IMG/VR virus record: IMGVR_UViG_3300045988_149572
Length of the DNA stretch: 64,000 nucleotides
Reading direction: 5' to 3' (one strand)
From: a virus
This document shows positions 1 through 64,000 of this stretch, one piece after another. Numbering within the stretch: position 1 is the stretch's first letter; each line of letters opens with the position of its first letter. Position numbers and translations under genes: made by a program. Under the pieces are notes generated by a model, which made no database searches, was not told the origin of the DNA, and saw only the letters and a program-made list of their open reading frames with translations.

Positions 1-3000
1 ACAATGAAGAACGAAAATGGCGAGACCATAGTCGTCGGTGTAGATGTGAAGAACGTAGGTCGTGATATGGAGGTGAATGCCATATCAACGATATTCGGAA
101 GGCGAGGTGACGCTAAAAAGACACAGAAAGAGGATGTGCTATATACCGCTGAAAACATTACTCCCGAACAGCGGTCACTTCTCGGTCAGCCCAATTCTGA
201 CCAATATACCGGCGTTCGGGAGAGAAACGTTTCCACCGACAAAGGTAGCGAAAAGGCAGAGAAGAAGCAAAAGAAGCAGAGCGTTTTTGACAAGGCTAAG
301 GAGATTGCCGACAAGGAGGAGAAGAAACGCAAGGCTGAGGACAACTCGGTGCTCGGTCAAGCGACAAGAGCCGTGGGCAAGAAAAAGAAGGTCAACCTGT
401 TCAAATATACGGCTTCAGAAAAAAACAGCAATTCTGCGCTGAGAGGAGTGCATTATGCCAACGGCTATGCGTATGCTTCTGATGGATACATCCTCTTCAA
501 GGAGAAAGCGGACTATCCCAAAGAGTGGGAAGGTACGACCAGAGACAAGGACGGCAATCTGATTGACGGGAAATATCCGGACGCGGAAAAGGCAATACCC
601 AGATTGGTTCACATCCCCGACAAGGAGGTTGAGTCGTTGCCGTCAAAGGAGGTGCTTGACTTCGCCATCGCTGCAAGCAAGAAGTTGAAAGGAGAGGCAA
701 TACCTGTCGCAATTGACGGATTGTTCTTTAATGCAGTCAATCTGAAGAAGTTTCTTGAAGCGGTTGCATCCAAAGGAATGGACAAGGTTGTATACAGGCA
801 TCCTATGTTGTATGCCACCAACGGCAAGGATGAGATTGTAATGATGCCTACAGTGAATACATTGGAGGGCGCATTGGATATTGCCGACAGGATGGAAAGC
901 GCAGGTTTGCCCAAAGAGCAGATTGATGCGTGGAAGGCACACATTGAAGCCGCTGATAAGAAAATGTCGTTTGAGGACTTCAAAAAAGCCGTTGAAAACG
1001 CCAAGAAGGAAGGTGTCAGACCTACGGAAGCTGACAAGCAGGAGAGTAAGGCGGAGGCTGAGAAGCAGAAAGTTGACAAGCAGGGGAATCCAATTGACGC
1101 TGAAGGCAGACTGATAACTGAGAAAGTTGAAGACATCAGCGATTTGTCGGACGATGATTTCAACAATCCGAAACGTTCTGTGGAATTGCCTAAGATACCG
1201 AAGAATATAGATAACGCTCTCGGTGCGAACGGCAAGCCTGTTATTATCAAGAAGAATATATTCGAACGGAACAAGAACGCTCATTCAGACTTAACGGCAG
1301 AGCAGAGCCGAGAAATACTTAAAACAGCGCTGTACTCGGCTGATTTGTATGCTAAGAACCAAAAATCCAAGCGCCCGTTCAATTGGGTAATTATCAAAAC
1401 AAAAGACCACGATGGTAAAAACAAACTTGTTCTCTTGGAAGTTAACGACAACAAGGACAATGTGGAAATTGTGCATTGGCACTATCTTGATGACCGAGGC
1501 CTTGAAAAAATAAAAAAGCAAGCCGAACGTGAGGGCGGGCAACTCCTCATACTGCCTTCCGAAAAAGAAGAGGCTGGCGCCCTTTCCAGCCGTACATCCG
1601 ACTTGCCTGCTGACAAAGGTAGCGAAGTCGGAGGAGAAAAGCAAGAGGCTGAGAAAAAAAGACCCGCTCCGCTATCGGAGCGGATAGAAGATGTCGGAGA
1701 GAAGATTGGCGATGCGAGGAAGGATGTCTGGAAGGAAATAATTGCCAGGATCAAGAATAAAAAACAAGGGATTGAAGAAGCGTTGAAGAAGAGCTCTGCG
1801 GGCAAGCTGTTCTCTTCGTTGTTTGACGAGAAGGAGTTGCTTGAAAGCGGTGTGTCGAATGAGGTTGTGACATTCATCTCAGCGGTAAAGGGCAGTCTTG
1901 GAACGAAACCGAGGTCTTTGTCCAAATTAAAGATGTGGATCAATAAAGTATTGCACCAATATGATATGTGCGAACAGGCATTGGAGAATTGGGAATCCGT
2001 CAAGAAGAAGATTGACGAATGGAAGTACTATAGCCAACCGTTCTATATGTACCGCGCGGCAATGGCAGTCGGAGGATATGAAAGTGGACGTGATGTAGGC
2101 AACGCCGAATTGTGGCAGATTGCTGACGGGTATAGTGATGGAAAGTCCGTAGCCGGGCAATGGTGTGTCCGTAAAGCTGGAGCCTATGATGGAATTTATA
2201 AGACTTACGAGGAAGCAGCCGAGGCTCTGAAGAAATTCGCAGGAGAGAACGCTGCGGTTGACGGCAAAGGGAAACGCAAGGAAGTGAAACTTGCGATATA
2301 CAAAAGGCGGACGGACGGCACTATGTTCATAGCTCCAGAAGGAAAGCCGGATGTGATAATTCAGGATGGATTCAAGACTTTATACGAAGCATCTGCATAT
2401 AAGAAGGAGCATTATGCAGAGATGCAGGAGCGTTATCGGACGTTGATGGATGGCATCAAACCGAAATTCAACGAGAACAGGGAGCGCAAAGGGCGTGACT
2501 GGCGCGGCGGCAAGGATGTGTCGGCGGAGGATTTCCGGGAAGCGTTTGACTTCCGAGGAGTGGAGTTCGGCAACTGGATGCAGCAGAAGGACAGACACCA
2601 GGCGTTGAACGAATGCTACGACTCTCTTATGGACTTGGCGATGGTCTGTGGAGTGTCGCCGAAGGCGTTGTCGCTTGGAGGGAAGTTGGCAATGGCATTC
2701 GGTGCGAGAGGAGGTGGAAAATTCAACGCTCATTACGAGCCGGATAAGGTTGTGATAAACCTTACAAAGACCAAAGGTGCAGGAAGCCTTGCGCACGAAT
2801 GGTTCCACGCCATTGACAATTATTTCAATATGCAAGGTTGGGACGAATTTGCCACAGAAAGCACGCGGAACGTTGAACGCAAGGAAATGGCTGAAGCGTG
2901 GAAGGATTTGGTGCGTGCGATAAACGGAAGTGATTATTTCAAGCGGTCAGACAAATACGCCCGTCTTAAAGGCTCCAGATATTGGATTGAACCGACTGAG

Positions 3001-6000
3001 CTTGGAGCGAGAGCGTTTGCGGTGTGGGTTGAGAACAGACTGTCGAAGTACGGCACGATAAACGACTATCTCGCCAACAATCCACGTCTAGTGGATGAGA
3101 AGGCAAGCGACGCAGAAAAGAAATATGCACCGTACCCATTCGACAAGGACGCTGACTGGATGGACGAGAAATTCGGCAGGTTGTTCGAGGTGATGCAGGA
3201 GCGTGTCGACGAGGAGACAGGTAAGCACATTCTGTACAGCAGAAATAAAGCTGCCGGGCACGAGAAGACGGAGTTGACAGCGGAGGAGCGGGAACTGAGG
3301 GACAACCTTGTGGAGCGTATGCGCAAGGGTGGACTTGACGTGGTGACTGATTCGGAAGAGATGCAAAGAGTCATAGACACCGAGAACGAGCGGACAAGGA
3401 TGATGGGTGCCGGTTCAGTCCGTGAGCATCGTGTGTACCACGGCAGCGGAGCGGACTTCGATGCTTTCGACCACTCGCATATGGGCGAGGGAGAAGGTGC
3501 GCAGGCTTACGGCTGGGGTACTTATGTGACCGAGGTGGAAGGCATCGGCAGGACGTATGCTATTCAGAATACAACGAAGCACAACGATGCTTTACGTGCA
3601 TTGCAACACGATGTAGATGCTATATCTGACCAACTTAACAGACACCGGGATGATTTGAAGTATGACGAAGAGCAGTTAAAACGTGCTAACGAATGGAGAG
3701 CCGAGGCAGAGCTTGACTATGAATTGTTCAAAGATGAAGCTGAGGAATTAAAGGAAAAATATGGAGAGTCTTCTCCTAAATACCGAAATCATCTGTTTAA
3801 TGACATCTATACAGATGAAATGAAACGTGCTCAAAGTTCAGTTAAGAGTATGGAAGAGTCAATCCAGTATCGCAAGGAGAAAATCGCAGAGCTGGAAAAG
3901 GCATTAAAGGATAAGCAAGCGGAGATTGATGAACTGCCGAAGGAGTTTCCACGCCACCTTTACACTGTAGAAATCCCCGATGACAACGGCAGCAACTATC
4001 TGGATTGGAATGGCCACCCTGCTGAATCTTTACTGAAAGATGTAGGTTCGTTTTTGGAGAGTGAAGGCTTTGAGAGGGTACAGGATAACCCTGTCAGATA
4101 TGAGAAAGGCGAAAGCACCGTTGTTTTGAACCCAAATGCGACTGGAGCTGATTTGTATGCGGAATTGCGTGAGGTTCTTGGCAGCGACAAGAAAGCGTCA
4201 CAAGCATTGGCAGAGTTAGGCTGTATTGGCATCAAATATCCTGCTGACAATATGCGTGGTGGCCGTGAGGATGGCGCAAAGAACTACGTTATCTTCAACG
4301 AGAATGATGCGAAGATAACCGACCATACACGCTTTCTGCGTACTGCGGACGGAGAGGTGTACGGCTTGGTGAAGGACGGACGCATATACCTTGACCCAAA
4401 GGTGGCTACAGCGGAGACTGCGGTACACGAATACACGCATCTGTGGGGCGATATGCTGAGGCGCAAGGACTCCGAGCAATGGAGCCACACGGTGAAGGAA
4501 CTGAAGAACAGCGTTCTTTGGGAGGAAGTGAAGGAGTTGTATCCGGAGCTGAAGACCGATGACGAGATAGCGGACGAAGTGTTGTCGACGTTCAGCGGAC
4601 GCAGAGGAGCGGAACGCTTGCGCGAGGAGGCACGCAGGGTTGCCGATGGCGAGGGCGGAGTGTTCACAAAGGCGAAGGCTATCGAGACGTTGGAGCGAGT
4701 GAAGGAAGCCATAGCGCGGTTCTGGGAAGGCGTGGCGAGGATGTTCGGCATCAACCGCTACCGCAGTGCCGAGGAGTTGGCTGATATGGCAATGAAGGAC
4801 TTGCTTGATGGTGTAGACCCAAGAAAGATGGGTAACAACGAGAAAGGCATTGGATTCAGTGCAAAACAAAAAAGAGCACTTGAAACCGTAACGATGGCAG
4901 ACAAATCCACCAATAAAGCCACTGCCATTTCAAGTGCTGATGGCGCAAAGGTACAAAATAATCTTGAAATACTTGCTGAAAGCTACAACAATCGTTCCAA
5001 TAAAACCAAAGGGTTCATAACGGACTTGTCTCAAGCTCTAAACTTGGAGCGACATGAAGCAAGTCATTATGGTACATTTGAGACGCAGAAAGGTAAGTTG
5101 GTTACTATCCGTGTGAGCAATCACAATGCACGTGTTTCATTATTTGACAAGAATGGCGAGAATGATGGCATTAGTATTGTTATATCAAATCATAAGAACA
5201 AGGGACTTTTGAACGATGGCAATGCCCATATTATAGAATTCTTCTACTCCAAACAATCACTTCAAAGAGCCGATGGTAAACCATTGTCGGATATAATCCG
5301 TTCTGTTTCCGAAGTTTTGTATAGTGGTGAGTTTAAGGACACGACAGGTCTTGCTGAGCGGCAGGAGGTGAACGGTGATGATGTGATTCGCTTCCAGTTC
5401 ATCGGTGAGAAGGGTGCTGCGGAAGCCGACCATGCCGAGGAGGTTTTTGCAAACGAAAATGTAGAGCGCAGTGTAAGAGAGAATCCTAAAAGCGAGGAGC
5501 CACGCTTCAGCAGAAAGCCGGGCGAGAGCATCTTCGACTATGCGTCACGTGTGTCGGAAGACGGCTTGCTATTCCGAGATGGTGGTACTGAGTACGATTT
5601 CCCAGGCGAAGACGACGCTCAGAAACTTTACAACGCTGCGGTTGACGGCAGAAAGTCGAGGGCAATAGAATCGTGGCAGGATGAGATGTTCCCCGTGAAG
5701 ATGCTCCAAGAGGCGATTGAGAAAGCCACGGGCGAGAAGATAGCCGACTTCGAGAACGCATATCTGTTAGAGAATCAACTCGGCTCGGCAGGAAACGCAA
5801 CGTTGGAGAAGTATGCGAGAGAGGTTCAGAATCCAATGCGCAAGGTGTATCTTGACATGCTCAAAGCCAAGTTTGATGGAGGGAGCAAAGTTACAAAGTC
5901 GGACATCAACAAGTATGTGATAGCGGTTCACGGATTGGAACGCAATAAGTATATGGCGGATAAGAACAAGGGGTTGCCCGATGCTCGCAGGGACTATTCC

Positions 6001-8685
6001 GGTTTTACCGCATTGTTCGGCAATGGAGAGCAAGTAGAGGTTGAAGAACTTGAACGTAGAGCGGAAGAATATATCGGGAAGTTTGAGGATGCAGTGGGTA
6101 AAGACAAAGCGGATAAGCTATGGTCGCTTGTGGATGAATCAAGACAACGCACGTTGGACGAACTTGTGAGGTCAGGCTTGGTAAGCGGCGATGTCGCAGA
6201 TGAATGGTTGCGTCGCTTCGAGCACTATGTCCCGTTGCAAGGCTTCTCAGAGGAGGTTATAGGAGAGGACAGAAACGCTAATTTCGAAAACCACATCACG
6301 GGGCGTATGTCCGAGGCAAGAGACCCTTTGGCAACACTCGTGAATATGGAGTATGTTGCTGTAACGAGCGGCAATCACAACAGAGTGAAACAGGCTCTTT
6401 ACAACCTTGCGCTCAACCATAGAACAAACCTTCTCTCTGTAATGCCGATGTTCTCTGTAAAGAATCCAATTACTGGTGAATGGGAGGATGCGGTTCCGCA
6501 GATTGATGAAACGATGTCACCGATTGAGAGACAACGGGAGGTTGATAAGTTTATCAAGCAGATGCGCGTACGTATGCGCGAGGAGAAAGACCTTCCAGAA
6601 TCGGACAAAACTGTCAAGGATGCAAGAAAGGTAAGCGTTGGTAGTAAAGTATTGCCTAAAGCTATGCCAGACTTTATTGTGAGGATGAAAGTCAACGGCA
6701 GACAATATGCGGTTGTCCTCAATGGCAATCCAAGAGCTGCGCAGGCTATAAATGGACGGTTGAAGGAACACCCCAACAAGGCATTGCAGAAGATAAGCGG
6801 AGTGACGAGGTTTATGTCAGCTGCGGTTACTGCTTGGAATGCTGCGTTTATGTTAAGCAACTTTGCAAGGGATGTGCAAGCGGCGAACGCTTTTGCTTAT
6901 TCCAACGAGGGAGCAAAATATGCGGCTATGATGGATGCTGAAATCCATAAAAATATGTCGTTGACTTCATTGGGCAGAGATTTGTTTGGGATGAAAAATA
7001 AAGGTATTTATAAGTTATATTATAAATACAGACACAATCAGCTTGACATGAGTAATGAACGGGAAAGATTCTTCAAAGAGTTTGTTGACAATGGAGGTGA
7101 GACCGGGTACACACAGATGGTTGACATTGATAAAATCGCCAAACAGATGCAGAAAGATGAATTTTCTGCAATCAAAGCGATTAAATCGGTCGGCAAGTTC
7201 ATTGAATTGGCAAACAAGGGCTTTGAGAACGCGACACGTTTCGCAGCGTATGCAACAAGCCGAAAAATGGGTAAGTCTGTTATGCAGAGCATTAACGACG
7301 CAAAAGAGATAAGCGTCAATTTCAACAGACACGGAAATGGGCGGAACGGATATGTCATCGCCAAATCGTTGTATCAATTCTTGAATCCTACAATACAAGG
7401 ATTGGAGAAACAATTGCGTACAATAAAAGAACACCCATTAGAGGGCACAGCCGTGTTAATTGCGACACCGATTGCAATAGGATTTGCCATCCCGCTTGTA
7501 AATATCGGATTGGCTATGTTGTCGGGCGGAGGTGACGATGACAAAAAATACTATTGGTCACTTAGCGATTGGACACGCAGAAACAATCTCATTATTGGTG
7601 TGAATGGTAAATTTATAAAAATTCCGTTGCCACCAGAGTTGAGGGTGTTTTATGGAATTGGAGAGATGATTGCGTCGAAGATGAGCAACCCATATGACAA
7701 GACGAATCTTTTGACTGAAATCCCGAAGCATATCAGTGAAACATTGCCGTTCAATGACACAAACAGTACATTTCCATCGTTTGTTAAACCATTTATTGAA
7801 TCAGAGGTTACAGACAAGGATTTTATGGGCAGAAAGATTACTGGGCGTTCTGACTATAACACCCAAGACCCGGAATGGAAACGGGCGGGCTACAACACAG
7901 ACGATGAGTATATAGCCGCCGCCAAATGGTGGCACAGCCTGTTTACCGACAACGACAATGAGAGAGGCTCGTGGTTTGCGGAAATCAACCCATCAGTAGC
8001 AGAACATCTTATCAAGGGTTATACAGGAGGAATTGGAAGTATAGTAGGACAAGTGTACACAACGGTAAAGGCAATAGCCAAAGGCAATGAAAAAGATTAT
8101 TCTGATTCAAGAAATTGGCCTATTGTCAACAGAGTTTATGTCCAGACCACCAAAGAAGATGCAGTGAAAAAAACTACAAATACCGCTTATCGTTTCTATC
8201 AAGACAATTACAAAAACTATGAGCATACGTTTAAAGAAACTCTTAAAGATGAAAAATCCGGTATATTCCAAAAGGCTCAAAGAATTTCAAATATGGTTGA
8301 GACTTCGGAATACAAGCGGTACAGAATGACAGAGCCATTTATAAAAGCAGACAAACTTCTTTGGGATGAAATAAAGGCACTCAAAGAGACAGATGACAAA
8401 GAATCGCTTGAGTGGATTGAAAAAGAACAGACTCGGCTTAGGAGTGTTCTTGTAGAAGCCTCTGAAAAATTTGATATTTATGACAACGCAGGACTTACGT
8501 ACAAACTGGACAGAATGTCAAAGCCAGGTGCTTATAAATCGGATTTGAAGATTGATGTAAAATCAGCACCAAATAAGGATATGCGTAAATTCGCAAAAGA
8601 GTACAATGTCAAGATCGGCAAATACAAACAACAAACCTATAAAGATGAACAAGAAATAAAGAAACATATTCGTGTTAATAAATAA
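1..8685 (+). CDS. giant polyvalent (multi-domain, virion-delivered type) protein, C-terminal >2890 aa; 5' end lies outside the window
   Basis: One frame open from base 1 (ACA precedes the first ATG at 4) to the stop at 8683-8685. HExxH zincin motifs HEWFH (2794-2808) and HEYTH (4426-4440). A YHGSGADFDAFD ... NYVIFNEND block (about 3430-4310) resembles the ART-like module of polyvalent proteins. Clamp-like RGVHYANGYAYASDGYILF near 450-510. Hydrophobic segment about 7444-7530. Sits directly upstream of the portal gene. Confidence 0.8.
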   Translation, partial: TMKNENGETIVVGVDVKNVGRDMEVNAISTIFGRRGDAKKTQKEDVLYTAENITPEQRSLLGQPNSDQYTGVRERNVSTDKGSEKAEKKQKKQSVFDKAKEIADKEEKKRKAEDNSVLGQATRAVGKKKKVNLFKYTASEKNSNSALRGVHYANGYAYASDGYILFKEKADYPKEWEGTTRDKDGNLIDGKYPDAEKAIPRLVHIPDKEVESLPSKEVLDFAIAASKKLKGEAIPVAIDGLFFNAVNLKKFLEAVASKGMDKVVYRHPMLYATNGKDEIVMMPTVNTLEGALDIADRMESAGLPKEQIDAWKAHIEAADKKMSFEDFKKAVENAKKEGVRPTEADKQESKAEAEKQKVDKQGNPIDAEGRLITEKVEDISDLSDDDFNNPKRSVELPKIPKNIDNALGANGKPVIIKKNIFERNKNAHSDLTAEQSREILKTALYSADLYAKNQKSKRPFNWVIIKTKDHDGKNKLVLLEVNDNKDNVEIVHWHYLDDRGLEKIKKQAEREGGQLLILPSEKEEAGALSSRTSDLPADKGSEVGGEKQEAEKKRPAPLSERIEDVGEKIGDARKDVWKEIIARIKNKKQGIEEALKKSSAGKLFSSLFDEKELLESGVSNEVVTFISAVKGSLGTKPRSLSKLKMWINKVLHQYDMCEQALENWESVKKKIDEWKYYSQPFYMYRAAMAVGGYESGRDVGNAELWQIADGYSDGKSVAGQWCVRKAGAYDGIYKTYEEAAEALKKFAGENAAVDGKGKRKEVKLAIYKRRTDGTMFIAPEGKPDVIIQDGFKTLYEASAYKKEHYAEMQERYRTLMDGIKPKFNENRERKGRDWRGGKDVSAEDFREAFDFRGVEFGNWMQQKDRHQALNECYDSLMDLAMVCGVSPKALSLGGKLAMAFGARGGGKFNAHYEPDKVVINLTKTKGAGSLAHEWFHAIDNYFNMQGWDEFATESTRNVERKEMAEAWKDLVRAINGSDYFKRSDKYARLKGSRYWIEPTELGARAFAVWVENRLSKYGTINDYLANNPRLVDEKASDAEKKYAPYPFDKDADWMDEKFGRLFEVMQERVDEETGKHILYSRNKAAGHEKTELTAEERELRDNLVERMRKGGLDVVTDSEEMQRVIDTENERTRMMGAGSVREHRVYHGSGADFDAFDHSHMGEGEGAQAYGWGTYVTEVEGIGRTYAIQNTTKHNDALRALQHDVDAISDQLNRHRDDLKYDEEQLKRANEWRAEAELDYELFKDEAEELKEKYGESSPKYRNHLFNDIYTDEMKRAQSSVKSMEESIQYRKEKIAELEKALKDKQAEIDELPKEFPRHLYTVEIPDDNGSNYLDWNGHPAESLLKDVGSFLESEGFERVQDNPVRYEKGESTVVLNPNATGADLYAELREVLGSDKKASQALAELGCIGIKYPADNMRGGREDGAKNYVIFNENDAKITDHTRFLRTADGEVYGLVKDGRIYLDPKVATAETAVHEYTHLWGDMLRRKDSEQWSHTVKELKNSVLWEEVKELYPELKTDDEIADEVLSTFSGRRGAERLREEARRVADGEGGVFTKAKAIETLERVKEAIARFWEGVARMFGINRYRSAEELADMAMKDLLDGVDPRKMGNNEKGIGFSAKQKRALETVTMADKSTNKATAISSADGAKVQNNLEILAESYNNRSNKTKGFITDLSQALNLERHEASHYGTFETQKGKLVTIRVSNHNARVSLFDKNGENDGISIVISNHKNKGLLNDGNAHIIEFFYSKQSLQRADGKPLSDIIRSVSEVLYSGEFKDTTGLAERQEVNGDDVIRFQFIGEKGAAEADHAEEVFANENVERSVRENPKSEEPRFSRKPGESIFDYASRVSEDGLLFRDGGTEYDFPGEDDAQKLYNAAVDGRKSRAIESWQDEMFPVKMLQEAIEKATGEKIADFENAYLLENQLGSAGNATLEKYAREVQNPMRKVYLDMLKAKFDGGSKVTKSDINKYVIAVHGLERNKYMADKNKGLPDARRDYSGFTALFGNGEQVEVEELERRAEEYIGKFEDAVGKDKADKLWSLVDESRQRTLDELVRSGLVSGDVADEWLRRFEHYVPLQGFSEEVIGEDRNANFENHITGRMSEARDPLATLVNMEYVAVTSGNHNRVKQALYNLALNHRTNLLSVMPMFSVKNPITGEWEDAVPQIDETMSPIERQREVDKFIKQMRVRMREEKDLPESDKTVKDARKVSVGSKVLPKAMPDFIVRMKVNGRQYAVVLNGNPRAAQAINGRLKEHPNKALQKISGVTRFMSAAVTAWNAAFMLSNFARDVQAANAFAYSNEGAKYAAMMDAEIHKNMSLTSLGRDLFGMKNKGIYKLYYKYRHNQLDMSNERERFFKEFVDNGGETGYTQMVDIDKIAKQMQKDEFSAIKAIKSVGKFIELANKGFENATRFAAYATSRKMGKSVMQSINDAKEISVNFNRHGNGRNGYVIAKSLYQFLNPTIQGLEKQLRTIKEHPLEGTAVLIATPIAIGFAIPLVNIGLAMLSGGGDDDKKYYWSLSDWTRRNNLIIGVNGKFIKIPLPPELRVFYGIGEMIASKMSNPYDKTNLLTEIPKHISETLPFNDTNSTFPSFVKPFIESEVTDKDFMGRKITGRSDYNTQDPEWKRAGYNTDDEYIAAAKWWHSLFTDNDNERGSWFAEINPSVAEHLIKGYTGGIGSIVGQVYTTVKAIAKGNEKDYSDSRNWPIVNRVYVQTTKEDAVKKTTNTAYRFYQDNYKNYEHTFKETLKDEKSGIFQKAQRISNMVETSEYKRYRMTEPFIKADKLLWDEIKALKETDDKESLEWIEKEQTRLRSVLVEASEKFDIYDNAGLTYKLDRMSKPGAYKSDLKIDVKSAPNKDMRKFAKEYNVKIGKYKQQTYKDEQEIKKHIRVNK

Positions 8686-8701
8686 AGGTGCATAACTGAT
8701 T

Positions 8702-10693
8702 GTGTTCTATAACTTTGAGGATATGATAAAGGTTAACAAGAATAGAATGGTACCGTTGTCTCGGCTTACTCAAAGAGAGCGAGCCGAGATGGACACGGTC
8801 AAGTTTGACAACAAGTTCAACGATGACCGCAAAGCGACAGACATCCTTTTCCTTGCGAAGAACTATTGGGATGCTATGAGCAAGTTCCGCAAAGACCGGA
8901 AGCGCAACAAAGATTACAATTACGGCAACCAATGGGGCGACAAGGTGGTAGTGGACGGCAAGGCGATGACCGAGGAGGAGTATATCATAAAACAAGGCGG
9001 CACACCGCTGAAGTCCAATCTTATCCGCAGGCTTGTGCGCAACGTGCTTGGAGTGTACCGCACTCAGACCAAGGAGCCAATGTGTGTAGCTCGAGACCGA
9101 GACGAGCAGACGCTCGGAGAAACAATGTCGACCATACTCCAGTACAATTGGCAGTTGAACCATATGTCGGAGATAAATGCGAGGTCGTATGAGGATTTCC
9201 TCATAGGCGGTCTCGTTGTGCATAAGAAAACGTTCGGGTGGCGCAACGGCAAGTGCGACTGCTGGACAGACTATGTCAATCCGGACAATTTCTTTGTTGA
9301 CAACAGAGTCACCGACTTCCGCAGTTGGGATACGCAGGTAATAGGCGAGATACACGACTATTCGTTCGAAGATGTGTGCCGAGAGTTCTCACATTCACCG
9401 GAAGACTATGCGGCGTTGCGAGGAATCTACGCACAGGCGCACAATGCCAAGTACTATTCCATAGACACGTCATATACTTTCGGATCGAAGAGGGAAGGAG
9501 ACCTTGACTTCTTCATCCCCCAAGACCCTAACCTATGCCGTGTCATAGAGGTTTGGAACAAGGAGATGAAACCACGCTTCCGGTGTCATGACTATATGAC
9601 GGGAGACTACTACAAGATAGACGAGGAAGACTATAAAGAGTTTGTCTTGGACGAGAACCAACGCAGAAAGGAACAGGGTATGGCACAGGGCATCGAGGAG
9701 GACGACATCCCTACCATTGAGGCTGAATGGTTTATGGATGACTATTGGTATTACAGATTCCTCACCCCTTTCGGTCACATATTGCAGGAAGGCGAGACAC
9801 CCTACAAACATCATTCCCATCCGTATGTATACAAGGCATATCCTTTGATTGACGGAGAGATTCACTCGTTTGTCAGCGATGTCATAGACCAGCAGAAATA
9901 CGTTAACAGACTGATAACGCTGAACGACCTTGTCATACGCAGCAGTGCCAAAGGAGTTGTCCTCTTCCCCGAGGAAGCAAAGCCTGACGGAGTAACTTGG
10001 CGAGAGTTGCAGGAGACGTGGGCGAGAGCGGACGGCTTTATGGTGTACAACGGCAAGAGCGGCACAGCACCGAGACAAATGAGCAGCAACAACACCAACG
10101 TAGGCATCCAAGAGTTGTTGTCGTTGCAGTTGAAGTTCTTCGAGGACATCAGCGGTGTCAACGGAGCGTTGCAAGGCAAGCCGGGCTATTCGGGGATGTC
10201 GGGAACGTTGTATGCGCAACAGACACAGAACGCCACCACATCGCTTGTGGACTTGCTTGAGACATTCTCATCGTTCGTGGTGCAGTCGGCATACAAGGAC
10301 GTGAAGAATATGCAGCAGTTCTACGACACCAAGAAAAAGGTGAACATTGCAGGACGCAGTGGCGGAGCGGTGGTCTACGACCCTGAGAAGATAAACAACA
10401 TAGAGTTTGACCTTTCCATTGTCGAAAGCACGCAGACACCTGTCGTGCGTCAGATGGCGAACGACTTCCTTATGCAGATATGGCAGTCCGGTCAGATTAC
10501 ATTGGAGCAGTTGTTGGAGGCTGGCAATTTCCCATTTGCCGACAGTCTGTTGCAGCAAATCAAGACACAAGGACAGGCGATAGCGCAAGGACAGCAACCA
10601 CAGCCGTTGTCGGCAGACGTGCAGCAACAAGTACAGCGGCAGGCGAACCAAGCCGCTGTACAGCAGATGCAGACTATAATGCAGAGATCCTAA
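8702..10693 (+). CDS. portal protein (candidate)
   Basis: 663-aa ORF (GTG at 8702, first ATG at 8723) between the giant protein and the convergently oriented terminase. Size, Q-rich C-terminus and position fit a portal. No motif-level proof. Confidence 0.6.
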   Translation: MFYNFEDMIKVNKNRMVPLSRLTQRERAEMDTVKFDNKFNDDRKATDILFLAKNYWDAMSKFRKDRKRNKDYNYGNQWGDKVVVDGKAMTEEEYIIKQGGTPLKSNLIRRLVRNVLGVYRTQTKEPMCVARDRDEQTLGETMSTILQYNWQLNHMSEINARSYEDFLIGGLVVHKKTFGWRNGKCDCWTDYVNPDNFFVDNRVTDFRSWDTQVIGEIHDYSFEDVCREFSHSPEDYAALRGIYAQAHNAKYYSIDTSYTFGSKREGDLDFFIPQDPNLCRVIEVWNKEMKPRFRCHDYMTGDYYKIDEEDYKEFVLDENQRRKEQGMAQGIEEDDIPTIEAEWFMDDYWYYRFLTPFGHILQEGETPYKHHSHPYVYKAYPLIDGEIHSFVSDVIDQQKYVNRLITLNDLVIRSSAKGVVLFPEEAKPDGVTWRELQETWARADGFMVYNGKSGTAPRQMSSNNTNVGIQELLSLQLKFFEDISGVNGALQGKPGYSGMSGTLYAQQTQNATTSLVDLLETFSSFVVQSAYKDVKNMQQFYDTKKKVNIAGRSGGAVVYDPEKINNIEFDLSIVESTQTPVVRQMANDFLMQIWQSGQITLEQLLEAGNFPFADSLLQQIKTQGQAIAQGQQPQPLSADVQQQVQRQANQAAVQQMQTIMQRS

Positions 10694-11001
10694 CGCTTGG
10701 TGAACCAATCGAGGAATGCGGAATGTTTAAGGGCGATGATGTCGGCAGGCATCTCGCCCTTTCCGTTCCTATAGGGGGTGCAATAGAAACACGCCCTTTG
10801 CATATCGGCAACGGACGCATCTTTAGGTATGTAGTTTTTCCGTTTGAGGATCCTGAAGTTGCGTCTGTCAACAACGACAAGTCTGCTATCCTCAGACGGC
10901 ATCACATAATAACGCTCACCATTTTCACTATGAGCGTTGTCCGCGTTTCTTACGGCAAGAGAATACACAATCTCAGCCTTGATTTTCTTGAAAATATTCA
11001 T
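10690..11001 (-). CDS. hypothetical protein
   Basis: 103-aa ORF on the same strand, starting 1 nt after the terL stop. Confidence 0.5.
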   Translation of the reverse strand: MNIFKKIKAEIVYSLAVRNADNAHSENGERYYVMPSEDSRLVVVDRRNFRILKRKNYIPKDASVADMQRACFYCTPYRNGKGEMPADIIALKHSAFLDWFTKR

Positions 11002-11002
11002 A

Positions 11003-13078
11003 TCAGAATTTTGCTAAAGAGTTAATATTGGTCTTTGTTATCAGTCTATCGTTGTGTGCTACAACGCTTGGACGTTCCATCTCGAAGAAGCATATATGCA
11101 ACCCAATGGCACGAGTCATCAACAAGTCATCGTGCTTTCCGATTTCCGCACCGAACGATCCGTTCTGCTTCTGTTCGTAGCATAGATACTCATCAAGGCA
11201 CCGCTCGTCACGCTCTACATACAGAGCCTCCCTGACGACTTTCACAAGCGTGGATATAATCATCGGCTTCGTCTGCACGTTTGTATGGAATCCATACTTC
11301 ACGCTTCTCCCCTCACGGATGTCAATCTCGCTCGGCTTGCGCGCATACAGATTGTTGTAGACATTCTTGATTTGGTTGAGGATGAACACCGACTGGTCGC
11401 CATCAACCATTCTGTCCCTGTCTTTAGTTTCAAGGGTGTTGGACTCTATGACAAGCAGGCTGTCGTTGTATAGTTTGGCTATCTGAGCCGCTTTCCAAGC
11501 AAGAAGGTCGTGGTCTATATGTCCGTACCATTGCGCCACCACGCAAGGTTTTCCGTCCGTCTCCATCATCCAATACCTGTCGAACACCACGACAACGGAG
11601 AAGTCGGCTTTGCTGGAGCGGCCGCCAACGTCCACCACAGTAAGGTATCGGTTTGCGATGCGCTTGTCAGGGAACACTTCCGGCAATTCCCACACACAGA
11701 ATTTTCCTTGCGAGTCAGCCTCAAACTTCACGTGCTGCAAAGCCTCCTTGCCGCTGTCACCGTCACCATACACGTCCCCGACAAGCTGAGGAGGACGACA
11801 GGACGGTTTGAGCAATTCCACCTTGTATTTGTCGAACACCGAGCATCCTGAGTGTTGGAAAGCCTCCACGTCATCGGATGGATATTCGGCAGCCATATCA
11901 CCGTGTTCATCATACTCGGCACGTTTCAGACAATACCAATGGATTCCTTCAAGCGTGGCTCCCTGCTGCCATAGCCACCACAGATACTTTCCGCTGTCGT
12001 GCCGTCTGTCCGAGATATACTCGTTAAGTCTGTTCTTGTAGAGATTCCTTGCAAATTCATCCCTGTCTTTTATCGGCAGCGTGTATCTCTCAATCTTGAA
12101 CCACGGCACGAACAAGGATTTGAATGTAGACTTGTTCTCCTTAGCCGCCCGGTATTCAGACTCGAAGAAATTACCCGTTCCGTTGGCTGTGGACTCATAG
12201 ACAATCATTGTCATAGGCATAAGACCAGCACCGGAGCAGGCGGTACGCACAATCTCCTGCGGTGTCTTGCCCTCGGTCTTCTTCCAAAACGCCACCTCGG
12301 TGCAATGTACAAGCGCGGAGTCTCCGCCACGCGCGGAGTTAGGCTCCACGGCAGTGCCTATCTTCACCTTGCAGTTGCGTTGCGGAATCTTGAAGATGTT
12401 CCCCGATGCGGCTTCCGTCATAAACTTAGGCTCGTTGTCCTTGAAAGACGCACCGACATCGTACATCATCTCCAATGGATATGCCTGAATCAGTTTGTCG
12501 AACATACCTTTCACTTCCACCGAAGCATCCTTCGTGTGACCGACTATAAGGCTGTTCCATCCCGTCTTGTGGACAAGTTGTATCCACGACATATAAATCT
12601 GCGTCACCGTAGAGCCGCCCCATTGGCGAGCCTTCAGCACTATCACACGGATGGGCGCACCGGCAAGGCGCATCTCCTCGAACACCGACACAAGCATACG
12701 TTGCGGAAGATTCAGCGAAAAAGGAATGTCATCGCCACCCTCCTTGTTCTTGATTCTTGCGAACACGAACGCCCAAAAGCAGAAGTCGTGCTTGCACCGT
12801 ATGCGTATAAGTGTTTCCGACAAGGCTTCCTTTCCTATTTCCGGTCTGCCCGACGCTCCGAGGAACTTCGCCAAAGAACCGCACCTAAGCACCGCTTTCA
12901 CGAAAGGCTCCTCAAGCATCGCTTTCGGCACGTACTGCCTCGGTATGTCAAAGTCGGGAATCTCAATCCATTCACGTTCCAATATAGCACCTTCTCCGGT
13001 CAAAGGATTGAACGGAGCGAAAAGGACGGCATTCCTCTTGTCATTCTCCTTCAGCAATCGTTCAATTTCTTCTTCCAT
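11003..13078 (-). CDS. terL: terminase large subunit
   Basis: 691 aa. Walker A-like LKARQWGGST. Later nuclease-type acidic strand VVDVGGRSSKADFSVVVVFD. Neighbourhood of portal and capsid genes. Confidence 0.85.
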   Translation of the reverse strand: MEEEIERLLKENDKRNAVLFAPFNPLTGEGAILEREWIEIPDFDIPRQYVPKAMLEEPFVKAVLRCGSLAKFLGASGRPEIGKEALSETLIRIRCKHDFCFWAFVFARIKNKEGGDDIPFSLNLPQRMLVSVFEEMRLAGAPIRVIVLKARQWGGSTVTQIYMSWIQLVHKTGWNSLIVGHTKDASVEVKGMFDKLIQAYPLEMMYDVGASFKDNEPKFMTEAASGNIFKIPQRNCKVKIGTAVEPNSARGGDSALVHCTEVAFWKKTEGKTPQEIVRTACSGAGLMPMTMIVYESTANGTGNFFESEYRAAKENKSTFKSLFVPWFKIERYTLPIKDRDEFARNLYKNRLNEYISDRRHDSGKYLWWLWQQGATLEGIHWYCLKRAEYDEHGDMAAEYPSDDVEAFQHSGCSVFDKYKVELLKPSCRPPQLVGDVYGDGDSGKEALQHVKFEADSQGKFCVWELPEVFPDKRIANRYLTVVDVGGRSSKADFSVVVVFDRYWMMETDGKPCVVAQWYGHIDHDLLAWKAAQIAKLYNDSLLVIESNTLETKDRDRMVDGDQSVFILNQIKNVYNNLYARKPSEIDIREGRSVKYGFHTNVQTKPMIISTLVKVVREALYVERDERCLDEYLCYEQKQNGSFGAEIGKHDDLLMTRAIGLHICFFEMERPSVVAHNDRLITKTNINSLAKF

Positions 13079-13545
13079 TTAATCGGATTGATAAGCAGTC
13101 CGTACAACAGACCTGCGATGTAACAATATAGATGGATTATGCCGTTCACACTCGGTATGAGCATACCAAGGAGAATGAACGCTGCCATATATGAATGGTA
13201 GTAAACCTTGTGCTCCACCAGATAACTGAAGCGACCGAGCAGAACGAAGCATATTCCGGACAATCCTACAGTAGGCACGTCCCACATTATAGGAGTGAAC
13301 GAAGCGCAGACAAACGCCACAACAATGTCGGACACCGCAATGTTGAAAGTGAACGCCACGGCAAGCAGACACCACACGTTCATAAGACAGTGGATAGCAG
13401 AGACGTGGAAGAAATGATAAAGGAATCTGTTGCGGAAAGCGCATCCGTCGAATATGGCGAAAGCCTCCACATCGTTCACGAGTAGAAGACAAATAACAGC
13501 GGCTGACACCGCAAGCACTATATTGCGAGCTGTCCGTTTCTCCAT
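13051..13545 (-). CDS. rhomboid-family intramembrane serine protease (minimal, 164 aa)
   Basis: FFHVSAIHCLMN (HxxxxHxxxN), GLSGICFVLLG (GxSG, catalytic Ser) and IIHLYCYIAGLLYG (catalytic His plus GxxxG) occur in the canonical order on successive hydrophobic helices. Overlaps the terL start by 28 nt. Confidence 0.7.
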   Translation of the reverse strand: MEKRTARNIVLAVSAAVICLLLVNDVEAFAIFDGCAFRNRFLYHFFHVSAIHCLMNVWCLLAVAFTFNIAVSDIVVAFVCASFTPIMWDVPTVGLSGICFVLLGRFSYLVEHKVYYHSYMAAFILLGMLIPSVNGIIHLYCYIAGLLYGLLINPIKWKKKLNDC

Positions 13546-13940
13546 CTCTTCTTGATTTTATGGAGGATGACCTTTGCACTCTTTATTGTGAGATAGAACT
13601 TAGGCGCACCGCCCTCTATCACACGTATAACGGCATCCTCAAGTTTGATACCTTCGTGAGTCCGCTCAATCTCAGCCACACGCTTCTCTATCTCCTCGAA
13701 CATCTCTCTGCGAGTGCCGCCCATCTGTGCCAAGTCATAGCCCTTGCGTATCTTGTGGATCATCACGACCGCACGTTCTATGGACACCCAGAAATGCGAT
13801 GTCGGAGAATTTATGGTTGCAGTAAGAATGTCAGAAAGGTTGAACTCCCCTTTCTGAAGCGACAACTGTTCACGGAACGCACGCATAAGGTCTCTGTCCC
13901 TGTCGTCCTTGAAACACGCAATGCTACCTTTCTGTCTCAT
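13518..13940 (-). CDS. hypothetical protein; small-terminase candidate by position only
   Basis: 140-aa basic protein, first gene of the 13940->10690 operon. Overlaps the rhomboid gene by 28 nt. Confidence 0.3.
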   Translation of the reverse strand: MRQKGSIACFKDDRDRDLMRAFREQLSLQKGEFNLSDILTATINSPTSHFWVSIERAVVMIHKIRKGYDLAQMGGTRREMFEEIEKRVAEIERTHEGIKLEDAVIRVIEGGAPKFYLTIKSAKVILHKIKKRWRNGQLAI

Positions 13941-13947
13941 ACCCTAT

Positions 13948-13955
13948 CAAAATTA
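13948..13955 (-). promoter_or_regulatory. Bacteroidota -7 box (TAATTTTG)
   Basis: Reverse complement of caaaatta matches TAnnTTTG. Lies a few nt upstream of the ATG at 13940, implying a near-leaderless mRNA. Confidence 0.35.
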
Positions 13956-14002
13956 AAAATTACTCAGTTAATAAAAAAGACTGATAGCCAACACGATAGG
14001 AG

Positions 14003-14010
14003 TAACTTTG
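14003..14010 (+). promoter_or_regulatory. Bacteroidota -7 box (TAACTTTG)
   Basis: Matches TAnnTTTG, 33 nt upstream of the scaffold ATG. Divergent from the box at 13948-13955. Confidence 0.45.
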
Positions 14011-14042
14011 GGTAAGTAAGAATATAAACAAAGCAAATCAAT

Positions 14043-14840
14043 ATGGAAGACCCTAAGAATGAACAGGTTAAAAGCAAGCGAGACTCCTTTCTCGAACGTT
14101 TGAAGGGGAAATACCCCGACAAGCAATTCACTGACGATGAGGAGATTTACGGAGCCATCAACGATGATTACGACAATTACGACAACGAGTTGAAGCGGCT
14201 GAAGGATGACGAAAGCAAAATAATGGAGATGTTTTCGGCAGACCCACGCACGGCAACGTTGTTCCAGACGGCAGCCGCAAAAGGCGATGTCATCACAAAG
14301 TTCGTGTCGTTGTTCGGCCCGGAGATTGCCGATGCCTATGAAGACCCCGAGAAGATGGAGGAAATCTCCAAAGCAGGGCAGGAGTATCTTGACCGCATAG
14401 CGCAGAGCAGAGATCTTGAAGAGCAGTATAACAAGAACATTCAGAAGTCGGTGGAAGACATTGAACAACTGAAGAATGAGAAAGGCTATACTGACGAGCA
14501 GGTTGACGAAGGAATGAAGAAAATCTGCCAAATCGCCTATGATGCCATTGTAGGCAAGTTCTCCAAAGAAGCACTCGACTTCGCCTTTAAGGGATTGTCA
14601 CACGATGAGGATGTAGAGACGGCGGCGCAGGAAGCGGAAGTAAGAGGACGCAACGCCAATATCGAGGAGAAGCTGAGAAAGCGCAGCAAGGGTGACGGAA
14701 TCCCAGCCGCACCAAGCGGACGCGCAGGTTCAGCGCAGACCACACCGAAGCGCAGTCTTGGAGCCCTTGACTCCGCAAGTGAAGCCTCTTCCATTTGGGA
14801 GAGAGGCGGTTTTAAAAGAAACAAGACAAATCAATATTAA
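14043..14840 (+). CDS. scaffolding protein (candidate)
   Basis: 265 aa, strongly acidic/helical (E, K, D rich), immediately upstream of the capsid gene. Confidence 0.55.
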   Translation: MEDPKNEQVKSKRDSFLERLKGKYPDKQFTDDEEIYGAINDDYDNYDNELKRLKDDESKIMEMFSADPRTATLFQTAAAKGDVITKFVSLFGPEIADAYEDPEKMEEISKAGQEYLDRIAQSRDLEEQYNKNIQKSVEDIEQLKNEKGYTDEQVDEGMKKICQIAYDAIVGKFSKEALDFAFKGLSHDEDVETAAQEAEVRGRNANIEEKLRKRSKGDGIPAAPSGRAGSAQTTPKRSLGALDSASEASSIWERGGFKRNKTNQY

Positions 14841-14855
14841 CAAAATTAGAAAACA

Positions 14856-16304
14856 ATGAAGAAAGAATTTTTGAAAAAGAACTTGTGGCGAATGCTTTTG
14901 GGTATTTTGGCAATGGTGTTCGGCGCAACGGACGCCGTCGTAATGGCGGCAGCGGCAGACCTTCCTGACGCAGGAAAGACCAATTCGGGCAACCCCGACA
15001 GCAACGACGGCATCGCGACCGAGACGCAAGGACGTGAGGACGGTGATCCGGAGATGTACACCAAGGACATCGATTCAAAGATCGTCAAAATCCGTCCGAT
15101 GGCTACGCCTATCGACCAAATCAGCCGATACGGCAAGTTCTTGAAGACCGACTCAATGATCGTCAAGTACTATTCTCTCGGCACACGACCCATCAAGACA
15201 ACGTTGTCGGAGAATGTACTCAAGATGGAGAATGGTGCCACATCTATGACAATCAAGGTGTCAGACCCGACAATGTTCACATTGGACGACACCATCCGTG
15301 TTGTCGGTGCGAAGGCGGTTTCTCGCCCGGACGGAACTAAATACAACGATGAAGACCCGTTGGAGAAAGATGACCCAATGCGTCCCGACTTGATTCTGTG
15401 TGTGTGCGGCAGAGACCAGAACAACGGTTATCCAGTAGTGTATGCGGTCAACGGAGACTTGAACGACAAGAAAGAGCCGATTCTCATTCCTGCGCTCAAC
15501 AAGGACGAAGTGACACTCATCCGTATGGGCAAGGCTTGTGCGGAACTTGACGTTCAGACAGGACGTTTCAACAACCTTCCTACAAGCGAGGAACAGTATT
15601 GTCAGAACTTTATGATTCAAGTGGAGCAGTCCACATTTGACAAGATTGCGTCAAAAGAGGTTGATTGGAACTTCTCCGACATCGAGGAGGACGGCATCTA
15701 TGATATGCGCCTTGCACAGGAGAACACATATCTCTTCGGAGCGAAAGCACGTATCAAGCACATCACAAAGGACAATATGGACACTTGGTTCACAGGCGGT
15801 ATTTGGTATATGGCAGGTAAGGACATCGAGGTCGGAGCATACAATGAGACACGCAAATGTGTGGAAATCAGCGATGACAACCTTGTCGAGATTTCAAAGG
15901 ACTTGTTTGTGGGCACGGGCATCGGCAACAAACGCAAGGTCATCCTCTGCGGCTCCGATATGCTTGAGGCTTTCTCTAAAATCAAGTCGGAGAAATTCCG
16001 CTTGAAAGAGAACGTAGAATCTTGGAATCTTAAATTCAAGTCTTGGTCTACCGACTTCGGTGAACTTCTTGTCATCCATCACGAGCTGTTCGATATGAAC
16101 GGAATGAGCGACTGCGGCTTTGCTCTCGATCCCGAGTATCTCACGAAGAAGACCCACATCTCTTGGCAGCGCAACGTGCTTGACTTGAAGAAGGCAGGCA
16201 TCCGCAACACTGACGCAGTAGTGATCCAGGAGGTCGCTTGTCTGTATCTGCGTTATGCCAAGGCACACGCACGAATGAAACTTGCGGCAAAGGCAGGAGC
16301 GTAA
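14856..16304 (+). CDS. major capsid protein (candidate) with N-terminal hydrophobic extension
   Basis: 482 aa, follows the scaffold gene by 15 nt and is followed by a strong terminator. The first ~66 aa contain a TM-like stretch NLWRMLLGILAMVFGATDAVVMAAAA, then an acidic linker. Confidence 0.6.
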   Translation: MKKEFLKKNLWRMLLGILAMVFGATDAVVMAAAADLPDAGKTNSGNPDSNDGIATETQGREDGDPEMYTKDIDSKIVKIRPMATPIDQISRYGKFLKTDSMIVKYYSLGTRPIKTTLSENVLKMENGATSMTIKVSDPTMFTLDDTIRVVGAKAVSRPDGTKYNDEDPLEKDDPMRPDLILCVCGRDQNNGYPVVYAVNGDLNDKKEPILIPALNKDEVTLIRMGKACAELDVQTGRFNNLPTSEEQYCQNFMIQVEQSTFDKIASKEVDWNFSDIEEDGIYDMRLAQENTYLFGAKARIKHITKDNMDTWFTGGIWYMAGKDIEVGAYNETRKCVEISDDNLVEISKDLFVGTGIGNKRKVILCGSDMLEAFSKIKSEKFRLKENVESWNLKFKSWSTDFGELLVIHHELFDMNGMSDCGFALDPEYLTKKTHISWQRNVLDLKKAGIRNTDAVVIQEVACLYLRYAKAHARMKLAAKAGA

Positions 16305-16326
16305 CTGAAACATAGTACTAACAGAT

Positions 16327-16355
16327 AAAGGGGTGTCCAACCGATACCCCTTTTT
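16327..16355 (+). terminator. rho-independent terminator after capsid gene
   Basis: AAAGGGGT ... ACCCC stem followed by TTTTT. Confidence 0.7.
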
Positions 16356-16370
16356 AAAAATCATAACGAT

Positions 16371-16793
16371 ATGCAGAAAACATATAAGTCCAAGTCGTTT
16401 CTCAGCATCTCAGTGGCTGTGGGGAGAATGACTTGCCAAGACACCCAAGACAGCAACAAATCTGTGACAAAGGACGTTTTCAAACACATCACCTTTGAAC
16501 CGGACACCACGGGCTATGCTTACTACAGCACCGCTGACGAGACAGAGCAGAAGGCTATCGAGGCACACCCTTTGTTCAACAAGATGTTTGTTTTGAAGGA
16601 TGCCCCGACATCTACGGTGGCAAAGAAGGCTGCCGCAGTCCCTGTGGAGAAGAAAGAGGTAGAGGTGACGAGTGCGGCTGACGCAAAGCAGTATCTTGTA
16701 GACACGTTCGGCATCAGCAGAACGAAGATACAGTCGACGGCAGACATCAAGAAATACGCAGAACAGAACGGAGTAGTATTTGTAGGTATCTGA
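16371..16793 (+). CDS. hypothetical virion-module protein
   Basis: 140-aa ORF in the structural operon. Confidence 0.5.
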   Translation: MQKTYKSKSFLSISVAVGRMTCQDTQDSNKSVTKDVFKHITFEPDTTGYAYYSTADETEQKAIEAHPLFNKMFVLKDAPTSTVAKKAAAVPVEKKEVEVTSAADAKQYLVDTFGISRTKIQSTADIKKYAEQNGVVFVGI

Positions 16794-16794
16794 T

Positions 16795-17448
16795 ATGCGG
16801 TACGACTTGAAACAGATAGAGAAGGATGTGCGCCTTGTCCTTGACAGGAACAAGGCAGCGGACAGCCTCCTTGACGAGGAGACCACCACACTTACGCTCA
16901 ACGACATCATTGACGGGCGGATAGAACTTGCCGCACGCACCGTGCTGCTCAACGCTCCGCTGCATCTCATCGGAGAGGGGAAGGAATTGCCTGTGGACGT
17001 GAATTGGGAATCACAACCCGGCTATGGTATGGGATTCATTATGCTCCCGTCCGACTATCTGCGTCTTGTCACGTTTCAGATGACAGACTGGGAACGTCCG
17101 GTCACCGAACCGATAACAGAAGAGAACCCATTGTATGCAAGACAACGCAGCCGCTATCCGGGTGTCAGAGGATGTCCGCAGCGGCCTGTCGTTGCCATTG
17201 CTTCTTACCCTTCCGGTATGGCGTTGGAGTTTTTCTCCTGCCGAGGAGGAGAGAAAGTTGCGGTGCGCAGGGCGCGGTATATAGCCATCCCCCAAATAGA
17301 GGAAGGAGAGAACAACGAGAAGACGATAGACCTTCCGCCCAAATGCTATGACGGCATTGTCTTCACCACGGCGGCGATGGCATGCGCTGTACTGAAGGAT
17401 GACTTGGCGGCAGTAATAAGTGAAACGGCAAATCAATTATTGAAATGA
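16795..17448 (+). CDS. hypothetical virion-module protein
   Basis: 217-aa ORF starting 2 nt after the previous stop. Confidence 0.55.
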   Translation: MRYDLKQIEKDVRLVLDRNKAADSLLDEETTTLTLNDIIDGRIELAARTVLLNAPLHLIGEGKELPVDVNWESQPGYGMGFIMLPSDYLRLVTFQMTDWERPVTEPITEENPLYARQRSRYPGVRGCPQRPVVAIASYPSGMALEFFSCRGGEKVAVRRARYIAIPQIEEGENNEKTIDLPPKCYDGIVFTTAAMACAVLKDDLAAVISETANQLLK

Positions 17449-18467
17449 CAACAGACGTACATAATTTAGGAAATTTCGCATCACTGGCAGCCGCTTGGGA
17501 GAGATACCCAAATGGGGCGATGGTCGGAGACTACATATTCATTGCCGGGGTGCGGTATGACTGGGACAAATATGAGAAACAATGGCTGACACCAGTGGCG
17601 GTAACGGATATGAACATATCAGTGTTCGATGTCTCCACCTATGACTTTGAAGCAAATGATTGGCGGCACACCTTGCCTAATGGAGAATACACTGTTGTCT
17701 CCAATACACAAGCGGTCGGCAAGCTGTTGAAGTATGACGACGGCTTCGTGCTTGAAGGTTTTGTCACATTGACGGAAGCGGGGGCGGACAAAGTGTTCTC
17801 TCCTGTCGTTGATGGCGGCAAACCAAAGGCGGACGCAAAAATATTGTCGGGCAACCAATCGTATCACAAGTATGTGTATGTGGATTCCAAAGGGGTGTAC
17901 AATGTAAGCGACGCCACGGAGAGAGGTCAGATAGGCGACATTCAACACCAACTTGACGACTTGCAACAATATGTGGACGACAATTTGAACTCGTTGAACA
18001 AGGCCGTTTCCGCTATAAAGAAGGATGTCGGCACGGCGGAGGACGAGGCGGACAAGGAAGGCAGTCTGCACGCACAGATAAATTATTTGAAGCAGAACGG
18101 AGGAAGTTGTGACTGCGAAGAGATTCTTGAATACGACAAGGCTCTTGTGACAGCACTCACCCCTGACTCCACATCTGAGGAGATAAGTCTCGCTTTCGTC
18201 CCCATAGGAGCGAAAGACAAGACAACACCTGTGCTTCCGAAGGTAAACGACCTGTTGGTGACCAAGGGTAATGTGAAGGAGATGGCTCAGTTTGTCAACG
18301 TCACCGACTATCTCACTCCAAAAGGCACACACCGATACACACTGATTTATCAAGACGGCTCCATTCTTCACACCATACAGATGCTTGGCTTTACGAGTGT
18401 TCATTCCGTGGAGCAGAACGACCTTGCGGATTTTTCAGAAGTTGAATTGGTCCCAACGACCATATAA
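17445..18467 (+). CDS. hypothetical virion protein with coiled-coil segment
   Basis: 340 aa. ATGA overlap with the previous gene. Heptad-like segment IQHQLDDLQQYVDDNLNSLNKAVSAIKKDV. Confidence 0.55.
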   Translation: MTTDVHNLGNFASLAAAWERYPNGAMVGDYIFIAGVRYDWDKYEKQWLTPVAVTDMNISVFDVSTYDFEANDWRHTLPNGEYTVVSNTQAVGKLLKYDDGFVLEGFVTLTEAGADKVFSPVVDGGKPKADAKILSGNQSYHKYVYVDSKGVYNVSDATERGQIGDIQHQLDDLQQYVDDNLNSLNKAVSAIKKDVGTAEDEADKEGSLHAQINYLKQNGGSCDCEEILEYDKALVTALTPDSTSEEISLAFVPIGAKDKTTPVLPKVNDLLVTKGNVKEMAQFVNVTDYLTPKGTHRYTLIYQDGSILHTIQMLGFTSVHSVEQNDLADFSEVELVPTTI

Positions 18468-18487
18468 TCATTAAATTTATTTTTTTT

Positions 18488-19483
18488 ATGGCAGAAAAAA
18501 AACTACAAGTGGACAGCCCGGTGAAAGTAATCACATCGGGCACCAAACCGACCACAGAGAACTTACCGAAAGGGAGCATCGCAATCGGCAGAGTAAACAA
18601 CCGTCTTGCCGCTGTTGCCGCTCTCGGTGATCCAAGCGAAGAGACAGAGGCGGAAATCCAAGACCTTTTGCAGTACGATACTGTGGAAGGAGAGAATGCG
18701 ACAGTCACCGACTTGGGAGGCATCAAGGCTGGAACAAAAGCAAGTGATTTAAAAGGCAAACCCCTAAGTGAAGTACTTGACGCTTTGTTATTCCCAGTTG
18801 TAGAACCAACGTTTGTGGCTCCGACAGCGACATTGACTCTTGATTCTTCGGTAGCGAGAACACAGGAAGTAGGCTCATCGGCTCCAGGCACAGACAAATT
18901 CAAACACTCGCTGAACAAAGGCTCTATCAACATTGCAGGTAAGAAGCAGAACGACCGCTCTGGAGCGGAAACAGGATTCTCTCTCAAATGCAACAACGGC
19001 AACATCCCGACGACCTTTGCAACAGCTGGTAGTTATACTTATGTGGGCACAGTGTCTTATGCGGCTGGGCCACAGCCTAAAGATTCAAAAGGCAACAATA
19101 AAAACACCCCTCTTGCGGCTGGCAGTGTGACTACACCGAGTGTCGTTGTAAATGCAGTATATCCTTACTTTGCGAACACAGCGGCAGCGGCAACAATGAC
19201 TAAGCAGCCTTTGACTACCAACGCTTATATTGAGGTTTCTTGTGTCAGCGAGCAGTCTTCCAACCGACATGCTTTCGCTTTGCCTGCGACATACACAGTG
19301 ACCAAGATTGAGTACTTCGACACAGTGGCGAATAAGTACAATCCAATGGCAGTATCGGACTTCACTGGAGCGGAATACTCGCAGACCGTGCAAGGAAACT
19401 CAGTGCAGTACAAGAAATACTCTCGCAACACGCAAGGTTTGTCTGCTGCAACAAAGTTCAAAATCACATTCACTAAAGCATAG
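18488..19483 (+). CDS. tail fibre / receptor-binding protein candidate 1
   Basis: 331 aa. N-terminal ~35 aa (MAEKKLQVDSPVKVITSGTKPTTENLPKGSIAIG) is homologous to the N-terminus of the 20391 gene product. Confidence 0.5.
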   Translation: MAEKKLQVDSPVKVITSGTKPTTENLPKGSIAIGRVNNRLAAVAALGDPSEETEAEIQDLLQYDTVEGENATVTDLGGIKAGTKASDLKGKPLSEVLDALLFPVVEPTFVAPTATLTLDSSVARTQEVGSSAPGTDKFKHSLNKGSINIAGKKQNDRSGAETGFSLKCNNGNIPTTFATAGSYTYVGTVSYAAGPQPKDSKGNNKNTPLAAGSVTTPSVVVNAVYPYFANTAAAATMTKQPLTTNAYIEVSCVSEQSSNRHAFALPATYTVTKIEYFDTVANKYNPMAVSDFTGAEYSQTVQGNSVQYKKYSRNTQGLSAATKFKITFTKA

Positions 19484-19495
19484 GAGGTATAAATT

Positions 19496-20338
19496 ATGGC
19501 AAGAATAAAAGGACAAGCGAATTATGCCTCTAACTTTGAGGTGTTGAAACAAGCACCGCTTGATTCGAGAACGGTAGTATCGGACGCAGGCGACTTGACG
19601 AAAATTGCAACGTGGCAGGACGTAGACGGCAATGTTTGGCTGTATGATGGTTTGATTGTAGTAGTGCCGAATGCGGACAATGCAAATGCCCCAGAAGTTT
19701 ATGTACTGAAGAACAAAGACAACTTCGGCAGAGTAGATGCGTGGTTGAAACTGGGAGCAGACAATACCACTGCGGTAACCGCCATTCAGGAGGCGTTGAA
19801 GAAGAAAGCCAATCTTGTTGACGGCAAGGTATCGTCAGAAGAACTTCCTATTGTAACTTCGTTGAAGCAAGATGACTATACTACAATTCCGTCAGCAAAA
19901 TTGGTCGATGAAGCTTTGACGGCAGTAGGCAATACTCTTGAAGAGAAGATTAACAATAAGGTTGTAGGTCTGCTCAATTGGCAGGGGGTGAAGTCTACTA
20001 CTTCTGAAATCAAGGCTATCACATCTGCTAAAAAAGGTGATGTATGGCATTCAAACGGAGATGGTTCAGAGTGGGTATGCACGCAAGATATAACTACGGC
20101 CAATGCCGATGCGTGGACAGAGTTGGGAACTCCAGTCAATTTAAGTGGATACTACACCAAAACGGAGGTTGACAAGAAGGTCAAACCGCTTGCCGACAGC
20201 ATAGGCACTGATAGCGATGCCGCTTCTGCTAATGGTTCTCTGTATGCACGTATAGCCAAAAATAAAGCTGATATTGCAACTAAAGCAAACCAAAGCGATA
20301 TTCCGACCGCTGTGCAACTCGTTGTGAAAACTATTTAA
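19496..20338 (+). CDS. tail fibre-like protein
   Basis: 280 aa with Ala/Thr/Asn-rich repetitive helical segments, located between two fibre genes. Confidence 0.45.
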   Translation: MARIKGQANYASNFEVLKQAPLDSRTVVSDAGDLTKIATWQDVDGNVWLYDGLIVVVPNADNANAPEVYVLKNKDNFGRVDAWLKLGADNTTAVTAIQEALKKKANLVDGKVSSEELPIVTSLKQDDYTTIPSAKLVDEALTAVGNTLEEKINNKVVGLLNWQGVKSTTSEIKAITSAKKGDVWHSNGDGSEWVCTQDITTANADAWTELGTPVNLSGYYTKTEVDKKVKPLADSIGTDSDAASANGSLYARIAKNKADIATKANQSDIPTAVQLVVKTI

Positions 20339-20351
20339 ATATTTAACCAAT

Positions 20352-20373
20352 GGGGATGGAGATTCCATCCCCC
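20352..20373 (+). terminator. terminator-like hairpin
   Basis: GGGGATGG AGATT CCATCCCC stem-loop followed by a T-rich tail. Confidence 0.45.
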
Positions 20374-20390
20374 TTCCTATTTAGATAACT

Positions 20391-22832
20391 ATGGCAGAAG
20401 TAACGATTAAACTTGACAGCCCTATTTCAATAGTAGATAAGGGCACTCCATCAACAACAAACCTTCCTAATGGAAGTATTGCATTAGAGAAGGATAAAAA
20501 TAATAATTTAAAGATATACGGAAATGTAGGCAATGGAGTTGTCGATATAGAAAGAGTTGACGCATTAGATAACGGAGATGCATCCGCATCATTTGTGGCG
20601 GGTCGTAACCTTAAAGTTAATGGTTGGGAATTTTATTGGAAAGATGTTTGGGAAGAATCAGAACCATCGGCTATTAAACATATAGAAAGTGCAGGTGTTA
20701 ATGCTGCCATTAATGAAATAAAAGGAACTGGAGCCGATGTGTCTGCTTTCACGTTCCCGACAACTAAAGATGAATTTATTGCATATCTGAAAACTATTAC
20801 GTTTGATTTCAGCAATCAACCTAATCAAGTATCTGGTTATGGAAGTGTTACATACGGTATTATGAATAAAAATGCTGGAACAACTACTATTGTGGAAGGT
20901 ATGTATAATGATATATCTAATAAAATGCATAGGTCACATATAGAAGGTCAACATATGACTATTCCAGATGTAGAATATGCATTATCTTGCCATGTAGAAG
21001 GACAGGATTGTAATATTGTAGGATATGCTTCAATTTGTCATCTTGAGGGCAATGGTTCAGCAGTAGTTCATTCTATGGGAAAGAATGTAGGATTCTTCAG
21101 CGAAGCTTGTGCCTGTCATGTTGAAGGCGGTGGCGGAGTTGCTGGGGGAGCATATTCTCATGTAGAAGGAGATGGTTGTGCAGCTCTTAATTATGGAGCG
21201 CATTGTGAAGGTAAAGGCTACTATAAAAACAGTGTTACCGATTGGAAAAAGCGAACAGATAAAGACAATGACTATTTAAAAGATTTATGGAAAAAGATTC
21301 TATTCGGGAAAACTGACACAAGTGGTTATACTTATAAATTTTCAGCAGCAATAGGGAACGCATCGCATGTCGAGGGAACAGGTAATATCGCACCTAAAGC
21401 CTCTGCAACTTTGGAAGGTCTTGATACAGGTGCTACTGCATCATTTGTTAATGGGGCGAATCATGCAGAAGGAGCAGGTAATTTAGCTGGCGCCGCAGCT
21501 TCTCACGCTGAAGGCATTAGAAATGAAATAGGGCATAATGCCTACGCCTCCCATGCTGAGGGTATTAAAAATACTACCCAAAACAGAGCAGAGCATGCTT
21601 CTGGTCAATATAACAAATCAAACAAAGCGACAGATACATTTGGAGATTCAGGCAACACCTTGTTCTCAGTAGGTTGTGGTACATCGGATGCTGATAGGAA
21701 GAATGCTTTTGAGGTGATGCAAGATGGAACATGTAAATATTATGATGTTGATACAGGAGAACAGATAAATGTTGGTGTTGCAAAAGAATTATCAAAACCT
21801 TTTGATTTGACGATAGGAAGCACAACTAAAAAAGTTAATGGTAAATCGGCTGTTACTTTTTCTGCTGAAGAATTTACAGATAAATTCAATGGAGTTTTAA
21901 TACAGAAATTAACTACGGCAAGTACGGAAGCTGATATAAGAAGAGCATTTACTGATAATGGAACTGTGAAATTTCCAACTCCAGGCAGTATTATATCTAA
22001 ATTAGATGGAGGTAATAAAGGTATTGTTGTTTCATTAAGTGAACCTGATGTTACGACATTGGGACGAAGCATAGTTGTATATTATGGTGACGGAACTTAT
22101 ACTATTGTTGTAAAAAATGGCTTTACTAAGGTATTAGTACCTTGGAGAAAAGACAGCTCTTTAAGAGACCTGTACATCTCTGCGGGTGCGGTGTACAACG
22201 AGGCAACAGGCTTCTACGAACTGAACGGGCTGAAGGACATTACCGAGGAGGAGATGAGGGTGATATACACGCAATGGCAAAAAGATGTTGGAACTGCGGG
22301 ACATAATACAGGATGGCTAACACTACCTCCGAATATGCGTACAAATTTACCAAGTCTATATCGAGCAGATTTAATAAGCGCATTGTCTAACAGCATAGGC
22401 GGTTCATCTGTGGAAGTCCTCTGTATTGCAGAGCAATCGAACGACACCCGTGTTATGTACGTAGCCGCAACACAGGCTGTAGCACAAAATAATATGCCGA
22501 AGTTAAGGAGAGTGATTGGGATTTGGCGTTACAATGATAAGAATCCGTATAATTTCAATTTCACCTATGGGCAACCGTTCAGCAAATGCCCATTACTCGA
22601 AGAGATAAGAATGTCTAAAATCAACAAGTCGCACACCTTTGCTGTATCGCCCAATCTTAGCAAGGAATCAGTGCTATATATGATAACTAACGCCAACCCA
22701 CCGAGCGGAGCGGCAGCGGGCAGCATAACAATCACACTTCATCCCACAGCCTATACCCGTCTGAAAGATGATGCGGACATTGTGGCTGCACTGGAGGCAA
22801 AAGGAGGAGTAATAACATTAGTATCAGCATAG
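20391..22832 (+). CDS. tail fibre with beta-roll / YadA-head-like repeats
   Basis: 813 aa. Reiterated xHVEG/xHAEG units (SHIEGQ, CHVEGQ, CHLEGN, SHVEGD, SHAEGI, SHAEGI). Closing motif LFSVGCGTSDADRKNAFEVMQDGT. The N-terminus is shared with the 18488 gene. Confidence 0.7.
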   Translation: MAEVTIKLDSPISIVDKGTPSTTNLPNGSIALEKDKNNNLKIYGNVGNGVVDIERVDALDNGDASASFVAGRNLKVNGWEFYWKDVWEESEPSAIKHIESAGVNAAINEIKGTGADVSAFTFPTTKDEFIAYLKTITFDFSNQPNQVSGYGSVTYGIMNKNAGTTTIVEGMYNDISNKMHRSHIEGQHMTIPDVEYALSCHVEGQDCNIVGYASICHLEGNGSAVVHSMGKNVGFFSEACACHVEGGGGVAGGAYSHVEGDGCAALNYGAHCEGKGYYKNSVTDWKKRTDKDNDYLKDLWKKILFGKTDTSGYTYKFSAAIGNASHVEGTGNIAPKASATLEGLDTGATASFVNGANHAEGAGNLAGAAASHAEGIRNEIGHNAYASHAEGIKNTTQNRAEHASGQYNKSNKATDTFGDSGNTLFSVGCGTSDADRKNAFEVMQDGTCKYYDVDTGEQINVGVAKELSKPFDLTIGSTTKKVNGKSAVTFSAEEFTDKFNGVLIQKLTTASTEADIRRAFTDNGTVKFPTPGSIISKLDGGNKGIVVSLSEPDVTTLGRSIVVYYGDGTYTIVVKNGFTKVLVPWRKDSSLRDLYISAGAVYNEATGFYELNGLKDITEEEMRVIYTQWQKDVGTAGHNTGWLTLPPNMRTNLPSLYRADLISALSNSIGGSSVEVLCIAEQSNDTRVMYVAATQAVAQNNMPKLRRVIGIWRYNDKNPYNFNFTYGQPFSKCPLLEEIRMSKINKSHTFAVSPNLSKESVLYMITNANPPSGAAAGSITITLHPTAYTRLKDDADIVAALEAKGGVITLVSA

Positions 22833-22836
22833 AATT

Positions 22837-23286
22837 ATGATAACAAAACAGAACAACGAGATTTTCAGCACGACAGGAAAGTACGTGCATATCATAGGAA
22901 CAGACAACTATTTCAAACGGGGACTCGCTATCGGTCTGTCGGTAGAACAGTGCGAGGAAGTGGACGAAGTGCCGCAGACCATCAACACCAAAGCCTATGA
23001 AGACAAGGTAGACAGCCTTATCCGCAACCGCTACTCGCTCAGCGAGGAACTCGGCACACTGCGACAAAAAGACGTGAAGAAAGCGGAATATGACGCTTAT
23101 TTCGCCTACTGCGAGCAGTGCAAGGCGGAAGCGAGGGAGTGGTTGAAGGAACATCCTAACGGCGATTTGCCGCCATTGCCGCAAGTGGAAGAAGTGACGG
23201 ACTATCTTTCGGAAACAACTGACGATGTTGTGGGATTTGGCAATAAAAAAAGGCAGCAAGGGCGAAGTCCCCACTGCCTATTATAG
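22837..23286 (+). CDS. hypothetical protein (fibre-associated by position)
   Basis: 149-aa ORF starting 5 nt after the fibre gene stop. Its last ~12 codons run through a terminator-like hairpin. Confidence 0.5.
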   Translation: MITKQNNEIFSTTGKYVHIIGTDNYFKRGLAIGLSVEQCEEVDEVPQTINTKAYEDKVDSLIRNRYSLSEELGTLRQKDVKKAEYDAYFAYCEQCKAEAREWLKEHPNGDLPPLPQVEEVTDYLSETTDDVVGFGNKKRQQGRSPHCLL

Positions 23287-23318
23287 TTTCGCAAGGGCGA
23301 AGCCCCCACCGCCTATTA
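23256..23318. repeat. two imperfect 28-bp direct repeats, each able to form a hairpin
   Basis: gcaagggcgaagtccccactgcctatta (23256-23283) and gcaagggcgaagcccccaccgcctatta (23291-23318). Confidence 0.7.
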
Positions 23319-23371
23319 CACAACAAAGATAGAAAACAATATTGAAAACCACAAAATGAAACAGAAAAAAA

Positions 23372-23860
23372 ATGACAGGAACGGCAGTTAATAATAGCCT
23401 ACGCATAGGCACGGCAAGTATGGGAGTGTTCATAGGCGAAATCAGCACACTGCTCTGGGATATGCGGTGGCTGATGCTCCTCGCTGGAGTGTTGATTATT
23501 GTAGACTTGTGGCTCGGTGTTCACAAGTCTATCTCCAACAACGTTGACATCCGAGCGAGCCGCGCTCTACGGAGAACAATGATGAAAATAGCCGACTATT
23601 TGTGCGTCGTGATACTCGGGGCGGTGGTCGGCAAGGCACTCGGAGAACCGCTCGGATGCTCCGCTATCGTAATCGCCGTGGTGCTTATGTCGATAGCGTG
23701 TTTGTGCGAACTCGACAGCATCATCAGCAACTGGGGCGAAATTAAAGGAGTGAAGATAAACGTCTTCAAAATAGTTCTCGGTCTTGTAGGCTACAAGCGC
23801 AAGGAACTTGGAGAAGCACTGAAAGGAACAATTACAATCACTAAAAAACGGAAGAAATGA
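23372..23860 (+). CDS. holin (candidate)
   Basis: 162 aa with three to four hydrophobic helices and a basic tail (KKRKK). ATGA overlap with the endolysin gene. Confidence 0.55.
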   Translation: MTGTAVNNSLRIGTASMGVFIGEISTLLWDMRWLMLLAGVLIIVDLWLGVHKSISNNVDIRASRALRRTMMKIADYLCVVILGAVVGKALGEPLGCSAIVIAVVLMSIACLCELDSIISNWGEIKGVKINVFKIVLGLVGYKRKELGEALKGTITITKKRKK

Positions 23861-24264
23861 AATACTTTACGTTGAACGAACTGACACGGAGCGACACCGC
23901 CACAAAGAATAAGATAGACAACACACCGACAGCGGAAGCAGTGAAGAACTTGACTGTCCTTGTAGACAAGGTTCTCGACCCGTTGCGTGAGATGTACGGC
24001 AAGCCGATATACATCTCCAGCGGCTACCGCTGTCCACGGCTGAACAAGGCTGTCGGAGGTGTCGCTGGCTCACAGCACAAGACAGGACAGGCAGCCGACA
24101 TCAATCAGCGAAGCCGCGAGGAGAACGCGCGTGTCTTTAAACTGATTGAGGAGAACCTTGACTTCGACCAACTGCTGTGGGAAAACGGCGGTCAGTGGGT
24201 ACACGTCAGTTATCGTGCTGACGGCAAGAACAGAAGGCAAGTGAAACGACTTTGGAAGAAATGA
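23857..24264 (+). CDS. endolysin, peptidase M15 (D-Ala-D-Ala carboxypeptidase-like)
   Basis: SGYRCPRLNKAVGGVAGSQHKTGQAADI matches the M15 zinc-site signature. 135 aa. Confidence 0.85.
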   Translation: MKYFTLNELTRSDTATKNKIDNTPTAEAVKNLTVLVDKVLDPLREMYGKPIYISSGYRCPRLNKAVGGVAGSQHKTGQAADINQRSREENARVFKLIEENLDFDQLLWENGGQWVHVSYRADGKNRRQVKRLWKK

Positions 24265-24366
24265 TTTATTAACCAGACAATGGAACGCGCTCTTTGACAT
24301 ACGGAATCACCGAAAAAAACTACAAAATTTTAGCGGAATTATATACAATATTTCGATAAAATTATA

Positions 24367-24374
24367 TATCTTTG
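24367..24374 (+). promoter_or_regulatory. Bacteroidota -7 box (TATCTTTG)
   Basis: Matches TAnnTTTG in the AT-rich gap upstream of the 24450 gene. Confidence 0.45.
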
Positions 24375-24449
24375 CATAGAAAAGTCCCATATCGGCTAAA
24401 TATGAGACTTTTATAAATTCGGCACACCGCCAAATAAAATTTTAATCTT

Positions 24450-25052
24450 ATGCAAGATATGATAAATTTATCGAAACGGCAAGCATTCTCGAAAGAGGAT
24501 GCAGTTGAACTGCTTAGGCAGAATGCAGTACAGATATTCAGCGCCTTTGATGAAGCGTTGGACAAGTACAATGTAGAAATTCAACAGACAAGTCCACTTG
24601 CTCGGACACGGTTGGATTCGCCACTGTTACACGCGAAAATTACAGACAGCTTCATTGCTACATTCCCAGAGAATACTATTATCGGCAAATACCGCAGAAT
24701 CATTTTCCGCTATGTTGGTAATGGTAATAAATGCCAGCTTATAATCAAGAAGCTAAGCAAATCGAGCCGACCATCATATATAAGCACTCGACTGAGCAAC
24801 ACTATATTGTCACAAGGTCAATGCGAGTTGTTTGATGGAGAAGAGAGCGCCAAGCGAGAACCTTTATTGATTTTTGGCTATACAAAAGACAGGTTCGGTA
24901 ATTTGACAAATCCGAGAATCGTCTATTTTGACGAAGAGCCAGTTTGGGAAATTGTTCCATCGGACTTTGCCTCTGCATTGCCGAATATGGACAGTGTAGA
25001 ACATATCGAAGTAAAGCCAAAAAGGAAACAAAGAGAGAAGAAAGCAGAATGA
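24450..25052 (+). CDS. hypothetical protein (first gene of accessory cassette)
   Basis: 200-aa ORF with its own promoter box. Visibly more AT-rich than the flanking lysis genes. Confidence 0.55.
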   Translation: MQDMINLSKRQAFSKEDAVELLRQNAVQIFSAFDEALDKYNVEIQQTSPLARTRLDSPLLHAKITDSFIATFPENTIIGKYRRIIFRYVGNGNKCQLIIKKLSKSSRPSYISTRLSNTILSQGQCELFDGEESAKREPLLIFGYTKDRFGNLTNPRIVYFDEEPVWEIVPSDFASALPNMDSVEHIEVKPKRKQREKKAE

Positions 25053-25097
25053 CAATAACTGGTGGTGTGCCGTTTTGTTTATCAAACCGATTTAGTT

Positions 25098-26177
25098 ATG
25101 GAAAATAAGCAATTGACATTCGCAAGGGAATACAGAGGATTGTCGCAGACAGAATTGGCAAAGCGAGTTGCTGGCTTATCGCAATCCAACCTTTCAAAGT
25201 TTGAAAAATTAGGAGGTTCTTTGTCAGAAACCGCATTGCGCAATGCAATGAAGGCTCTTGAATTTCCTTTCGAGTTTCTCAATATAGAAATCAACAACAA
25301 TCCCGAGAGCAAACACTACCGCAAGAAAAATCAGATTGGAGAGAAGGACAAGACAAAAATAGATAGGTTTGTATCGACTGCGGCTTATGTGTTCGACAAC
25401 ATTCTTGATGAGTTTGAAGCTCCTCCTTTTAATTTTCATTACCTTGATGTGGAGAATGGAATAAGCCCGGAGGAGGCTGCAAGACAGACACGCAGAACGT
25501 GCCGAATTGGATGTGGCGCAATCCGTAACATCTGCAATCTTCTGGAACGCAATGGTGTGTTTGTGTATTTTTGGGATTGCGAGTATAAGGATTTTGACGG
25601 GGTGTCGCTTGTCTCCGACAAGGGGAACCATATTGTTGTCGTCAACAAGAATATGCCGAACGACCGCATCCGCTTTTCTCTTGCCCACGAGCTTGGACAT
25701 TTGATAATGCACAACAGTATGTTCATCGTCCTTGAGGCGAGGGATAAGGAAAAAGAAGCCAATCAATTTGCGGCGGAATTTTTGATGCCAGAGAGGGAGA
25801 TAGGTAGTGCTCTTCTGAACTTGAAACCATCGGCATTGCCCCTGCTGAAGCGAATGTGGCTGACATCAATGTCGTCTTTGGTTGTGCGTGCGAAAACTCT
25901 CGGGAAAATAGACAGCAACAGATACAAAATGCTTATGACAGAATTGAGTCGTAAAGGATGGCGCACAAACGAGCCTATACAGGTGGAGCTTGACAGCCCG
26001 ACATATTTGGCGGATGCGGAAAATATGTTGCAGGATGAATTCAATTTGGACTATACAGAGCAAGCAAGGATGATGTCCTTGCCAGTAGATATACTCAGAC
26101 TGATTTTTCAAGGAAAAGCGATGACAAAGATGTTGAAACCGTTGCTTCTGATAAATCAGCAACCGAACACTCCATAA
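25098..26177 (+). CDS. XRE-type HTH fused to ImmA/IrrE (M78) zinc metallopeptidase
   Basis: N-terminal FAREYRGLSQTELAKRVAGLSQSNLSKFE helix-turn-helix. HExxH in SLAHELGHLIMH. The track ORF begins at 25062; ATG at 25098 (MENKQL) is preferred. Confidence 0.8.
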   Translation: MENKQLTFAREYRGLSQTELAKRVAGLSQSNLSKFEKLGGSLSETALRNAMKALEFPFEFLNIEINNNPESKHYRKKNQIGEKDKTKIDRFVSTAAYVFDNILDEFEAPPFNFHYLDVENGISPEEAARQTRRTCRIGCGAIRNICNLLERNGVFVYFWDCEYKDFDGVSLVSDKGNHIVVVNKNMPNDRIRFSLAHELGHLIMHNSMFIVLEARDKEKEANQFAAEFLMPEREIGSALLNLKPSALPLLKRMWLTSMSSLVVRAKTLGKIDSNRYKMLMTELSRKGWRTNEPIQVELDSPTYLADAENMLQDEFNLDYTEQARMMSLPVDILRLIFQGKAMTKMLKPLLLINQQPNTP

Positions 26178-26258
26178 TGGAGATGTGCTTAAAAACGCTG
26201 GGGCGGTGATTCCGAATGTCGGAGTCGCCGCTCCTTTTGTCATAAACGTTTTTGAGAT

Positions 26259-26687
26259 ATGAGAGATGACGAGAAATGCAGATATGTCTGCGTGGTGATA
26301 GGCTGGGTGCTGATTGCCGTGCTTGCGGTGATGTGCCTCGGATGCAAGTCGGTGCAGTATGTACCTGTGGAGTCTGTGCGCACCGATACGTGCTACGTGA
26401 ACAAGATTCGCACCGATTCCGTGTATGTGCGCGACTCGGTGGTCGTGGAGCGCAGCGGTGACACAATCAAGGTGACTGCGTGGCGGTGGCGCGAGCGGTA
26501 CGTTGTGCAGCGCGACACCATCTATCGGAGCAAGACGGACAGCATTGCCGTACCTTACCCCGTGGAGCGCAAACTCTCTCGATGGGAAAAGACGAAGCAG
26601 GACATCGGCGGCATAGCCATCGGTGCGTTCATCGCCGTTGTGTCGGCGGTCGTGATTTGGTTGGCGGTGAAGAAGATGCGGAAATAG
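26259..26687 (+). CDS. unimolecular spanin candidate (lipoprotein signal plus C-terminal TM)
   Basis: N-terminal signal VVIGWVLIAVLAVMCLGC with a possible lipobox. Beta-rich repeats (VRTDTCYV, IRTDSVYV, QRDTIYR). C-terminal helix IGGIAIGAFIAVVSAVVIWLAV followed by KKMRK. Confidence 0.45.
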   Translation: MRDDEKCRYVCVVIGWVLIAVLAVMCLGCKSVQYVPVESVRTDTCYVNKIRTDSVYVRDSVVVERSGDTIKVTAWRWRERYVVQRDTIYRSKTDSIAVPYPVERKLSRWEKTKQDIGGIAIGAFIAVVSAVVIWLAVKKMRK

Positions 26688-26741
26688 AAAAAAAGCCCCC
26701 GACTAAATAAAATATCACCACAACATCCTATTTATCAACAC

Positions 26742-26794
26742 ACGTTCCGTGCGGTGTCGGGAGCCAATTATGCCTGAATCGCACGGACGTTTTG
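26742..26794 (+). terminator. terminator-like long hairpin
   Basis: acgttccgtgcg (26742-26753) pairs with cgcacggacgt (26780-26790), followed by TTTT. Confidence 0.4.
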
Positions 26795-26860
26795 TGTCTT
26801 GTAAAGATAAAGCGGATGTTGTGGTTCGGCAAAGTTAAGAAATTAAATAGGGAAAATCAA

Positions 26861-27166
26861 ATGAAAACAATCGAAATCTTTGCCGAGGCTGTGAAATTCG
26901 CCTCAGAAGCATCCGACATTCCGAGCGACAGGATATTGTCGGAGAGCCGCGACGCTGACGTTGTGGACGCAAGAATGCTCGTCATACAGACGCTTTACGA
27001 CATCGGTCTGTACCCGCGTAGGATAGCCGAGATGTTCGGAATGACGCCATCCAACGTGCGCCATCTGCTGACTGCTGACAATCGGAAAGAAACAAACAAA
27101 ATCTACGCAAACAACTTGCAAGCATTACGCAAGCACATAGCAAGCATCTTCTTTGACACCGAGTGA
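26861..27166 (+). CDS. small DnaA-domain-IV-like HTH protein
   Basis: SRDADVVDARMLVIQTLYDIGLYPRRIAEMFGMTPSNVRHLL resembles the DnaA C-terminal DNA-binding domain. Start taken at ATG 26861. Confidence 0.5.
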   Translation: MKTIEIFAEAVKFASEASDIPSDRILSESRDADVVDARMLVIQTLYDIGLYPRRIAEMFGMTPSNVRHLLTADNRKETNKIYANNLQALRKHIASIFFDTE

Positions 27167-27223
27167 TTCCGTGCGATATTTGTGATGCGGTTGATATTGA
27201 CCGTAATTTAAAATCAAACCATT

Positions 27224-27754
27224 ATGACAGCGGAAGAAATGTTGGCGATGAGAGGAGTCGCCAAGAACGCTTGGGGAGAAGAGGAGAGCCGCCCTTGCTA
27301 CAAGAGAGGACATAGCGGACAACGAGCCACAGGCATCGCACTCGGTGCGGTAGGTGTGGGTCTTGCCATCCTCGGCATCCCATTGGCATTGGTTGCCGCA
27401 AAAGCATTCGCATCCAAGGCGGAGGCAGTGGCTAACGGCAACTCGCAGATGATTGGGGAAACCAACAACCTTGTACGCACTGTGGCGGCAGGGTTGCAGA
27501 TGGAGTCACAGAACAGAGAGAACGCAATCCTTATGGAGCGCAAGGAACGTGTCGACAGCACTCCATCGGTGCAGAGCTACATCGACCTTGCAGTGGGAGC
27601 CGGAGCATACAGCGGTAGTTCGGCGAACTCGCAGGCGGCAGCCACAGCGGCAAACGTCTATGCGAACAATCCTGCGATGGAGAACTTCTCATTTGTGAGA
27701 ACGATTCCTTATTCTCAACCTCAGCCGTGTTGCACTCCGTGCTGCAACGGTTAA
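27224..27754 (+). CDS. membrane protein, Cys-rich C-terminus
   Basis: 176 aa. TM helix GIALGAVGVGLAILGIPLALVAA. Ends in PQPCCTPCCNG. Confidence 0.5.
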   Translation: MTAEEMLAMRGVAKNAWGEEESRPCYKRGHSGQRATGIALGAVGVGLAILGIPLALVAAKAFASKAEAVANGNSQMIGETNNLVRTVAAGLQMESQNRENAILMERKERVDSTPSVQSYIDLAVGAGAYSGSSANSQAAATAANVYANNPAMENFSFVRTIPYSQPQPCCTPCCNG

Positions 27755-27808
27755 CGGACAGCGGAGGGCGGTGGCACGTCTGCCGTCTTCCGCTATTTCG
27801 TATATGTT

Positions 27809-28153
27809 ATGGGACTGTTCAGACGTAATATTGACCTTAAACGTATAGACGAGATGATTCCTACAAGCAAATTTGACTTGAAGATGCAATGCCTTTCCAT
27901 AGCGAGGGGCGATGTGGACAAGGCAGTCAAACTATATGATTTTGTCGCAGGAGGACTTGACATCCCAGATGTCACCGCACCGCCACCGACAACGATGCAG
28001 CAGGTGAAGAACATCGCCGGGAGCGTGTTCGGCTGGGTGAAGGAGAACAAGGACGGACTGCTTGAGGCATACAACGTGGTAAGGTCATTGCGCAACGGCA
28101 GTGTAGTGGAAACAGCGGCAGAGGCGGTTACCGACCTGCCGCCATTGGAATAG
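27809..28153 (+). CDS. hypothetical protein
   Basis: 114-aa ORF in the same-strand block. Confidence 0.45.
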   Translation: MGLFRRNIDLKRIDEMIPTSKFDLKMQCLSIARGDVDKAVKLYDFVAGGLDIPDVTAPPPTTMQQVKNIAGSVFGWVKENKDGLLEAYNVVRSLRNGSVVETAAEAVTDLPPLE

Positions 28154-28157
28154 AGAT

Positions 28158-28361
28158 ATGGAAATAATGCAAATAACGATTCCGGTGTATGCGGAGAGCA
28201 AGGACGAGGCTGACGGAATGCGCCGTGCATGGGTGGACTTCTCCAACCAGTTGCGGTCAAAGGGATGTGTGGTCACTGCCGCCAAGACATCCGAGGCACT
28301 GAAGGCTTGGAACGCCAACGCTCTTGTAAGAGCCGGAATACTCAAACATTACAAACGATGA
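28158..28361 (+). CDS. hypothetical protein
   Basis: 67-aa ORF starting 5 nt after the previous stop. Confidence 0.4.
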   Translation: MEIMQITIPVYAESKDEADGMRRAWVDFSNQLRSKGCVVTAAKTSEALKAWNANALVRAGILKHYKR

Positions 28362-28519
28362 ACATAGTGCAAGCATTGAAGGCGATATTTGACCTTCTGA
28401 AAAAGAACTACGAGACAGTGTCGGCAAACAACAAATATCTTGAGAAGATATATGAGAGTCTGACAACGAATGACATATCGTTCACTGACACACCTGATGA
28501 AGGTGAACCGATTGACTGA
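28358..28519 (+). CDS. hypothetical small protein
   Basis: 53 aa from an internal ATG forming an ATGA overlap with the previous stop. Confidence 0.35.
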   Translation: MNIVQALKAIFDLLKKNYETVSANNKYLEKIYESLTTNDISFTDTPDEGEPID

Positions 28520-28548
28520 TTTCAGGTAACTTTAAAAATTGGATAGTT

Positions 28549-28956
28549 ATGATTAATGTAACACCTATCGCAATTACCGCCACATCCCAGGAATATGCCT
28601 GTAGTGTGGTGGAGAATCTCTGCCAGGCATACTGCCTCGCTCAGAGCATTCAACCTCAGTCCGCAGTTTCCTACAGCATCGCATCGCAGGAAACGATAAG
28701 CGGAACAACGTTTGTCACCGTGCAGGCAACGGGGACAGTGACTTATCAGCCTCGCAACGGCAAGTGTTGCTGCAAGCCGCAAGTGAAGATGTTCACCGAG
28801 TCATTCGACATCATCTTCAAGGGCAACGGTACACCGGCACTTGCCCTTACGCAGGGTGTGACAAGTCGGGCTCCGGCAAACGTGAAGTGCAACGGGAACG
28901 TTTATGGTTATTCGATGGTTACTGACGTGACCATTACCGCCACCTTTCCCGGATAG
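28549..28956 (+). CDS. hypothetical beta-rich, Cys-containing protein
   Basis: 135-aa ORF containing GKCCCKPQ. Confidence 0.45.
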   Translation: MINVTPIAITATSQEYACSVVENLCQAYCLAQSIQPQSAVSYSIASQETISGTTFVTVQATGTVTYQPRNGKCCCKPQVKMFTESFDIIFKGNGTPALALTQGVTSRAPANVKCNGNVYGYSMVTDVTITATFPG

Positions 28957-28958
28957 CA

Positions 28959-29243
28959 ATGTGGCATCTGGTGCGGATAGTGTTGGCTTGCGTGCTGCTG
29001 AACCATCTCGGTCTCGCAGAAGAAATCGCAAGAAGGCTGACGGGTAAGAAACGTCTGCTTCCGCTGACGTGCTCCAAATGCCTCAGTTTCTGGTGTTGTC
29101 TGCCATATTCCGTCATCATCCTCGGATGGAATGTGGTGGACTGCATCAGTGCCTCGCTTCTGTGCGCCTATGCCGCTTTATGGTTTGAATTGCTTTTCAG
29201 TATTGCGAACAAATATTATGGAAGACTATGGGAACAATTGTAA
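28959..29243 (+). CDS. small membrane protein
   Basis: 94 aa with at least two hydrophobic helices. Starts 3 nt after the previous stop. Confidence 0.45.
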   Translation: MWHLVRIVLACVLLNHLGLAEEIARRLTGKKRLLPLTCSKCLSFWCCLPYSVIILGWNVVDCISASLLCAYAALWFELLFSIANKYYGRLWEQL

Positions 29244-29353
29244 AATACATTCCACCGAAGAAGACGGTGTACAAGACCGCCACGAAGATCGTGTGTCCGA
29301 AATGCGGAAAGAATTAGAACGCTTCGTGCGGTGCTTCCATCTCGGCAGGGAAG

Positions 29354-37930: not shown

Positions 37931-38527
37931 TTAAATAAAATCGTAAATGGCAATATCGCCTTGTGGGTTCTGTCTGTTCTTCTTGTTGCGCCTCCAAGCA
38001 TAGGCGAACGGCATAATCTTCTCGTACCACCGTGCGTCCTCCATCATGGAGCCTACATACTGGGTAAGGTTCGGCTTGTAGTCAAACTCCACAATCTGCG
38101 CCCAGTCGCCCTTGCGGTTGCCACCGAAGAGGCGTATTATGTTGTCTTTACTCCACTCTTGGCAGAGCTCCTTGAAGTAGAAAACGTTGTGGTTTTGCTT
38201 GTCTGGGTCTTCGAGAATCAGACGGACAAAGGCAGGTTGATTGTCGCGAATTATCAGTCTGTACAACTTCACCAAGACATCAGAAGGCCCGACCTTGTGT
38301 GAGCATTCGTAGAGTCCGTGGGCAAAGTAGGGTTCGCCCTTTTTGGTGAAGCGGATGCGCAAGTCGAAGCATCGTGCGCCATCGTGCCACTGTTCCTCGA
38401 TTGTCTTGCGCTGACACCGAGCAAACGGAATCATAAACCATCCATACCAATGTTCAGGTGGTAAAAACGTCATTGAATTGTGTGTGCCGATTATCGGCGT
38501 TCCTTGTTTCTGTTCCATTTTCTTCAA
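37931..38527 (-). CDS. PI-PLC X-domain-like phosphodiesterase
   Basis: GTHNS (His16), CFDLRIR (Arg57) and FAHG (His70). The His-Arg-His spacing (41 and 13 residues) is close to that of bacterial PI-PLC catalytic residues. Confidence 0.5.
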   Translation of the reverse strand: MKKMEQKQGTPIIGTHNSMTFLPPEHWYGWFMIPFARCQRKTIEEQWHDGARCFDLRIRFTKKGEPYFAHGLYECSHKVGPSDVLVKLYRLIIRDNQPAFVRLILEDPDKQNHNVFYFKELCQEWSKDNIIRLFGGNRKGDWAQIVEFDYKPNLTQYVGSMMEDARWYEKIMPFAYAWRRNKKNRQNPQGDIAIYDFI

Positions 38528-38940
38528 TCAATTTTTAATTCAAAAAGTAATTCCTCTCGCCGAGCAACTGACGGACGCGCCTGCATTATAACCATCTCTA
38601 TGTCTTCTCCTATCAAGAAATATAAGTGTTGTCGCTCTGTACCGCCATTCAGCAACAAAACTCTTCCGCCTGTCGCTTTTGCCAACTCGCACAAGAGAAG
38701 CAGATATTTCGGCTTGACGATTGCGTCGGCAATCTTAACCACGCCTGTTCGTTCAGTAAGACTGTCTCCGCCACATATTGGACATACTCCTGAAATCTGA
38801 TAATCTTTTCCAAGTCTATCAGTGTATGTACACCAGACCTTTCCAACACCTCCACACTCTTCGCAAACGGTCAAAAGGTCTCCCCAATAGGTGTAGTTTT
38901 TGCTCTTCAGTTTTTCTTGTAATTGCTCGATGTCCACCAA
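38524..38940 (-). CDS. zinc-ribbon protein
   Basis: CEECGGVG ... CPICGG (two CxxC pairs). 138 aa. Confidence 0.5.
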   Translation of the reverse strand: MVDIEQLQEKLKSKNYTYWGDLLTVCEECGGVGKVWCTYTDRLGKDYQISGVCPICGGDSLTERTGVVKIADAIVKPKYLLLLCELAKATGGRVLLLNGGTERQHLYFLIGEDIEMVIMQARPSVARREELLFELKID

Positions 38941-39346
38941 GCAATTGCAAGTCTTAGAGGGAAAACAATGATCAATATCAATTTGCTTAGTTAGTGGCGA
39001 GTAGCCGCCGTTGTTTCCTTGCTTCTTAACTCATCAAAGAATATCCGTCCGTTGCGACAATACATTCGTTGTAGACAAACGGCTTCTTGAAACATTCGGG
39101 AAATCCAGGAGCTTCGCCTGCGAGCTTCGTCAACACGCTCTTAATCTCTTTTTTCATATTTCCATTCTCCTTAATACTCTTTAAAGAATTGAACCAAATC
39201 GGGGCAATTAGCCGCGATGTAAGACAATAAAATTTTGCGATTAAACTCTGATAAATTTTCAAATACATATTTAGCAAAAACCATTTGTTCTGTTGATGTC
39301 AGACTGCCAAACGCATCCTCTATATTTATCTCAACTTTTGCCAATA

Positions 39347-39559
39347 TCATAGATTCATTCTCCTTATCTCGTTAATTTTATTAACAACTTCGCCGACTGA
39401 ATTGTCGATTGAAAACTTGTGGATAAGCGTGCAGCCATTGGCGATGTACAACGATCCGTCAATAAGTCTGACGGACAGGCTCGCGCACACTTCTTCGTTT
39501 CTTTTCTGCGCCCTCCGCCTCTGCTGGCGGAGGAGCCACATTCTGTATTGCTTTATCAT
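39347..39559 (-). CDS. hypothetical small protein
   Basis: 70 aa from the internal start MIKQYRM. Confidence 0.35.
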   Translation of the reverse strand: MIKQYRMWLLRQQRRRAQKRNEEVCASLSVRLIDGSLYIANGCTLIHKFSIDNSVGEVVNKINEIRRMNL

Positions 39560-39570
39560 TGCTTTAGTTT

Positions 39571-40155
39571 TTACAAGAAAACCTTGTTGTAAAGGTCTAC
39601 GAATTGTTTTCCGAATTGCGCGGCACGTATACGTGTCTTGAAACAAAGCCGAGAACCGAAATTCGCAGACGCATGCGTAGGCGTGTTACCCGTATTCGCG
39701 TACACAAACCCCGCAGCATCCTCGTCATATTCGAACCAAGGAAACCACTTGTCTTGTTCTCTATCCGAAAAATTTGGAACAAAGCCATCTTCCTTATTCC
39801 ATGCCTGTGCGATGGTGAACAGTTTGTTCAATGCGATCAACGCTTCAATGTGCTTGGGATTGATGTCACTAACGAACTTAGGAACGTGTTCAGAGAGGTT
39901 GTAACATGTATTGGGTTTTAGTCCAAGAGCTTTCATTGCTCTTTTAAAGTCTGTGATTACTTCGTCCACTTGCGGGCATTCAACCTCTTCAAGAGTGAAA
40001 TCAAACGGCGACAAATGATTGTCAACGTCCCAATTTTCGTTGTGGTAGCTGAGGTATCTCATCAACTCTCTTCCAGCTTCTTCACGTGATTCGTGGACGG
40101 CTTGCATAACAGTCTGTTCGCTTCCATCCGCGTTTTTGATAATGTACTTTCTCAT
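39571..40155 (-). CDS. hypothetical protein
   Basis: 194-aa ORF. Confidence 0.55.
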   Translation of the reverse strand: MRKYIIKNADGSEQTVMQAVHESREEAGRELMRYLSYHNENWDVDNHLSPFDFTLEEVECPQVDEVITDFKRAMKALGLKPNTCYNLSEHVPKFVSDINPKHIEALIALNKLFTIAQAWNKEDGFVPNFSDREQDKWFPWFEYDEDAAGFVYANTGNTPTHASANFGSRLCFKTRIRAAQFGKQFVDLYNKVFL

Positions 40156-40158
40156 TGC

Positions 40159-40362
40159 TTATTGATTTAGAAATTCTAAAAGTTCTTCCGCTTGGCTGAG
40201 GGCGAAATCTGAGTCGGAGCCTTCGTCGTATTCCTTGACAGTCACCCAGCCGTACCATTTTCTCACCTGCACCGCATAAGTCGTGATGCTTGACTGCACG
40301 ATCGGCAGTCGGCCGCTGTGCGTGAAGCACGCATAGATTCTCGGTCGTATTCTGTACCTCAT
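40159..40362 (-). CDS. hypothetical small protein
   Basis: 67-aa ORF, coupled to its neighbours. Confidence 0.4.
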   Translation of the reverse strand: MRYRIRPRIYACFTHSGRLPIVQSSITTYAVQVRKWYGWVTVKEYDEGSDSDFALSQAEELLEFLNQ

Positions 40363-40673
40363 TCCTCACCTCCTTTCGGTTTTTTGCGCGCTTCAGCGTC
40401 AGCGGATATAACTGCATTTATCTTGTCACGCTCTTTTGCTGCAATATGGTTGTGAGCATAGAGGCGAGCAGCCACATATATGTTGTGACCGAGTCCTTTG
40501 TCTTTGAGCATCATCAAATAGATGAGACGCGCTATAGCGTATGATGTCCCCGCAGCATGAGCCCACATCTCGTCCTCTTTATTATTTGCCAAGATTACCA
40601 CTGCTGTACGATTCTTCTTGTCTTCATTAAGCCAATATTTACTACAGTTGATGATTTTTTCTGCTTCTTTCAT
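40359..40673 (-). CDS. hypothetical protein
   Basis: 104-aa ORF. Confidence 0.45.
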   Translation of the reverse strand: MKEAEKIINCSKYWLNEDKKNRTAVVILANNKEDEMWAHAAGTSYAIARLIYLMMLKDKGLGHNIYVAARLYAHNHIAAKERDKINAVISADAEARKKPKGGEE

Positions 40674-40708
40674 TGTCTTTTAAATTTTTTATTAGAGTTA
40701 AATAAACT

Positions 40709-40927
40709 TTATTCCTCGCCTCCTTTCTTCAGTTCAGCGATTAGAGCGTCAGCGATCATGACTGCATCTTTTACTCCACGTTCGAGACCCTTGCCGTAAT
40801 ATTCAAGAATCGTGTGCGGTAATATATCCTTTGCTATCTCATATCTGCGCTGCTCCCAGTCTGGAGTGCGCAATGTCTTGGCGATACTCACCACCGCCTC
40901 CGCTTGTCTTTGTTCTAAAACATTCAT
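40709..40927 (-). CDS. hypothetical small protein
   Basis: 72-aa ORF. Confidence 0.4.
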   Translation of the reverse strand: MNVLEQRQAEAVVSIAKTLRTPDWEQRRYEIAKDILPHTILEYYGKGLERGVKDAVMIADALIAELKKGGEE

Positions 40928-41363
40928 TGTCTTTTAGTTTTGTTAGATTATGTCAAAAATGTCCAGTTGTCTTGGTTCTGTCACTCGTCCGGAGGGGAAG
41001 AACAATTGCTCGAAGATATGTTCCATACAGGCGACCACAATTGAGTTGCCTGCGAGCTTGTATTGCTGGGACTCCGAGATGTACATCGGCTTCCCGTTCT
41101 TTCTGTGACCCTTGACGTAGTTTTTGATCTTGTTGTAGTCCTCATCTGAGACATCCATCAGGCGGAAACACTCGCGCGGAGTAAGTCTGCGGATGCGATA
41201 TGGAAACGTGTCACCGTAGACGTTGTTAGGTCTGGCGGACGTGAGGGTTGACCCCACGGATTCGGCGAACTCGGTCTGTAGTTCTGCGACACCGCTTTTC
41301 GCTTTGTCCTGCCTATAAGGGCGCAGGTTGTTGTCCTTGTCCACCGACACTCCACAAGGCTGA

Positions 41364-41422
41364 CGGCGAACCTCCTCCGCTACTCGGCGAACCTCCTCCG
41401 CTACTCGGCGAACCTCCTCCGC
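41364..41422. repeat. 21-bp tandem repeat, 2.8 copies, in frame (AEEVRRV x3)
   Basis: cggcgaacctcctccgctact repeated at 41364, 41385 and 41406 (last copy partial). Confidence 0.9.
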
Positions 41423-42221
41423 CTTCGGCTCCAAGACTGCGTTTTCCTCACCCGTGAGGAGAGTGCCGATGATGTCGCCCTTGTTGCCCTGTACTCTCCC
41501 TCGGCGAGTACGGGATGACGGCTGAGAGATGTTGACCGCACCGTACTCCTCCACCTCCGCAAAGCCTTCCCTTGTGTTGGCTTTGATGCGCAAAGGTTCA
41601 AGCAGCATATTGTCTTTCTGCACGCTTGTTATAGTGTTGGACACACCGTCTGTTCTTGGTTCCATCTGTTGCATATATTTCCTTTGTATGTTAATTCTGT
41701 GATTCTCATAATCCTTTCTCAGAAGTTTGGCTTCTTCGGTGCGCTTGGGAGTCAATACATTAGGCTCCCTTCCTCTACTCGCCACCACGAACGGCTCGGC
41801 GATAGAGACGGTCTCTCCGTGGTTGTTCATATCAACAATCGGCTTTGGCTCCAACACATATTGAGCAGTGTTGCCCCTTGTCCCCGTGCTGCAATGGATG
41901 GTGTTCGCTACCTCTTTCGTGTGGTAGTTCTCAATCTTTCCTTTCTTGTCGCGTGAGTAACTCACAATCTTAGGTTCTTCTTTCATCTCGATTATTTTAG
42001 GGATAAGCCCTCCCCCCGACGGGGTGGTGATGGCAGGAGAGACACCATCCGTTATGTACATTCTATATGCCCGATGAAGACCGCTCTCCACGGTCATCAC
42101 TCTGTCCGTCTTCTTCATTGCTTGAATCTTCACTAACGAAATACATACAATTGGCATTCACCCTCGCCTTGATGGTTCCGGCTATGTCGTTGACGCATTG
42201 GTTGTATGTGTCTATCCATAG

Positions 42222-42234
42222 CCCCCCCCCCCCC
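42222..42234. repeat. homopolymer C13 (G13 on the coding strand)
   Basis: Counted directly. Lies inside the broken part of the methyltransferase gene. Confidence 0.95.
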
Positions 42235-42331
42235 TATCAATTTTCGGGAGCATCCGCTGAAGCCGCTTGCCCCCTGTCGCTTGTTTCTTCATTTCTCAGT
42301 CTGTTTTGATCGTAATCTTCCACGATGACCA

Positions 42332-42341
42332 CCCCCCCCCC
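42332..42341. repeat. homopolymer C10 (G10 on the coding strand)
   Basis: Counted directly. TRD-like reading switches frame exactly here. Confidence 0.95.
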
Positions 42342-42628
42342 TATATCCGTGGTTGCGGAGGCATCGTGCCACCCCGTTGCAGGATATGATGTCCTCGCTT
42401 CTATATCCCGTCTTCTCGATCACTATGACCTTGTCTGTTTCCATTTTCCTCGTCTGCTATAGTTACTATACTTCCGTGGTTCAGCATCACCGTCGGAGAG
42501 ATTCCGTCAGTACCGATGACGATACCGCTTATCTGACTCTTCGGGTAAAGCCTTCCGACACGGTTTATTGTTCTTGGATGTAATTGTCGTCGTTCCTCAT
42601 CACGCCTGCTTGGATTGTCTTCGCTATA

Positions 42629-42637
42629 CCCCCCCCC
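42629..42637. repeat. homopolymer C9 (G9 on the coding strand)
   Basis: Counted directly. Encodes GGG in ...EYTEGGGIAKTIQ. Confidence 0.95.
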
Positions 42638-43382
42638 TCGGTGTACTCAAACTTGTGGTTGGTGGTGGTTTCGGCGTTCCATTTCAGCCGCCCCAATATC
42701 ACGTCAGTCTTAAGATAGTATCTATCCTCGACACTCTCACCGTCGTGGTATGTAACAAGTACGTCACGGAGCCGTCTTTCCAACGGGAACGGCTGAGGAA
42801 AATCATACTTGATGCCGCTCGGGAACAACTGTGGGAACTTGGCGGACGCATCCTTGCGGATGCTTAACGCGAACACCCTCACACGGTTCTGCGGAACACC
42901 GAAATCTTTAGCGTTTATCTTCTTCCAGTATGTCTTGTAGCCTTGCTCGTCAAGGTAGTCAATCCATCGCTGGAAGTCGGGCATAAACTTCTTGGAAGCC
43001 AACGCCGCCACGTTCTCGAGTAAAAGGAATGACGGACGCTTCGTCTCTATCGCCCTCCTACACTCCCATAGCAATGATGAGCGCGAACCACTGCCTTCCT
43101 GCAAGCCTCGCTGAAGTCCGGCATTGCTGATGTCCTGACAAGGGAAGCTGTAGGTGAACAAGTCGAAGTCAGACACTCGCTCCCAATCGACCTTGCTTAT
43201 GTCACCGTGGTTGCATTCGGCATATTCGGGGAACACGGCATTGTGGGCGGCTATTGCGTCATTGTCAATCTCGCTCCATCCGACAAGCTGGAAATCCGCA
43301 CCGCCAGCGTGGCGCCGTGCGACTCGGCGCAGAGCCATCATCTGCGAGCCGTAGCCGGCGAAAGCCTCGAACACTCTGATTC

Positions 43383-43874
43383 TCATATCAATCCGTTATT
43401 TGTGCTTCCGAAGCCGCCTTTTCCGCGCTCGGTAGCTTGGTTGAACAACTCTTCCTCATCCACGACCTCGACACCCTCATAGCTCACGGGGGTAAGCACG
43501 AACTGCGCCACCTTCATTCCTGGATGAATTACTTCTACGCATCTGCCGACATTGATGAGATGTATGTATATCTCGCCTTGATAGTCCTCGTCGACAACGC
43601 ACGCTCCGACAACGAGCGTTCCTTTGGGGGCGTTTGCCTTTGGCGTCAGACCAGCGCGCCGCATAGCGTCTGTGGATGTCGCCACGCTGGAGCGGTTCAT
43701 CGCAATCAGCGCGTAGCCGTGCGGCACTTCCGCCCTTATACCGCTCGGCACGAGGATGTCAGTCCCCGATGTCAGCCGAGCCGTGAAGCCTTTCGGCACG
43801 TAGAAGTCCAGCCCTGCCGAGCATTCAGTCCCTCTTGTGGGGGTCTTCACCTCCCTAATCTTCGTTATCTTCAT
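43383..43874 (-). CDS. dut: dUTP diphosphatase
   Basis: AGLDFYVP, NRSSVA, VVDEDYQGEI and RGKGGFGSTN are the dUTPase motifs, in order. Confidence 0.9.
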   Translation of the reverse strand: MKITKIREVKTPTRGTECSAGLDFYVPKGFTARLTSGTDILVPSGIRAEVPHGYALIAMNRSSVATSTDAMRRAGLTPKANAPKGTLVVGACVVDEDYQGEIYIHLINVGRCVEVIHPGMKVAQFVLTPVSYEGVEVVDEEELFNQATERGKGGFGSTNNGLI

Positions 43875-44023
43875 CTGTTTCTGACGATTTTAATTGTTCT
43901 TGGATCTATTCTGACAATTCGCCCTCCCTCGTCACGCTTGCGCAGGACAGGAAGCAACTCAAGAGCCTTGCGGCGGCTCAATCTCAAGTCAGCCTTTGAG
44001 TTCTCTATAACGTCGTAGTTCAT
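43871..44023 (-). CDS. hypothetical small protein (50 aa)
   Basis: Below the ORF-track cutoff. Its stop forms an ATGA overlap with the dut start, and its start lies 2 nt downstream of the upstream gene's stop. Confidence 0.35.
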   Translation of the reverse strand: MNYDVIENSKADLRLSRRKALELLPVLRKRDEGGRIVRIDPRTIKIVRNR

Positions 44024-44025
44024 AA

Positions 44026-44304
44026 TCAGTACAGTTTATTGAGTTCGTAAGCCTTTATCACTCTTCTCACATCCCTCTGCGTCATTAGGTAAATATTAGC
44101 AATGACACTGACGGGGGTGGAAAGCATATACGCCTTGTAGACATCCTTGTGAAGAGGGAATCGGATGTCAAGCACCTCCACAATCATTTTCTGTTTGGGG
44201 GAGTAGTGAGCTATGGCGTCGCGAAAAAAATAGTCCACCGCCTCACTCTTGGCCTTGAAAGCCATTGCCTCTTCCTCCGGAGTGTAGTAGTTTTCGTTCC
44301 TCAT
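44026..44304 (-). CDS. hypothetical protein
   Basis: 92-aa ORF. Confidence 0.45.
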   Translation of the reverse strand: MRNENYYTPEEEAMAFKAKSEAVDYFFRDAIAHYSPKQKMIVEVLDIRFPLHKDVYKAYMLSTPVSVIANIYLMTQRDVRRVIKAYELNKLY

Positions 44305-44615
44305 ACCGCAGCAGTAATTTCGCCTGACGCTGAAGGTTGATTAAGCGAAGGTTGTTCTTGTCGTGGGGAATCTCCACGACCGCCCTCGCACACCGCATCA
44401 GCAGTCTGTAGTTGTTTGTTGAGATAGTCTTCATACGCTCTTGCCTGTCCTTGCAGGTCGTTGATGGTGTGCAGGCATCGGATGATGTCGTTGAGTTCCC
44501 CTTCATCGAGATGCGCCCAGTCGTTGGCTATCGGTCTGAGAGCCGCTTCCGCCACAAGCAGCGCAGTGAGGAACCTGCTGTTCACACGTTTGTCTTTTTG
44601 AATCTGTTCTTTCAT
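44301..44615 (-). CDS. hypothetical protein
   Basis: 104-aa ORF. Confidence 0.45.
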   Translation of the reverse strand: MKEQIQKDKRVNSRFLTALLVAEAALRPIANDWAHLDEGELNDIIRCLHTINDLQGQARAYEDYLNKQLQTADAVCEGGRGDSPRQEQPSLNQPSASGEITAAV

Positions 44616-44623
44616 TTTTTCAG

Positions 44624-45973
44624 TTAAAATGGTAGTTGTTCCCGATTTGCCGTCACCATCGTAGCCGTTGGCATATCGGCAAGGTCGGAGAATCTTGTGT
44701 ATTGCTTCTCGTAGGCAGCAATGAATGATGTCGTACCCGTGTTTCTGCCTTTAGCGACGATGATCTCCGCTGTGCCGTGGGTGCTGACGTTGGCGAACCT
44801 GTCCTTGTAGGCAAGGTTCTTACCCTCCGTCTTGTAGTACTCGGGGCGGTAGACGAATATCACGTTGTCGGCATTCGACTCAATCTCACCGGAGCCACGC
44901 AGACGGGCGAGGGAAGGGTAGGGATTCATGCGGTCACGGCTGAGTTGGGAGAGCAGAATGATGCTCACGTCAATCTCACCGGCGAGCCGCTTCAGCGTGG
45001 CGCAGATGTCGCCTATCTCCTGCACACGGTTGTCAATCTTGCCCATAGAGATGAGCTGGAGGTAGTCGATGACAAAGAGTTTCGCCTTCTTGCGGTAGGC
45101 AAGCTGACGTATCCAGGCGCATATCTTCGCCACGCTCTGTGCCTTTCTGTTGAACCACATAGGCAGCGTTCCCGTCCTCTCCACTGCGGCGCCCACGCGG
45201 TTGTAATCGTCCGCTCCGAGCCGCTTGTAGAGGATGTCCGAGGAAGACACCTGCGCATCGCCCGACACCATACGTGCCGCAAGCTGCATCACCGACATCT
45301 CCAGCGTCACCACCCCCACACCGACACCCGCGGTGGCGGCATTGAGGGCGAACGTCAACGCAAGGGAAGTCTTGCCCATAGATGTCTCGCCGGCGATAAT
45401 TGTCAGGTCTGTTGTGTGCAGTCCTCCGCGCTCGTCTATCCCTTTAAGCCCCACGGGGATTTCCGGAGCGTTGTGCATCCGTGACTGATTGTCGAACACG
45501 TTGCGCATCACCTCGTTGCAAGCATCCTCAGCCGTCACCATCTCCGTGGTGTTCGACACAAGGCAGTTGGCAATCTCCGTGTTGAGCCGCTGGAGGGTTG
45601 TCTCCGAAGGTTCGAGCGGTTGCATAAGTAACTGCTGAGCCTCCATAATCGCGGCAAGCGTGCGCCTCCTCACAAGCAAGTCTGTCAACAGTTCGTCCGT
45701 CCCGATGGCGGAAGTCACGGGACGAGCACACTGCTCGGAGAATGCGAGGAATGCCGCCTTGTCCACCGTTATCAGCCGTGCCGTCACCGCCATCATATCG
45801 GCATCGCCTCCGTTGTTGCGGATGTACAGCATCGCCTCCCATATCGTGCGGTTCTCCGGAACGGTGAACACCTCGGGGTCAAGGACATCGGCAAGGCGGT
45901 AGAACTCACCGCTGTTGGTGACGCAGGCACTAAGCAGATTGGCTTCCGCTTCCGGATTGCACAGGCTGTTCAT
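44624..45973 (-). CDS. dnaB: replicative DNA helicase, DnaB family
   Basis: Walker A GETSMGKTSLAL, VIDYLQLI, LSQLSRD and an N-terminal DnaB-type helical domain. Confidence 0.9.
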   Translation of the reverse strand: MNSLCNPEAEANLLSACVTNSGEFYRLADVLDPEVFTVPENRTIWEAMLYIRNNGGDADMMAVTARLITVDKAAFLAFSEQCARPVTSAIGTDELLTDLLVRRRTLAAIMEAQQLLMQPLEPSETTLQRLNTEIANCLVSNTTEMVTAEDACNEVMRNVFDNQSRMHNAPEIPVGLKGIDERGGLHTTDLTIIAGETSMGKTSLALTFALNAATAGVGVGVVTLEMSVMQLAARMVSGDAQVSSSDILYKRLGADDYNRVGAAVERTGTLPMWFNRKAQSVAKICAWIRQLAYRKKAKLFVIDYLQLISMGKIDNRVQEIGDICATLKRLAGEIDVSIILLSQLSRDRMNPYPSLARLRGSGEIESNADNVIFVYRPEYYKTEGKNLAYKDRFANVSTHGTAEIIVAKGRNTGTTSFIAAYEKQYTRFSDLADMPTATMVTANREQLPF

Positions 45974-46910
45974 ACTCTGGTGGTTTATACGATTCCTTGA
46001 AGTTTTTCATCCTCTCAAAAATCTCCTCCTCAAAGCGCGGAATGCCGATGAAGAACGGCTTGCCGTTGCCGACATCCTGCATATAGTGCCGACCGAAGGC
46101 GGTGAAAATATCATCGTCGTAGCCGAGAGCGTCTATGTGCGGAGCCATAAGGTCGTAGAGGAACTCGTTCCACGCCGGCGGCTGGGCAAGTTCTCCGTTG
46201 GCTCTACGGATGTTTAGCAGCGAATCAGCGTGTCTCTTCGCGTCTTGGATGGTCTTGTAGTCCTGACCTCGCTCAATCCAGCCACGCTTGATGGTGTGAA
46301 TCTGCACGGCAAGTCTGTCACGGGGTAGGTTGTACTTGTAGCACATAGCCTCCACCCACATATCCTCGCCCATCAAGACGTCCTCAATCTCCGACACAGG
46401 AATGATCTCCGTTGCTGTCGGCGATGTCGGTTTTTCTCTTTCTTTTGCTACGACGTAGTCGTAGTTTTCTTTCTCTTCAGGGGCTTTTTCTTCTTGGGTA
46501 GTAGGGGGTGTGGGGGGAGAAGGGGTTTCTTCTTTTTCGGAAAAACCTTCAGAAACCATAGGTTTTTGCTCTTGTAACCTATGGTTTTCGGTATCATAAC
46601 CTATGGTTTTGGGAGGTTTTTGCTCTTGTAACCTATGGTTTTGGGAGGTTTTTTTCGGTCTTCCGCCCTTGCTTCCTCCTTCTCTCCGTTGTCTGTCCGC
46701 CTCGATTGTTGCCGACAGCAGTCCGACAATAAGTTTGCCGACCGCATCGTCCTCGGCAGGCATAATTCCTCTAAGCGCATAGTTGAGCAATGCTTTCAGC
46801 GCGTCTGTCTGTGCCTCCTGAGGAAGCGTTTCTATTGTGTCGAGCCATGACTCGTGGAAGGTGAATCTATTGTTTGCCATTCTTCTATTTGATTTTGGCT
46901 GCATAGTCAT
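45930..46910 (-). CDS. replisome organizer / replication initiator (candidate)
   Basis: 326 aa immediately upstream of, and overlapping, dnaB. Contains iteron-like repeats within its coding sequence. Confidence 0.55.
   Translation of the reverse strand: MTMQPKSNRRMANNRFTFHESWLDTIETLPQEAQTDALKALLNYALRGIMPAEDDAVGKLIVGLLSATIEADRQRREGGSKGGRPKKTSQNHRLQEQKPPKTIGYDTENHRLQEQKPMVSEGFSEKEETPSPPTPPTTQEEKAPEEKENYDYVVAKEREKPTSPTATEIIPVSEIEDVLMGEDMWVEAMCYKYNLPRDRLAVQIHTIKRGWIERGQDYKTIQDAKRHADSLLNIRRANGELAQPPAWNEFLYDLMAPHIDALGYDDDIFTAFGRHYMQDVGNGKPFFIGIPRFEEEIFERMKNFKESYKPPEYEQPVQSGSGSQSA
46554..46655. promoter_or_regulatory. candidate replication origin: iterons inside the initiator gene
   Basis: CCTATGGTTT in direct orientation at 46579, 46600 and 46632, and inverted at 46554-46563. 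The 29-nt unit aggtttttgctcttgtaacctatggtttt occurs at 46560-46588 and 46614-46642. Confidence 0.5.
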
Positions 46911-47079
46911 TGAGCAGCCTGTGGTAACTGATTCTGTCGGTGGTGACCAGATGTCTGATTGCCTTCAGCGTTTCCTCGTACACCGCACGGTGGATTTCGA
47001 TGAACGGCACGAGGTGCGGTGGGTTGGAGCCCTCCTGCATCCTCTGAATCATATCATACAGTTTCTCTTCGTCAATCAT
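46885..47079 (-). CDS. hypothetical small protein
   Basis: 64 aa from a start forming an ATGA overlap with the ruvC stop. Confidence 0.4.
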   Translation of the reverse strand: MIDEEKLYDMIQRMQEGSNPPHLVPFIEIHRAVYEETLKAIRHLVTTDRISYHRLLNDYAAKIK

Positions 47080-47567
47080 ATCTTGTATATTATTGGAAGG
47101 TTCGCTGATGTCCACGCAAGAAGCATAGCGTCACGCTCCTCCTGGTTGCTCCGCTTGGCGGTATAGCCGGTTATGGCGCATATCTCCTCGTGGGTGATTT
47201 TGCGGTCTTTGCCCTTCCAGATTTTGCGCAGGGGCGGTTGAAGCCGAACATCAAAGCTGAAGTGCCGCGCTATGTCGGCAATGTCTATGCCTATCTGATG
47301 GTTGCGCCCCACGTGGTAGCCTTTTTTAGCCGCCACCGCCTTGCTGTCGGAAGGCAGTGAATGGAAGTTGTGGGCAGTGGCCCACGAAGCCTCCACCACC
47401 ACAGCGACCGTCAACGTGGGATATTCGTTGCGCACTCTGCGGAAGTCGTCCGTCAGCGCGGGAAGCGTCATTGTGGTCGCTTCAATCCTTTTGGTTTTGG
47501 GACAGAGTGTTGCGACACCGCTTGCCTCCACGTCAGGGTCGATGCCGATGATAATGTCGTATGTCAT
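47076..47567 (-). CDS. ruvC: RuvC-like Holliday junction resolvase
   Basis: IIGIDPDVEASG at the N-terminus and EERDAMLLAW near the C-terminus. Confidence 0.7.
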   Translation of the reverse strand: MTYDIIIGIDPDVEASGVATLCPKTKRIEATTMTLPALTDDFRRVRNEYPTLTVAVVVEASWATAHNFHSLPSDSKAVAAKKGYHVGRNHQIGIDIADIARHFSFDVRLQPPLRKIWKGKDRKITHEEICAITGYTAKRSNQEERDAMLLAWTSANLPIIYKI

Positions 47568-48001
47568 AGATACTCCTTTCTTCTGTTGATTTCAATTTCC
47601 GCCTGTCTAATCATATATTCCTCCTCCGGGGTGGGGATATACCAACCTTCGGTGGCCGCCCAGTTTCGGAAGCGTTCAATTGCCGTTGTCATATCCTCCG
47701 TTGACAAGTCTCTGCTTGATTTCAGCGTCCTCACGTTCTGTTGCAGACGGGTGTCGTAACGTTCGGTGACAAACAAATCTGCGTTGCAATGCGCCTTGAA
47801 GTAATACCGCTTCACGTAGTCCATCGTGTTGCCCGTCTCCATTGCCACAATGCCGATACAGACGTGCAGGTAGCGGTTCTGTGGGTCGCTACGCTGCTTT
47901 CTCTCGGTCAGTTCGACCGAGGGCGAGTGCTTGTCAATCAACGACTGCAAGCGTGTCTTGGCACGCTCACAATCGTAGGGATTGGATAGGTCGAACAACA
48001 T
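47564..48001 (-). CDS. NinB/Orf-like recombination protein (candidate)
   Basis: RSDPQNRYLH motif, plus position within the recombination module. Confidence 0.45.
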   Translation of the reverse strand: MLFDLSNPYDCERAKTRLQSLIDKHSPSVELTERKQRSDPQNRYLHVCIGIVAMETGNTMDYVKRYYFKAHCNADLFVTERYDTRLQQNVRTLKSSRDLSTEDMTTAIERFRNWAATEGWYIPTPEEEYMIRQAEIEINRRKEYL

Positions 48002-48007
48002 AGTCCG

Positions 48008-48316
48008 TTAGAATGGAAGATCGTCGGAGGAGGCAGACGGAGCCGCCTCAATCTGTTCAGTGGTCGGTTGGCTTGGCATAGGCTTCAGCTCCGAGAAGTC
48101 GCCTATGTAGAGGTTCTCGCCCTCCACCTGCTGGTCTTTCGGTACGCTTACTTTCATAGAATGGGTGTATGTGCGCTCTCCGAATGTGGAGGGCGTCTTG
48201 CGCTCCCATAGACCGACATTGAGGAATATGTGTTCTGTGCCGTCCTTGCACATTACTTTTTTGAAAAATCTCTTTGGGACTTTGGTTAAGTCGATTGATC
48301 CAGTGTAGTTGCTCAT
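48008..48316 (-). CDS. SSB-like protein with acidic DDLPF tail
   Basis: C-terminal SSDDLPF mimics the SSB protein-interaction tip. Lies between the recombination genes. Confidence 0.5.
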   Translation of the reverse strand: MSNYTGSIDLTKVPKRFFKKVMCKDGTEHIFLNVGLWERKTPSTFGERTYTHSMKVSVPKDQQVEGENLYIGDFSELKPMPSQPTTEQIEAAPSASSDDLPF

Positions 48317-49209
48317 AATGATGTAATTCTTATTGATGATTTGACTTTGGTTGTTTTGATGTAATTCTTGTAGGATTCAGGATGTTCCTCTTTGAACCTC
48401 TTGGCGTCGAATGTTTCTTTGGTGGAAGGCTCAATGTAGGTAAGCCGCATATTGTCGGTTTCCCATTTCTTCACTCCAGCCTTCTCCATCTCGCCCTTCA
48501 TCCGCTCAGAGAACGTCTTCACCTGCTTCTCTATCTCTTTTTTCCTAGCAAGTAGGTCAAGAATCTGCATCTCCATAGCCTTGTAGCGGTCGGGCAACGT
48601 GTTGACGCTCGGAAGTGGGTTGACGAATTGCCGTCCTTCCACCTCGGCGGCGAGGAGAGAGTCAATCACGCCGTCAGGAATGCGCTGTACCTCCGTTATT
48701 TTAGCCTTGTCACCGCGGAGCCAGATAGCAAGCAGACCGACAACCTTACAGCCTGGGTTCTGCCGCTCGAAGAATGTGGCGTAGATGGACAGTTGCCAAC
48801 GTACCTTGTCCTCGTTGAGATTACGCACGGTCTTGATGTCGCCGAGGATATACTCCGTTTCGGAGACTTTGAACACCTTGTCAATAGGAGACGCAAAGTG
48901 CTCGTTGTCGCTGACAACGTACTCGGATTCACACGGAACGTAGCCGCCCTCCTTGATTAGCCGTTGGTAATTGACCACTTCTGGAATATCCTCGAAAGTA
49001 GTGCCGAAGTCGTCGCAGAACTCCACTTGTGCGTGGATTGCACTGCCACGCTCGGCTGCGGCCTTCAGCGTCTCTTCGTCAACCCCGGCATATTCATCGG
49101 GAAACAATTGCCGTTGGAGCATCCCAGTGATGCCCTGCAACGCCCTCCCGTCGGGCGCGGTATAGGTATGCCCGACGGGGTCAAATACAATTTCAGAATA
49201 TCTCAACAT
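48313..49209 (-). CDS. PD-(D/E)XK family exonuclease (recombination exonuclease)
   Basis: GSAIHAQVE ... SPIDKVF ... LGDIKT pattern. Partner of the adjacent annealase. Confidence 0.6.
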   Translation of the reverse strand: MLRYSEIVFDPVGHTYTAPDGRALQGITGMLQRQLFPDEYAGVDEETLKAAAERGSAIHAQVEFCDDFGTTFEDIPEVVNYQRLIKEGGYVPCESEYVVSDNEHFASPIDKVFKVSETEYILGDIKTVRNLNEDKVRWQLSIYATFFERQNPGCKVVGLLAIWLRGDKAKITEVQRIPDGVIDSLLAAEVEGRQFVNPLPSVNTLPDRYKAMEMQILDLLARKKEIEKQVKTFSERMKGEMEKAGVKKWETDNMRLTYIEPSTKETFDAKRFKEEHPESYKNYIKTTKVKSSIRITSL

Positions 49210-49210
49210 A

Positions 49211-49831
49211 TTAGCCTTGTTTTAGTTGTTGTTTTCTTTGGGAACAAGCGGTGATTACCGCTTCGTCCTTGCCGAAGTAATAAGAGTTCTTCTTATATAT
49301 CGCAACGACTTCCTCCTCGGTCTGTGCGGCATACACCGCCGCTATTACTGCCGCCTTGTCAGGAGCAGGAATAGCGGGTGCTGGAGCAGTCGCCTTTGCC
49401 TTGCCTGAGCCCTTCGAGGTTGCCGTGTACTCCTTGCCGTTGTTCAAAGTGTCGGCATCCTTTGTGTCGTCGATAGCAAGCAAGCCGTTGAGCGCGTATT
49501 TTCGTGCATAGGAGGATGCGGCACCCGTCACTTGGCTGCCGTCCATTCCTTTTTTTGTCGCTTCCTCACGGGCGAAAGCCTGGTTGGATAGCGACCGTTC
49601 TCCGTCAGTCAGCGTTGCGGTTGCCTTGACGTAAAATCTGTCACCAAGCACCACGATATCATCGGTGATGGTTAGAAATAGCCCCTCGGCTTTGAGGAGA
49701 GGCTTGACCGCCTCGAGGATGTCCTCGCAGTTGCGGTAATTGTAGCCGCCGAAGTTGTTCCGTTGATTCTTCGGTGCTTTGAGTTGTGATTGCACAGCAA
49801 TCACACGCTCGGTGAATGTCTTGTCTGCCAT
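49211..49831 (-). CDS. erf: ERF-family single-strand annealing protein
   Basis: FGGYNYRNCEDILEAVKPLL and GAASSYARKYALNGLLAI. Start taken at MADKTF (49831), because the longer track ORF overlaps the upstream gene. Confidence 0.75.
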   Translation of the reverse strand: MADKTFTERVIAVQSQLKAPKNQRNNFGGYNYRNCEDILEAVKPLLKAEGLFLTITDDIVVLGDRFYVKATATLTDGERSLSNQAFAREEATKKGMDGSQVTGAASSYARKYALNGLLAIDDTKDADTLNNGKEYTATSKGSGKAKATAPAPAIPAPDKAAVIAAVYAAQTEEEVVAIYKKNSYYFGKDEAVITACSQRKQQLKQG

Positions 49832-49833
49832 AT

Positions 49834-50016
49834 CTATATAAGTTTTCTGTCTGTTAGCATACATAAGATTTTCAGGGAGGCGAGGAACGATGCCAACGCC
49901 CCAGCCTTGATGAGAGTGAACGGCAATAGTGCCGCACTCTCGTCCTCGTTGCATAGGAGGACGATGCTGACTCCCATCCACACGGTCATCAGCAGGTAGA
50001 TGATTAGTTTCTTCAT
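49834..50016 (-). CDS. small membrane protein
   Basis: 60 aa from MKKLIIYLLM, with two hydrophobic helices. Confidence 0.4.
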   Translation of the reverse strand: MKKLIIYLLMTVWMGVSIVLLCNEDESAALLPFTLIKAGALASFLASLKILCMLTDRKLI

Positions 50017-50113
50017 ATATTTTGTTTTTTTATAATTGTCTGATAAAAAGGAGACTATCCTCACAGACCGCCTCCCGAAAAAAACGTTGTCAATAAATGA
50101 TACGAAAGTAGTA

Positions 50114-50207
50114 GTCGGCTCGGAGGTATCGAACCTCGCCCCGGTCGTAGAGAATTGGATAAGAAGTTGTTAATAATTACCGACCGAAGCCTACCAGTGC
50201 GAGCCGT
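50114..50207 (-). ncRNA. tRNA-like element A (non-canonical; no anticodon arm found)
   Basis: RNA sense: ACGGCTC-GC-ACTG/GTAGGCTT/CGGT ... CGAGG-TTCGATA-CCTCC-GAGCCGA-C. Six of 7 acceptor pairs form. A CGGTCG/CGACCG stem closes a 31-nt loop. Confidence 0.4.
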
Positions 50208-50271
50208 GATGCCTCCCATATCCTCACGGACGGAGAGGCGATGAAATCTCAATCGTTAAAAAGAATGTAAG

Positions 50272-50382
50272 TGGCAGAGGGGGGAATCGAACCCCCTGTG
50301 AAAAACAATTATCAACTAAACTCAATTACTAAACTCAATCATACTCTACTAAATGGGAAATGCGGAACCACCGCGCTCTGCC
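50272..50382 (-). ncRNA. tRNA-like element B (non-canonical)
   Basis: RNA sense: GGCAGAG-C-GCGG/TGGTT/CCGC, a ~54-nt C-free insert with AUUGAGUUUAGU x2, then GGGGG-TTCGATT-CCCCC-CTCTGCC-A. The 7-bp acceptor is perfect. Confidence 0.5.
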
Positions 50383-50453
50383 TTGTCCTCCTGCGCCCGT
50401 CACGGGTTTGGAGGGAAAATTATGAGTAAAAGTTGCTTTAATAAAGGGAATAG

Positions 50454-50499
50454 GAGCGGTGGGAGGACTCGAACCTCCCCTCGGCACCTTGCCACCGCT
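50454..50499 (-). ncRNA. tRNA-like minihelix C (acceptor plus T arm only)
   Basis: RNA sense: AGCGGTG, a 14-nt linker, then GGAGG-TTCGAGT-CCTCC-CACCGCT-C. All 12 stem pairs are Watson-Crick. Confidence 0.5.
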
Positions 50500-50738
50500 C
50501 GGAATATATAGAGTGAGCAGTCAATTGCTCTGTAAGGAGTGCTGCTCGTTGGTTGGTTGTATACACTGCGGCGTCATAGGCTCGCCGCGTAGCCCCAGCA
50601 CCTGTTGCATAGTCGGTGCTGACCACATCCGCAACGCCAACTCACACACTCGGCTGGAATGCTTATTGTGTGCGACTCGTTGCGGTCGTTATGCTTGTTG
50701 TCAATACGTCAATGTGCTTTTGCCTCTAAGAGGCGTTG

Positions 50739-50781
50739 TAGGCAGGATGAGAATCGAACCCATCCGTATACCATACTGCCT
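50739..50781 (-). ncRNA. tRNA-like minihelix D (acceptor plus T arm only)
   Basis: RNA sense: AGGCAGT, an 11-nt linker, then ATGGG-TTCGATT-CTCAT-CCTGCCT-A. Begins at the last base of the upstream stop codon. Confidence 0.4.
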
Positions 50782-51272
50782 TATTCGTAGATGAATGCGT
50801 CGGAGCATTCGTGCCCGACCAAATCACAGAACTCCTGTGCTTCTTTAAGAAGGTGCGTATATGTGGGGCCGTCCAATATCGGCGAGATTGCCCACTCGCC
50901 GGAGATGTAGCGGTTGCACTCGACCAACAAGCGGTAGGTCTTACCGTCTACGCCTGTCACCTTAGTAGTGACCTCCGCATCTTGTTCGGCATCTTGTTCG
51001 GCTTTCGCTATTGCTTCCTTGCATTGTCGGATAACATCGTTCAGCGATTCACTCTTGATTCCTATCGGCTTGCGGTCTTCGAGAATCTTGATGTTCTCCT
51101 CGTATTCATCCGCCCATTCAATCAAGGCTTTGGCGGCTTCCTTGTCTGCTTCTCTCACTTTCGACAAGCTCTCACGGAGAGCCGCTTCAGCAGCTTTGTA
51201 GGCTTCGAGCCGCTTCGCCCAGATAGCAGGGCGGTATATACGTCTTACGTCTTCTTCCATATCTATGACCAT
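50781..51272 (-). CDS. hypothetical protein
   Basis: 163-aa ORF with a helical acidic middle region. Confidence 0.55.
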   Translation of the reverse strand: MVIDMEEDVRRIYRPAIWAKRLEAYKAAEAALRESLSKVREADKEAAKALIEWADEYEENIKILEDRKPIGIKSESLNDVIRQCKEAIAKAEQDAEQDAEVTTKVTGVDGKTYRLLVECNRYISGEWAISPILDGPTYTHLLKEAQEFCDLVGHECSDAFIYE

Positions 51273-51625
51273 TCACAAGTGTTGGTATATCCGTTGATGG
51301 CTTCGTCAAGGTCGCCTTCATTCTCTATCTCCACGTCGCCCAACTCACCATCGCAGGCGGTAATGTCAACGATGCTGATTCCATAGGCGTCCTCTCCATA
51401 CTCCGGCTCTGTGTAGGTCGCCGCGTGGTAATGCCTGTTCTCAGCCCACATATTGTAGAATACGGAGATGACTAAGCCGTTTATCTCTGTCCAAAACTCC
51501 CATTTTTCGTAGGGATAGGAGAATGCGTCCGAATAGTTCTCGTCAATCTCTTTTTTGAAATCTTTCGCGATTTGCGCGATGTCCGCTTTGCTCAGTAGGA
51601 CTCTCTTTAATTTTTTTGTCTGCAT
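51263..51625 (-). CDS. hypothetical acidic protein
   Basis: 120-aa ORF. Confidence 0.5.
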   Translation of the reverse strand: MQTKKLKRVLLSKADIAQIAKDFKKEIDENYSDAFSYPYEKWEFWTEINGLVISVFYNMWAENRHYHAATYTEPEYGEDAYGISIVDITACDGELGDVEIENEGDLDEAINGYTNTCEWS

Positions 51626-51647
51626 TGCTCTATATGTTATTGGTTAG

Positions 51648-51941
51648 TTAATTATGACTGAACACCTTGTCAAGGTCGCTCTTCTTGATTCTGATTACGT
51701 TGCCGTTCCGTCCTGCGTGGAGCCATCCACCGCGTATGCGGTTGTGGATTGTTCCCACGCTGACGCCCACATATTCGGCAGCCTCCTTGATGGTGAGCAG
51801 AGCGTCTTCCTCCTGCGGTTTGACCGCCTCAAGCAGGCATTCTCCCCAAGCGAGGAAAGCCTGTCGCAGTTGTTCGGTGGTCACCGATATGGTGACGTTC
51901 TGACCGGACTGTATGATGCTGTTGATGTCAAGCGTGTTCAT
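51648..51941 (-). CDS. excisionase-family / MerR-like HTH DNA-binding protein
   Basis: LLTIKEAAEYVGVSVGTIHNRIRGGWLHAGRNGNVIRIKKSDL. Start taken at the ATGA overlap. Confidence 0.6.
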   Translation of the reverse strand: MNTLDINSIIQSGQNVTISVTTEQLRQAFLAWGECLLEAVKPQEEDALLTIKEAAEYVGVSVGTIHNRIRGGWLHAGRNGNVIRIKKSDLDKVFSHN

Positions 51942-52138
51942 TTCAGTCTGATTGCGTGTGTTGCCAACTCGTGGTTCACTTGCCACACCTTATACTTCGC
52001 TTCGCCCCGGACATTGATGGCGTAGGCTGCCGCGCGCACTGTGCTGGAGGATGTCTGCCTATAAGGGAAAACCATCTCTTCGCCCACCTGTAGAGCTTTC
52101 AAAGTTTCTGTTACGTTGATTTTTTTTATAATTTTCAT
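51938..52138 (-). CDS. hypothetical protein, first gene of the leftward early operon
   Basis: 66-aa ORF facing the repressor gene across a 160-bp control region. Confidence 0.4.
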   Translation of the reverse strand: MKIIKKINVTETLKALQVGEEMVFPYRQTSSSTVRAAAYAINVRGEAKYKVWQVNHELATHAIRLK

Positions 52139-52224
52139 TGTTATGTTGTTTTATATTAGTACTTTTGCACCGTTGTTTTGTGTTTGGCGGTGGTTTTGTT
52201 CTAAACACATTGCAAAGATAACCG

Positions 52225-52248
52225 AATATTGGGTGTACACCAAATATT
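52225..52248. promoter_or_regulatory. candidate operator (24-bp near-palindrome)
   Basis: AATATTgGGTGTACACCaAATATT: 22 of 24 positions are symmetric. Lies between the divergent repressor and early genes. Confidence 0.45.
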
Positions 52249-52299
52249 TCACCAAAAATATTATTCATAACTTAGTTAAAAAGTGTTACATCGGTATCA

Positions 52300-52899
52300 A
52301 TGAATGGATTAGACATAAAGAATTTGCGCCTAAAATTAGGTGTTACGCAGAGGGAACTCGCTGAGATGGTCGGAGTGTCAGAGAAGACCGTGCAAAATTG
52401 GGAGTATGGCAAGCCTATTCCGACTACGAAACACCAAATTTTACGGACTATTCAGTCTGGGGTAGAGGAGAATGTAAGCACGGAAGATATTAATCAGCGC
52501 ATTAGAAAGGTGTTGAAAGATAAAGATTTATCTGTTGCAGCCTTTAGTAGGGAAGCGGGAATAGAGCAAACGACATTGAATAGGCAACTGAATGGTGGAA
52601 GTAAGGTGTCTGTTGGAACCATCAAGGCTTTTCTCCTTAAATTTAAGGACATTTCCGCAGAATGGCTTCTGCGCGGTGTAGGCGATATGTGCTGTGGCGT
52701 CCCAGACGAACAGCTCGAACGTGAGATAGCGGAGGAGACAGGTCGTGTGCAGAGCATCGGCGACAATTCCAACCACAACACGCAGACAATGACGGATTCC
52801 GCCATTGCCAAGGAGAATGAGATGCTAAGGAAGAGTATCGAGGAGAAGAACGAGGAAATCAAGTTCCTCCGCTCCTTAATCCAAAGAAATGCAGACTAA
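52300..52899 (+). CDS. CI-like repressor with two HTH modules and a C-terminal coiled coil
   Basis: LRLKLGVTQRELAEMVGVSEKTVQNWE (XRE HTH). Second module AAFSREAGIEQTTLNRQLNG ... SAEWLLRGVG. No Ser-Lys peptidase domain. Confidence 0.7.
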   Translation: MNGLDIKNLRLKLGVTQRELAEMVGVSEKTVQNWEYGKPIPTTKHQILRTIQSGVEENVSTEDINQRIRKVLKDKDLSVAAFSREAGIEQTTLNRQLNGGSKVSVGTIKAFLLKFKDISAEWLLRGVGDMCCGVPDEQLEREIAEETGRVQSIGDNSNHNTQTMTDSAIAKENEMLRKSIEEKNEEIKFLRSLIQRNAD

Positions 52900-52911
52900 A
52901 TATTTTCGGTT

Positions 52912-53346
52912 ATGAGAAAGTTTTTTTATAAAATGAGAATGGTGGACGAGCAGATTGTGGAGACCCTGCACATCCATAGAAGCGTACACCTCGCCAAGCT
53001 GATGGTACAGTTCGCTCCTCCTATCGGCGCGGGGCTTATGATGTGTCACACGGCAGTTCTCCTTATGGGTTATGTGTGGTCGGTCGCCTCGGTGATCGCG
53101 CGGAGTGCGCTGCTCGTGTTCGCGCTTATGGTGGTTCTTTCCGTGGCTTTCGGCTTCTGTTGGATTCATCGGGCGTTCTGCGGCTACAATTTATTGGTAA
53201 ACGCTTGCATTGAATATGAGAAGCTGTTCGGATTCGGAACGCTCCTTACCCCGGCGAGATGGTTTGTGCTTGCGCTTGGCGCCGTGCTTTTCTTCCTTTA
53301 TTTCCGACGGAAATGGCTTGTGAAACATAAGAAATACAAAATCTAA
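52912..53346 (+). CDS. membrane protein (lysogen-expressed candidate)
   Basis: 144 aa with about four hydrophobic helices. Immediately downstream of the repressor on the same strand. Confidence 0.5.
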   Translation: MRKFFYKMRMVDEQIVETLHIHRSVHLAKLMVQFAPPIGAGLMMCHTAVLLMGYVWSVASVIARSALLVFALMVVLSVAFGFCWIHRAFCGYNLLVNACIEYEKLFGFGTLLTPARWFVLALGAVLFFLYFRRKWLVKHKKYKI

Positions 53347-53349
53347 AAA

Positions 53350-53763
53350 ATGGATAAGACAAAAGCTATTCTTTGCGGCATATCCGTAGTTGGTGCGCTG
53401 TTGGTAGGATGTGGGTATGTTGCAGTATGCGCCCACAATGGAAGATATATAGAGGCTGGCGACAGTATTGTTTTCGACACGTGGGAAGAGATGTATATAC
53501 CATTGTCTCCAGATTTCTCCTCGGTTGACAACACTCGCCCATCTAAAGGTCATTACGCTGACAGGGAAGCGTATATGCTATGGCTGTCGCTAAGGAACAA
53601 AGGGCTACTTACTTTGCCTTATTTCCGATTCAAAGAGGTTCTGCGTGATGACAAGCGCAGGAGAAAATTGTACGATGCTTTGGTAGCGAATGATGCGTTT
53701 GTCGGCCCGAACTATGGCTATGAGCGTTTCAAGGCGCAAATGACATTGTCTGAAGATGATTGA
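53350..53763 (+). CDS. lipoprotein candidate
   Basis: Signal peptide ending LLVGC. Confidence 0.5.
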   Translation: MDKTKAILCGISVVGALLVGCGYVAVCAHNGRYIEAGDSIVFDTWEEMYIPLSPDFSSVDNTRPSKGHYADREAYMLWLSLRNKGLLTLPYFRFKEVLRDDKRRRKLYDALVANDAFVGPNYGYERFKAQMTLSEDD

Positions 53764-53779
53764 GGGGGTGTCGACAACA

Positions 53780-54037
53780 ATGAGAGCAGTAATTAAGACA
53801 GCATTAGCGGTGATGGTAGCGTTATGCTCTATCTCCGCCTGCGCCCCGGAGCGGACGCAGAGCCGGGCAGAGAAGGTGTATGTGTGCCACGGCCCCAAGT
53901 CCAAGAGATACCATAAAACTCCCAACTGCAAGGGTCTCTGCCGTTGTTCCACCGACATCAGGCAGATGACAAGGCTGGAGGCGGAGGCAAAGCACTACAC
54001 CCCCTGTAGGATATGCCACAAAAAAAGGGAGGCATAA
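53780..54037 (+). CDS. lipoprotein candidate with Cys/His cluster
   Basis: MRAVIKTALAVMVALCSISAC signal. CHGPKSKRYHKTPNCKGLCRC ... PCRIC. Confidence 0.45.
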   Translation: MRAVIKTALAVMVALCSISACAPERTQSRAEKVYVCHGPKSKRYHKTPNCKGLCRCSTDIRQMTRLEAEAKHYTPCRICHKKREA

Positions 54038-54083
54038 TCTGTCTCCCTTGTCTCTGTAATACCTATACATACGCCCCCATGGG

Positions 54084-54434
54084 CTAATAACTCTCCATCC
54101 ATTCGGTGTATGCGTCACATCCGCTGAGGCAGTCAGCCACATAGCCGGAGGTGTCCTGCTCGCACAGATACTCCCATACCGCCCTCGCCTCGGTCTGTCC
54201 TTCTCCTCGGTCGTAGGCTGTGGCGAACTCCTGCCACTCAGTAGAGGACTCCACTTTCGCCCACAACAACGGCTCCTCATCCGCAACGGAATCCATTAAG
54301 CAGAAAAAGGCATTGCCGCACCAGCAGGTTTTGTCGACAACCTCGGTTGAGGCATAGACAGCGTGGGCTCCGAAGCCGCACATAAACATCGCTCCTGAGA
54401 GGAGAGCCGCTGAGATATATTGTCTTGTTGTCAT
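54084..54434 (-). CDS. secreted protein candidate
   Basis: 116 aa with an N-terminal signal-like helix. Confidence 0.45.
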   Translation of the reverse strand: MTTRQYISAALLSGAMFMCGFGAHAVYASTEVVDKTCWCGNAFFCLMDSVADEEPLLWAKVESSTEWQEFATAYDRGEGQTEARAVWEYLCEQDTSGYVADCLSGCDAYTEWMESY

Positions 54435-54448
54435 TGTCGTTGTTGTTT

Positions 54449-54772
54449 TTATTCGGTTGTCACTTTGTTTAGATCAATGTCGGGGGTGGCGGTTCGCTTC
54501 TTTCCGCTGCGTGTGGTGTAGCGTATCTTGCCTGTCTCATCGTCCACCCACTTGACAAGGGTGATCACCCCAGACTCCGCATTGCTCTTGCTCACGCTGA
54601 CTTCCTTGCTGTTCACTCCGTCGCTCACCACGATGTAGTATTTGACGTTTCCTTTTTTGGTTTCGCCCTGATGTATGCGGGGCGACTCCATCGTGATAGT
54701 CTGAGACTCTACCCATTTCGCGCTTGCGGTGGATGCCATCAGCAGTGCCACCGCCAAGAAGATTGCTTTCAT
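54449..54772 (-). CDS. secreted protein candidate
   Basis: MKAIFLAVALLMASTASA signal peptide. Confidence 0.5.
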   Translation of the reverse strand: MKAIFLAVALLMASTASAKWVESQTITMESPRIHQGETKKGNVKYYIVVSDGVNSKEVSVSKSNAESGVITLVKWVDDETGKIRYTTRSGKKRTATPDIDLNKVTTE

Positions 54773-54804
54773 AATTTGTTGTTTATTGGTTAATATTTAA
54801 GTTG

Positions 54805-54972
54805 TTAGATGTCGTTCTTTTTACTACCTTTATACTTGACGAACAAGCCGAGTGCCCAGACGGGGAAGGCTGCCGCCGCATATATTGCGGTAAGGTCTTG
54901 CGTGTCGGTCACTGCCGCCATCAAGGTGGCGGAGAATAGTGACAGGGACGCTGATGCTATAAATCGTATCAT
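54805..54972 (-). CDS. small membrane protein (55 aa)
   Basis: Below the track cutoff. Two hydrophobic stretches. Preceded by a -7 box. Confidence 0.35.
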   Translation of the reverse strand: MIRFIASASLSLFSATLMAAVTDTQDLTAIYAAAAFPVWALGLFVKYKGSKKNDI

Positions 54973-55000
54973 AGTTCTTTGATTTTTTTGAATTACGCCC

Positions 55001-55008
55001 CAAAGGTA
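55001..55008 (-). promoter_or_regulatory. Bacteroidota -7 box (TACCTTTG)
   Basis: Reverse complement of caaaggta. Confidence 0.4.
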
Positions 55009-55105
55009 ATATGTATAACTTTACTAACCAAACAAAAAGTAAAGAAAATGTATTACGTTAACATTGTTTAGTAATTGGTATACACATTACTATATATATA
55101 ATGAG

Positions 55106-55113
55106 TACCTTTG
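55106..55113 (+). promoter_or_regulatory. Bacteroidota -7 box (TACCTTTG)
   Basis: 21 nt upstream of the ATG at 55134. Confidence 0.45.
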
Positions 55114-55133
55114 CGCCATAAACATACAGATAT

Positions 55134-55439
55134 ATGGACAACCTTGACATAATATTAAAGGCGAAAGGACTGACGAAGACGGCATTGGCTGACCGCCTTG
55201 GCATCAGGAAGCAGAACCTTAACGGGCTCCTCAAAAATCCAACGCTCTCCACCATCAGGAGGATAGCGGATGCACTTGACATCAATCCGAGAGAGTTGTT
55301 TGCCGTAGGCGCGGACGAGGTGACGGCACTGATTGAGTGTGACGGAGAGTTGTACGTGGCGCATGATCTGCGTACACTCCGCCAATTGGTCGGAGATTTG
55401 GAAATCTTGAAATCTGAGAGAGATGAGGCGCAGGGGTAG
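55134..55439 (+). CDS. XRE-family HTH regulator
   Basis: KAKGLTKTALADRLGIRKQNLNGLLKN. Confidence 0.7.
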   Translation: MDNLDIILKAKGLTKTALADRLGIRKQNLNGLLKNPTLSTIRRIADALDINPRELFAVGADEVTALIECDGELYVAHDLRTLRQLVGDLEILKSERDEAQG

Positions 55440-55695
55440 ACCGTTCGGCACGGAGGTGGTCACCCCTCCGGAGGTAAGGAGAATATTCGACGAGTTGGGT
55501 ATACAGCTCCTCGCCACACGCAGAGCAAGGCATCTGTCAATAGCCGCACTCTCTGAGTTGGCAAGCGTGTCGAATATGACAGTCAGACGAGGCGAACACC
55601 CTGCGGACTATCCTCGGTATCTTGGACTCCACTCGCTCGCCAAGATATGCAACGCTCTCGGCTGTGACATCGTCATCGTGCCACGCAGGAGGTGA
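55423..55695 (+). CDS. XRE-like HTH regulator
   Basis: RHLSIAALSELASVSNMTVRRGE. Confidence 0.5.
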   Translation: MRRRGRPFGTEVVTPPEVRRIFDELGIQLLATRRARHLSIAALSELASVSNMTVRRGEHPADYPRYLGLHSLAKICNALGCDIVIVPRRR

Positions 55696-55770
55696 CGCAT
55701 TTTGGTGGGAACAAAAAAAAGAGGCTGCACTATGTGCAACCCCTTTTCGGTGCGTGGTGGTGTGGTCTTG

Positions 55771-56256
55771 CTATCTTGGGATCAAGACCAGAGAGCAGTC
55801 AAGAGCCTCGCATAGGCTTAGTATCGTATTAAGACTTGCGTTAAGGTTGCCACTTTCAATCCGTGCTATATTGGAGCGTGCAACACCGCTCTTCTCACTG
55901 AGGGCGACTTGTGACATTTCTTTGCTCGTCCTCGCTTGTTTTAGTGCCTTGCATAGGCGCATCCGTGCCTCTGCCTCCGCCTTGCGCTTGCACACCTTGT
56001 GGTAGGTGTCCTCGTTATCAATCACTATCAGTCGGTATACATCATCATCACTCCATCCGTAGTCATCCTCCCACGTAGGGTTGTATCTGGGATCGGCGAA
56101 GTCAGCATAGGCTGACTTGTCCATTTCTATGAGCGTGTATTCGTTTTTTTCCAAATCCTTCTCGTCTACATCATCAACCCACTCTATGTCGTCTATTGTG
56201 ACATATCCATATCTCGGTGTCTGCGTAAGGTAGCATACATCTGTAATTGTTGCCAT
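55771..56256 (-). CDS. acidic N-terminal domain fused to XRE HTH
   Basis: DDIEWVDDVDEKDLEK ... WEDDYGWSDDDV, then SQVALSEKSGVARSNIARIESG. Confidence 0.6.
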   Translation of the reverse strand: MATITDVCYLTQTPRYGYVTIDDIEWVDDVDEKDLEKNEYTLIEMDKSAYADFADPRYNPTWEDDYGWSDDDVYRLIVIDNEDTYHKVCKRKAEAEARMRLCKALKQARTSKEMSQVALSEKSGVARSNIARIESGNLNASLNTILSLCEALDCSLVLIPR

Positions 56257-56293
56257 TTTCTTATTCGTTTATGATTTTGTTGTTCAGTTGTTT

Positions 56294-56551
56294 TTAGAAA
56301 TGTAAATCTTCTTCTGCAATTTCTGCGATACCATTATCGTCGTAGATGTCTGCACGCTTGACAATCATTGGCTGCATATCCATACCATCACATTCCACTA
56401 CACATTCTGTGTTGTCTGTTTGGGCGAGGAGATTGATGATAGTATCTGCATAGTCGCTGCCTGTCTCATCGTTGCCAAACAGAGCTGCGATGTTCTCACG
56501 GATTTCGTCTGCTGCCCATTCTTCTTTCTTGTAGATGCTAAGTATTTTCAT
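56294..56551 (-). CDS. small highly acidic protein
   Basis: 85 aa with 21 Asp/Glu versus 6 Lys/Arg. First gene after its own promoter. Confidence 0.55.
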   Translation of the reverse strand: MKILSIYKKEEWAADEIRENIAALFGNDETGSDYADTIINLLAQTDNTECVVECDGMDMQPMIVKRADIYDDNGIAEIAEEDLHF

Positions 56552-56617
56552 AGTTTCTTGTTGCGACTTTAACGACCTGCGCGGGTCGGTTGAGTTAGTG
56601 TTTTGTTTTTATTTCTG

Positions 56618-56640
56618 CTACAAAGATAGTGTCTTTGTAG
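56618..56640. promoter_or_regulatory. perfect 9-bp inverted repeat overlapping a minus-strand -7 box
   Basis: CTACAAAGA tagtg TCTTTGTAG. The reverse complement of 56621-56628 is TATCTTTG. Confidence 0.5.
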
Positions 56641-56788
56641 CATATATGCAACACTTTATCCAACAAAATGCACAACGTTAACACTTTTTAGCAAAGATGG
56701 GTAAAAAAGAAGGTACGACAATGTGTGTCACACCTTACTATATAATATATGCACATTTTGCACACTTTGTGCAGATTTGTGCAAAACG

Positions 56789-57307
56789 CTATGTGTTGCC
56801 GAAAAACGGTGTCACCCTCCCTATGCGGTTGTGGCTGTCGGATGCTTTGACAGCGTCAGCCAACGCAGTGTCACGCTTGGCGTAGTAGTAGTCAAGTCTG
56901 TCACTGCCGATGAGCGCAAGCCATCCACACACGATTGCCAACACCATGTAGTCATGGGAGAGCACCTTTATGAGTGCCACTTGTGATGACGAGGTGTCAC
57001 CATCCATCTGCATTGCCAATGTGTACACATCCGGTGTATGCGCGATGTCGTCCGTGGTGATGTCGCCACCGATGGGTGTAGCCGTGTAGCCGTGCAGGTG
57101 CTCCGCCAACACCGCAAAGGCAGTGTCGGCAAATCGGATAGTCCTCCGTGCATTTTCGCCCTCGCAGATGTCGTTGTATATGTGCTTGACGTGTGCCGTT
57201 TCTGCGCTCGGCAGGGTGTCGGCAATCACGCTCAAAATGCTCTGTGCATCATACTCCACCTCATTGCGCATAAGCGCAATTGTCACTTGACGTTGTCCTT
57301 TTTTCAT
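56789..57307 (-). CDS. hypothetical protein (possible head-tail connector)
   Basis: 172-aa ORF. Confidence 0.4.
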   Translation of the reverse strand: MKKGQRQVTIALMRNEVEYDAQSILSVIADTLPSAETAHVKHIYNDICEGENARRTIRFADTAFAVLAEHLHGYTATPIGGDITTDDIAHTPDVYTLAMQMDGDTSSSQVALIKVLSHDYMVLAIVCGWLALIGSDRLDYYYAKRDTALADAVKASDSHNRIGRVTPFFGNT

Positions 57308-57771
57308 TTTCTTCCTGTTTTTTCCGTGTATGTAACTCTTTTCCGCGCATTTAAGTCGCTGACAATCGCTTCTGCAAGGGTAGTCCCTTGCTCGGCGTAA
57401 AATTTCGCACTCTCAGGAGCCAAACGCCCAAGATAGTCCGCCAATATGCTTGCAATGATGTATGCCATTGCGTTTGCTCTGATGTTTCTCTCGCCTTGCG
57501 GAGCAAGGTTGTCGGGGAGAGCAAGGGTGATGATGGAGCCGTCATCGCTGGCGGTGACACTATCCACCCACTCTCCACAGATGGTGACGAGTGATGTCAC
57601 AGCCGTGTCATACATCGTCGCCAAAAACTGTGCGTCATCGTCAGTGGCAAACACCTTGTCGTAGGTGCTTGCATCATCTGCACCGACACTCCTGCCACCG
57701 ACATAGACGGTCTCGGCAGACACCATCTGCAATGCCTTCAGTCTGCTTAGTTGGATTTCAATTCGTTTCAT
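57304..57771 (-). CDS. hypothetical protein (possible head-tail connector)
   Basis: 155-aa ORF, coupled to the next gene by an ATGA overlap. Confidence 0.4.
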   Translation of the reverse strand: MKRIEIQLSRLKALQMVSAETVYVGGRSVGADDASTYDKVFATDDDAQFLATMYDTAVTSLVTICGEWVDSVTASDDGSIITLALPDNLAPQGERNIRANAMAYIIASILADYLGRLAPESAKFYAEQGTTLAEAIVSDLNARKRVTYTEKTGRK

Positions 57772-57774
57772 ATT

Positions 57775-58122
57775 CTATTTCTCGCTTAAAAGTTGGATAC
57801 TCAGGTTGTTAACCAAGTTCATTATGTTGCTTTTCGCGGTCGCCGGCTCTGCTGTCGCTCGTGCATCAAGGGCGAGTTTGAGCAGCCTCACATATAAGTT
57901 GCACAAGTCCCTGTCATCCAGATTAGTAATTGCACGCTCAAAGTTTTGTTTTTGCGACCACACAAGGCTCGCCACAAAGTTGCCGATGTCGCCACCATTG
58001 GCAAAGGACTCAGCCTTGCGCTGTAGTTTCGCCTCCTCCCTTTTGCTGAGGACAGGAGCTTTGCTTGCGTCGATTGCCGCAAGACGCTCCCTCCATGCTC
58101 TCTCTCTCCGTTGTTTATCCAT
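57775..58122 (-). CDS. hypothetical protein
   Basis: 115-aa ORF, first of a three-gene leftward unit. Confidence 0.45.
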   Translation of the reverse strand: MDKQRRERAWRERLAAIDASKAPVLSKREEAKLQRKAESFANGGDIGNFVASLVWSQKQNFERAITNLDDRDLCNLYVRLLKLALDARATAEPATAKSNIMNLVNNLSIQLLSEK

Positions 58123-58145
58123 AGTTAATTTTTATTGATTATATC

Positions 58146-58153
58146 CAAAGGTA
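58146..58153 (-). promoter_or_regulatory. Bacteroidota -7 box (TACCTTTG)
   Basis: Reverse complement of caaaggta. Confidence 0.4.
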
Positions 58154-58159
58154 AGTGCT

Positions 58160-58167
58160 TAATTTTG
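58160..58167 (+). promoter_or_regulatory. Bacteroidota -7 box (TAATTTTG)
   Basis: 28 nt upstream of the ATG at 58195. Divergent from the box at 58146-58153. Confidence 0.45.
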
Positions 58168-58194
58168 AGATATTAAGATAAAAAATAATTAACT

Positions 58195-58719
58195 ATGATA
58201 GGTAGCATTATAGGAGGAGCGATGAAGCTCGGTGGGAGCATCTTTGGCGGCATCAAGGCGAGCCGAGAGGCGAAAAAACAGCAGAAAATGCTTGACGCTC
58301 AAAAGGCTGAAAATCAAGCATGGTATAATAGGCGATACAATGAGGACGGCACTCAGCGTGCAGATGCCCAACGTTTGTTGACCAACACGCAAGACTTGTT
58401 GCGCAGACAGACAAAGGCGGCACAGGGAGCCAATGCGGTGACGGGCGCAAGCACGGAGGCTGTGGCGGCGCAAAAGGCGGCGAACAATCAAGCACTTGCC
58501 GAAGCGACAAGCACCATTGCCGCTGCATCTGATGCTCGCAAGGACAATATCGAGCAGCAGTATCAAACCAACAACAACGCTTTGGCGGACAAGCAAATGC
58601 AAATCAGCCGACAGAAACAAAACGCTATCACGCAGGCAGTGCAGGGCGTGGCAGGTACGGCTGATAGCATAGGCGGCATCAATGACAGATTTGACAAGGA
58701 CAACGACAAGACGAAGTGA
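58195..58719 (+). CDS. internal virion / ejection protein candidate
   Basis: 174 aa. Gly-rich N-terminus MIGSIIGGAMKLGGSIFGG, then a Q/A/N-rich helical region. Leads the operon that contains the giant protein. Confidence 0.4.
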   Translation: MIGSIIGGAMKLGGSIFGGIKASREAKKQQKMLDAQKAENQAWYNRRYNEDGTQRADAQRLLTNTQDLLRRQTKAAQGANAVTGASTEAVAAQKAANNQALAEATSTIAAASDARKDNIEQQYQTNNNALADKQMQISRQKQNAITQAVQGVAGTADSIGGINDRFDKDNDKTK

Positions 58720-58720
58720 T

Positions 58721-60202
58721 ATGGATAAAAAAAAAGACATCATAGGGGGTAGCGAAGCCCCCGTAATCACCGACAAAAAAGTGACTACGACTCCACCGAC
58801 AACGTCAATTGGCGCGACTACTCCATCGCAGAGCGAGGACGGGTACAACGAGAATCCGCAGACACCGCCGCAGACGATGCCTGCTCAACCGCAACCTACT
58901 CAGGTTGCTCCGACCGCTCCATCACTCGCTGCCCAGCCGCAAGGAGAGGAGTATAATGATAGACCGCAAGCACCACCTACTACGCCTGCCCCGGCTGTCA
59001 CGACAACGGCTCCGCAGTACGATGACACCGACAGGCGCAACCAAGCAAACTTGGCAGCACAGACGACCACAGCTCCGGCTGCCAATGAAAATATGATATT
59101 GCAGTTTGACGAGACTGGCAAGCCTACCCTTGTCAAAACGGATGTTGCAACGCCGAAAATAACCCCAAAAACGACCGATACGGCTCCTTCGACCGATGCT
59201 ACACCATCAACGGAAGGTGAGGAGTTCCGCTCTTATAGAGATATCCTCGCCAAGTACGCACCTCTAACGAGTGACGAGGAGAAAAAGAAGCAGATGCGGC
59301 GCGAGAAGCGGAATGCCATCATCGGTGCTCTCGGTGATGGATTGTCGGCGTTGTCCAACCTCTACTTTACCACCAAGGGAGCCCCCGACCAAGGCCTTAA
59401 GCCAGGGTTGACCGAGTCCGCAAAAAAGCGGATGGATGATCTACGTGCGCAATGGCAGAAGGAGAAGGACAAATATCAAGACCTTATGCTAAAAGGTCTT
59501 GAGATGGATAGAGAGCAGGGCAATTGGCTGAAATCATACGAGTTGCAGAAAAATGAGGAGGAGCGCAAGCAGAAGACGTTTGAGCAAGAATTGCCGTTGC
59601 TCGAGAAAAAGGTGCAAGCCGCTGAAGAAGAGTTGAAAAAACTTATCCGCGAGAACAACATTGGCGATGATACGTGGCAGCAGAGTGTGGAGGTCAAAAA
59701 GCAAGAACTGGCTTGGAAAAAATACGAGCTTGAATTTATGAAATCGCACAAAGGGTACAGCCCTAAAGAGTGGGAGGAACACTTGGCTACCGAGCGTTAC
59801 CGCAGCCGCACGTTGTCAAACAAGGGCGGCAAAAGCGGCAAGAGCGGCAAAGAAAAAAGTGGCGGTAACATCATTATGTCAACACAGAGTGGATACGCCT
59901 ACAATCCTACGGATGCACAGGTAAGACAAGCATACAGATGGTTGCAGTCCCGGCATTTTGTATCTGGCAATGCAAAAAGCATAAGCGAGATGGTCGCGGA
60001 ATTGCAAAATTACTACACTGTATCAGGGGAAAACAGAAATATATACGATGGCGCAAGTATTGAAAAAAGCAGACTTGACGATATTAAAGGAGGACCCCGT
60101 GTGGATGCGATGTTGGGAGGTAAGACGAGAGGAGATGGAAGCACTACGATAGACGCTGCTATTGGTGGCGGTAGTGGCGCTTTGTTGGATGGACTTTTAT
60201 AA
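58721..60202 (+). CDS. Pro/Thr-rich then coiled-coil protein (internal virion protein candidate)
   Basis: 493 aa from ATG 58721 (the track start at 58682 overlaps the previous gene). Long PT-rich low-complexity N-terminal half. Confidence 0.5.
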   Translation: MDKKKDIIGGSEAPVITDKKVTTTPPTTSIGATTPSQSEDGYNENPQTPPQTMPAQPQPTQVAPTAPSLAAQPQGEEYNDRPQAPPTTPAPAVTTTAPQYDDTDRRNQANLAAQTTTAPAANENMILQFDETGKPTLVKTDVATPKITPKTTDTAPSTDATPSTEGEEFRSYRDILAKYAPLTSDEEKKKQMRREKRNAIIGALGDGLSALSNLYFTTKGAPDQGLKPGLTESAKKRMDDLRAQWQKEKDKYQDLMLKGLEMDREQGNWLKSYELQKNEEERKQKTFEQELPLLEKKVQAAEEELKKLIRENNIGDDTWQQSVEVKKQELAWKKYELEFMKSHKGYSPKEWEEHLATERYRSRTLSNKGGKSGKSGKEKSGGNIIMSTQSGYAYNPTDAQVRQAYRWLQSRHFVSGNAKSISEMVAELQNYYTVSGENRNIYDGASIEKSRLDDIKGGPRVDAMLGGKTRGDGSTTIDAAIGGGSGALLDGLL

Positions 60203-60214
60203 AATCATTTTAAA

Positions 60215-63200
60215 ATGGCTGATTTAAACAAAATATACAACGCACTGCGAGAAAAAGGTGTAGTGACAAAAAGTTACGAAGAATTTGCCAATGCAATGGC
60301 AGATGGCAATAAGCGTAAAAATGTGTACAATGCGCTTGCACAGCAAGGCTTGATTACAAAAAGCTACAAACAATTCAGTGATGCCGTAGCACCATCTCAT
60401 GCTCCACAGACCACGCAAAGCACAAGCACTGCTCCACGAAACAACGACTGGGTGAAACAAGGACTTAGTGTGCTTAAAGGTGTACCAAGTATGCCGACTC
60501 CTAACATACCGTCATATAGACCGACACCCCTAAAGCCGTCCGAACAGAATTTTGACGAGATTATAGCAAACGGATTCGTTTATAAAGACGACAATACATA
60601 CAATTCTGTTGTTTCTGGTCTTGACGAGCGCATAAAACAAGCTCAACAGCAATACGATGCGTTGCTTAAACAGCATTCCCAAAACGTAAAAAAAGGAAGA
60701 AAGGAAGCGTCTTTTTGGGAGAGGCTTGGTGCTATGCCTGATGTTGACGATGTGCCGACAAAGACATCGGACGATGTGCTGACACCTGAGAGCGACCAGC
60801 TGAGAGCAGCTCGTGAGACATTGCACCGCTTGCAAAACACAAGAGTACAGCTCGAAAGAGGACGAGAGTCCAAGACACAAGGAGAGGAGTTGGACAAACG
60901 GAAAAAGAATGGATCAGGCTTGCTTGAGCGGGCTGCATACAAGACCGCTATCAGTCTTGAGAACTTCGGGAAAGGCTTTATGGATGCCTTGCGTGGAAGT
61001 GATATGTGGGCAACAAACGATGCCGCAAACGACTTGATGGCGGTTAAAAACATTGTGCATAAGGTTGATAAATGGAATGCGCTTACAGATAAAGAGAAAA
61101 GCGCAATGACAAGTGACGACCTGTTGAAGGTTAAACCGACTGACGAGGAACTCGAAATATTGAACAACTATGCGCTTGCCTACAACGTGAATGCACAAGC
61201 GCAAGACCCCATAAGTAGCAACTGGTCATATAAGGCAGGAGGAGTGTCGGCAAACAGCGCGTTGTTCGGAATAGAAATGGCAGCATCTGGAGGTATGAAT
61301 GTGTCAAGTTCAGCCGGGCGAGCCATAGAAAAAGGCGCATTGAAACTATCACAGAAGGCGGTGAAGAATGGGTTAGAGAAGTTGGTCGGCAAAACTTTTG
61401 AGAAATCGTTGGCAAGGAAAATAGCAGGTGGTGTAGGTCAACTTCCGGTGCAATTCGGAATGGGAGCGTTGGAGTCAACGGTTTTGCAGAACGGACTCAC
61501 AGAGCGCAAGGCGCAAGAATACGAGATAGGCACTCCGTTGATGTCTATGGATGAGAATGGAGCGCTGAGATACTCAGGATCATTAGGTAAATTGGACGCC
61601 AAAGGCGCCCATAACAGAGCGTTGGTTGAGCAAACGATTGAGAACCAAACGGAGATGCTCGGCGGGCAGATTGGAGAGGTGCTTGGTGGATTGACGAAGG
61701 TTGGTGTTAAAGTTCTAAACAAAATGAAGTTAGGCGAAAACATAACCAAACTGATGACCGATGTATCATCAAACCAATTCAACCGAATAATGAATAATGC
61801 GTTGAACACGGCTGGATACAACGGATTTTTGGGGGAGTATCTTGAAGAACACGCAGGAGATGTTGAGCAAGCCTTGTTCTTGGGTACAATGACATTTGAC
61901 ACAGACCCAGAAACAGGTATCTACAATAAAGAGCATATCCTTGAAACCATGAGTGGACTTGCGCCAATGATGGGCGGACACATGGTTATGGAAGGAACCT
62001 CATACGGAGCGTCAAGAGCAAGAATGGCGATGATGTTAAGTATGGCGGAACGTAAAGGCAGCAAACTTTTTGGAGACGAGAGATGGGCGCAAGTAAAGCA
62101 GTCTCTTGGCGGACTTGATAACCAACAATTTGCGGATAAGTTGTCGTCTATGCTTCAGGACAAGACATTGAGCGACAAGCAAAAGAAAGCGGTATATAAT
62201 TACGCATTCTACGAAAAAGCACGGCAGGGATTCGAATTAATGTCTTTGAAGCAAGATATGGAAGGAGCTGTTTCTCTTATTGACAAAAATTCAAGAACCA
62301 ACTTTGTCATAGGATATAAGAAAGGCGGACAAGCAGCCGGTGAATTGTTGACAAACTTACAGAAGGCGCAACGCAATTTACGGGTAAGGCTTGGTGATTA
62401 TGGATATAGACAATTGTTTGAAGAAAACGGTGATGATTTCAACAAGGCTTATAACAGCGGAATGTTGGATACAGACCAGAAGAAACAAGCGTATTTGGAT
62501 TATGTCAACGCTTTGAGTTGCTATCAAGGAGCGTTGCAACGACTCCACAATGACAAAAAATCCGAACTTGTTAACGCAAAAACCGATGTTGACAACATTA
62601 TGGATGAGCAAGGAAATATTGTCAGTGCTACTACAACCGATGGTAAAAAAGTCAATATTGTTAATGGTAATGTTGTTCTTAATGAGGATGGCTCTGTTAA
62701 CGTAGAGAAGTCCGGTTCTCTCGTTGTTGTTGATTCCGACGGGAAACGGAAGATGATTTCGGCAAGCGAGGTTGCAAGCGTAGATAGTGTCACAAAGGCT
62801 TCGGATGTGCTTGCGCAGAAGAACAAAGAGATAGTAGACAAATATGCGACTGAAGAGATGTCGCAAAAGATTCAAGTCGGTGCGCAATTGCCAATCTTGA
62901 CACCCAACGGTTCTGTAATAGCTACCATTGTAAGTGTTAATGAGGATGGTTCTGTTTCATTCAAAATGGGCGATTCTGAGAATATAATAACGACAGATGC
63001 TTATAATCTGTATGTGATGAATCTAAACGCCGAGGTTAGCAGTGCCTTGCGCGAAGATGATGATGCAGAGCAAAGCACTGAGAGCGTACCGGAGGTCGCC
63101 ACAGAGGGAGAGCGTCCATTGACAGATGTTCCGTCACCCGCGGAGGAGAGCAGAGAGTATGCGCAAGGAGACGTGTTTGATGTCGTGGTGGACGGCAATA

Positions 63201-64000
63201 AGATGCACGCAGAGATAGTGTCTCCAAAGGACGCAGACGGAAGGTTCGTTGTCAATGTGGATGATGGCGAGTCTATGCGCACTCTGTATGTCACCCCTGA
63301 GGAGTTGGCTGCAATGGAATACAGAGAGGAGCCATCGACAAAGGCGGAAGAGACAAGGCTTGCCACCGAGGATTCCTCGGATAAGGCATTGGAGAGAGGA
63401 GCGCAACCGACAGAAGAACACGCCCCGACTGCGCTTGAGCGTATTCCGAGAGATGAAAAAGGCAACGCTCAATTCCACGATGTTGACACCGAGACCGCTT
63501 GGGACGGTCTCGTGGAGATGTCGGGCAACGAGGAAACCGCACATAAGGTGGCGGAAGCATCGCTCGCCAATGCCGAGAAGAGGTTGAAGGCGGCAAAGGC
63601 ACTGAAGGAGAAAGGCGAGACCCCGGAAGAATTGTTGCGGTCAATCAAGGAAAACGAGGCGGCAGTGGCGGAGGCACAGAGAGTGGTTGATGCTTGGAAG
63701 GCCATCGTAGGCGAGAAAGCACGCAGAGAGGAAGCCGCCAAGGCGGAGGCGGAGAGAAAAGCCGCTGAGGAGCGTGAACGTGCCGAGGCAGAGGAGAAGC
63801 GTATTGCCGAGGAAAAAGCCGAAGCTGAGAGGAAAGCGCAGGAAGAGCGCGAACGTGCTGAGGAGGAACGTGACAGAATAGAGGCGGAACTCGACGCACA
63901 GAAAGCAGACGAGGAGGCGCGCCTTGAAGCGGAAAGAAAAGCAGAGGAGGAAGCGGTGGAGAAAGACGCGGAACTGAAAGAGGATAAGAAAAAACCGCAA
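60215..64000 (+). CDS. N-terminal >1262 aa of a giant protein, unterminated at the window edge
   Basis: ATG at 60215, then 1262 sense codons with no stop through base 64000 (translated by hand). Absent from the ORF track only because it lacks a stop. All minus-strand ORFs listed here are shadows. Ends in a long E/K/A/R coiled-coil region. Confidence 0.8.
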   Translation, partial: MADLNKIYNALREKGVVTKSYEEFANAMADGNKRKNVYNALAQQGLITKSYKQFSDAVAPSHAPQTTQSTSTAPRNNDWVKQGLSVLKGVPSMPTPNIPSYRPTPLKPSEQNFDEIIANGFVYKDDNTYNSVVSGLDERIKQAQQQYDALLKQHSQNVKKGRKEASFWERLGAMPDVDDVPTKTSDDVLTPESDQLRAARETLHRLQNTRVQLERGRESKTQGEELDKRKKNGSGLLERAAYKTAISLENFGKGFMDALRGSDMWATNDAANDLMAVKNIVHKVDKWNALTDKEKSAMTSDDLLKVKPTDEELEILNNYALAYNVNAQAQDPISSNWSYKAGGVSANSALFGIEMAASGGMNVSSSAGRAIEKGALKLSQKAVKNGLEKLVGKTFEKSLARKIAGGVGQLPVQFGMGALESTVLQNGLTERKAQEYEIGTPLMSMDENGALRYSGSLGKLDAKGAHNRALVEQTIENQTEMLGGQIGEVLGGLTKVGVKVLNKMKLGENITKLMTDVSSNQFNRIMNNALNTAGYNGFLGEYLEEHAGDVEQALFLGTMTFDTDPETGIYNKEHILETMSGLAPMMGGHMVMEGTSYGASRARMAMMLSMAERKGSKLFGDERWAQVKQSLGGLDNQQFADKLSSMLQDKTLSDKQKKAVYNYAFYEKARQGFELMSLKQDMEGAVSLIDKNSRTNFVIGYKKGGQAAGELLTNLQKAQRNLRVRLGDYGYRQLFEENGDDFNKAYNSGMLDTDQKKQAYLDYVNALSCYQGALQRLHNDKKSELVNAKTDVDNIMDEQGNIVSATTTDGKKVNIVNGNVVLNEDGSVNVEKSGSLVVVDSDGKRKMISASEVASVDSVTKASDVLAQKNKEIVDKYATEEMSQKIQVGAQLPILTPNGSVIATIVSVNEDGSVSFKMGDSENIITTDAYNLYVMNLNAEVSSALREDDDAEQSTESVPEVATEGERPLTDVPSPAEESREYAQGDVFDVVVDGNKMHAEIVSPKDADGRFVVNVDDGESMRTLYVTPEELAAMEYREEPSTKAEETRLATEDSSDKALERGAQPTEEHAPTALERIPRDEKGNAQFHDVDTETAWDGLVEMSGNEETAHKVAEASLANAEKRLKAAKALKEKGETPEELLRSIKENEAAVAEAQRVVDAWKAIVGEKARREEAAKAEAERKAAEERERAEAEEKRIAEEKAEAERKAQEERERAEEERDRIEAELDAQKADEEARLEAERKAEEEAVEKDAELKEDKKKPQ

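Follow-up and report, generated by a model that had tools for sequence, protein, structure and literature searches.

The window analysed here, a 64,000-nucleotide stretch of viral DNA (IMG/VR record IMGVR_UViG_3300045988_149572), contains a leftward packaging operon that diverges from the scaffold and capsid genes and converges with the portal gene (Table 1). A short AT-rich intergenic region separates the packaging operon from the scaffold and capsid genes and is presumed to be the site of divergent late promoters; a scan for sigma-70 promoters and terminators, whose model does not cover the promoter types of the Bacteroidota, gave counts at the background level. The small basic protein encoded by the first gene of the operon is, by position only, a candidate small terminase subunit or DNA-binding protein, and Pfam and PDB profile searches with it found no match of any kind, to a TerS family or otherwise. 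Its gene lies directly upstream of the rhomboid gene in almost all loci and, in the loci compared, the scaffold-like gene always separates the capsid gene from the divergent region. The preliminary description of this DNA had recognised no conventional prohead protease in the structural module, and our searches agree with it: among the ORFs of the head module, from the portal gene to position 23286, Pfam and PHROGs detected neither a prohead protease nor any other protease. The window also contains an integrase gene (29354..30649), so the phage is temperate.

Table 1. Features of the packaging operon and the adjoining head genes in the window.
Feature	Position	Strand	Evidence and remarks
P22-like portal protein	8702..10693	+	Pfam P22_portal, E=1.3e-40; phrog_156; convergent with packaging operon
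Last operon gene, 103-aa soluble protein of unknown function	10690..11001	-	phrog_22658, E=5e-38; syntenic in most loci
TerL, large terminase subunit, 691 aa	11003..13078	-	phrog_2, E=1.1e-16; first 28 nt overlap rhomboid 3' end
Rhomboid-family intramembrane serine protease (predicted)	13051..13545	-	164 aa, six predicted TM helices
His138 codon, predicted catalytic histidine, TM6, followed by AGLLYG (GxxxG)	13132..13134	-	Aligned to GlpG catalytic His; 86/86 homologues
Ser96 codon, predicted catalytic serine, GLSG at start of TM4	13258..13260	-	Aligned to GlpG GLSG serine; 86/86 homologues
End of loop L1 and TM2 motif, R40-x3-H44-x2-H47-x4-H52-x3-N56	13378..13428	-	Aligned to GlpG
First gene of leftward operon, 140-aa basic helical protein with internal repeat	13518..13940	-	phrog_27246, function unknown, E=1.4e-29
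AT-rich intergenic region, 102 bp, between packaging operon and scaffold/capsid genes	13941..14042	.	Sequence
Scaffold-like acidic protein, 265 aa	14043..14840	+	phrog_22323, E=2.7e-80
Major capsid protein, 482 aa; HK97 fold begins at about residue 56-65	14856..16304	+	Pfam SU10_MCP, E=8.5e-32, residues 65-475
Capsid presequence, candidate rhomboid substrate	14856..15056	+	Hydrophobicity scan, conservation, AF2

The second gene of the operon overlaps both of its neighbours by 28 nt, as had been proposed: its ATG at 13545 lies inside the upstream ORF and its stop codon (13051-13053) lies inside the TerL ORF. The TerL start at 13078 is supported by the conservation of the first 15 or so residues in L183 and L184, the closest relatives; the sole later in-frame start codon is a TTG at codon 8, and with it the overlap persists. 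The start of the rhomboid gene is supported by M1, which is invariant across the homologues. These overlaps suggest that translation of the rhomboid is coupled to that of both neighbours, and the protein would be made together with TerL, late in infection. Ten near-identical contigs carry the gene with between one and six synonymous and no nonsynonymous codon changes and, judged from these close variants, it appears to be under purifying selection. The absence of nonsynonymous changes, together with the retention of the motifs in homologues at 32-58% identity, makes the ORF more than a chance reading frame.

The ORF carries the three rhomboid motifs in the order given in the preliminary description, and its codon coordinates confirm their positions: FFHVSAIHCLMN holds H47, H52 and N56, GLSGICF holds G94, S96 and G97, and IIHLYCYIAGLLYG holds H138, G145 and G149. 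We counted conservation over 86 distinct homologues drawn from 136 loci. Like the predicted catalytic dyad, H47, H52 and Gly94 are each present in 86/86, and N56 and G145 are each present in 85/86; H52-x3-N56 aligns with the oxyanion-hole motif of GlpG, whose residues are H150 and N154. On its own, the window protein matches the Pfam Rhomboid profile (PF01694) at 16.6 bits (E=0.0093) over positions 8-137 of the 143 in the profile, which is below the gathering score of 22.6, whereas all 16 aligned family members match it, the best at E=1.2e-8; the Pfam check thus upheld the assignment for the family and fell short for the single sequence. A profile of the family was also needed to reach GlpG in the PDB, because the single-sequence search returned just a weak ComEC match (E=0.003). 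The family profile matched GlpG chains, with E-values from 1.9e-7 to 2.6e-3, and had no other significant match, and in that alignment HxxxxHxxxN, GLSG and the TM6 His-GxxxG are all in register. PHROGs gave no family at E<=0.1, although the neighbouring genes do match PHROGs; the rhomboid family is missing from that library.

An AF2 model of the protein (pLDDT 90.9, pTM 0.86) has helices at residues 2-20, 39-66, 71-82, 96-109, 113-129 and 135-152. When it was compared with the PDB by Foldseek, the top 35 matches were GlpG or iRhom, at a probability of 1.00 and TM-scores of 0.50-0.67, so that the model resembles rhomboids alone, as the proposed comparison with GlpG had anticipated; iRhom1 and Der1 are among the matches and have the fold in common with the model. 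With the family matches to Pfam, the profile match to GlpG, PDB folds that are rhomboids only and an invariant Ser/His dyad, the assignment to the rhomboid family stands, and from its sequence and modelled structure the protein is very probably an active rhomboid protease. A reading of the loop charges predicts a GlpG-like topology with the active site facing the periplasm. We infer that the protein resides in the inner membrane of the host, its N- and C-termini both cytoplasmic and its active site open to the periplasmic leaflet.

The phage protein shares a six-TM core fold and a predicted N-in/C-in topology with GlpG of E. coli and H. influenzae (MEROPS S54, PF01694), from which it differs in being just 164 aa long, in lacking the cytoplasmic N-terminal domain and in having Phe100 in place of the GlpG Tyr205. 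Its loop L1 is very short (about 16 residues); of the WR motif, an Arg that may be the counterpart (R40, ahead of TM2) is seen in 12 of the 16 aligned sequences, and the Trp is not conserved. It also differs from GlpG in being phage-encoded and found in the head/packaging operon only. Rhombosortase (NCBIfam TIGR03902) is likewise a minimal rhomboid, of some 150-190 aa, and TIGR03902 is the sole NCBIfam model that reaches E<=0.01, which it does in 11 of the 16 family members. Membership of that family was rejected: the relatives score 17.3-33.9 bits against an equivalog cut-off of 84, and the window protein has no match at E<=1. Rhombosortase processes GlyGly-CTERM proteins, and no co-conserved partner of this type was found; the single protein in the window with a GG-TM-basic tail (26259..26687) is absent from the cultured relatives.

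The homologues lie in phage head or packaging modules at all 136 loci, in an operon that diverges from the genes for scaffold and capsid. As a rule the gene for the small protein comes first and is followed by those for the rhomboid and TerL, with scaffold and capsid genes on the opposite side, and the rhomboid gene stands directly before TerL at nearly all of the loci. Even at L097, where TerL is not adjacent, the pair formed by the small protein and the rhomboid still adjoins the scaffold and capsid genes. Loci with this fixed position include all 80 from IMG/VR, all 31 from genomes, nine from metagenomes and those of the cultured phages BKO1-TP3, BS-TP4 and BF1-TP2. The hosts are Bacteroidales and these three cultured relatives are temperate Bacteroides phages; the rhomboid subfamily sits in the late head/packaging operon of a large clade of phages that are temperate, infect Bacteroidales and have an HK97-fold capsid protein, a giant polyvalent protein and a P22-like portal. 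The view that the gene is a fixed part of the packaging unit and not a random moron is therefore borne out, and the survey of terL neighbourhoods that had been advised shows its position to be kept across Bacteroidales phage loci. Among the 31 genome loci, no relative was detected in a non-phage context and, as far as these sequences go, the subfamily is found in phages only.

The intramembrane protease had been thought a feature not previously described in phages, and here the picture is divided. In GenBank, the gene is already annotated as a rhomboid in BS-TP4 and BF1-TP2, and the BKO1-TP3 record labels the homologue 'glycoside hydrolase'; in all three it occupies the same position as in the window. 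UniProt gives the name 'GlpG-like' to homologues from uncultured phages, as in A0A8S5TE03, 'Protein glpG-like protein [Podoviridae sp. ctzXp5]', which has a TM-score of 0.73-0.77 to the window model. These rhomboid and GlpG-like labels are automatic names only. The paper that describes the three cultured phages reports that they are temperate and does not mention the rhomboid gene, and our literature search for phage rhomboids in a head or terminase context found no paper. It is unexpected to find an intramembrane protease that is, by sequence, catalytically intact conserved between the gene in the terS position and terL.

Few natural substrates of bacterial rhomboids are known. In this case the list of plausible substrates is short because the rhomboid is locked into a small viral module, and a strong candidate, the capsid protein, is encoded about 1.3 kb away. 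The capsid is the sole conserved protein of the module with a TM-like segment. Its presequence, which falls outside the Pfam capsid domain, consists of a basic N-terminus MKKEFLKKNLWR, a hydrophobic helix with small residues MLLGILAMVFGATDAVVMAAAA, a conserved LPDAGKT and a disordered Gly/Asp/Thr linker of about 30 residues that reaches to about residue 64-67. The AF2 model of the capsid protein (pLDDT 85.6), in which residues 2-23 form a helix and residues 24-55 are disordered, predicts that the leader is a separate helix on a disordered tether. In a Foldseek search with this model, the top matches were capsid proteins from Vibrio phage VP1, phicrAss001, SU10 and HK97. We rejected the SU10 capsid as a guide to processing; it is a remote relation only and has no hydrophobic leader, and the SU10 structure paper is silent on cleavage. 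A signal-anchor-like leader is unexpected in an HK97-fold capsid protein. It is conserved in 82 loci (43 distinct N-termini) and in 100 of 117 full-length representative homologues, and it is present at every rhomboid-carrying locus with a complete capsid gene; representatives that seem to lack it are likely to be start-codon miscalls. In the rhomboid clade its uncharged span has a median of 22 aa, the length of a single TM helix, and the outer end of the helix is a stretch of small residues (GASxGVxMAxAS in relatives, VVMAAAA in the window capsid). The leader contains small residues and helix breakers of the kind that is typical of intramembrane cleavage sites. The charge that flanks it is about +4 at the N-terminal end and about -2 at the C-terminal end, which predicts an N-in, signal-peptide-like orientation.

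We tentatively propose the presequence of the phage's own major capsid protein as the leading candidate substrate of the rhomboid. The leader would at first hold the capsid protein at the membrane, and the flexible linker would let the folded HK97 domain remain in the cytoplasm; a cut in the small-residue stretch would then free assembly-competent capsid protein, whose release would be timed and dosed together with the production of terminase. It is possible, if doubtful, that the capsid protein is a membrane-anchored precursor that is freed in this way by intramembrane proteolysis, by a phage rhomboid co-expressed with the terminase. The activation of TatA by AarA of Providencia stuartii, which removes a short N-terminal extension beside a TM helix, is a precedent for a rhomboid that activates a protein by such a removal; TatA, however, is N-out and remains in the membrane, whereas the capsid leader is predicted to be N-in and the product must leave the membrane. 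Canonical rhomboid substrates are N-out, and the predicted orientation of the leader therefore counts against capsid processing, as does the consideration that capsid protein carried wholly across the membrane would be of no use in assembly. The AxA-like motif would suit host signal peptidase I equally well. In favour of capsid processing, the head module has no competing protease detectable by Pfam or PHROGs.

Prohead proteases such as HK97 gp4, T4 gp21 and lambda C are likewise encoded in head modules and trim the N-terminal propeptide off a capsid protein with the HK97 fold, but they are soluble, are packaged in the procapsid and have herpesvirus-protease or ClpP-type folds. The interior of the procapsid is inaccessible to a membrane-embedded enzyme, and a membrane rhomboid could act before assembly only. 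Membership of the maturation protease families (HK97 gp4, T4 gp21, ClpP/S49) was rejected, there being no Pfam or PHROG match to them and a fold search that found rhomboids only. It is common for phages that combine a P22-type portal with a separate scaffolding protein to lack a prohead protease, so its absence here is not anomalous. That the rhomboid replaces such a protease is not established: the capsid leader is propeptide-like, but it is also found in a sister clade that has no rhomboid.

This sister clade emerged when we collected distant relatives of the capsid protein and searched their loci, within 10 kb on either side, with an iterated rhomboid HMM. On the capsid tree the leader is near-universal in the family and the rhomboid occurs in a single clade. 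In the sister clade, some 68 loci share the module and encode a capsid protein with a hydrophobic leader, with no rhomboid within 10 kb despite ample flank upstream of TerL; the presence of a similar leader where there is no rhomboid near TerL speaks against capsid processing. A classical prohead protease was sought in two of these loci (L140 and L158) and none was found. Nested inside the rhomboid clade, L092-L095 keep the hydrophobic segment and show no rhomboid on their short contigs, and this too weighs against capsid processing. Because the presence of the rhomboid is essentially confined to one clade, there is no phylogenetically independent correlation between leader and rhomboid, and the co-occurrence test, as a comparison of sequences, neither proves nor kills the idea of a capsid substrate.

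To our knowledge, the characterised bacterial rhomboids all cleave cellular membrane proteins; the substrates are TatA for AarA, MgtE for YqgP and orphan subunits of complexes for GlpG and Rhom7. This precedent and the predicted GlpG-like topology, with its active site toward the periplasm, favour a reading in which, late in infection, the enzyme targets at least one protein of the host inner membrane and the place of its gene in the packaging operon sets timing and dose only. Cleavage might disable a transporter, a sensor for quality control or stress, or part of the secretion machinery; it might also block superinfection or a defence pathway during virion assembly. The sister clade bears on this too: since it has the leader without the rhomboid, the rhomboid is not needed for the leader in general. 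Accessory host-directed genes are, however, usually variable and found at module borders, whereas this gene keeps its position even at 32% identity, its relatives went undetected in non-phage contexts among the 31 genome loci, and the sequence names no candidate host substrate. A PADLOC search gave no match to a defence system, and membership of one was rejected. We consider a host target rather unlikely; were it correct, it would represent a new late-stage mechanism of host manipulation. Processing of another phage membrane protein, such as a holin, antiholin or spanin, with lysis timing tuned to packaging, we regard as improbable. The window does encode a holin-like multi-TM protein (23372..23860) beside an M15 endolysin and, at 26259..26687, a lipoprotein whose C-terminal Gly-Gly, TM segment and basic tail give the N-out/C-in topology that rhomboids and rhombosortases prefer, and rhombosortase is the only significant NCBIfam match for 11 of the 16 family members. 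Those matches, at 17-34 bits, fall short of the cut-off of 84, and the lysis genes are 10 kb away in a different and variable module. Homologues of the spanin-like lipoprotein occur in crAss-like and other Bacteroides phages and in none of the rhomboid-carrying cultured relatives, so it is not co-conserved with the rhomboid.

The temperate lifestyle of this phage, with its integrase, and of its cultured relatives would suit a moron expressed in the lysogen, one that might for example exclude superinfecting phages by cutting their membrane-inserting ejection proteins. Stenotrophomonas phages DLP3 and DLP5 encode a 'Rhomboid membrane protein' of the rhomboid superfamily among hypothetical and cell-envelope-modifying genes that are discussed as morons (PMC7326821). 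By their description, on which this comparison is made, those genes lie outside the terminase/head operon, unlike the present family, which is inside the terminase operon in every lineage; in the window, the overlaps with both neighbours leave the gene no space for a promoter or terminator of its own, and the GC content of the gene (46.9%) matches that of the whole window (48%). We think a moron role very improbable. A non-proteolytic role, as a membrane dock or chaperone for capsid, portal or terminase in the manner of the iRhom and Derlin pseudoproteases, has these points in its favour: inactive members of the superfamily handle membrane proteins, the iRhom1 and Der1 matches show the shared fold, and T4 gp20 and gp40 are a precedent for the initiation of head assembly at the membrane. 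Pseudoproteases typically lose their catalytic residues, however, and the strict invariance of Ser96, His138, His52 and Gly94, with Asn56 all but invariant, is what is expected of an active enzyme, so that we give this role hardly any credence.

Cleavage of the capsid leader by the rhomboid would, if true, be the first case known to us of intramembrane proteolysis controlling the assembly of a tailed-phage head, and would provide a natural and genetically tractable enzyme-substrate pair for a bacterial-type rhomboid. Taken together, the rhomboid and the capsid leader suggest a membrane-linked step in head assembly in an abundant group of human-gut prophages. The question is directly testable because three cultured temperate Bacteroides phages, BKO1-TP3, BS-TP4 and BF1-TP2, carry the cassette. 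The group to which these phages belong is among the most abundant of human-gut prophages.

The protein encoded next to the large terminase subunit (TerL) in the window is a compact and almost certainly active rhomboid protease, as judged from its family profile, modelled fold and catalytic motifs. Scanned alone, it fell below the gathering score of the Pfam Rhomboid family (16.6 bits against 22.6; E = 0.0093) while covering profile positions 8-137 of 143; a protein search returned 16 homologues at 35-99% identity, several of them already carrying PF01694, and all 16 matched that family when scanned singly (best E = 1.2e-8). A family profile built from the alignment of homologues detected the GlpG proteins of H. 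influenzae (E = 1.9e-7) and E. coli (6.5e-5), with the HxxxxHxxxN motif, GLSG and the TM6 histidine all in register. The AlphaFold2 model has six long helices (pLDDT 90.9, pTM 0.86). When it was compared with the PDB by Foldseek, chains of GlpG or iRhom filled the first 35 places (TM-score 0.50-0.67, probability 1.00), and Der1 came next. Across 86 distinct homologues, drawn from 136 loci, S96, H138, H47, H52 and G94 never vary, and N56 is present in 85 of the 86. Compared with the window, ten near-identical viral contigs carry one to six synonymous codon changes in this gene and no nonsynonymous ones, a pattern of purifying selection.

In our reading, the loop charges, judged by the positive-inside rule, fit the N-in/C-in topology of GlpG, which would turn the active site toward the periplasmic leaflet. 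Sequence profile, fold and catalytic motifs place the protein in the rhomboid family; it is neither a rhombosortase nor a known prohead protease. Rhombosortase was the sole NCBIfam model that family members reached at E<=0.01, with scores (17-34 bits) far below its 84-bit cut-off, and it gave no match for the window protein. A single-sequence phmmer search of the PDB gave a weak match (E = 0.003) between residues 14-126 and the ComEC membrane domain (30bt_A), centred on a common 'FHFF.VS' helix, and this may be chance or a distant likeness between membrane domains.

The preliminary description had recognised a rhomboid from three motifs in order, in an ORF overlapping both of its neighbours by 28 nt, and each of these points was borne out. 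The ORF listing and a check of codon positions place FFHVSAIHCLMN (H47, H52, N56), GLSGICF (G94, S96, G97) and IIHLYCYIAGLLYG (H138, G145, G149) in that sequence. The ATG lies 28 nt within the preceding ORF and the stop codon 28 nt within the following one; M1 is invariant among the homologues, and the first ~15 residues of TerL are kept in its nearest relatives, which supports the start codons of both genes. These overlaps suggest that the rhomboid is translationally coupled to its neighbours. TerL matches terminase large-subunit PHROGs (phrog_2, E = 1.1e-16). The first gene of the operon found no match in Pfam or PDB sequence searches and, from its position, may encode the small terminase; its product contains an internal duplication (…FWVSIERAVVMIHKIRKG… and …FYLTIKSAKVILHKIKKR…).

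Features of the window discussed in the text
Feature	Coordinates	Strand	Size	Remarks
Rhomboid	13051..13545	-	164 aa	ORF listing
TerL	11003..13078	-	691 aa	phrog_2
First operon gene	13518..13940	-	140 aa	Directly precedes rhomboid
Major capsid protein	14856..16304	+		HK97 fold
Capsid leader and linker	14856..15056	+		Capsid residues 1-67
Giant polyvalent protein	4..8685	+	at least 2893 aa	LPD13, LPD5, LPD1, LPD38 domains; adjoins portal gene
HTH/ImmA-IrrE-type regulator	25062..26177	+	371 aa	phrog_2439, phrog_87
Spanin-like lipoprotein	26259..26687	+	142 aa	Lipobox LGC
IS110-family transposase	36289..37350	-		DEDD_Tnp_IS110 and Transposase_20
C5 cytosine methylase parts	42565..43386; 40943..42157	-; -		Separate ORFs, ~400 nt apart

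The leftward operon of the window encodes the small first protein, the rhomboid, TerL and a 103-aa protein, and the scaffold-like and capsid genes diverge rightward from it. The same packaging arrangement was found at every retrieved homologue locus: 9 from metagenomes, 80 from IMG/VR (where 155 contigs encode a relative) and 31 from GTDB genomes, with no non-phage context among them. The GTDB loci include Prevotella, Bacteroides, Phocaeicola, Rikenellaceae, Butyricimonas, Muribaculaceae, Alloprevotella, Tannerellaceae and Porphyromonadaceae. The cassette is also present in three cultured temperate Bacteroides phages, BKO1-TP3 (gp49-gp50-gp51), BS-TP4 and BF1-TP2 (gp58-gp59-gp60). This synteny, together with a gene GC content of 46.9% that matches the window's 48%, gives good support to the earlier view that the rhomboid is fixed within the unit for morphogenesis and packaging. 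Variants of the cassette were seen in more divergent lineages: at L096, L172 and L182 the rhomboid is followed by TerL and no small protein was detected upstream, two or three small ORFs separate rhomboid from TerL at L098 and L100, and at L097 the pair of small protein and rhomboid still adjoins the scaffold and capsid genes with TerL non-adjacent.

What is new here is the strictly conserved viral context of a known enzyme family. Full-text literature searches turned up no paper that treats a rhomboid gene within the head or terminase operon of a phage, and to that extent the claim that this is not a described phage feature stands; it does not hold for database entries, where rhomboid or GlpG-like names already exist. 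The GenBank name is 'rhomboid domain-containing protein' in BS-TP4, 'rhomboid family intramembrane serine protease' in BF1-TP2 and 'glycoside hydrolase' in BKO1-TP3, and BFVD holds a few 'GlpG-like' models from uncultured phages, one of them at a TM-score of 0.73-0.77 to the window protein. The paper on the cultured phages nowhere mentions the gene (PMC12694917), and in their GenBank records PQ571269, PQ571277 and PQ571263 (loci L001, L091) TerL is wrongly labelled 'tail spike protein'. Stenotrophomonas phages DLP3 and DLP5 have rhomboid-superfamily genes that were mentioned briefly (PMC7326821), but there they lie in moron regions, whereas the window gene belongs to the head and packaging operon.

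Among the conserved proteins of the head module, a hydrophobicity scan of the window ORFs showed a TM-like segment in the major capsid protein alone. Its N-terminus runs from a basic stretch, MKKEFLKKNLWR, through a hydrophobic helix with many small residues, MLLGILAMVFGATDAVVMAAAA, and a conserved LPDAGKT to a Gly/Asp/Thr-rich linker that reaches residues ~64-67; the Pfam capsid domain begins at residue 65. The AlphaFold2 model (pLDDT 85.6) shows a helix at residues 2-23, disorder from 24 to 55 and then an HK97 fold, with matches to the capsids of Vibrio phage VP1, phicrAss001, SU10 and HK97. This leader was kept in all six proteins first compared, including that of BF1-TP2 at 47% identity, and in 82 loci with 43 distinct N-termini (consensus basic-hydrophobic-GASxGVxMAxAS-LPDAGKT). 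With this layout, model and conservation it has the appearance of a removable propeptide for membrane targeting in which small residues form a cleavage zone, and it has features expected of a rhomboid substrate or of a signal-peptidase substrate. We know of no description of a leader resembling a signal peptide or signal anchor on a tailed-phage capsid protein.

The leader is nearly universal among capsid proteins of this family. HMMER, run exhaustively with the capsid protein as query, gave 617 representative relatives; among the best 150, 117 were full-length and 100 of these had an N-terminal hydrophobic segment, down to 28% identity, the 'leader-less' representatives probably being start-codon miscalls. 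An iterated rhomboid HMM was run against every ORF of the loci retrieved from distant capsid branches, and of these 91 new loci only 14 had the rhomboid. The HMM found none in ~68 loci with the same TerL/scaffold/capsid layout, ample sequence upstream of TerL and a hydrophobic capsid leader. Rhomboid-positive loci form essentially one clade of the capsid tree and rhomboid-negative loci its sister, which comprises IMG/VR contigs L103-L170, L173 and L179; the small L092-L095 group, whose module is rearranged, nests in the positive clade, with no rhomboid seen and the hydrophobic segment retained. The median uncharged span of the leader is 22 aa in the positive clade, with flanking N/C charges of about +4 / -2, and 35 aa in the negative clade, with similar charges; the longer span is possibly a helical hairpin. 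Leaders occur with or without a phage rhomboid (L001-L213, P0137-P0286). The outcome of the comparison is a leader that is ancestral to this capsid family and a rhomboid gained or lost once, at the level of a clade. These data are compatible with the capsid as substrate and supply no independent correlation for it. As the preliminary description had noted for the window, no classical prohead protease was detected in the head modules of either clade, as searched in the window and in the sister-clade loci L140 and L158.

A prohead-protease role for the rhomboid is a testable hypothesis, sharpened by the finding of the capsid leader. The mechanism that we find best supported has several steps: the rhomboid would be made late in infection alongside TerL and reside in the inner membrane, to which the leader would target the capsid protein; the linker of ~30 residues would let the folded capsid domain stay cytoplasmic while the helix end reaches the outer leaflet, and a cut there would free the protein to assemble, so that the supply of capsid would be tied to terminase. 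Such cleavage is a tentative proposal, possible but well short of probable. Against it stand the sister clade that has no rhomboid near TerL, the predicted N-in orientation of the leader, which is atypical for rhomboid substrates, and an AxA-like motif that suits host signal peptidase I equally well. Capsid release through intramembrane proteolysis is less likely than not, and would be of high interest if true.

A host membrane protein might be the target instead, since the characterised bacterial rhomboids we know of cut cellular proteins; we regard this as unlikely while giving it some weight. Another phage membrane protein is an improbable substrate: the spanin-like lipoprotein has an attractive GG-TM-basic tail but is not co-conserved with the rhomboid. 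The gene overlaps and fixed operon position make an exclusion moron expressed by the lysogen very improbable. A non-catalytic docking role is hardly credible given the invariance of the catalytic residues. PADLOC gave no defence-system model match.

The window is a temperate phage genome that further encodes a P22-like portal, a holin-like gene, an M15 endolysin, a tyrosine integrase and a DnaB helicase. The giant polyvalent protein has one hydrophobic segment (residues 2483-2501); among its relatives, which carry ParB, helicase, kinase or ART domains, lengths go up to 4000-6000 aa. The lipoprotein ends in Gly-Gly, a TM helix and a KKMRK tail, a layout of unimolecular spanins that resembles a GlyGly-CTERM signal; crAss-like and other Bacteroides phages have homologues of it, which the rhomboid-carrying cultured relatives lack. 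An IS110-family transposase lies inside the phage genome. A C5 cytosine methylase profile is spread over two ORFs, its N-terminal part in one and its C-terminal part in the other; they may represent one gene, split or disrupted, or two separate genes. The regulator that joins an HTH to an ImmA/IrrE-type metalloprotease is probably part of the lysogeny switch.

What the first reader, a model, noticed from the sequence alone, without database searches (positions are those of the whole stretch)
40943..43386. Cytosine-5 methyltransferase with about nine target-recognition-like modules
Motifs I, IV, VI and VIII lie in ORF 42565-43386. Motifs IX and X lie in ORF 40943-42157. The variable region between VIII and IX therefore spans roughly 560 codon-equivalents, several times that of ordinary enzymes.

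Within that region a short signature recurs about nine times, of the form [D/E]-x-[V/I/A]-[S/A/G]-x-T-[I/L] followed by a short tail:
- GGGIAKTIQAG
- DGISPTVMLNHG
- GVARCLRNHGYRGGG
- DIAGTIKARVN
- DGVSPAITTPSGGG
- EVANTIHCSTG
- DGVSNTITSVQKD
- DIIGTLLTGEEN
- SVGSTLTSARPN

This is the organisation known from multispecific Bacillus-phage C5 methyltransferases, which carry tandem TRDs each giving one specificity, but with far more modules. It suggests broad self-protection against many host restriction systems.
Basis: partly seen in the sequence, partly recalled or inferred. Interest (0 to 1): 0.7.

Follow-up and report, generated by a model that had tools for sequence, protein, structure and literature searches.

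The report
Phase-variable split multi-module phage cytosine methyltransferase
A gut-bacteria virus carries a DNA cytosine methyltransferase with about nine target-recognition modules, split over several reading frames and punctuated by unstable runs of G, which probably let the virus population keep changing whether and where it methylates its DNA.

Summary
They do not lie in one gene that needs "frame repair".

On the minus strand there are four units:
- an N-terminal ORF with motifs I-VIII (42565-43386);
- two mini-ORFs;
- a 404-aa C-terminal ORF with six recognition-like modules plus motifs IX-X (40943-42157).

These lie in three reading frames. No combination of ±1 changes in tract length joins them.

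They are the only G/C runs of 7 or more in the 64 kb.

In 44 related human-gut phage loci, all 135 such runs lie inside this gene. Tract lengths range from 7 to 15 between genomes that are otherwise identical. Four deletion types (five loci) have both ends placed at tracts.

Each segment shows purifying selection in its own frame. Several modules resemble experimentally mapped Bacillus-phage recognition domains.

Best reading: a split (M.AquI-like), multi-module, orphan phage C5 methyltransferase of a temperate Bacteroidales phage. Its expression and module usage are switched by slippage at the poly-G tracts. Tract hypermutability needs read-level confirmation, and enzyme activity is untested.

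This is a new variant of known kinds.

The parts
42565..43386 (-). ORF-A (alpha): catalytic N-terminal half with motifs I, IV, VI and VIII. It is 273 aa in the present tract state. Its start overlaps the dUTPase stop codon (ATGA).
   Evidence: Pfam PF00145 positions 2-227, E 5e-48. Motif coordinates. 202 of 379 variants are synonymous in its own frame.
42629..42637 (-). Poly-G tract T1 (G9), encoding GGG of '...KFEYTEGGG'. Its length sets the C-terminal tail of ORF-A. Length 3n+2 gives 253 aa ending GGV*. Length 3n gives 273 aa with module m1. Length 3n+1 gives 328 aa with module m2.
   Evidence: Lengths of 7-12 are seen in relatives. Alpha ORFs of 253, 273 and 327-330 aa are all observed. The 273-aa cluster has 726 members; the 327/328-aa clusters have 277.
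42568..42628 (-). Module m1 (IAKTIQAGVMRNDDNYIQEQ), the tail of ORF-A in the G9 state.
   Evidence: Own-frame counts are S10/N12/X1, against S5 and S6 in the other frames. It is homologous to 'EGEGIAKVVQTSSGTMSDDNFIKE' of P0345.
42401..42628 (-). Alternative tail of ORF-A, read one frame over. It consists of a linker (YSEDNPSRRDEERRQLHPRT) and module m2 (VGRLYPKSQISGIVIGTDGISPTVMLNHGSIVTIADEE), ending in a stop at 42401-42403. It has no start codon of its own and is reachable only through T1 at length 3n+1.
   Evidence: m2 counts in its own frame are S23/N7/X0. m2 scores z 13.6 against the T5 module and z 9.0 against an SPR TRD. In P0345, m1 and m2 are in one frame.
42289..42444 (-). Mini-ORF B (METDKVIVIEKTGYRSEDIISCNGVARCLRNHGYRGGG...), 51 aa in the present G10 state. 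At G9 or G12 it is 68 aa and ends VVIVEDYDQNR...PEN, with its stop at 42237.
   Evidence: Relatives P0002 and P0018 start at METDKV and run to the C-terminus. The start is homologous to the MKTD... start of the first TRD mini-ORF in distant relatives.
42332..42341 (-). Poly-G tract T2 (G10).
   Evidence: Lengths of 6-12 are seen in relatives.
42063..42292 (-). Mini-ORF C. MKKQATGGKRLQRMLPKIDR precedes T3. The present G13 state ends GGGGYG* at 42212. The G8/G11/G14 state continues as LWIDTYNQCVNDIAGTIKARVNANCMYFVSED... to 42063 (76 aa).
   Evidence: Uninterrupted homologues of 56-57 aa occur in L149 and L145. Own-frame counts are S9/N4 before T3 and S16/N13/X1 after T3.
42222..42234 (-). Poly-G tract T3 (G13), preceded by TGATAG in one frame.
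   Evidence: An otherwise identical 8,155-bp ENA contig has G15. Lengths of 7-15 are seen in relatives.
40943..42157 (-). ORF-D (beta), 404 aa; the likely start is M14 at 42118. It holds six fused TRD-like modules followed by motifs IX and X. The modules are DGVSPAITTPSGGG, EVANTIHCSTG, a remnant DMNNHGETVSIAEP, VLTPKRTEE...DGVSNTITSVQKD, DIIGTLLTGEEN and SVGSTLTSARPN.
   Evidence: Pfam positions 252-322, E 7e-6. 222 of 420 variants are synonymous in its own frame. Database gene calls start at MKKTDRVM (P0001).
42008..42017 (-). Interrupted remnant of tract T4 (GGGGGGAGGG). It is a pure G8-G12 run in some relatives.
41792..41833 (-). Remnant of the T5 module. The window lacks 72 bp that carry tract T5 (G8-G11) in relatives. 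ORF-D in this window therefore has no pure tract and is locked open.
41364..41426 (-). In-frame 21-bp tandem repeat, three copies (AEEVRRV), forming a linker between modules.
   Evidence: Relatives have 2-3 copies. One unit is lost in L155, which is identical over the surrounding 7 kb.

Best explanation
**What it is.** An orphan DNA cytosine-5 methyltransferase cassette of a temperate phage, probably of a Bacteroidales host, from the human gut. Its target-recognition region has grown to about nine recognition-like modules and is divided into separate translation units.

**The units.**
- Alpha (ORF-A) carries motifs I-VIII.
- Two mini-ORFs (B and C) each carry one module.
- Beta (ORF-D) carries six fused modules plus motifs IX-X.

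**How it would work.** Alpha and beta would assemble into an active enzyme, as the two subunits of M.AquI do.

**The switches.** Three runs of G in this window, up to five in relatives, sit in the Gly-Gly-Gly codons of module cores. They act as contingency loci: slipped-strand mispairing during replication changes their length and so the downstream reading frame.
- T1 chooses among three alpha tails: none, module m1, or a linker plus module m2.
- T2 completes or truncates mini-ORF B, and T3 does the same for mini-ORF C.
- In relatives, T4 and T5 open or close beta, which is a true on/off switch.

**Module loss.** The tracts are also the ends of deletions that remove blocks of modules.

**Net effect (inferred).** A phage population that is heterogeneous in whether and at which motifs its DNA is 5-methylated. 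This hedges between protection from host restriction enzymes and exposure to methylation-dependent restriction.

**Shown here:** the anatomy, the exclusiveness and length polymorphism of the tracts, the frame-specific selection, and the similarity of some modules to known recognition domains.

**Inferred:** slippage within a population, alpha/beta assembly, activity, and the specificity of each module.
For: **Tracts are exclusive to this gene.**
- They are the only G/C runs of 7 or more in the window.
- In 44 related loci, all 135 such runs lie in the gene's 103.6 kb and none in 234 kb of flanks.

**The runs are not a by-product of coding glycine.**
- GGG makes up 10% of Gly codons in 14 long ORFs.
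- The five other Gly-Gly-Gly tripeptides in the window use no GGG codon at all.

**Tract length changes while the rest of the sequence stays fixed.**
- Window versus L154: 8,155 bp with 0 mismatches; the only difference is T3 at 13 versus 15.
- Window versus L155: over 7 kb the only differences are T1 9 to 8, T2 10 to 8, T3 13 to 10, and one 21-bp repeat unit.
- L008 versus L033: four of the five differences in 7.5 kb are in tracts.
- Ten samples with an identical beta protein have T1 of 9-12, T2 of 7-11 and T3 of 8-11.

**All three alpha states occur in nature**.

**Purifying selection acts in each unit's own frame.**
- Alpha: 202 of 379 variants are synonymous. Beta: 222 of 420.
- Middle segments: 87 of 196 synonymous in their own frames, against 77 of 392 in the other frames (Fisher p 9e-10). 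Stop-creating variants are 5, against 34.

**The split is clade-wide.** Nearly all hits at 55-62% identity to alpha are N-terminal halves of 220-340 aa.

**Deletions end at tracts.** T1-T4, T1-T3, T2-T5 and T3-T5 deletions have both ends placed at tracts.

**Some modules resemble mapped Bacillus recognition domains**.

**Natural and engineered split C5 enzymes are active** (PMC3404938, read).

**A poly-G tract in NgoAV hsdS switches specificity** (PMC9577141, read).
Against: - No reads were available. Within-population switching is not shown, and homopolymer lengths in assemblies are error-prone. In the L008/L033 pair all four tracts differ by exactly -1, at 6.8x coverage, which could be technical.
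- Alpha and beta are about 400 nt apart rather than overlapping as in M.AquI. Assembly and activity are untested.
- Mini-ORFs B and C are off in this window, and C is off in most relatives (T3 is G9 in 12 of 22).
- Some copies are clearly decaying: L010 has an alpha ORF of 141 aa, and L147/L148 have nonsense codons.
- The excess of synonymous changes could partly reflect recombination with lineages where the modules are intact.
- The frames tested in the middle segments were chosen partly by resemblance to recognition domains.
Confidence: 0.6

Rival explanations
1. Decaying pseudogene. The gene was once a single-chain multi-module enzyme. The poly-G tracts are simply mutational hot spots that killed it, and the fragments are no longer expressed.
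For: - Only 1 of 28 complete relatives is a single ORF (L004).
- Fixed frameshifts exist relative to homologues where m1 and m2 are in one frame (P0345).
- Intact single-chain enzymes exist elsewhere (P0198 and P0073).
- Some copies carry extra lesions.
- L011 has lost nearly the whole gene.
Against: - Purifying selection acts on alpha, beta and the middle segments, each in its own frame.
- The beta ORF stays open for 350-500 codons in most genomes.
- N-terminal-half ORFs are the rule across a clade at 55-62% identity.
- The runs of the rare GGG codon are maintained instead of being interrupted.
- The phage lineage is abundant in many human samples and keeps the same layout.
Confidence: 0.2
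2. One full-length multispecific enzyme is made after all. The frames would be joined at the RNA or ribosome level, by transcriptional slippage at the G runs plus programmed ribosomal frameshifting at the other frame changes.
For: - Long homopolymers can cause RNA polymerase slippage (general knowledge).
- Each segment is conserved in its own frame.
- Paralogy of modules implies an ancestral continuous array: m2-m3 resembles the post-T4 region, and m1-m2 are continuous in P0345.
Against: - Three frame changes (near 42570, 42440 and 42120) are not at homopolymers, and no X XXY YYZ slippery heptamer was seen by eye in the sequence. No pattern or structure search for frameshift signals was run.
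- The frame read after T2 ends in TGA TAG immediately before T3.
- It would take five or more recoding events in 500 nt.
- Relatives start beta-type ORFs at conserved Met codons, METDKV and MKKTDRVM.
Confidence: 0.08
3. Sequencing or assembly artefact. The gene is intact and the frameshifts are homopolymer miscalls.
For: - Poly-G runs are hard to call.
- The L008/L033 pair differs by -1 at all four tracts.
- T3 is 13 versus 15 in two assemblies of the same genotype.
Against: - Enumeration of all ±1 states of the three tracts never gives one ORF.
- The three non-homopolymer frame changes are shared by 27 of 28 complete relatives from independent JGI, ENA and Logan assemblies.
- Other long genes in the window are intact (2,893, 895 and 813 aa).
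- Tract lengths track genotype. L163, L164 and L166 share 9/(10-11)/9, and L161 equals L167.
Confidence: 0.04

Closest known systems
Multispecific C5 methyltransferases of Bacillus subtilis phages (M.SPRI, M.Phi3TI, M.Rho11sI, M.H2I)
   Same: - They are phage-borne orphan C5 enzymes.
- The variable region between motifs VIII and IX holds several tandem recognition domains with a (R/Q)VY..G(I/V/L)(S/A)xT(L/I)T..G.G..K I x V E core.
- Window modules m2 and m5, and the relatives' T5 module, score z 8-12 against these domains.
- The 'VLTPKRTEE...' module parallels their conserved 'VLTPEREEKRQNGRRFK...AFTVNT' segment (sequences).
   Different: - The Bacillus enzymes are single polypeptides of 439-503 aa with 2-4 such motifs.
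- Here there are about 9 motifs over 560 codon-equivalents, split into at least four translation units in three frames and interrupted by poly-G tracts.
- Overall identity is low, with only 27% of the C-terminal ORF aligning at 37%.
M.AquI (and fragment complementation of M.BspRI, M.BsuRI, M.HhaI and M.SssI)
   Same: - It is a two-polypeptide C5 enzyme.
- The larger subunit has motifs I-VIII plus the proximal variable region.
- The smaller subunit has the distal variable region plus motifs IX-X (PMC3404938).
- The split lies in the same place as between ORF-A and ORF-D.
   Different: - M.AquI has a single specificity, adjacent or overlapping genes and no repeats.
- Here beta carries six modules, two mini-ORFs lie between alpha and beta, and homopolymers change the alpha tail.
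- Assembly is untested here.
Phase-variable methyltransferases of bacteria, especially the Type I system NgoAV, whose hsdS1 poly-G tract changes specificity
   Same: - A G homopolymer inside the specificity-determining coding region changes what is fused downstream, so it changes specificity and not only on/off state (PMC9577141).
- Tract lengths differ among otherwise similar genomes.
   Different: - Those systems are chromosomal N6-adenine enzymes with one tract.
- Here the enzyme is a phage C5-cytosine enzyme with 3-5 tracts placed at the cores of recognition modules.
Poly-G contingency tracts in phages (Campylobacter Fletchervirus receptor-binding proteins; T2/T4 contingency loci; a poly-G in a methylase gene of Bordetella phage BPP-1)
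   Same: They are hypermutable homopolymers in phage genes proposed as bet-hedging devices. A methylase case is mentioned but, according to that preprint, was not studied (PMC12633550).
   Different: - Those cases concern receptor-binding or other genes, usually with one tract per gene.
- No multi-tract, multi-module methyltransferase was found in the literature searches.

Membership tests
DNA (cytosine-5) methyltransferase (Pfam PF00145) | Conserved motifs I (FxGxG), IV (PCQ), VI (ENV), VIII (QxRxR), IX (RxxTxxE) and X (GNS) in that order | tested here: met
   All six motifs are present and in order, but on two ORFs.
DNA (cytosine-5) methyltransferase (Pfam PF00145) | Catalytic transfer of methyl to C5 of cytosine | not testable with these tools
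   This needs expression and bisulfite, EM-seq or nanopore mapping.
Multispecific Bacillus-phage-type C5 methyltransferase | Several tandem recognition domains homologous to the mapped TRDs | tested here: met
   m5 scores z 11.7, m2 z 9.0, the T5 module z 8.1 and m3 versus m5 z 6.0. The profile hit is E 6e-5. m4, m10 and m11 match only at motif level.
Multispecific Bacillus-phage-type C5 methyltransferase | All domains within one polypeptide between motifs VIII and IX | tested here: not met
   There are at least four units in three frames, and no tract combination gives one ORF. Rare relatives are single ORFs with fewer modules (L004 and P0073).
Multispecific Bacillus-phage-type C5 methyltransferase | Each domain confers one methylation specificity | not testable with these tools
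   This needs methylome mapping of module deletions.
Split two-subunit C5 methyltransferase (M.AquI type) | Alpha carries motifs I-VIII plus the proximal variable region; beta carries the distal variable region plus motifs IX-X, as separate genes | tested here: met
   This describes ORF-A and ORF-D. Both are under purifying selection. N-terminal-half ORFs are clade-wide.
Split two-subunit C5 methyltransferase (M.AquI type) | The subunits assemble into an active enzyme | not testable with these tools
   A structure model of an intact relative failed (pLDDT 30). No complex prediction tool was available.
Simple-sequence-repeat contingency (phase-variable) locus | A long homopolymer in coding sequence, over-represented relative to the genome | tested here: met
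Simple-sequence-repeat contingency (phase-variable) locus | Tract length polymorphic among otherwise near-identical genomes, changing the reading frame | tested here: met
   with ORF consequences. Lengths come from assemblies, so some differences may be miscalls.
Simple-sequence-repeat contingency (phase-variable) locus | High-frequency reversible switching within a clonal population | not testable with these tools
   No reads or cultures were available.

The most novel reading that the evidence does not exclude
**The reading.** In this phage clade, recognition modules work as free-standing, individually switchable specificity subunits. They would serve a methyltransferase core that has no recognition domain of its own.

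**Evidence from distant relatives (L138-L149).**
- A circularly permuted core of about 440 aa (motifs IX-X, then I-VIII) is followed by 9-11 mini-ORFs of 45-90 aa.
- Each mini-ORF is one recognition-like module. Each sits in the +1 frame of the previous one and is joined to it by a recurring '...GAATATGAT-stop' junction with an embedded ATG.
- The mini-ORFs are under purifying selection in their own frames: 129 of 319 variants are synonymous, against 117 of 638 in the other frames (p 5e-13).
- Some carry G runs at their GGG site.

**Link to the window.** Mini-ORFs B and C of the window are homologues of such units.

**Consequence if true.** A C5 enzyme would obtain many specificities by exchanging small trans-acting recognition subunits, each phase-variable on its own. 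No precedent was found: the small subunit of M.EcoHK31I carries motif IX, not a recognition domain.
Probability: 0.2. Interest if true: 0.9.

Novelty: new variant of a known kind. Interest (0 to 1): 0.75.

Why it matters
- **Phage counter-defence.** Phage methyltransferases are a main defence against restriction enzymes, and methylated DNA is itself a target of methylation-dependent nucleases. A phage that can stochastically change its methylation repertoire would explain how temperate gut phages cope with the large and shifting restriction repertoires of Bacteroidales.
- **Contingency loci in phages.** It would extend contingency loci, only recently recognised in phages, to epigenetic self-marking.
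- **Practical point.** Gene callers and annotators will report this abundant locus as two 'partial' methylases, and assemblies will disagree at the tracts.
- **Enzyme engineering.** The module array is a natural library of C5 recognition domains that could be mined for new specificities. The mini-ORF arrays in relatives allow a direct test of whether a C5 recognition domain can act in trans.

Tried and rejected
- **Close phage relatives.** A megablast of the region against 50,697 phage records found none. Protein-level hits reach at most 37-57% identity over short stretches.
- **Representative genomes.** A scan of species-representative bacterial and archaeal genomes with the C-terminal ORF found no relative. 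Host inference therefore rests on capsid homologues.
- **Bacillus recognition-domain profile.** A narrow profile of Bacillus recognition-domain cores hit only one module significantly. Pairwise scores with shuffling were more informative.
- **Structure prediction.** AlphaFold2 of the intact relative P0073 with a 16-sequence alignment gave mean pLDDT 30 and pTM 0.21, which is unusable. No fold search was run.
- **Invertible or shufflon-type switching.** Only short, imperfect inverted repeats occur in the region.
- **Stop-codon recoding.** All three stop codons are used at junctions, and the window's long genes are intact under the standard code.
- **M.EcoHK31I as a precedent for a free recognition subunit.** My recollection was wrong. 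Its small subunit carries motif IX.
- **Liu et al. 2004 on phage BPP-1.** The paper could not be read because it is not held. The BPP-1 methylase poly-G is cited only through PMC12633550.
- **First masking attempt.** My first attempt to mask tracts in a pairwise comparison merged columns across a deletion. It was redone by direct pairwise alignment.
Full report
**1. The observation**

All coordinates refer to the minus strand. ORF 43386-42565 (273 aa) matches the N-terminal two thirds of the Pfam C5 methylase profile (positions 2-227, E 5e-48). ORF 42157-40943 (404 aa) matches the C-terminal end (positions 252-322, E 7e-6).

Motifs I, IV, VI and VIII lie in the first ORF and motifs IX and X in the second. 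The distance from motif VIII to motif IX is 560 codon-equivalents.

They are spread over three reading frames. A looser core, [VIA][SAG]xT[ILV], occurs six times, against about one expected.

**2.

The 400 bases between the two large ORFs, and the end of the first ORF, carry three runs of G on the coding strand:
- G9 at 42629-42637 (T1);
- G10 at 42332-42341 (T2);
- G13 at 42222-42234 (T3).

No other G or C run in the 64 kb exceeds six bases. Each run encodes the Gly-Gly-Gly of a module core.

GGG is the rarest glycine codon in the phage, at 10% of 649 Gly codons in 14 long ORFs. The five other Gly-Gly-Gly tripeptides in the window use no GGG codon at all. The homopolymers are therefore not a side effect of coding glycine.

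**3. Frame anatomy**

- ORF-A runs through T1 and stops 20 codons later, after module m1 (GGGIAKTIQAGVMRNDDNYIQEQ).
- One frame over, the sequence after T1 is open for 78 codons and encodes module m2 (...VGRLYPKSQISGIVIGTDGISPTVMLNHGSIVTIADEE). It has no start codon of its own.
- A mini-ORF B (METDKV...GVARCLRNHGYRGGG) crosses T2.
- A mini-ORF C (MKKQATGGKRLQRMLPKIDR-GGGG-) crosses T3. In another tract state it continues as LWIDTYNQCVNDIAGTIKARVN....
- ORF-D starts at 42157, or more likely at MKKTDRVM at 42118. It holds six fused modules plus motifs IX and X.

Three of the frame changes are not at homopolymers. Enumerating all 27 combinations of -1, 0 and +1 at the three tracts never gives a single ORF:
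- ORF-A becomes 253, 273 or 328 aa;
- B becomes 49, 51 or 68 aa;
- C becomes 26, 52 or 76 aa;
- ORF-D is always 404 aa.

In this window the fourth tract is interrupted (GGGGGGAGGG, 42008-42017). The 72 bp carrying the fifth tract are deleted.

**4. Relatives**

Scans of viral, metagenome and other public contigs gave 57 loci of the same phage lineage, almost all from human gut samples. Hundreds of protein clusters also matched.

In the 44 loci with a complete gene, all 135 G/C runs of 7 or more lie inside the gene (103.6 kb). None lies in the 234 kb of flanks. The tracts sit at five orthologous positions with near-identical flanks, and their lengths range from 6 to 15.

Comparisons of near-identical genomes show the contrast most clearly:
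- An ENA contig identical to the window over 8,155 bp differs only at T3 (15 versus 13).
- Another contig is identical over 7 kb except for T1 (8), T2 (8), T3 (10) and one unit of the 21-bp repeat.
- L008 and L033 differ at 5 positions in 7.5 kb, and four of those are tracts.
- Ten contigs from ten samples encode exactly the same beta protein. They have T1 of 9-12, T2 of 7-11 and T3 of 8-11, with 0-2 substitutions within a haplotype.
- Their alpha ORFs were called at 254, 273, 274 or 328 aa.

In the large protein collection, the 273-aa alpha cluster has 726 members and the 327/328-aa clusters have 277.

Caveat: these are assembly consensus lengths. Some differences may be miscalls, for example the uniform -1 in the low-coverage L033. 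The spread of up to four or five bases, its correlation with genotype, and the accompanying 21-bp repeat change argue that most of the variation is real.

**5. The pieces are not junk**

Across 28 complete relatives, variants are mostly synonymous in the frame of ORF-A (202 of 379) and of ORF-D (222 of 420). In the other frames the share is 15-18%.

In the middle segments, taken in the frames that encode the modules, 87 of 196 variants are synonymous, against 77 of 392 in the other frames (Fisher p 9e-10). Stop-creating variants number 5, against 34.

m2 is the clearest case (S23/N7/X0). It can be translated only when T1 has length 3n+1.

A more distant homologue (P0345) has m1 and m2 in one frame. 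The lineage therefore carries a fixed frameshift between them, which a +1 change at T1 compensates.

The practical result is a three-way choice of alpha tail: none, m1, or a linker plus m2.

**6. Are the modules recognition domains?**

I fetched the four classical Bacillus phage enzymes (SPR, phi3T, rho11s and H2). Local alignment scores were compared with 300 shuffles:
- the T4 module against the phi3T domain, z 11.7;
- m2 against an SPR domain, z 9.0;
- the relatives' T5 module against SPR, z 8.1;
- m3 against the T4 module, z 6.0;
- m2 against the T5 module, z 13.6;
- m8 against m9, z 9.1.

A profile of Bacillus cores finds the T4 module at E 6e-5 in a six-frame database of the window. The last module aligns with the TL motif of M.MpeI.

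Modules m4, m10 and m11 are similar only at the level of the short motif. The module ends (hydrophobic strand followed by E-P/E-Y) coincide with the 'KIAVEY' ends seen in the Bacillus sequences.

**7. Tracts as deletion junctions, and intact variants**

Four independent deletion types have both ends placed at tracts: T1-T4 (L003, L004), T1-T3 (L024), T2-T5 (L028) and T3-T5 (L034). For the T1-T4 fusion the junction flanks were checked directly.

L004 is thereby a single 622-codon ORF, while L003 carries the same deletion with one more G and is out of frame. P0073 (590 aa) is another intact, shortened form. P0002 and P0018 fuse mini-ORF B to ORF-D.

**8. The wider clade**

A search with the catalytic half finds 2,147 proteins at E of 1e-60 or better. 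Nearly all of the listed hits at 55-62% identity are N-terminal halves of 220-340 aa. A separate alpha is therefore the rule in this clade, not an accident of this phage.

A library-wide search with the module array finds 1,062 clusters. These include intact single-chain enzymes with about nine modules: P0198 (817 aa), and P0222 (1,039 aa, with an apparent intein-like insertion in motif IV).

Contigs whose catalytic domain is 45-61% identical show a third layout:
- a core of about 440 aa with circularly permuted motifs (IX-X before I-VIII);
- followed by 9-11 mini-ORFs, each one module and each in the +1 frame of the previous one;
- joined by a recurring '...GAATATGAT-stop' junction with an embedded ATG.

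These mini-ORFs are under purifying selection in their own frames (129 of 319 synonymous, against 117 of 638; p 5e-13). Some carry G runs at their GGG site.

The window's mini-ORF C has uninterrupted 56-57-aa homologues there. The starts METDKV and MKKTDRVM resemble the MKTD start that overlaps the core's stop codon by ATGA.

**9. Context**

The window is nearly a whole phage genome of about 64 kb (its own beta protein sits on a 64,404-bp contig). It encodes:
- a portal protein, large terminase and capsid;
- an integrase at 29354-30649;
- DnaB, ERF and a dUTPase immediately upstream of the methylase.

Capsid homologues at 60-78% identity are mostly in Bacteroidales genomes, including isolates of Bacteroides, Phocaeicola and Segatella. 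The host is therefore inferred to be a gut Bacteroidales.

No restriction endonuclease domain was recognised near the gene.

**10. Mechanism and rivals**

The best-supported reading has three parts:
- a split, multi-module orphan C5 enzyme;
- alpha and beta that assemble as in M.AquI;
- poly-G tracts that act as contingency switches.

T4 and T5 switch beta on or off. T1 chooses the alpha tail, and T2 and T3 complete or truncate the free modules. The tracts also serve as points of module loss.

The anatomy, the tract statistics, the selection and the module homology are shown here. Slippage within a population, subunit assembly, activity and specificities are inferred.

The rivals are:
- a decaying pseudogene (0.2);
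- RNA- or ribosome-level recoding into one protein (0.08);
- a sequencing artefact (0.04).

**11. Comparison with known systems**

- It works like the Bacillus multispecific enzymes in carrying many recognition domains. It fails their defining single-polypeptide feature.
- It matches M.AquI in where the enzyme is split (PMC3404938).
- It parallels NgoAV, where a poly-G tract in hsdS changes specificity (PMC9577141).
- It also parallels the poly-G tracts of Campylobacter phages and the recently proposed phage contingency loci. That preprint mentions a poly-G in a methylase of phage BPP-1 as unstudied (PMC12633550).

I found no report of a multi-tract, multi-module phage C5 methyltransferase. 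I therefore rate it a new variant of known kinds, with interest 0.75. The trans-acting module hypothesis is the most novel reading not excluded by the evidence.

Noticed in passing
window 36289-37350 (-) and 35477-36067 (-): An IS110-family transposase (DEDD_Tnp_IS110 plus Transposase_20) sits inside the phage genome. Next to it is a 196-aa ORF that matches only the C-terminal part (profile positions 152-217 of 221) of an N6/N4 DNA methylase. This second phage methylase may have been truncated by the insertion.
   Followed up: no
window 41364-41426: An in-frame 21-bp tandem repeat (AEEVRRV, three copies) lies in the beta ORF. Relatives have 2-3 copies, and one unit is lost in a contig identical over the surrounding 7 kb. 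It is a second fast-changing repeat in the same gene.
   Followed up: partly
L138-L149 (for example L145 3117-6120 and L148 3006-6588): Gut phage contigs carry a circularly permuted C5 methylase core followed by a staircase of 9-11 recognition-module mini-ORFs. Each mini-ORF is in the +1 frame of the previous one, with a recurring EYD-stop/ATG junction. They are under purifying selection in their own frames.
   Followed up: partly
P0222 (1,039 aa; not in the window): This distant multi-module homologue has an insertion of about 230 aa between the P-C and Q of motif IV ('GSPCFTEEAL...IFHNCQDFS'), which looks like an intein.
   Followed up: no
L147 and L148, locus positions 3378-3380 and 3678-3680: The permuted core in these two near-identical contigs carries two in-frame nonsense codons (TAA in place of Tyr, TGA in place of Trp). 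Its recognition-module mini-ORFs remain open. The two contigs differ from each other only at two G tracts, apart from length at one contig end.
   Followed up: partly
window 4-8685 (+): A single 2,893-aa ORF at the start of the window matches only PHROG families of unknown function (phrog_14770, phrog_616).
   Followed up: no
L012 1104-1841; L157 5773-6291; L162 5044-5568: In relatives, genes near the methylase carry Pfam hits to counter-defence families: Anti-Pycsar Apyc1/Lactamase_B, Tad2-like and Nmad5. This suggests the methylase sits in an anti-defence region. The equivalent window genes have no Pfam hit.
   Followed up: no
window 37547-37925: About 378 bp present in the window are absent from the otherwise 99.3% identical contig L155. 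This is an indel in the region of ORFs 37549-38001 and 37931-38527.
   Followed up: no

Follow-up and report, generated by a model that had tools for sequence, protein, structure and literature searches.

A probable multi-tract poly-G contingency locus in a natively split, putatively multi-TRD cytosine methyltransferase of a Bacteroides-type temperate phage

The methyltransferase gene of this Bacteroides-type temperate phage, which appears broken when read in any single frame, most likely serves as an inbuilt switch that generates variation, rather than being a dead gene. Specifically, we give a probability of roughly 0.65 to the reading that it forms a multi-tract contingency locus in a phage-borne, natively split, multi-TRD C5 cytosine methyltransferase. 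In the mechanism that we propose, the lengths of up to five poly-G tracts (T1 to T5) would shift by replication slippage, whereby (i) T1 would pick TRD-A, TRD-B, or no TRD for the alpha subunit; (ii) T2 and T3 would open or close single-TRD mini-ORFs; and (iii) T4 and T5, which are found in relatives, would act as on/off switches for the beta subunit or for its first TRDs. Owing to the split of the enzyme and to the placement of alternative TRDs in separate frames, slippage would alter the TRD content while the enzyme survives. The tracts and the repeated alpha/beta junctions would further double as sites of deletion at which modules are joined or lost. In the window (the whole 64,000-nucleotide stretch analyzed), the locus would stand in a state with alpha-A and beta intact and with cassettes B, C, and D silent. 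Such a switch would serve as bet-hedging, in that it varies the methylation by which the phage is protected from the diverse restriction systems that its Bacteroides hosts possess. We also consider it possible, though somewhat short of probable, that a TRD library in three frames, together with 3 to 5 G tracts and a split enzyme, yields combinatorial sets of specificities for cytosine methylation across a population of the phage or of lysogens.

RESULTS

Poly-G tracts in the window

A first-pass annotation, made from the sequence alone, had reported minus-strand runs of 9, 10, and 13 G, and all three were found where it had placed them (Table 1). They are the only G/C homopolymers of at least 7 within the window, and all of them fall inside 410 bp of one C5 DNA methyltransferase locus, where they encode Gly-Gly-Gly and are located at TRD borders. 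A search with a G9 pattern returned 8 overlapping matches against 0.11 expected, a number reached in none of 100 shuffles; long simple repeats in this coding sequence are thus over-represented relative to the genome. Further, of all glycine codons the phage uses GGG least often (77/763, 10%), and in the other ORFs GGG GGG is used by 0 of 46 Gly-Gly dipeptides and by 0 of 4 longer Gly runs, which indicates that the tracts are no by-product of composition and argues for their maintenance. The length of any one tract, the G13 of the window included, may carry a sequencing error of +/-1.

Table 1. Features of the methyltransferase locus
Feature	Position	Strand	Description
Alpha subunit ORF, 273 aa	42565..43386	-	C5-methyltransferase motifs I-VIII and C-terminal TRD-A; state set by T1 = G9
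Tract T1 (G9)	42629..42637	-	Codes TE-GGG-IAKTI; putative three-state switch of the alpha C-terminus
TRD-A coding segment (IAKTIQAGVMRNDDNYIQEQ)	42568..42628	-	In the -1 frame, an open hydrophilic 20-codon linker into TRD-B
TRD-B cassette (RVGRLYPKSQISGIVIGTDGISPTVMLNHGSIVTIADEEN...)	42404..42564	-	Offset by -1 from the alpha frame; closes at TAG 42401-42403; silent in the window
J1, ATG of METDKVIVIEK...	42442..42444	-	Lies within ..IADEEN.. in the +1 frame; copy 1 of the alpha-stop/beta-start junction
TRD-C mini-ORF	42289..42441	-	From J1; 51 aa at G10, now running into GGGGHRGRLRSKQTEK-stop
Tract T2 (G10)	42332..42341	-	Lengths 6-12 in 32 relatives
TRD-C end (VVIVEDYDQNRLRNEETSDRGQAASADAPEN)	42237..42331	-	Stop TGA 42237-42239, then TAG, directly before G13
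J2, ATG of MKKQATGGKRLQRMLPKIDR	42290..42292	-	+1 frame inside ..RNEE..; second junction copy
Tract T3 (G13)	42222..42234	-	Longest at this site; lengths 6-13 in 27 relatives, modal G9
TRD-D cassette (LWIDTYNQCVNDIAGTIKARVNANCMYFVSEDSSNEED...)	42066..42221	-	Stop 42063-42065; silent in the window
J3, ATG of MKKTDRVMTVES...	42116..42118	-	+1 frame inside ..SNEED..; third junction copy
Beta subunit ORF	40943..42157	-	404 aa when counted from the first ATG and 391 aa from J3; 5 or more tandem TRD-like units, followed by motifs IX-X
T4 site, interrupted (GGGGGGAGGG)	42008..42017	-	G8-G13 in relatives
Scar of a 72-bp in-frame deletion	41831..41832	-	From alignment; tract T5 and half a TRD lost

The gene is a natively split C5 methyltransferase

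The alpha ORF matches PF00145 with E = 5e-48 over profile positions 2-227 of 324, and elements of motifs I-VIII, namely FPCQD(IS) with its catalytic Pro-Cys, ENV, and QNRxR, are present in the alpha of the window and of its relatives. The beta ORF covers profile positions 252-322 and contains RRLTPRE and GNSI of motifs IX and X. Its last TRD and motifs IX-X (residues 299-390) align to the M.MpeI structures 4dkj and 8c56, and its C-terminus is 37% identical to that of the phi3T multispecific methyltransferase. Motifs I-VIII and IX-X are thus carried by two adjacent ORFs with the break within the variable region, and the gene is a natively split C5 methyltransferase, in which alpha (motifs I-VIII) is followed by a +1-overlapping beta (TRDs and motifs IX-X). 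The locus holds about ten TRD-like units, which have the pattern G-(I/V)-(S/A)-x-T-(I/L/V) ... hydrophobic strand-E-(P/D) in common; the last of these units aligns to the TL region of M.MpeI.

The same division extends well beyond the window. Relatives at 52-56% identity contain alpha and +1-overlapping beta ORFs, one of them (L013) without any homopolymer, and a split with a +1 overlapping start was found in L010, L013, L014, L040, L050, and the tract-free L062-L066, so that tract-free 'locked' alleles are split too. Among the best 120 of 2220 alpha homologues at E <= 1e-60, nearly all are 230-350 aa long and end right after ..DDNYI.., with the family-wide motif PT(E/D)GGG(I/Y)A(K/R)xI...DDN(Y/F)I. 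A single polypeptide is not what the window and nearly all of its relatives encode; fused forms are rare (L008, 626 aa; P0006, 344 aa). Moreover, with three states considered per tract, no combination of tract lengths produced a single ORF in the full-length layout, a result that pointed us to a split gene.

T1 sets the C-terminus of alpha

Tract T1 varies from 7 to 11 G across 31 relatives, with three outcomes: (i) G9 or G12 gives an alpha with TRD-A (273 aa); (ii) G10 or G7 gives an alpha with TRD-B (327-328 aa); and (iii) G8 or G11 ends in GGV-stop and gives a 257-aa alpha with neither TRD-A nor TRD-B. In the window, G9 leaves alpha-A intact at 273 aa. The earlier description of this G9 as currently in frame is therefore right for one of three outcomes and wrong for the other two. 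Likewise, what had been taken for a separate break near 42570 is resolved at the same tract, as one G more (L003, L004, L055-L061) carries the N-terminal ORF directly into the RVGRLYPK module, for a total of 328 aa. Both products are abundant in the protein database, with clusters of 273 aa (726 members) and of 327-328 aa (277 members).

The alternative-frame linker between T1 and TRD-B comprises 20 codons, and its openness is too short to be significant by itself; the layout gains weight because it recurs in a second lineage (below). TRD-B is translated within alpha in G10 and G7 genomes, shows homology with the C-terminus of the L013 alpha, and has 14 of 19 variable sites at third positions of its own frame (p = 7e-4). 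TRD-B is open even in alleles without the T1 tract, an observation that the contingency model does not explain.

Cassettes C and D and the repeated junction

The path through the frames proceeds as first described: the N-terminal ORF stops at 42565-42567; the RVGRLYPK...ISPTVML frame closes at TAG 42401-42403; the first frame resumes with KVIVIEK...GYRGGGG, which leads into G10; and VVIVEDYDQ follows in the third frame, which meets TGA TAG before G13. TRD-C joins VVIVED... at T2 = 6, 9, or 12, and the joined ORF of 72-75 aa is present in L003, L005, L009, L023, L024, L027, L029, and L033. At T3, MKKQ..KIDR(GGGG) is joined to LWIDTYNQ solely at G8, G11, or G14; the one extra G proposed earlier does make this join (G14), and two shorter lengths do so equally. 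TRD-D homologues occur after a G9 tract in L068 and without a tract in L012, and 13 of 19 variable sites in TRD-D are at third positions of its own frame (p = 0.004). The single-TRD mini-ORFs (C and D), being without catalytic motifs, have no obvious way to work.

The frame changes at about 42445, 42290, and 42116 are off long homopolymers; switches near 42445 and around 42100-42160 had, for this reason, been said to weaken a pure phase-variation model. The three frame changes are homologous +1 copies of the native alpha/beta junction and not lesions, an answer to that objection other than the one it anticipated. J1, J2, and J3 have the motif AATGAAGAA in common, each begins with an ATG in the new frame, and the breaks are kept in every module-carrying relative, lineages of 65% identity included, with one exception (L054), where J3 is shorter by 1 nt and TRD-D is consequently fused in frame to beta. 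The +1 offset at J1 is common to all loci carrying that module, and J1 is homologous to the ..NE(T/N)DNPD-stop / MK(Q/T)IIPIN junction of distant relatives; its ATG is the actual beta start in L002, L016, L018, and L062-L066. In the window, the beta start is probably the ATG of J3.

The beta subunit and tracts T4 and T5

Beta is intact in the window, where T4 is interrupted, and thereby stabilized in frame, and T5 is deleted. In near-clonal relatives, T4 = G12 leaves beta intact (439 aa) and G13 splits it (54+404 aa). T5 measures G8-G11 in 16 relatives, with G8 and G11 in frame. The excess of variation at third positions in beta is significant (p = 1e-4 to 8e-11). In every module, variable sites concentrate on the third codon positions of the frame proper to that module, a mark of purifying selection.

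Tract lengths differ between near-identical genomes

Tract lengths in related genomes, a comparison proposed in the first-pass annotation, do vary: the counterparts of these tracts, found at homologous positions in about 45 related contigs, measure 6-13 G. Across 7.8 kb, L009 is separated from L021 by 2 SNPs and one 18-bp repeat indel, and yet each of the four tracts differs by 1 G. Further, seven near-clonal contigs from seven samples (L055-L061; six with 0-1 mismatches, and L058 with 10 over its longest 6.9-kb overlaps) have T4 = G12 in 3, with beta intact, and G13 in 4, with beta split. Length thus varies between genomes that are otherwise identical or nearly so, and with it the product changes in a defined manner (273, 328, or 257 aa at T1; beta intact or split at T4 and T5). 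These observations support the slipped-strand variation that the annotation had offered as one reading. Its idea of TRD blocks turned on and off holds in spirit; it is incomplete, since the split architecture lets a frameshift change TRD content. Against the contingency model, most sampled genomes stand in non-joining phases, with G8 as the modal length at T1 and G9 at T3, and the tract phases give no sign of selection for ON states.

At about 55% identity, a second lineage carries T1-like, T3-like, and T4-like tracts, which fall at the same places in the protein and follow the same three-state logic, with ON and OFF examples both present. Two relatives with the same deleted layout, L007 (95.7-97.7% identical to the window) and L008 (95.5-97.1%), are also informative: L008, with T1 = G8, has one intact ORF of 626 aa from its ATG, and L007, with T1 = G9, is broken at T1, where the removal of one G gives a single ORF of 629 aa.

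All tract data come from metagenome assemblies. When the locus was searched by megablast in a collection of 50,697 phage records, there were no matches, and the best protein matches in that collection were to uncultured human-faecal phages at about 50% identity. Bacteroides phage BS-TP4 is a cultured structural relative (capsid about 69% identical); it is without the locus, its only methyltransferase being a distant single-chain one (28% over 150 aa), and its first 50 kb contain no G/C homopolymer of 7 or more. A cultured model phage for the locus was not found.

Alternative explanations

We considered switching at the level of RNA or the ribosome, by transcriptional slippage on G9-G13 or by programmed frameshifting at the junctions, which would provide a fixed mix of isoforms and make the DNA changes secondary. 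Tracts of at least 9 can make bacterial RNA polymerase slip, modules in three frames are under selection, and the open TRD-B of tract-free alleles would also fit. Against this, our inspection revealed no canonical slippery heptamer (X XXY YYZ) and no conserved +1 site at the TRD-A stop or at J1-J3, where the sequence is not conserved between alleles (CAA GAA CAA TAA versus GAA AAA TAA). Moreover, the ATG in the new frame at each junction explains the offset without recoding, and the DNA length polymorphism is seen directly. We therefore regard this explanation as unlikely.

Similarly unlikely is the view that the tracts are chiefly recombination joints for the shuffling of TRD cassettes, with frame switching as an unselected side effect. 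Relatives do contain five types of tract-to-tract fusion (T1/T4, T1/T3, T2/T3, T2/T5, and T3/T5; T2 is fused to the right flanks of T3 or T5 in L028, L054, and L037), junction-to-junction fusions, and the deletion variants P0006 and P0019. However, deletions are one-way, L008 is the sole in-frame fusion sampled, and an independent lineage repeats the three-state layout of T1, in which two alternative TRDs occupy separate frames, a recurrence that fits frame switching better. A role as joints is in any case compatible with frame switching and does not exclude it.

The decay of a once single-chain methyltransferase, in which G tracts would simply be the easiest frameshift sites, had been listed among the first readings and appears very improbable to us. 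In its favor, only one short-layout relative (L008) has an uninterrupted ORF, and many tracts stand in non-joining phases. Additional breaks within alpha occur in a few relatives (L011, L036, and L037), which indicates that some copies are truly decaying or poorly assembled. In the window, however, alpha and beta are both intact; the split with its overlapping +1 start persists in relatives of as little as 52% identity and also in the members that lack tracts; every module keeps the third-position pattern in its own frame; the tract positions are kept in the lineage at about 55% identity; and the avoidance of GGG GGG elsewhere argues for maintained tracts.

Homopolymer sequencing or assembly error, with true tract lengths fixed and frame changes fewer or none, is just as improbable, for although long G runs are error-prone, metagenome assemblies are the sole source of the data, and the pipeline may account for the exact -1 by which L009 and L021 differ at each of the four tracts, such error cannot explain tracts in many independent assemblies, leaves the full-length layout without a single ORF at any combination of lengths, does not touch J1-J3 (off homopolymers, with the +1 offset in all but one independent carrier assembly), and is at odds with the agreement of duplicate records of one genome (L005 = L023, L062 = L064) and with the 3-to-4 division of near-identical contigs from different samples by T4.

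DISCUSSION

Comparison with known systems

The multispecific C5 methyltransferases of Bacillus phages (M.SPRI, M.Phi3TI, M.Rho11sI, and SPbeta) are single polypeptides with 3-4 TRDs and without hypermutable repeats. Like them, the enzyme described here is a phage-encoded orphan C5 methyltransferase, with what are probably tandem TRDs between motifs VIII and IX, which in both cases presumably protect phage DNA against several restriction enzymes. Unlike them, it is split, has about ten TRD-like units, some of them in other frames, and bears poly-G at its TRD borders. In M.AquI, the large subunit comprises motifs I-VIII and the proximal variable region, and the small subunit comprises the distal variable region and motifs IX-X; fragments of monomeric C5 methyltransferases can also complement one another (PMC3404938). 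This division of motifs is exactly that of alpha and beta, whereas M.AquI is a cellular, monospecific restriction-modification enzyme without repeats, and the phage locus has its junction in three copies with slippery tracts alongside. By analogy with M.AquI and the Bacillus phage enzymes, the split enzyme would be active and its TRDs would differ in specificity.

Phase-variable methyltransferases of bacteria include the Type III mod phasevarions, the poly-G of the Type I NgoAV hsdS in N. gonorrhoeae, and the Type IIG cj0031 of C. jejuni. As in the phage locus, a simple sequence repeat in a methyltransferase or specificity gene shifts the frame; those systems, however, are chromosomal, modify N6-adenine, and have one repeat per gene, whereas the phage locus encodes a C5-cytosine enzyme with 3-5 tracts and domains in different frames. 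In NgoAV, truncation of the specificity subunit is reported to alter specificity while activity is kept (PMC9577141, PMC4889913). For phages, hypermutable homopolymers have been proposed as bet-hedging, according to a recent preprint (bioRxiv 10.1101/2025.10.21.683753, citing Sorensen 2021 and Liu 2004), with the receptor-binding poly-G of Campylobacter Fletchervirus, T2 agt, and T4 rIIA as examples; a poly-G in the methylase gene of Bordetella phage BPP-1 was noted and left unstudied. Such phage contingency loci are single ON/OFF tracts, in contrast to the several tracts found here. In the literature, we found no described case of several tracts choosing between the TRDs of a split multispecific methyltransferase, nor of a phase-variable or split multispecific phage C5 methyltransferase.

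Significance

Restriction-modification in gut Bacteroides is very diverse, with many mobile systems, and roughly a thousand methyltransferase genes lie on the prophages of these bacteria (PMC10333322). Tract switching within a population, and any effect on fitness, we infer. If the combinatorial reading is correct, the locus would be the first phase-variable multispecific methyltransferase to be described, a phage-borne 'multi-switch phasevarion' directed against diverse, changing restriction systems, whose tracts double as domain-shuffling joints. If slippage alone indeed reshuffles the methylated sequences, it would provide a fast, reversible counter-defense, and it could hedge between restriction of the classical type, blocked by methylation, and the methylation-dependent type, triggered by it; in a lysogen, the host methylome could change as well. 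The locus would also offer a natural and abundant example of the recently proposed use of contingency loci by phages, with hundreds of instances in public human-gut assemblies. Split, frame-staggered methyltransferases of this kind are easily misannotated as pseudogenes.

The methyltransferase locus and its poly-G tracts

A C5 cytosine DNA methyltransferase is encoded at window 40943-43386 (minus strand), within a temperate phage's replication module. The phage has genes for a portal, terminase, capsid, integrase, DnaB, and dUTPase, and its capsid is ∼70% identical to those of the Bacteroides temperate phages BS-TP4 and BKO1-TP3. The enzyme comprises alpha, an ORF with motifs I-VIII, and beta, an ORF with putative target-recognition domains (TRDs) and motifs IX-X, with cassettes TRD-A to TRD-D near their border; the lengths of the window's tracts T1-T3 are assembly values, each ±1. 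Besides these G9, G10, and G13 runs, the 64 kb contain no G/C homopolymer of at least 7 nt. The chance expectation of the G9 pattern is 0.11, GGG is the phage's rarest glycine codon (10%), and GGG GGG is absent from every other Gly-Gly in its ORFs. The first-pass annotation had traced a shifting frame path across 42100-42640, which was right in every detail checked, and had proposed phase variation, gene decay, or sequencing error.

Features of the methyltransferase locus, with tract lengths in close relatives
Feature	Position	Strand	Description	Lengths in close relatives
Alpha (N-terminal ORF)	42565-43386	-	273 aa; matches PF00145 positions 2-227	
Beta (C-terminal ORF)	40943-42157	-	404 aa; matches PF00145 positions 252-322	
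T1	42629-42637	-	G9; between/inside the two ORFs	7-11
T2	42332-42341	-	G10; between/inside the two ORFs	6-12
T3	42222-42234	-	G13; between/inside the two ORFs	6-13
T4 site	42008-42017	-	Interrupted by an A	8-13, or interrupted
T5				8-11
J1	ATG 42442-42444	-	IADEEN / METDKV	
J2	ATG 42290-42292	-	RNEE / MKKQATG	
J3	ATG 42116-42118	-	SNEED / MKKTDRV	

Tract lengths in related genomes

Protein-guided scans of viral, metagenome, and genome collections, together with exact-protein look-ups, gathered ∼45 close relatives (N-terminal ORF identity 87-99%) and some 25 more distant ones. Five poly-G sites, namely T1-T3 plus T4 and T5, are common to the close relatives, and no comparable runs occur outside the methyltransferase in their 6-10 kb loci. 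When tract lengths were compared, as the first-pass annotation had proposed, the sites were the same and the lengths differed, even among near-identical genomes. Over 7.8 kb, contigs L009 and L021 are separated by two SNPs, one 18-bp repeat indel, and 1 G at 4/4 tracts. Seven near-clonal contigs from seven samples (six with 0-1 mismatches over 4-7 kb; the seventh, L058, with 10 over its longest overlaps) share T1-T3, whereas T4 is G12 in three, with beta intact at 439 aa, and G13 in four, with beta split into 54+404 aa. Sequencing error fares poorly here, since duplicate genome records have identical tract lengths (L005 and L023; L062 and L064), so the variation does not stem mainly from assembly noise.

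The 18-bp indel, the sole non-tract indel between L009 and L021, reflects a different copy number of a tandem repeat (AATGTAAATGAGAATGAG) within a gene upstream (L009 3232-3249). In contig L022 (4610-4618; window 42270-42274 equivalent), the leader GGGGG before T3 has expanded to G9, a sixth tract, so new tracts do arise in this region.

Frame logic of the tracts

T1 chooses between TRD-A, with a stop at 42565, and a -1-frame read-through into TRD-B. From the frame reading it is a three-state switch, giving (i) alpha plus TRD-A (273 aa) at G9/G12, (ii) alpha plus a 20-residue hydrophilic linker, TRD-B, and a junction-type tail (327-328 aa) at G10/G7, and (iii) alpha ending GGV-stop (257 aa) at G8/G11. 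The protein collection has both long forms in abundance, in clusters of 726 and 26+132+119 members. T2 at G6/9/12 joins TRD-C to its C-terminal strand, T3 at G8/11/14 joins an ATG-led leader to TRD-D, and the lengths of T4 and T5, inside beta, leave it whole or split. The window lacks T5 through a 72-bp in-frame deletion at 41831/41832, bounded by ATGAACAA direct repeats, of a segment (half a TRD plus T5) that most relatives have; with T5 deleted and T4 interrupted, beta is locked on. At the window's tract lengths alpha carries TRD-A (state A), and the B, C, and D cassettes are predicted to be silent.

The sampled tract states are mostly non-joining, which fits drift in lysogens, and gave no evidence of selection for expression. 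The switch model does not account for why tract-free alleles keep TRD-B, or for the role of single-TRD mini-ORFs.

A native alpha/beta split

Whatever the combination of tract lengths, the full-length layout never becomes a single ORF. The first-pass annotation had held frame switches away from long homopolymers against pure phase variation; of these, the one near 42570 is no break, its outcome being set by T1, 60 nt upstream, and those at J1 and J3, like the one at J2, are explained as native junction copies. The explanation comes from distant relatives (L010/L050, L014, L040, L013, and L039; 52-56% identity), in which two ORFs encode the enzyme: alpha closes with ..NE(T/N)DNPD-stop, and beta starts with MK(Q/T)IIPIN in the +1 frame, ∼20 nt upstream of the alpha stop. 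The split occurs without any homopolymer in L013 and likewise in the tract-free "locked" alleles L062-L066 of the close lineage. The window carries this junction three times, as the homologous copies J1-J3, each with the AATGAAGAA core, the +1 offset, and an ATG; the offset is the same in all relatives carrying the modules, including 65%-identity lineages, except L054, whose J3 is 1 nt shorter, fusing two modules in frame. Alpha has 2220 homologues in the database at E ≤ 1e-60; of the best 120, nearly all measure 230-350 aa and end soon after a conserved ..PT(E/D)GGG(I/Y)A(K/R)xI...DDN(Y/F)I.. domain.

Selection on the modules

Gene decay is opposed by codon-position counts among the close relatives, in which the variable sites of each module fall in third positions of its own frame: 103/147 in the alpha core (p = 4e-20), 14/19 in TRD-B (p = 7e-4), 23/48 in TRD-C (p = 0.047), 6/8 in the leader before T3 (p = 0.044), and 13/19 in TRD-D (p = 0.004), with p = 1e-4 to 8e-11 for beta segments. 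The pattern suggests that modules in three frames have been kept coding since an ancestor already with the offsets, although recombination importing variation from expressed copies would produce it too.

Extra frame breaks occur in the alpha catalytic core of L037 (3829-3835) and in the alpha region of L011 and L036, one at a G7 that has newly arisen. Such copies may be genuinely inactive, or their assembly may be poor.

An independent lineage and recombination at the joints

The design recurs in an independent lineage, contigs L068-L070 (alpha ∼55% identical). A tract precedes TRD-A (ISEN-GGG-YANCIRAN), with G9 (on) in L069 and L070 and G7 (null) in L068; farther downstream, a one-base slip would give access to a second TRD (..CRTIKAQY..) that occupies another frame. 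Beta holds a T4-like tract in all three (GISPCLNxCGGG|NLEPKIL), with G9 (on) in L068 and G10 (off) in L069 and L070, and a T3-like tract stands ahead of ILDTYNQ in L068. In L010, L014, L040, and L050, the corresponding site in alpha is a C8-C10 tract (C8, on; C10, off). The recurrence of homopolymers at the same protein positions, in different bases, speaks for selection on mutability itself at these sites.

Hybrid tracts, with left and right flanks from different sites, reveal tract-to-tract deletions: T1/T4 (L007, L008), T1/T3 (L031), T2/T3 (L028, L054), T2/T5 (L037), and T3/T5 (L020). L007 and L008 share a deleted layout, which at T1 = G8 (L008) is a single intact ORF of 626 aa from ATG and at G9 (L007) is broken, one G fewer giving a single 629-aa ORF. 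In L002, L016, L018, and L062-L066, a deletion from one junction to another has put beta immediately behind J1, and two proteins in the database, P0006 and P0019, represent additional deletion products. A linker of beta holds a perfect 21-bp tandem repeat (41364-41422, minus strand; 2.8 copies, encoding AEEVRRV x3), with 1, 2, or 3 copies among relatives, always in frame.

Relation to known systems

Multispecific C5 methyltransferases are known in Bacillus phages, and the beta C-terminus is 37% identical to the phi3T enzyme. In M.AquI, one chain carries motifs I-VIII and the proximal variable region and the other the distal variable region and motifs IX-X, the same motif division as in alpha/beta, and fragments of monomeric C5 methyltransferases can complement each other (PMC3404938). 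By analogy with M.AquI and the Bacillus phage enzymes, we infer that the split enzyme is active, that its TRDs would have separate specificities, and that the variation may bring some benefit.

Phase-variable methyltransferases are well known in bacteria. Campylobacter phage genes are reported to carry poly-G tracts, another such tract was noted, without study, in a Bordetella phage methylase, and a 2025 preprint proposes "phage contingency loci" for phages T2 and T4 (bioRxiv 10.1101/2025.10.21.683753). Our literature search turned up no account of a split phage methyltransferase with multiple TRDs in which several tracts select among domains kept in different frames.

Other features of the phage and its relatives

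A 2893-aa giant ORF (4-8685, plus strand), starting at the window start, has matches solely to PHROGs without an assigned function; its counterpart in BS-TP4, 5391 aa long, likewise precedes the portal gene and sits at the same position. The window also encodes a tyrosine-type integrase (29354-30649, minus strand) and a transposase-family ORF (phrog_2199; 36289-37350, minus strand), which may be an inserted IS element. Relatives encode, beside RecT, a protein with a metallo-beta-lactamase fold that weakly matches Anti-Pycsar Apyc1 (L062/L063 302-1101). In some, a second methyltransferase (N6/N4) follows downstream (L063 6569-7123), so the phages hold several counter-defence candidates.

Follow-up and report, generated by a model that had tools for sequence, protein, structure and literature searches.

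The minus strand of positions 50781–50115 of the window (the whole 64-kb stretch of viral DNA that was analyzed) carries four modules, designated D, C, B, and A from 5′ to 3′, each with an acceptor stem, a T arm, and a T-loop, and all lacking an anticodon arm. The modules exist, sit on the gene strand, are non-coding and modular, and are under purifying selection at the level of RNA structure. An earlier note on this DNA had described four minus-strand tRNA-like modules without an anticodon arm or encoded CCA, and all four were recovered here. The phage is a temperate gut phage of the Bacteroides type, and the array is located in its early operon. With a probability of about one half, the gap is interpreted as a co-transcribed, tRNA-punctuated non-coding RNA operon of tRNA-derived "top halves", which would be matured by RNase P, RNase Z, and the CCA-adding enzyme.

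Architecture of the gap and its four modules

A UUCRANY T-loop on a T arm stacked on the acceptor stem, as in tRNA, is present in all four modules, and a 5-bp anticodon stem with a 7-nt loop containing U33 and an anticodon is present in none. The acceptor/T-arm stacks are 12 bp long in modules D and B, 13 bp in module C, and 10 bp plus a mismatch in module A. Encoded CCA follows none of the four: the 3′ end of module D (...CAUCCUGCCUA) is followed in the genome by CAA, not CCA, that of module C (...CCACCGCUCC or ...CCACCGCUC) by UAU, that of module B (...CCUCUGCCA) by CUU, and that of module A (...CCGAGCCGA) by CUA. A strict search for an acceptor stem plus T arm gave one match in 1.09 Mb of shuffled sequence (both strands counted), and a looser search ~2.9 matches per shuffled window.

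Module D (50781–50740, minus strand) is a bare minihelix that begins within the upstream gene's stop codon. It consists of a 5-bp acceptor-like stem (AGGCA/UGCCU) and a T arm with a 7-bp stem (GGAUGGG/CUCAUCC, including one G·U pair) and the T-loop UUCGAUU, with an 11-nt linker (GUAUGGUAUAC) and a discriminator A at 50739; the helix thus divides 5 + 7, not with the 7-mer acceptor proposed earlier. A small hairpin (GUAU-GGU-AUAC) is also found in this module, with one pair broken in 14 of 31 related genomes; like the small hairpins of modules C and B described below, it is a candidate for a D arm whose G18 and G19 would contact the T-loop. Module C (50500–50454, minus strand), likewise a bare minihelix, is formed by GAGCGGU(G)/(C)ACCGCUC in an 8 + 5 (or 7 + 6) bp stack, a mini hairpin (GGCA-AGG-UGCC), and the T arm GGAGG-UUCGAGU-CCUCC. 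The linkers in modules C and D are 11–14 nt long. Between these two minihelices lies a 238-nt spacer (50501–50738, minus strand; hereafter RNA X), which is GC-richer, nearly invariant, and predicted to adopt a multi-hairpin fold with a minimum free energy of –77.7 kcal/mol (z = –2.7). The hairpins noted previously in this spacer appear in the minimum-free-energy fold.

Modules B and A have larger central regions, and each is preceded by a nested hairpin. The pre-B hairpin (50387–50414, minus strand) reads CCUCC ... CCC-GUGA(C)-GGG ... GGAGG, and the pre-A hairpin (50211–50239, minus strand) reads GCCUCUCC G UCC-GUGA-GGA UAU GGGAGGC. Module B (50382–50273, minus strand) has a 7-bp acceptor stem (GGCAGAG/CUCUGCC), a D-like hairpin (GCGG-UGGUU-CCGC), a central payload of ~65 nt, the T arm GGGGG-UUCGAUU-CCCCC, and a discriminator A at 50272. 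Its payload includes a 54-nt C-free stretch (50354–50301) of AGU-containing units with the tandem AUUGAGUUUAGU; the D-like hairpin and the C-free insert with its tandem repeat are as first described. C-free stretches are common in the AT-rich genomes of this phage group. Module A (50206–50116, minus strand) is built from a 6-bp acceptor stem (CGGCUC/GAGCCG), a T stem of 4 bp (GAGG/CCUC) plus a C·C mismatch, and the T-loop UUCGAUA. Its central stem, previously drawn as 6 bp with a 31-nt loop, actually comprises 9 bp including two U·G pairs (50189–50181 with 50147–50139), and closes an AU-rich loop of 33 nt, in which AUUAUUAACA is the conserved core.

The array occupies an accessory slot of the early operon, with the immunity region on one side and the recombination genes on the other. 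About 1.4 kb upstream of the array, a Bacteroides-type promoter consensus (52213–52255, minus strand; –33 TTTG and –7 TATCTTTG) diverges from a CI-like repressor gene (52300–52899, plus strand, identified by domain search), and likely marks where the early operon containing the array begins. No Bacteroides-type promoter box, strict or relaxed, was found in 50000–50900. At the end of the array, ahead of a small membrane-protein ORF, a terminator-like hairpin was read from the sequence (50045–50075, minus strand; GGAGGC ... GUCUCC followed by UUUUU); a simple terminator scan omits it owing to its loop of >8 nt. This hairpin is kept in relatives, with GUGA/GCGA and U·G/C–G alternating. The integrase gene (29354–30643) is 20 kb from the gap. 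No RNA-processing or RNA-binding gene was detected among the ~50 window ORFs scanned, and no Sm-like WYL_2 domain among the window ORFs upstream of the array.

Two long ORFs overlap the gap (50459–50794 on the plus strand and 50438–50626 on the minus strand). Both are of low complexity and rich in Cys/Arg, and in relatives their frames are interrupted by a 1-nt indel and a 70-nt insert; they were rejected as coding, in agreement with the earlier reading that the gap has no credible CDS. A coding function of RNA X is ruled out, because relatives differ in it by indels of 1 nt and 15 nt, the latter a hairpin.

Conservation, covariation, and rearrangement among relatives

Across 14 close genomes, no segment of the 5-kb region is better conserved than the gap, whose diversity is 0.01–0.05 over most of its length versus 0.09–0.29 in the flanking genes. 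The diversity of RNA X is 0.010–0.018. Variable columns mapped on its predicted fold include three stem substitutions that stay paired by wobble (A–U to G·U, and C–G to U·G twice) and two that break pairing (C-to-A at a terminal pair in 8 genomes, and a singleton U-to-A), variation too scarce for a test of this fold.

The earlier note had proposed aligning homologs for compensatory changes in the stems, and such changes were seen, for example in module A. In the alignment of this module (A3), 99.6% of the cells are paired, and five pairs are changed on both sides: U–A to A–U in the acceptor stem, A–U to G–C in the T stem, and U–A to A–U, U·G to G·U, and U·G to G–C in the central stem. Covariation in the gap rests on few independent events, in ~5–6 lineages among 31 closely related genomes. 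None of 500 shuffles matched the observed percentage paired or the covariation score, and one of 500 matched the number of pairs changed on both sides, these being counts from a shuffle control and not probabilities. In module B, the T stem GGGGG/CCCCC is replaced by GCAGG/CCUGC in three genomes (L004, L011, and L118), corresponding to two compensatory pairs, and the 13-nt repeat is present in 1.5, 2, or 3 copies among relatives. The inner stem of the pre-B hairpin changes from CCC/GGG to UCC/GGA (C–G to U–A) in 6–8 of the 31 genomes (the columns contain 8 T and 6 A, and seven sequences are listed). The loop of the pre-A hairpin alternates between GUGA and GCGA, both fitting the GNRA pattern, and its pair 5:24 alternates between U·G and C–G with 100% of the cells paired. 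Module D is kept in all 31 genomes, with UUCGAUU, UUCAAUU, and UUCGAGU as T-loop variants, and the G·U pair of its T stem in the window is G–C in 29 of them. Several helices contain G·U pairs, so that pairing is possible only on this strand, as RNA. T-loop polymorphisms found in at least four genomes are confined to loop positions 4, 6, and 7, which correspond to tRNA positions 57, 59, and 60; these positions also vary in real tRNAs.

The modules are also rearranged, and their content is altered among relatives by recombination at the T arms. Ten of the 31 genomes have a 51-nt element (E) and a second T arm inside module C, one (L123) has a tandem duplication, and two (L007 and L014) have a deletion leaving a chimera of the 5′ half of module C and the 3′ half of module B. 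Since the acceptor halves of this chimera cannot pair, either modules B and C are dispensable or L007 and L014 are defective. The C-to-B, B-to-A, and post-A spacers are hypervariable in the 31 genomes, which identifies the modules, and not these spacers, as the conserved units.

Similar elements are found in distant relatives. In 65 such genomes, the strict search gave 77 acceptor plus T-arm elements, 76 of them intergenic, versus one in shuffled sequences; all 77 are on the gene strand and none on the other. Their central domains span 10–161 nt, and ARAGORN with default settings detected no standard anticodon loop in them, calling only 8-nt or otherwise aberrant loops. Among the relatives are some with G3:U70 and some with Leu-like bodies. 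In one distant relative (L085), NNAGU pentamer runs of 11 and 5 (up to ~13 by eye) lie beside two bare minihelices; strict runs occur in this genome only, and (NNAGU)n runs were discarded as a general feature. Orphan T-arm hairpins are frequent in viral contigs, with 123 of 240 T arms lacking an acceptor partner in one sample.

A blastn search with the gap gave no homolog among GenBank phages and nothing among the 65 distant relatives; the exact pattern of the module B 5′ end was found only in the same 13 IMG/VR contigs, and that of RNA X had no match in 185,579 species genomes. Isolated B. fragilis phages encode an exonuclease 38% identical to that of the window, and B40-8 has no such module. 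The sole isolate prophage relative found is in Phocaeicola plebeius (exonuclease identity, 48%). No description of these tRNA-shaped elements was found in the literature.

Two candidate contacts of the module A loop were examined and rejected. A 14-nt exact complement at 39391–39378 (gene strand), considered as an antisense target, is not conserved and was treated as a coincidence; the site differs at synonymous positions in 10 of 19 related loci, including relatives with the same loop (e.g., L005, L008, and L010–L013). A kissing interaction with the module B insert, found by eye (AAUUAU..CAACU with AGUUGAUAAUU), was dismissed, as the position in module B is U in 23 of 31 genomes with module A unchanged.

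Comparison with known RNAs

ARAGORN with default settings found no tRNA or tmRNA gene in the whole window and, with introns allowed, listed no tRNA for it; its intron-mode calls in relatives were inconsistent or spurious (e.g., a "tRNA-Pyl" spanning modules D to C with a 222-nt intron), and intron-bearing tRNAs were rejected. Rfam gave no match in the window at the gathering score, and none to the tRNA model (RF00005) even at E up to 10. Standard software thus returned none of the ordinary tRNAs that the earlier note had named as a sign of misfolding. Assignment to tmRNA also failed: ARAGORN reported no tmRNA, and T-arm fragments alone matched at E up to 10, the 17-nt T arm of module B scoring 14.5–14.8 bits on the tmRNA models against cut-offs of 47–84. 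RNA X had no Rfam match at E up to 10. Bacterial Y RNA (YrlA) was not matched in Rfam and is not a suitable class for these modules, and no TROVE/Ro domain was present among the subset of window ORFs scanned against Pfam. The ends of the RNAs here are located in acceptor stems, a topology opposite to that of YrlA, in which the Ro-binding helix, joined to a tRNA-like domain, holds both ends and a Ro60 (rsr) gene lies nearby.

The closest counterpart in position is DUF2693-FD (Rfam RF02926; Weinberg et al. 2017), a ~49-nt sRNA candidate of Bacteroides-type phages. In distant relatives, where it scores 69–76 bits, DUF2693-FD occupies the same slot as module D, being the next element past the stop codon of a weak homolog of the window's 163-aa gene and lying upstream of the Erf and exonuclease genes. 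According to the Rfam consensus line, its topology is that of modules C and D: the closing stem has 7 bp, a mini hairpin follows, and a 5-bp stem closing a 7-nt loop abuts the 3′ strand; it thus agrees with the modules in both slot and topology. The 7-nt loop is AGCGAGA, however, in place of the T-loop of the window's modules, and the covariance model (cut-off, 44.5 bits) has no match in the window even at E up to 10. Moreover, DUF2693-FD occurs singly, with a WYL_2 (DUF2693) gene two ORFs upstream, whereas the window has an array and no WYL_2 upstream.

In shape, module C resembles mascRNA-menRNA (RF01684), with which it aligns over the full model length at 23.4 bits (E = 0.05; cut-off, 42.5). 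These 3′ modules of vertebrate MALAT1 and NEAT1 are tRNA-like, combining a stunted anticodon arm with an acceptor stem, a T arm, and a small D-like hairpin. RNase P and RNase Z free mascRNA from a longer transcript, and CCA is added to it. The family is vertebrate and nuclear, so the likeness to module C implies no homology and is limited to shape and the proposed processing logic.

Other non-decoding RNAs are built on tRNA-like bodies, including the tRNA-miRNA units of murine gammaherpesvirus 68, the species 1/2 RNAs of phage T4, which are stable RNAs within a tRNA cluster, and the recombinant "tRNA scaffold". In such tRNA-framed RNAs, the tRNA-like body recruits host tRNA-processing enzymes, and stabilizes or releases a non-decoding RNA. 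The engineered scaffold carries its cargo in place of the anticodon arm, as do modules A and B. The examples, likened here by description, include none from Bacteroides-type phages and no four-module array bracketing a 238-nt RNA. In related Phocaeicola/Bacteroides prophages, the slot syntenic with module B holds aberrant tRNA genes that have the same acceptor sequence (GGCAGA../..UCUGCCA). They have 8-nt anticodon loops called as "gggt" or "ggtt", a full cloverleaf, and scores of 45–54 bits on the Rfam tRNA model, and the window's modules have neither such a cloverleaf nor such a score.

Proposed maturation of the array and alternative readings

In the operon reading, minus-strand transcription of the array would occur as the distal part of the early (lytic) transcript, starting at the promoter beside the repressor gene and ending at the hairpin and U5 of 50075–50045. 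Each module keeps what host tRNA-maturation enzymes recognize, namely an acceptor/T-arm stack of ~12–13 bp, the T-loop, and a small GG-containing hairpin at the D-arm position. Acceptor/T-arm minihelices are established substrates of RNase P, RNase Z, and CCA-adding enzymes. With the anticodon arm lost or replaced in each module, none of them can decode. RNase P is predicted to cut at the 5′ side of each module and RNase Z after the discriminator base (50739, 50453, 50272, and 50115), and the CCA-adding enzyme would finish the 3′ ends. The predicted 5′ ends are at 50781/50780, 50500/50499, 50382, and 50206, and RNAs of ~42, 47, 91, 110, and 238 nt would be expected. Such processing would yield discrete, stable RNAs: the bare minihelices D and C would bracket and release RNA X, and modules B and A would be tRNA-framed RNAs showing a payload at the anticodon-arm position, the C-free AGU-unit repeat in B and the AU-rich loop with its core in A. 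The same cuts would split the upstream regulatory mRNA from the recombination-gene mRNA. A trans-acting role in host take-over or anti-defense is considered most likely, because of the early-operon accessory position. Counting against this reading are the lack of encoded CCA, the 13-bp stack of module C, and the 6-bp acceptor stem and only four Watson–Crick T-stem pairs, plus C·C, of module A; in addition, no target or partner of the modules was found by the window ORF scan and the complementarity search.

The RNAs might act as decoys or sponges, a possibility that is compatible with, and not exclusive of, the operon reading, because the same processing is needed; as a specific account we judge it unlikely. 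CCA-tipped top halves would mimic the acceptor end or elbow of host tRNA and titrate a host factor that recognizes tRNA independently of the anticodon, such as an acceptor-end-modifying or -cleaving defense toxin or a tRNA-processing or modifying enzyme, and the AGU repeats of module B and the loop of module A would sponge an RNA-binding protein. Consistent with this are the conservation of the top half alone, with the anticodon region deleted or freely replaced, the several modules per transcript in an early-operon slot, the variable copy number (1.5–3) of the module B repeat, and the NNAGU runs beside minihelices in L085. A periodic pattern of NAG plus 2 nt is of the kind bound by ring-shaped RNA-binding proteins. 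However, no candidate target was found, no Sm-like WYL_2 or other RNA-binding gene adjoins the array, and the strict pentamer runs are restricted to L085. The earlier term "tRNA mimics" is apt as a description, since the modules retain the top half of a tRNA and either lack the anticodon arm or have something else in its place.

It is rather improbable that the ~720-nt transcript instead folds as a unit and works unprocessed as one large ornate RNA on the scale of GOLLD and ROOL, with T-loops and GNRA-type hairpins forming tertiary contacts. The segment is contiguous, highly conserved, and hairpin-rich, four T-loops and three GNRA-type hairpins recur in it, and GOLLD and ROOL, large structured non-coding RNAs of prophages, often adjoin tRNAs (PMC5737381). 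Against it, neither covariance model matched the window at the gathering score or at E up to 10, and the whole-gap fold is only mildly better than shuffles (z = –2.2). The gap is, moreover, modular: the E insert in 10 of 31 genomes, the L123 duplication, the L007/L014 deletion, the changes in repeat number, and the hypervariable spacers misfit one rigid architecture. Independent insertion, deletion, duplication, and swapping of modules between genomes that are otherwise nearly identical, together with the hypervariable spacers, also weaken the related suggestion that the modules are tiles of one large structured RNA.

A purely cis-acting role seems quite improbable. The modules would then be RNase P/RNase Z cleavage and stability signals that uncouple the regulatory genes from the recombination/replication genes, and the excised RNAs would have no function. 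tRNA-like processing signals inside mRNAs are found in mitochondria, MALAT1, and some bacterial operons. The contact of module D with the upstream stop codon, the terminator-like hairpin that ends the array before the next genes, and an array without its own promoter fit this role, but one module would suffice for it, and RNA X, the module A loop core, and the module B payload are far more conserved than a cleavage signal needs.

It is very unlikely that the modules are non-functional debris left by a tRNA array or by recombination, or that they act at the DNA level, for example as att-site copies, iterons, or an origin: T arms do serve as recombination points in a temperate phage with an integrase, orphan T arms are common in viral contigs, and module B has tandem repeats, but diversity within the 5-kb region is lowest in the gap, the compensatory or G·U-preserving changes make sense only for one RNA strand, all 77 elements in relatives lie on the gene strand and none on the other, and the integrase is 20 kb away. 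The "decayed tRNA array" of the earlier note is refuted, as the gap is the best-conserved segment, its stems covary or keep wobble pairs, and its common T-loop changes are confined to loop positions 4, 6, and 7, which vary in tRNAs.

The usual explanations of phage tRNA genes are codon usage and escape from anticodon nucleases. In this phage clade, tRNA-shaped genes keep only the half recognized by processing enzymes, and the decoding half is discarded or replaced. More tentatively, and as a possibility only, temperate Bacteroides/Phocaeicola phages, perhaps with many others, may make an undescribed class of "tRNA-framed" non-decoding RNAs early in infection through host tRNA maturation, of which the present array would be a four-module operon. 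Its members would include bare minihelices, double-T-arm modules, and tRNA bodies with a 10–160-nt payload replacing the anticodon arm, and the products might sponge or redirect a host factor, for example an acceptor-end-directed defense enzyme or a multimeric RNA-binding protein. If matured as proposed, the array would offer a naturally occurring parallel to the engineered tRNA scaffold and to tRNA-punctuated RNA arrays, and would provide a function-directed handle on the orphan Rfam motif DUF2693-FD and on many tRNA-like candidates in viromes. Non-templated CCA on four defined 3′ ends is a directly testable prediction in gut metatranscriptomes. The RNAs of the array could also point to a host factor or defense that recognizes tRNA acceptor ends or elbows in a very abundant group of gut bacteria.

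Anticodon-less modules in the early operon

The window holds the genome of a temperate siphovirus, lambda-like and of Bacteroides/Phocaeicola type, that encodes portal and terminase, an integrase (29354–30643), and a CI-like double-HTH repressor (52300–52899, + strand). Divergent from the repressor gene runs a minus-strand operon, consisting in order of genes for an HTH_17 protein (51648–51986) and two proteins of unknown function (51263–51625 and 50781–51272), the 0.7-kb gap, a 60-aa two-helix membrane-protein ORF (49834–50016), Erf (49211–49954), and a RecE-like exonuclease (48313–49209), and continuing with NinB, a Holliday-junction resolvase, a replisome organiser, and DnaB. At 52255–52213 (minus), the sequence matches the Bacteroides-type promoter consensus (TTTG ... 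TATCTTTG); no such box, strict or relaxed, was found within 50000–50900, and a hairpin with U5 (50075–50045, minus) ends the gap. The simplest reading, therefore, places the array in the distal part of the early transcript. The 60-aa ORF, directly after this terminator-like hairpin, is conserved to the array's degree (diversity, ~0.02), and a similar small membrane ORF likewise follows the homologous gap of contig L018. Elsewhere, the window contains a 2893-aa ORF at its start (4–8685, +), an IS110-family transposase (DEDD_Tnp_IS110 and Transposase_20; 36289–37350, −) inserted in the phage genome, and an 895-aa protein of the unknown PHROG family phrog_32516 (30929–33616, −) adjoining the integrase.

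The earlier note had described four tRNA-like modules in the gap, each with an acceptor stem and T arm and without an anticodon arm. Both minus-strand reading and a mechanical acceptor plus T-arm search bore out modules D (50781–50740), C (50500–50454), and B (50382–50273); module A (50206–50116, minus) was found by reading and missed by the search solely because of a C·C mismatch in its T stem. Two details needed minor correction: the central stem of module A is present, with a size of 9 bp closing a 33-nt loop, and the helix of module D is present, divided as 5+7. ARAGORN gave no match in the whole 64 kb and Rfam none at gathering score. The only family resemblance (E up to 10) was that of module C to the anticodon-arm-poor mascRNA, below threshold (23.4 bits versus a cut-off of 42.5). 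In module B, single-sequence folds recovered the acceptor helix, the D-like helix, and the T helix, and the relatives' modules showed the same cloverleaf-like layout; in module A, the folds recovered the central stem and T hairpin, without the acceptor.

Conservation, covariation, and rearrangement

Relatives were collected with the exonuclease protein (15 IMG/VR contigs; 83–98% amino-acid identity) and with a module-C DNA pattern (15 human-gut metagenome contigs, several of ~62–63 kb), the gap sequence being absent from the GenBank phages and GTDB species genomes searched. The order D–X–C–pre-B–B–pre-A–A–terminator is kept in all 31 genomes, where X is the 238-nt RNA between D and C (50738–50501, minus), and pre-B and pre-A are the hairpins ahead of B and A. 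Among 14 close genomes, nucleotide diversity is 0.010–0.018 in X, 0.03–0.05 in most of the array, and 0.09–0.29 in the flanking genes, and within the gap, poor conservation is confined to three spacers, those following C, B, and A. A coding gap was rejected, as ORFs are disrupted among relatives by a 1-nt indel and a 70-nt insert.

In four genomes (L120, L122, L126, and L129), a diverged module A shows an acceptor change from U-A to A-U, both-sided changes in the central stem (U-A to A-U, U·G to G·U, and U·G to G-C), and two further pairs changed from G-C to G·U, with the loop core AUUAUUAACA retained; in L119, the T stem of A changes from A-U to G-C. Over 26 distinct sequences of module A, 99.6% of cells are paired and five pairs are changed on both sides; among 500 shuffles, a control that is not a probability, none matched the real alignment in percentage paired or in covariation score and one attained the number of both-sided changes, and every slid register collapses. 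Elsewhere, GCAGG/CCUGC replaces GGGGG/CCCCC in the T stem of module B in three genomes, the inner stem of pre-B changes from C-G to U-A in 6–8 genomes, and the loops of three GNRA-type hairpins alternate between GUGA and GCGA. T-loop polymorphisms seen in at least four genomes are confined to positions 4, 6, and 7 (tRNA positions 57, 59, and 60), which vary in real tRNAs too. Although the structural changes amount to a handful of events, because the genomes are closely related, and the shuffle control has its limits, the helices containing G·U pairs, together with the bias to one strand, favour selection on RNA over selection on DNA.

The array has also been rearranged. Ten genomes carry a 51-nt element E and a second T arm within module C; in L007 and L014, a deletion fuses the 5′ half of C via E to the T arm and 3′ half of B; and in L123 (an ERZ1034917 contig), the block from the 3′ half of C to the 5′ half of A is duplicated in tandem, through crossover between the A and C T arms. 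This duplication and deletion mark T arms as hot spots of recombination within the array. The 13-nt repeat of module B is present in three copies in L125 and 1.5 copies in five genomes.

Counterparts in distant phages

The exonuclease profile yielded 65 further contigs (44–50% identity). In these phages, a default ARAGORN search returned aberrant tRNAs only (L018:4849–4925, L043:2849–2925, L040:6871–6945, and L151:1848–1922, the last in a Phocaeicola plebeius prophage), having either 8-nt anticodon loops, reported as 'gggt' or 'ggtt', or, in a 71-nt form, an anticodon stem of 4 bp and no U33. They score 45–54 bits on the Rfam tRNA model, share the acceptor of window module B, and could be quadruplet decoders or non-decoding RNAs. 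The strict acceptor plus T-arm search of the 65 contigs gave 77 elements, all on the gene strand and 76 of them intergenic, against one match in shuffles. By acceptor sequence, these elements form ~20 groups, and their central regions span 10–161 nt; some combine Leu-like D arms with large inserts and exceed the Rfam tRNA threshold, and others are bare minihelices.

Two 143–144-nt tRNA-framed RNAs (L093:6552–6694 and L063:7374–7515; acceptor GGGGAUG/CAUCUCC) have a central domain of 112 nt framed by G3:U70 and A73, the alanine identity set, and might be charged by AlaRS. In the distant relative L085, the intergenic gap at 1744–1990 is made up of strict runs of 11 and 5 NNAGU pentamers (up to ~13 by eye in the second block), with a bare acceptor/T-arm minihelix after each block; the C-free payload of window module B (50354–50301) is likewise composed of AGU units of this kind. 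The NAG triplets of L085, spaced by 2 nt, show the periodicity bound by ring-shaped RNA-binding proteins.

In many distant phages, the slot of module D holds the Rfam sRNA motif DUF2693-FD, whose consensus (a 7-bp stem, a mini hairpin, and a 5-bp stem with a 7-nt loop) likewise has the topology of an anticodon-less top half, although its loop, unlike those of the window modules, is not a T-loop. The gene immediately upstream shows weak similarity to the 163-aa gene of the window. A WYL_2 (Sm-like, former DUF2693) gene is located two ORFs upstream of the motif (L043:1950–1998 and equivalents).

Possible functions of the array and wider occurrence of T arms

Altogether, the array consists of conserved, strand-specific, non-coding, modular RNAs retaining the top half of tRNA. 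We rank first a tRNA-punctuated non-coding RNA operon, which would release X and tRNA-framed payload RNAs, its modules being matured, by established substrate rules, presumably by RNase P, RNase Z, and the CCA-adding enzyme; a trans-acting role is a step more tentative than this maturation. A decoy or sponge, ranked second, is compatible with the operon. A single ornate RNA comes third, since module gains, fusions, duplications, and repeat changes fit independent modules better than one rigid fold. Purely cis-acting punctuation is placed fourth, and debris or DNA-level elements, fifth, are effectively excluded.

Non-decoding tRNA-like RNAs are already known, as in mascRNA, viral tRNA-like structures, herpesviral tRNA-miRNA units, and DUF2693-FD. 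In our literature search, neither an early-operon phage array whose four anticodon-less modules bracket a conserved 238-nt RNA nor clade-wide replacement of the anticodon arm was found described; in one virome survey, candidates are named only generically, as 'tRNA or tRNA-like' (PMC10690425). The mini hairpin UAUGGUAU of window module D is shared with the IMG/VR contigs L172 and L176. A pattern scan for two T arms 33–63 nt apart matched at least 120 IMG/VR contigs (L153–L272), whose origins cover many environments; among the matches listed are minihelices placed between the canonical tRNAs of arrays with 12–27 tRNAs (L159, L162, and L164), and two T arms under one acceptor stem (L155, L166, L172, and L176). 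Thus, T-arm-bearing elements other than tRNAs seem to be common, and little described.
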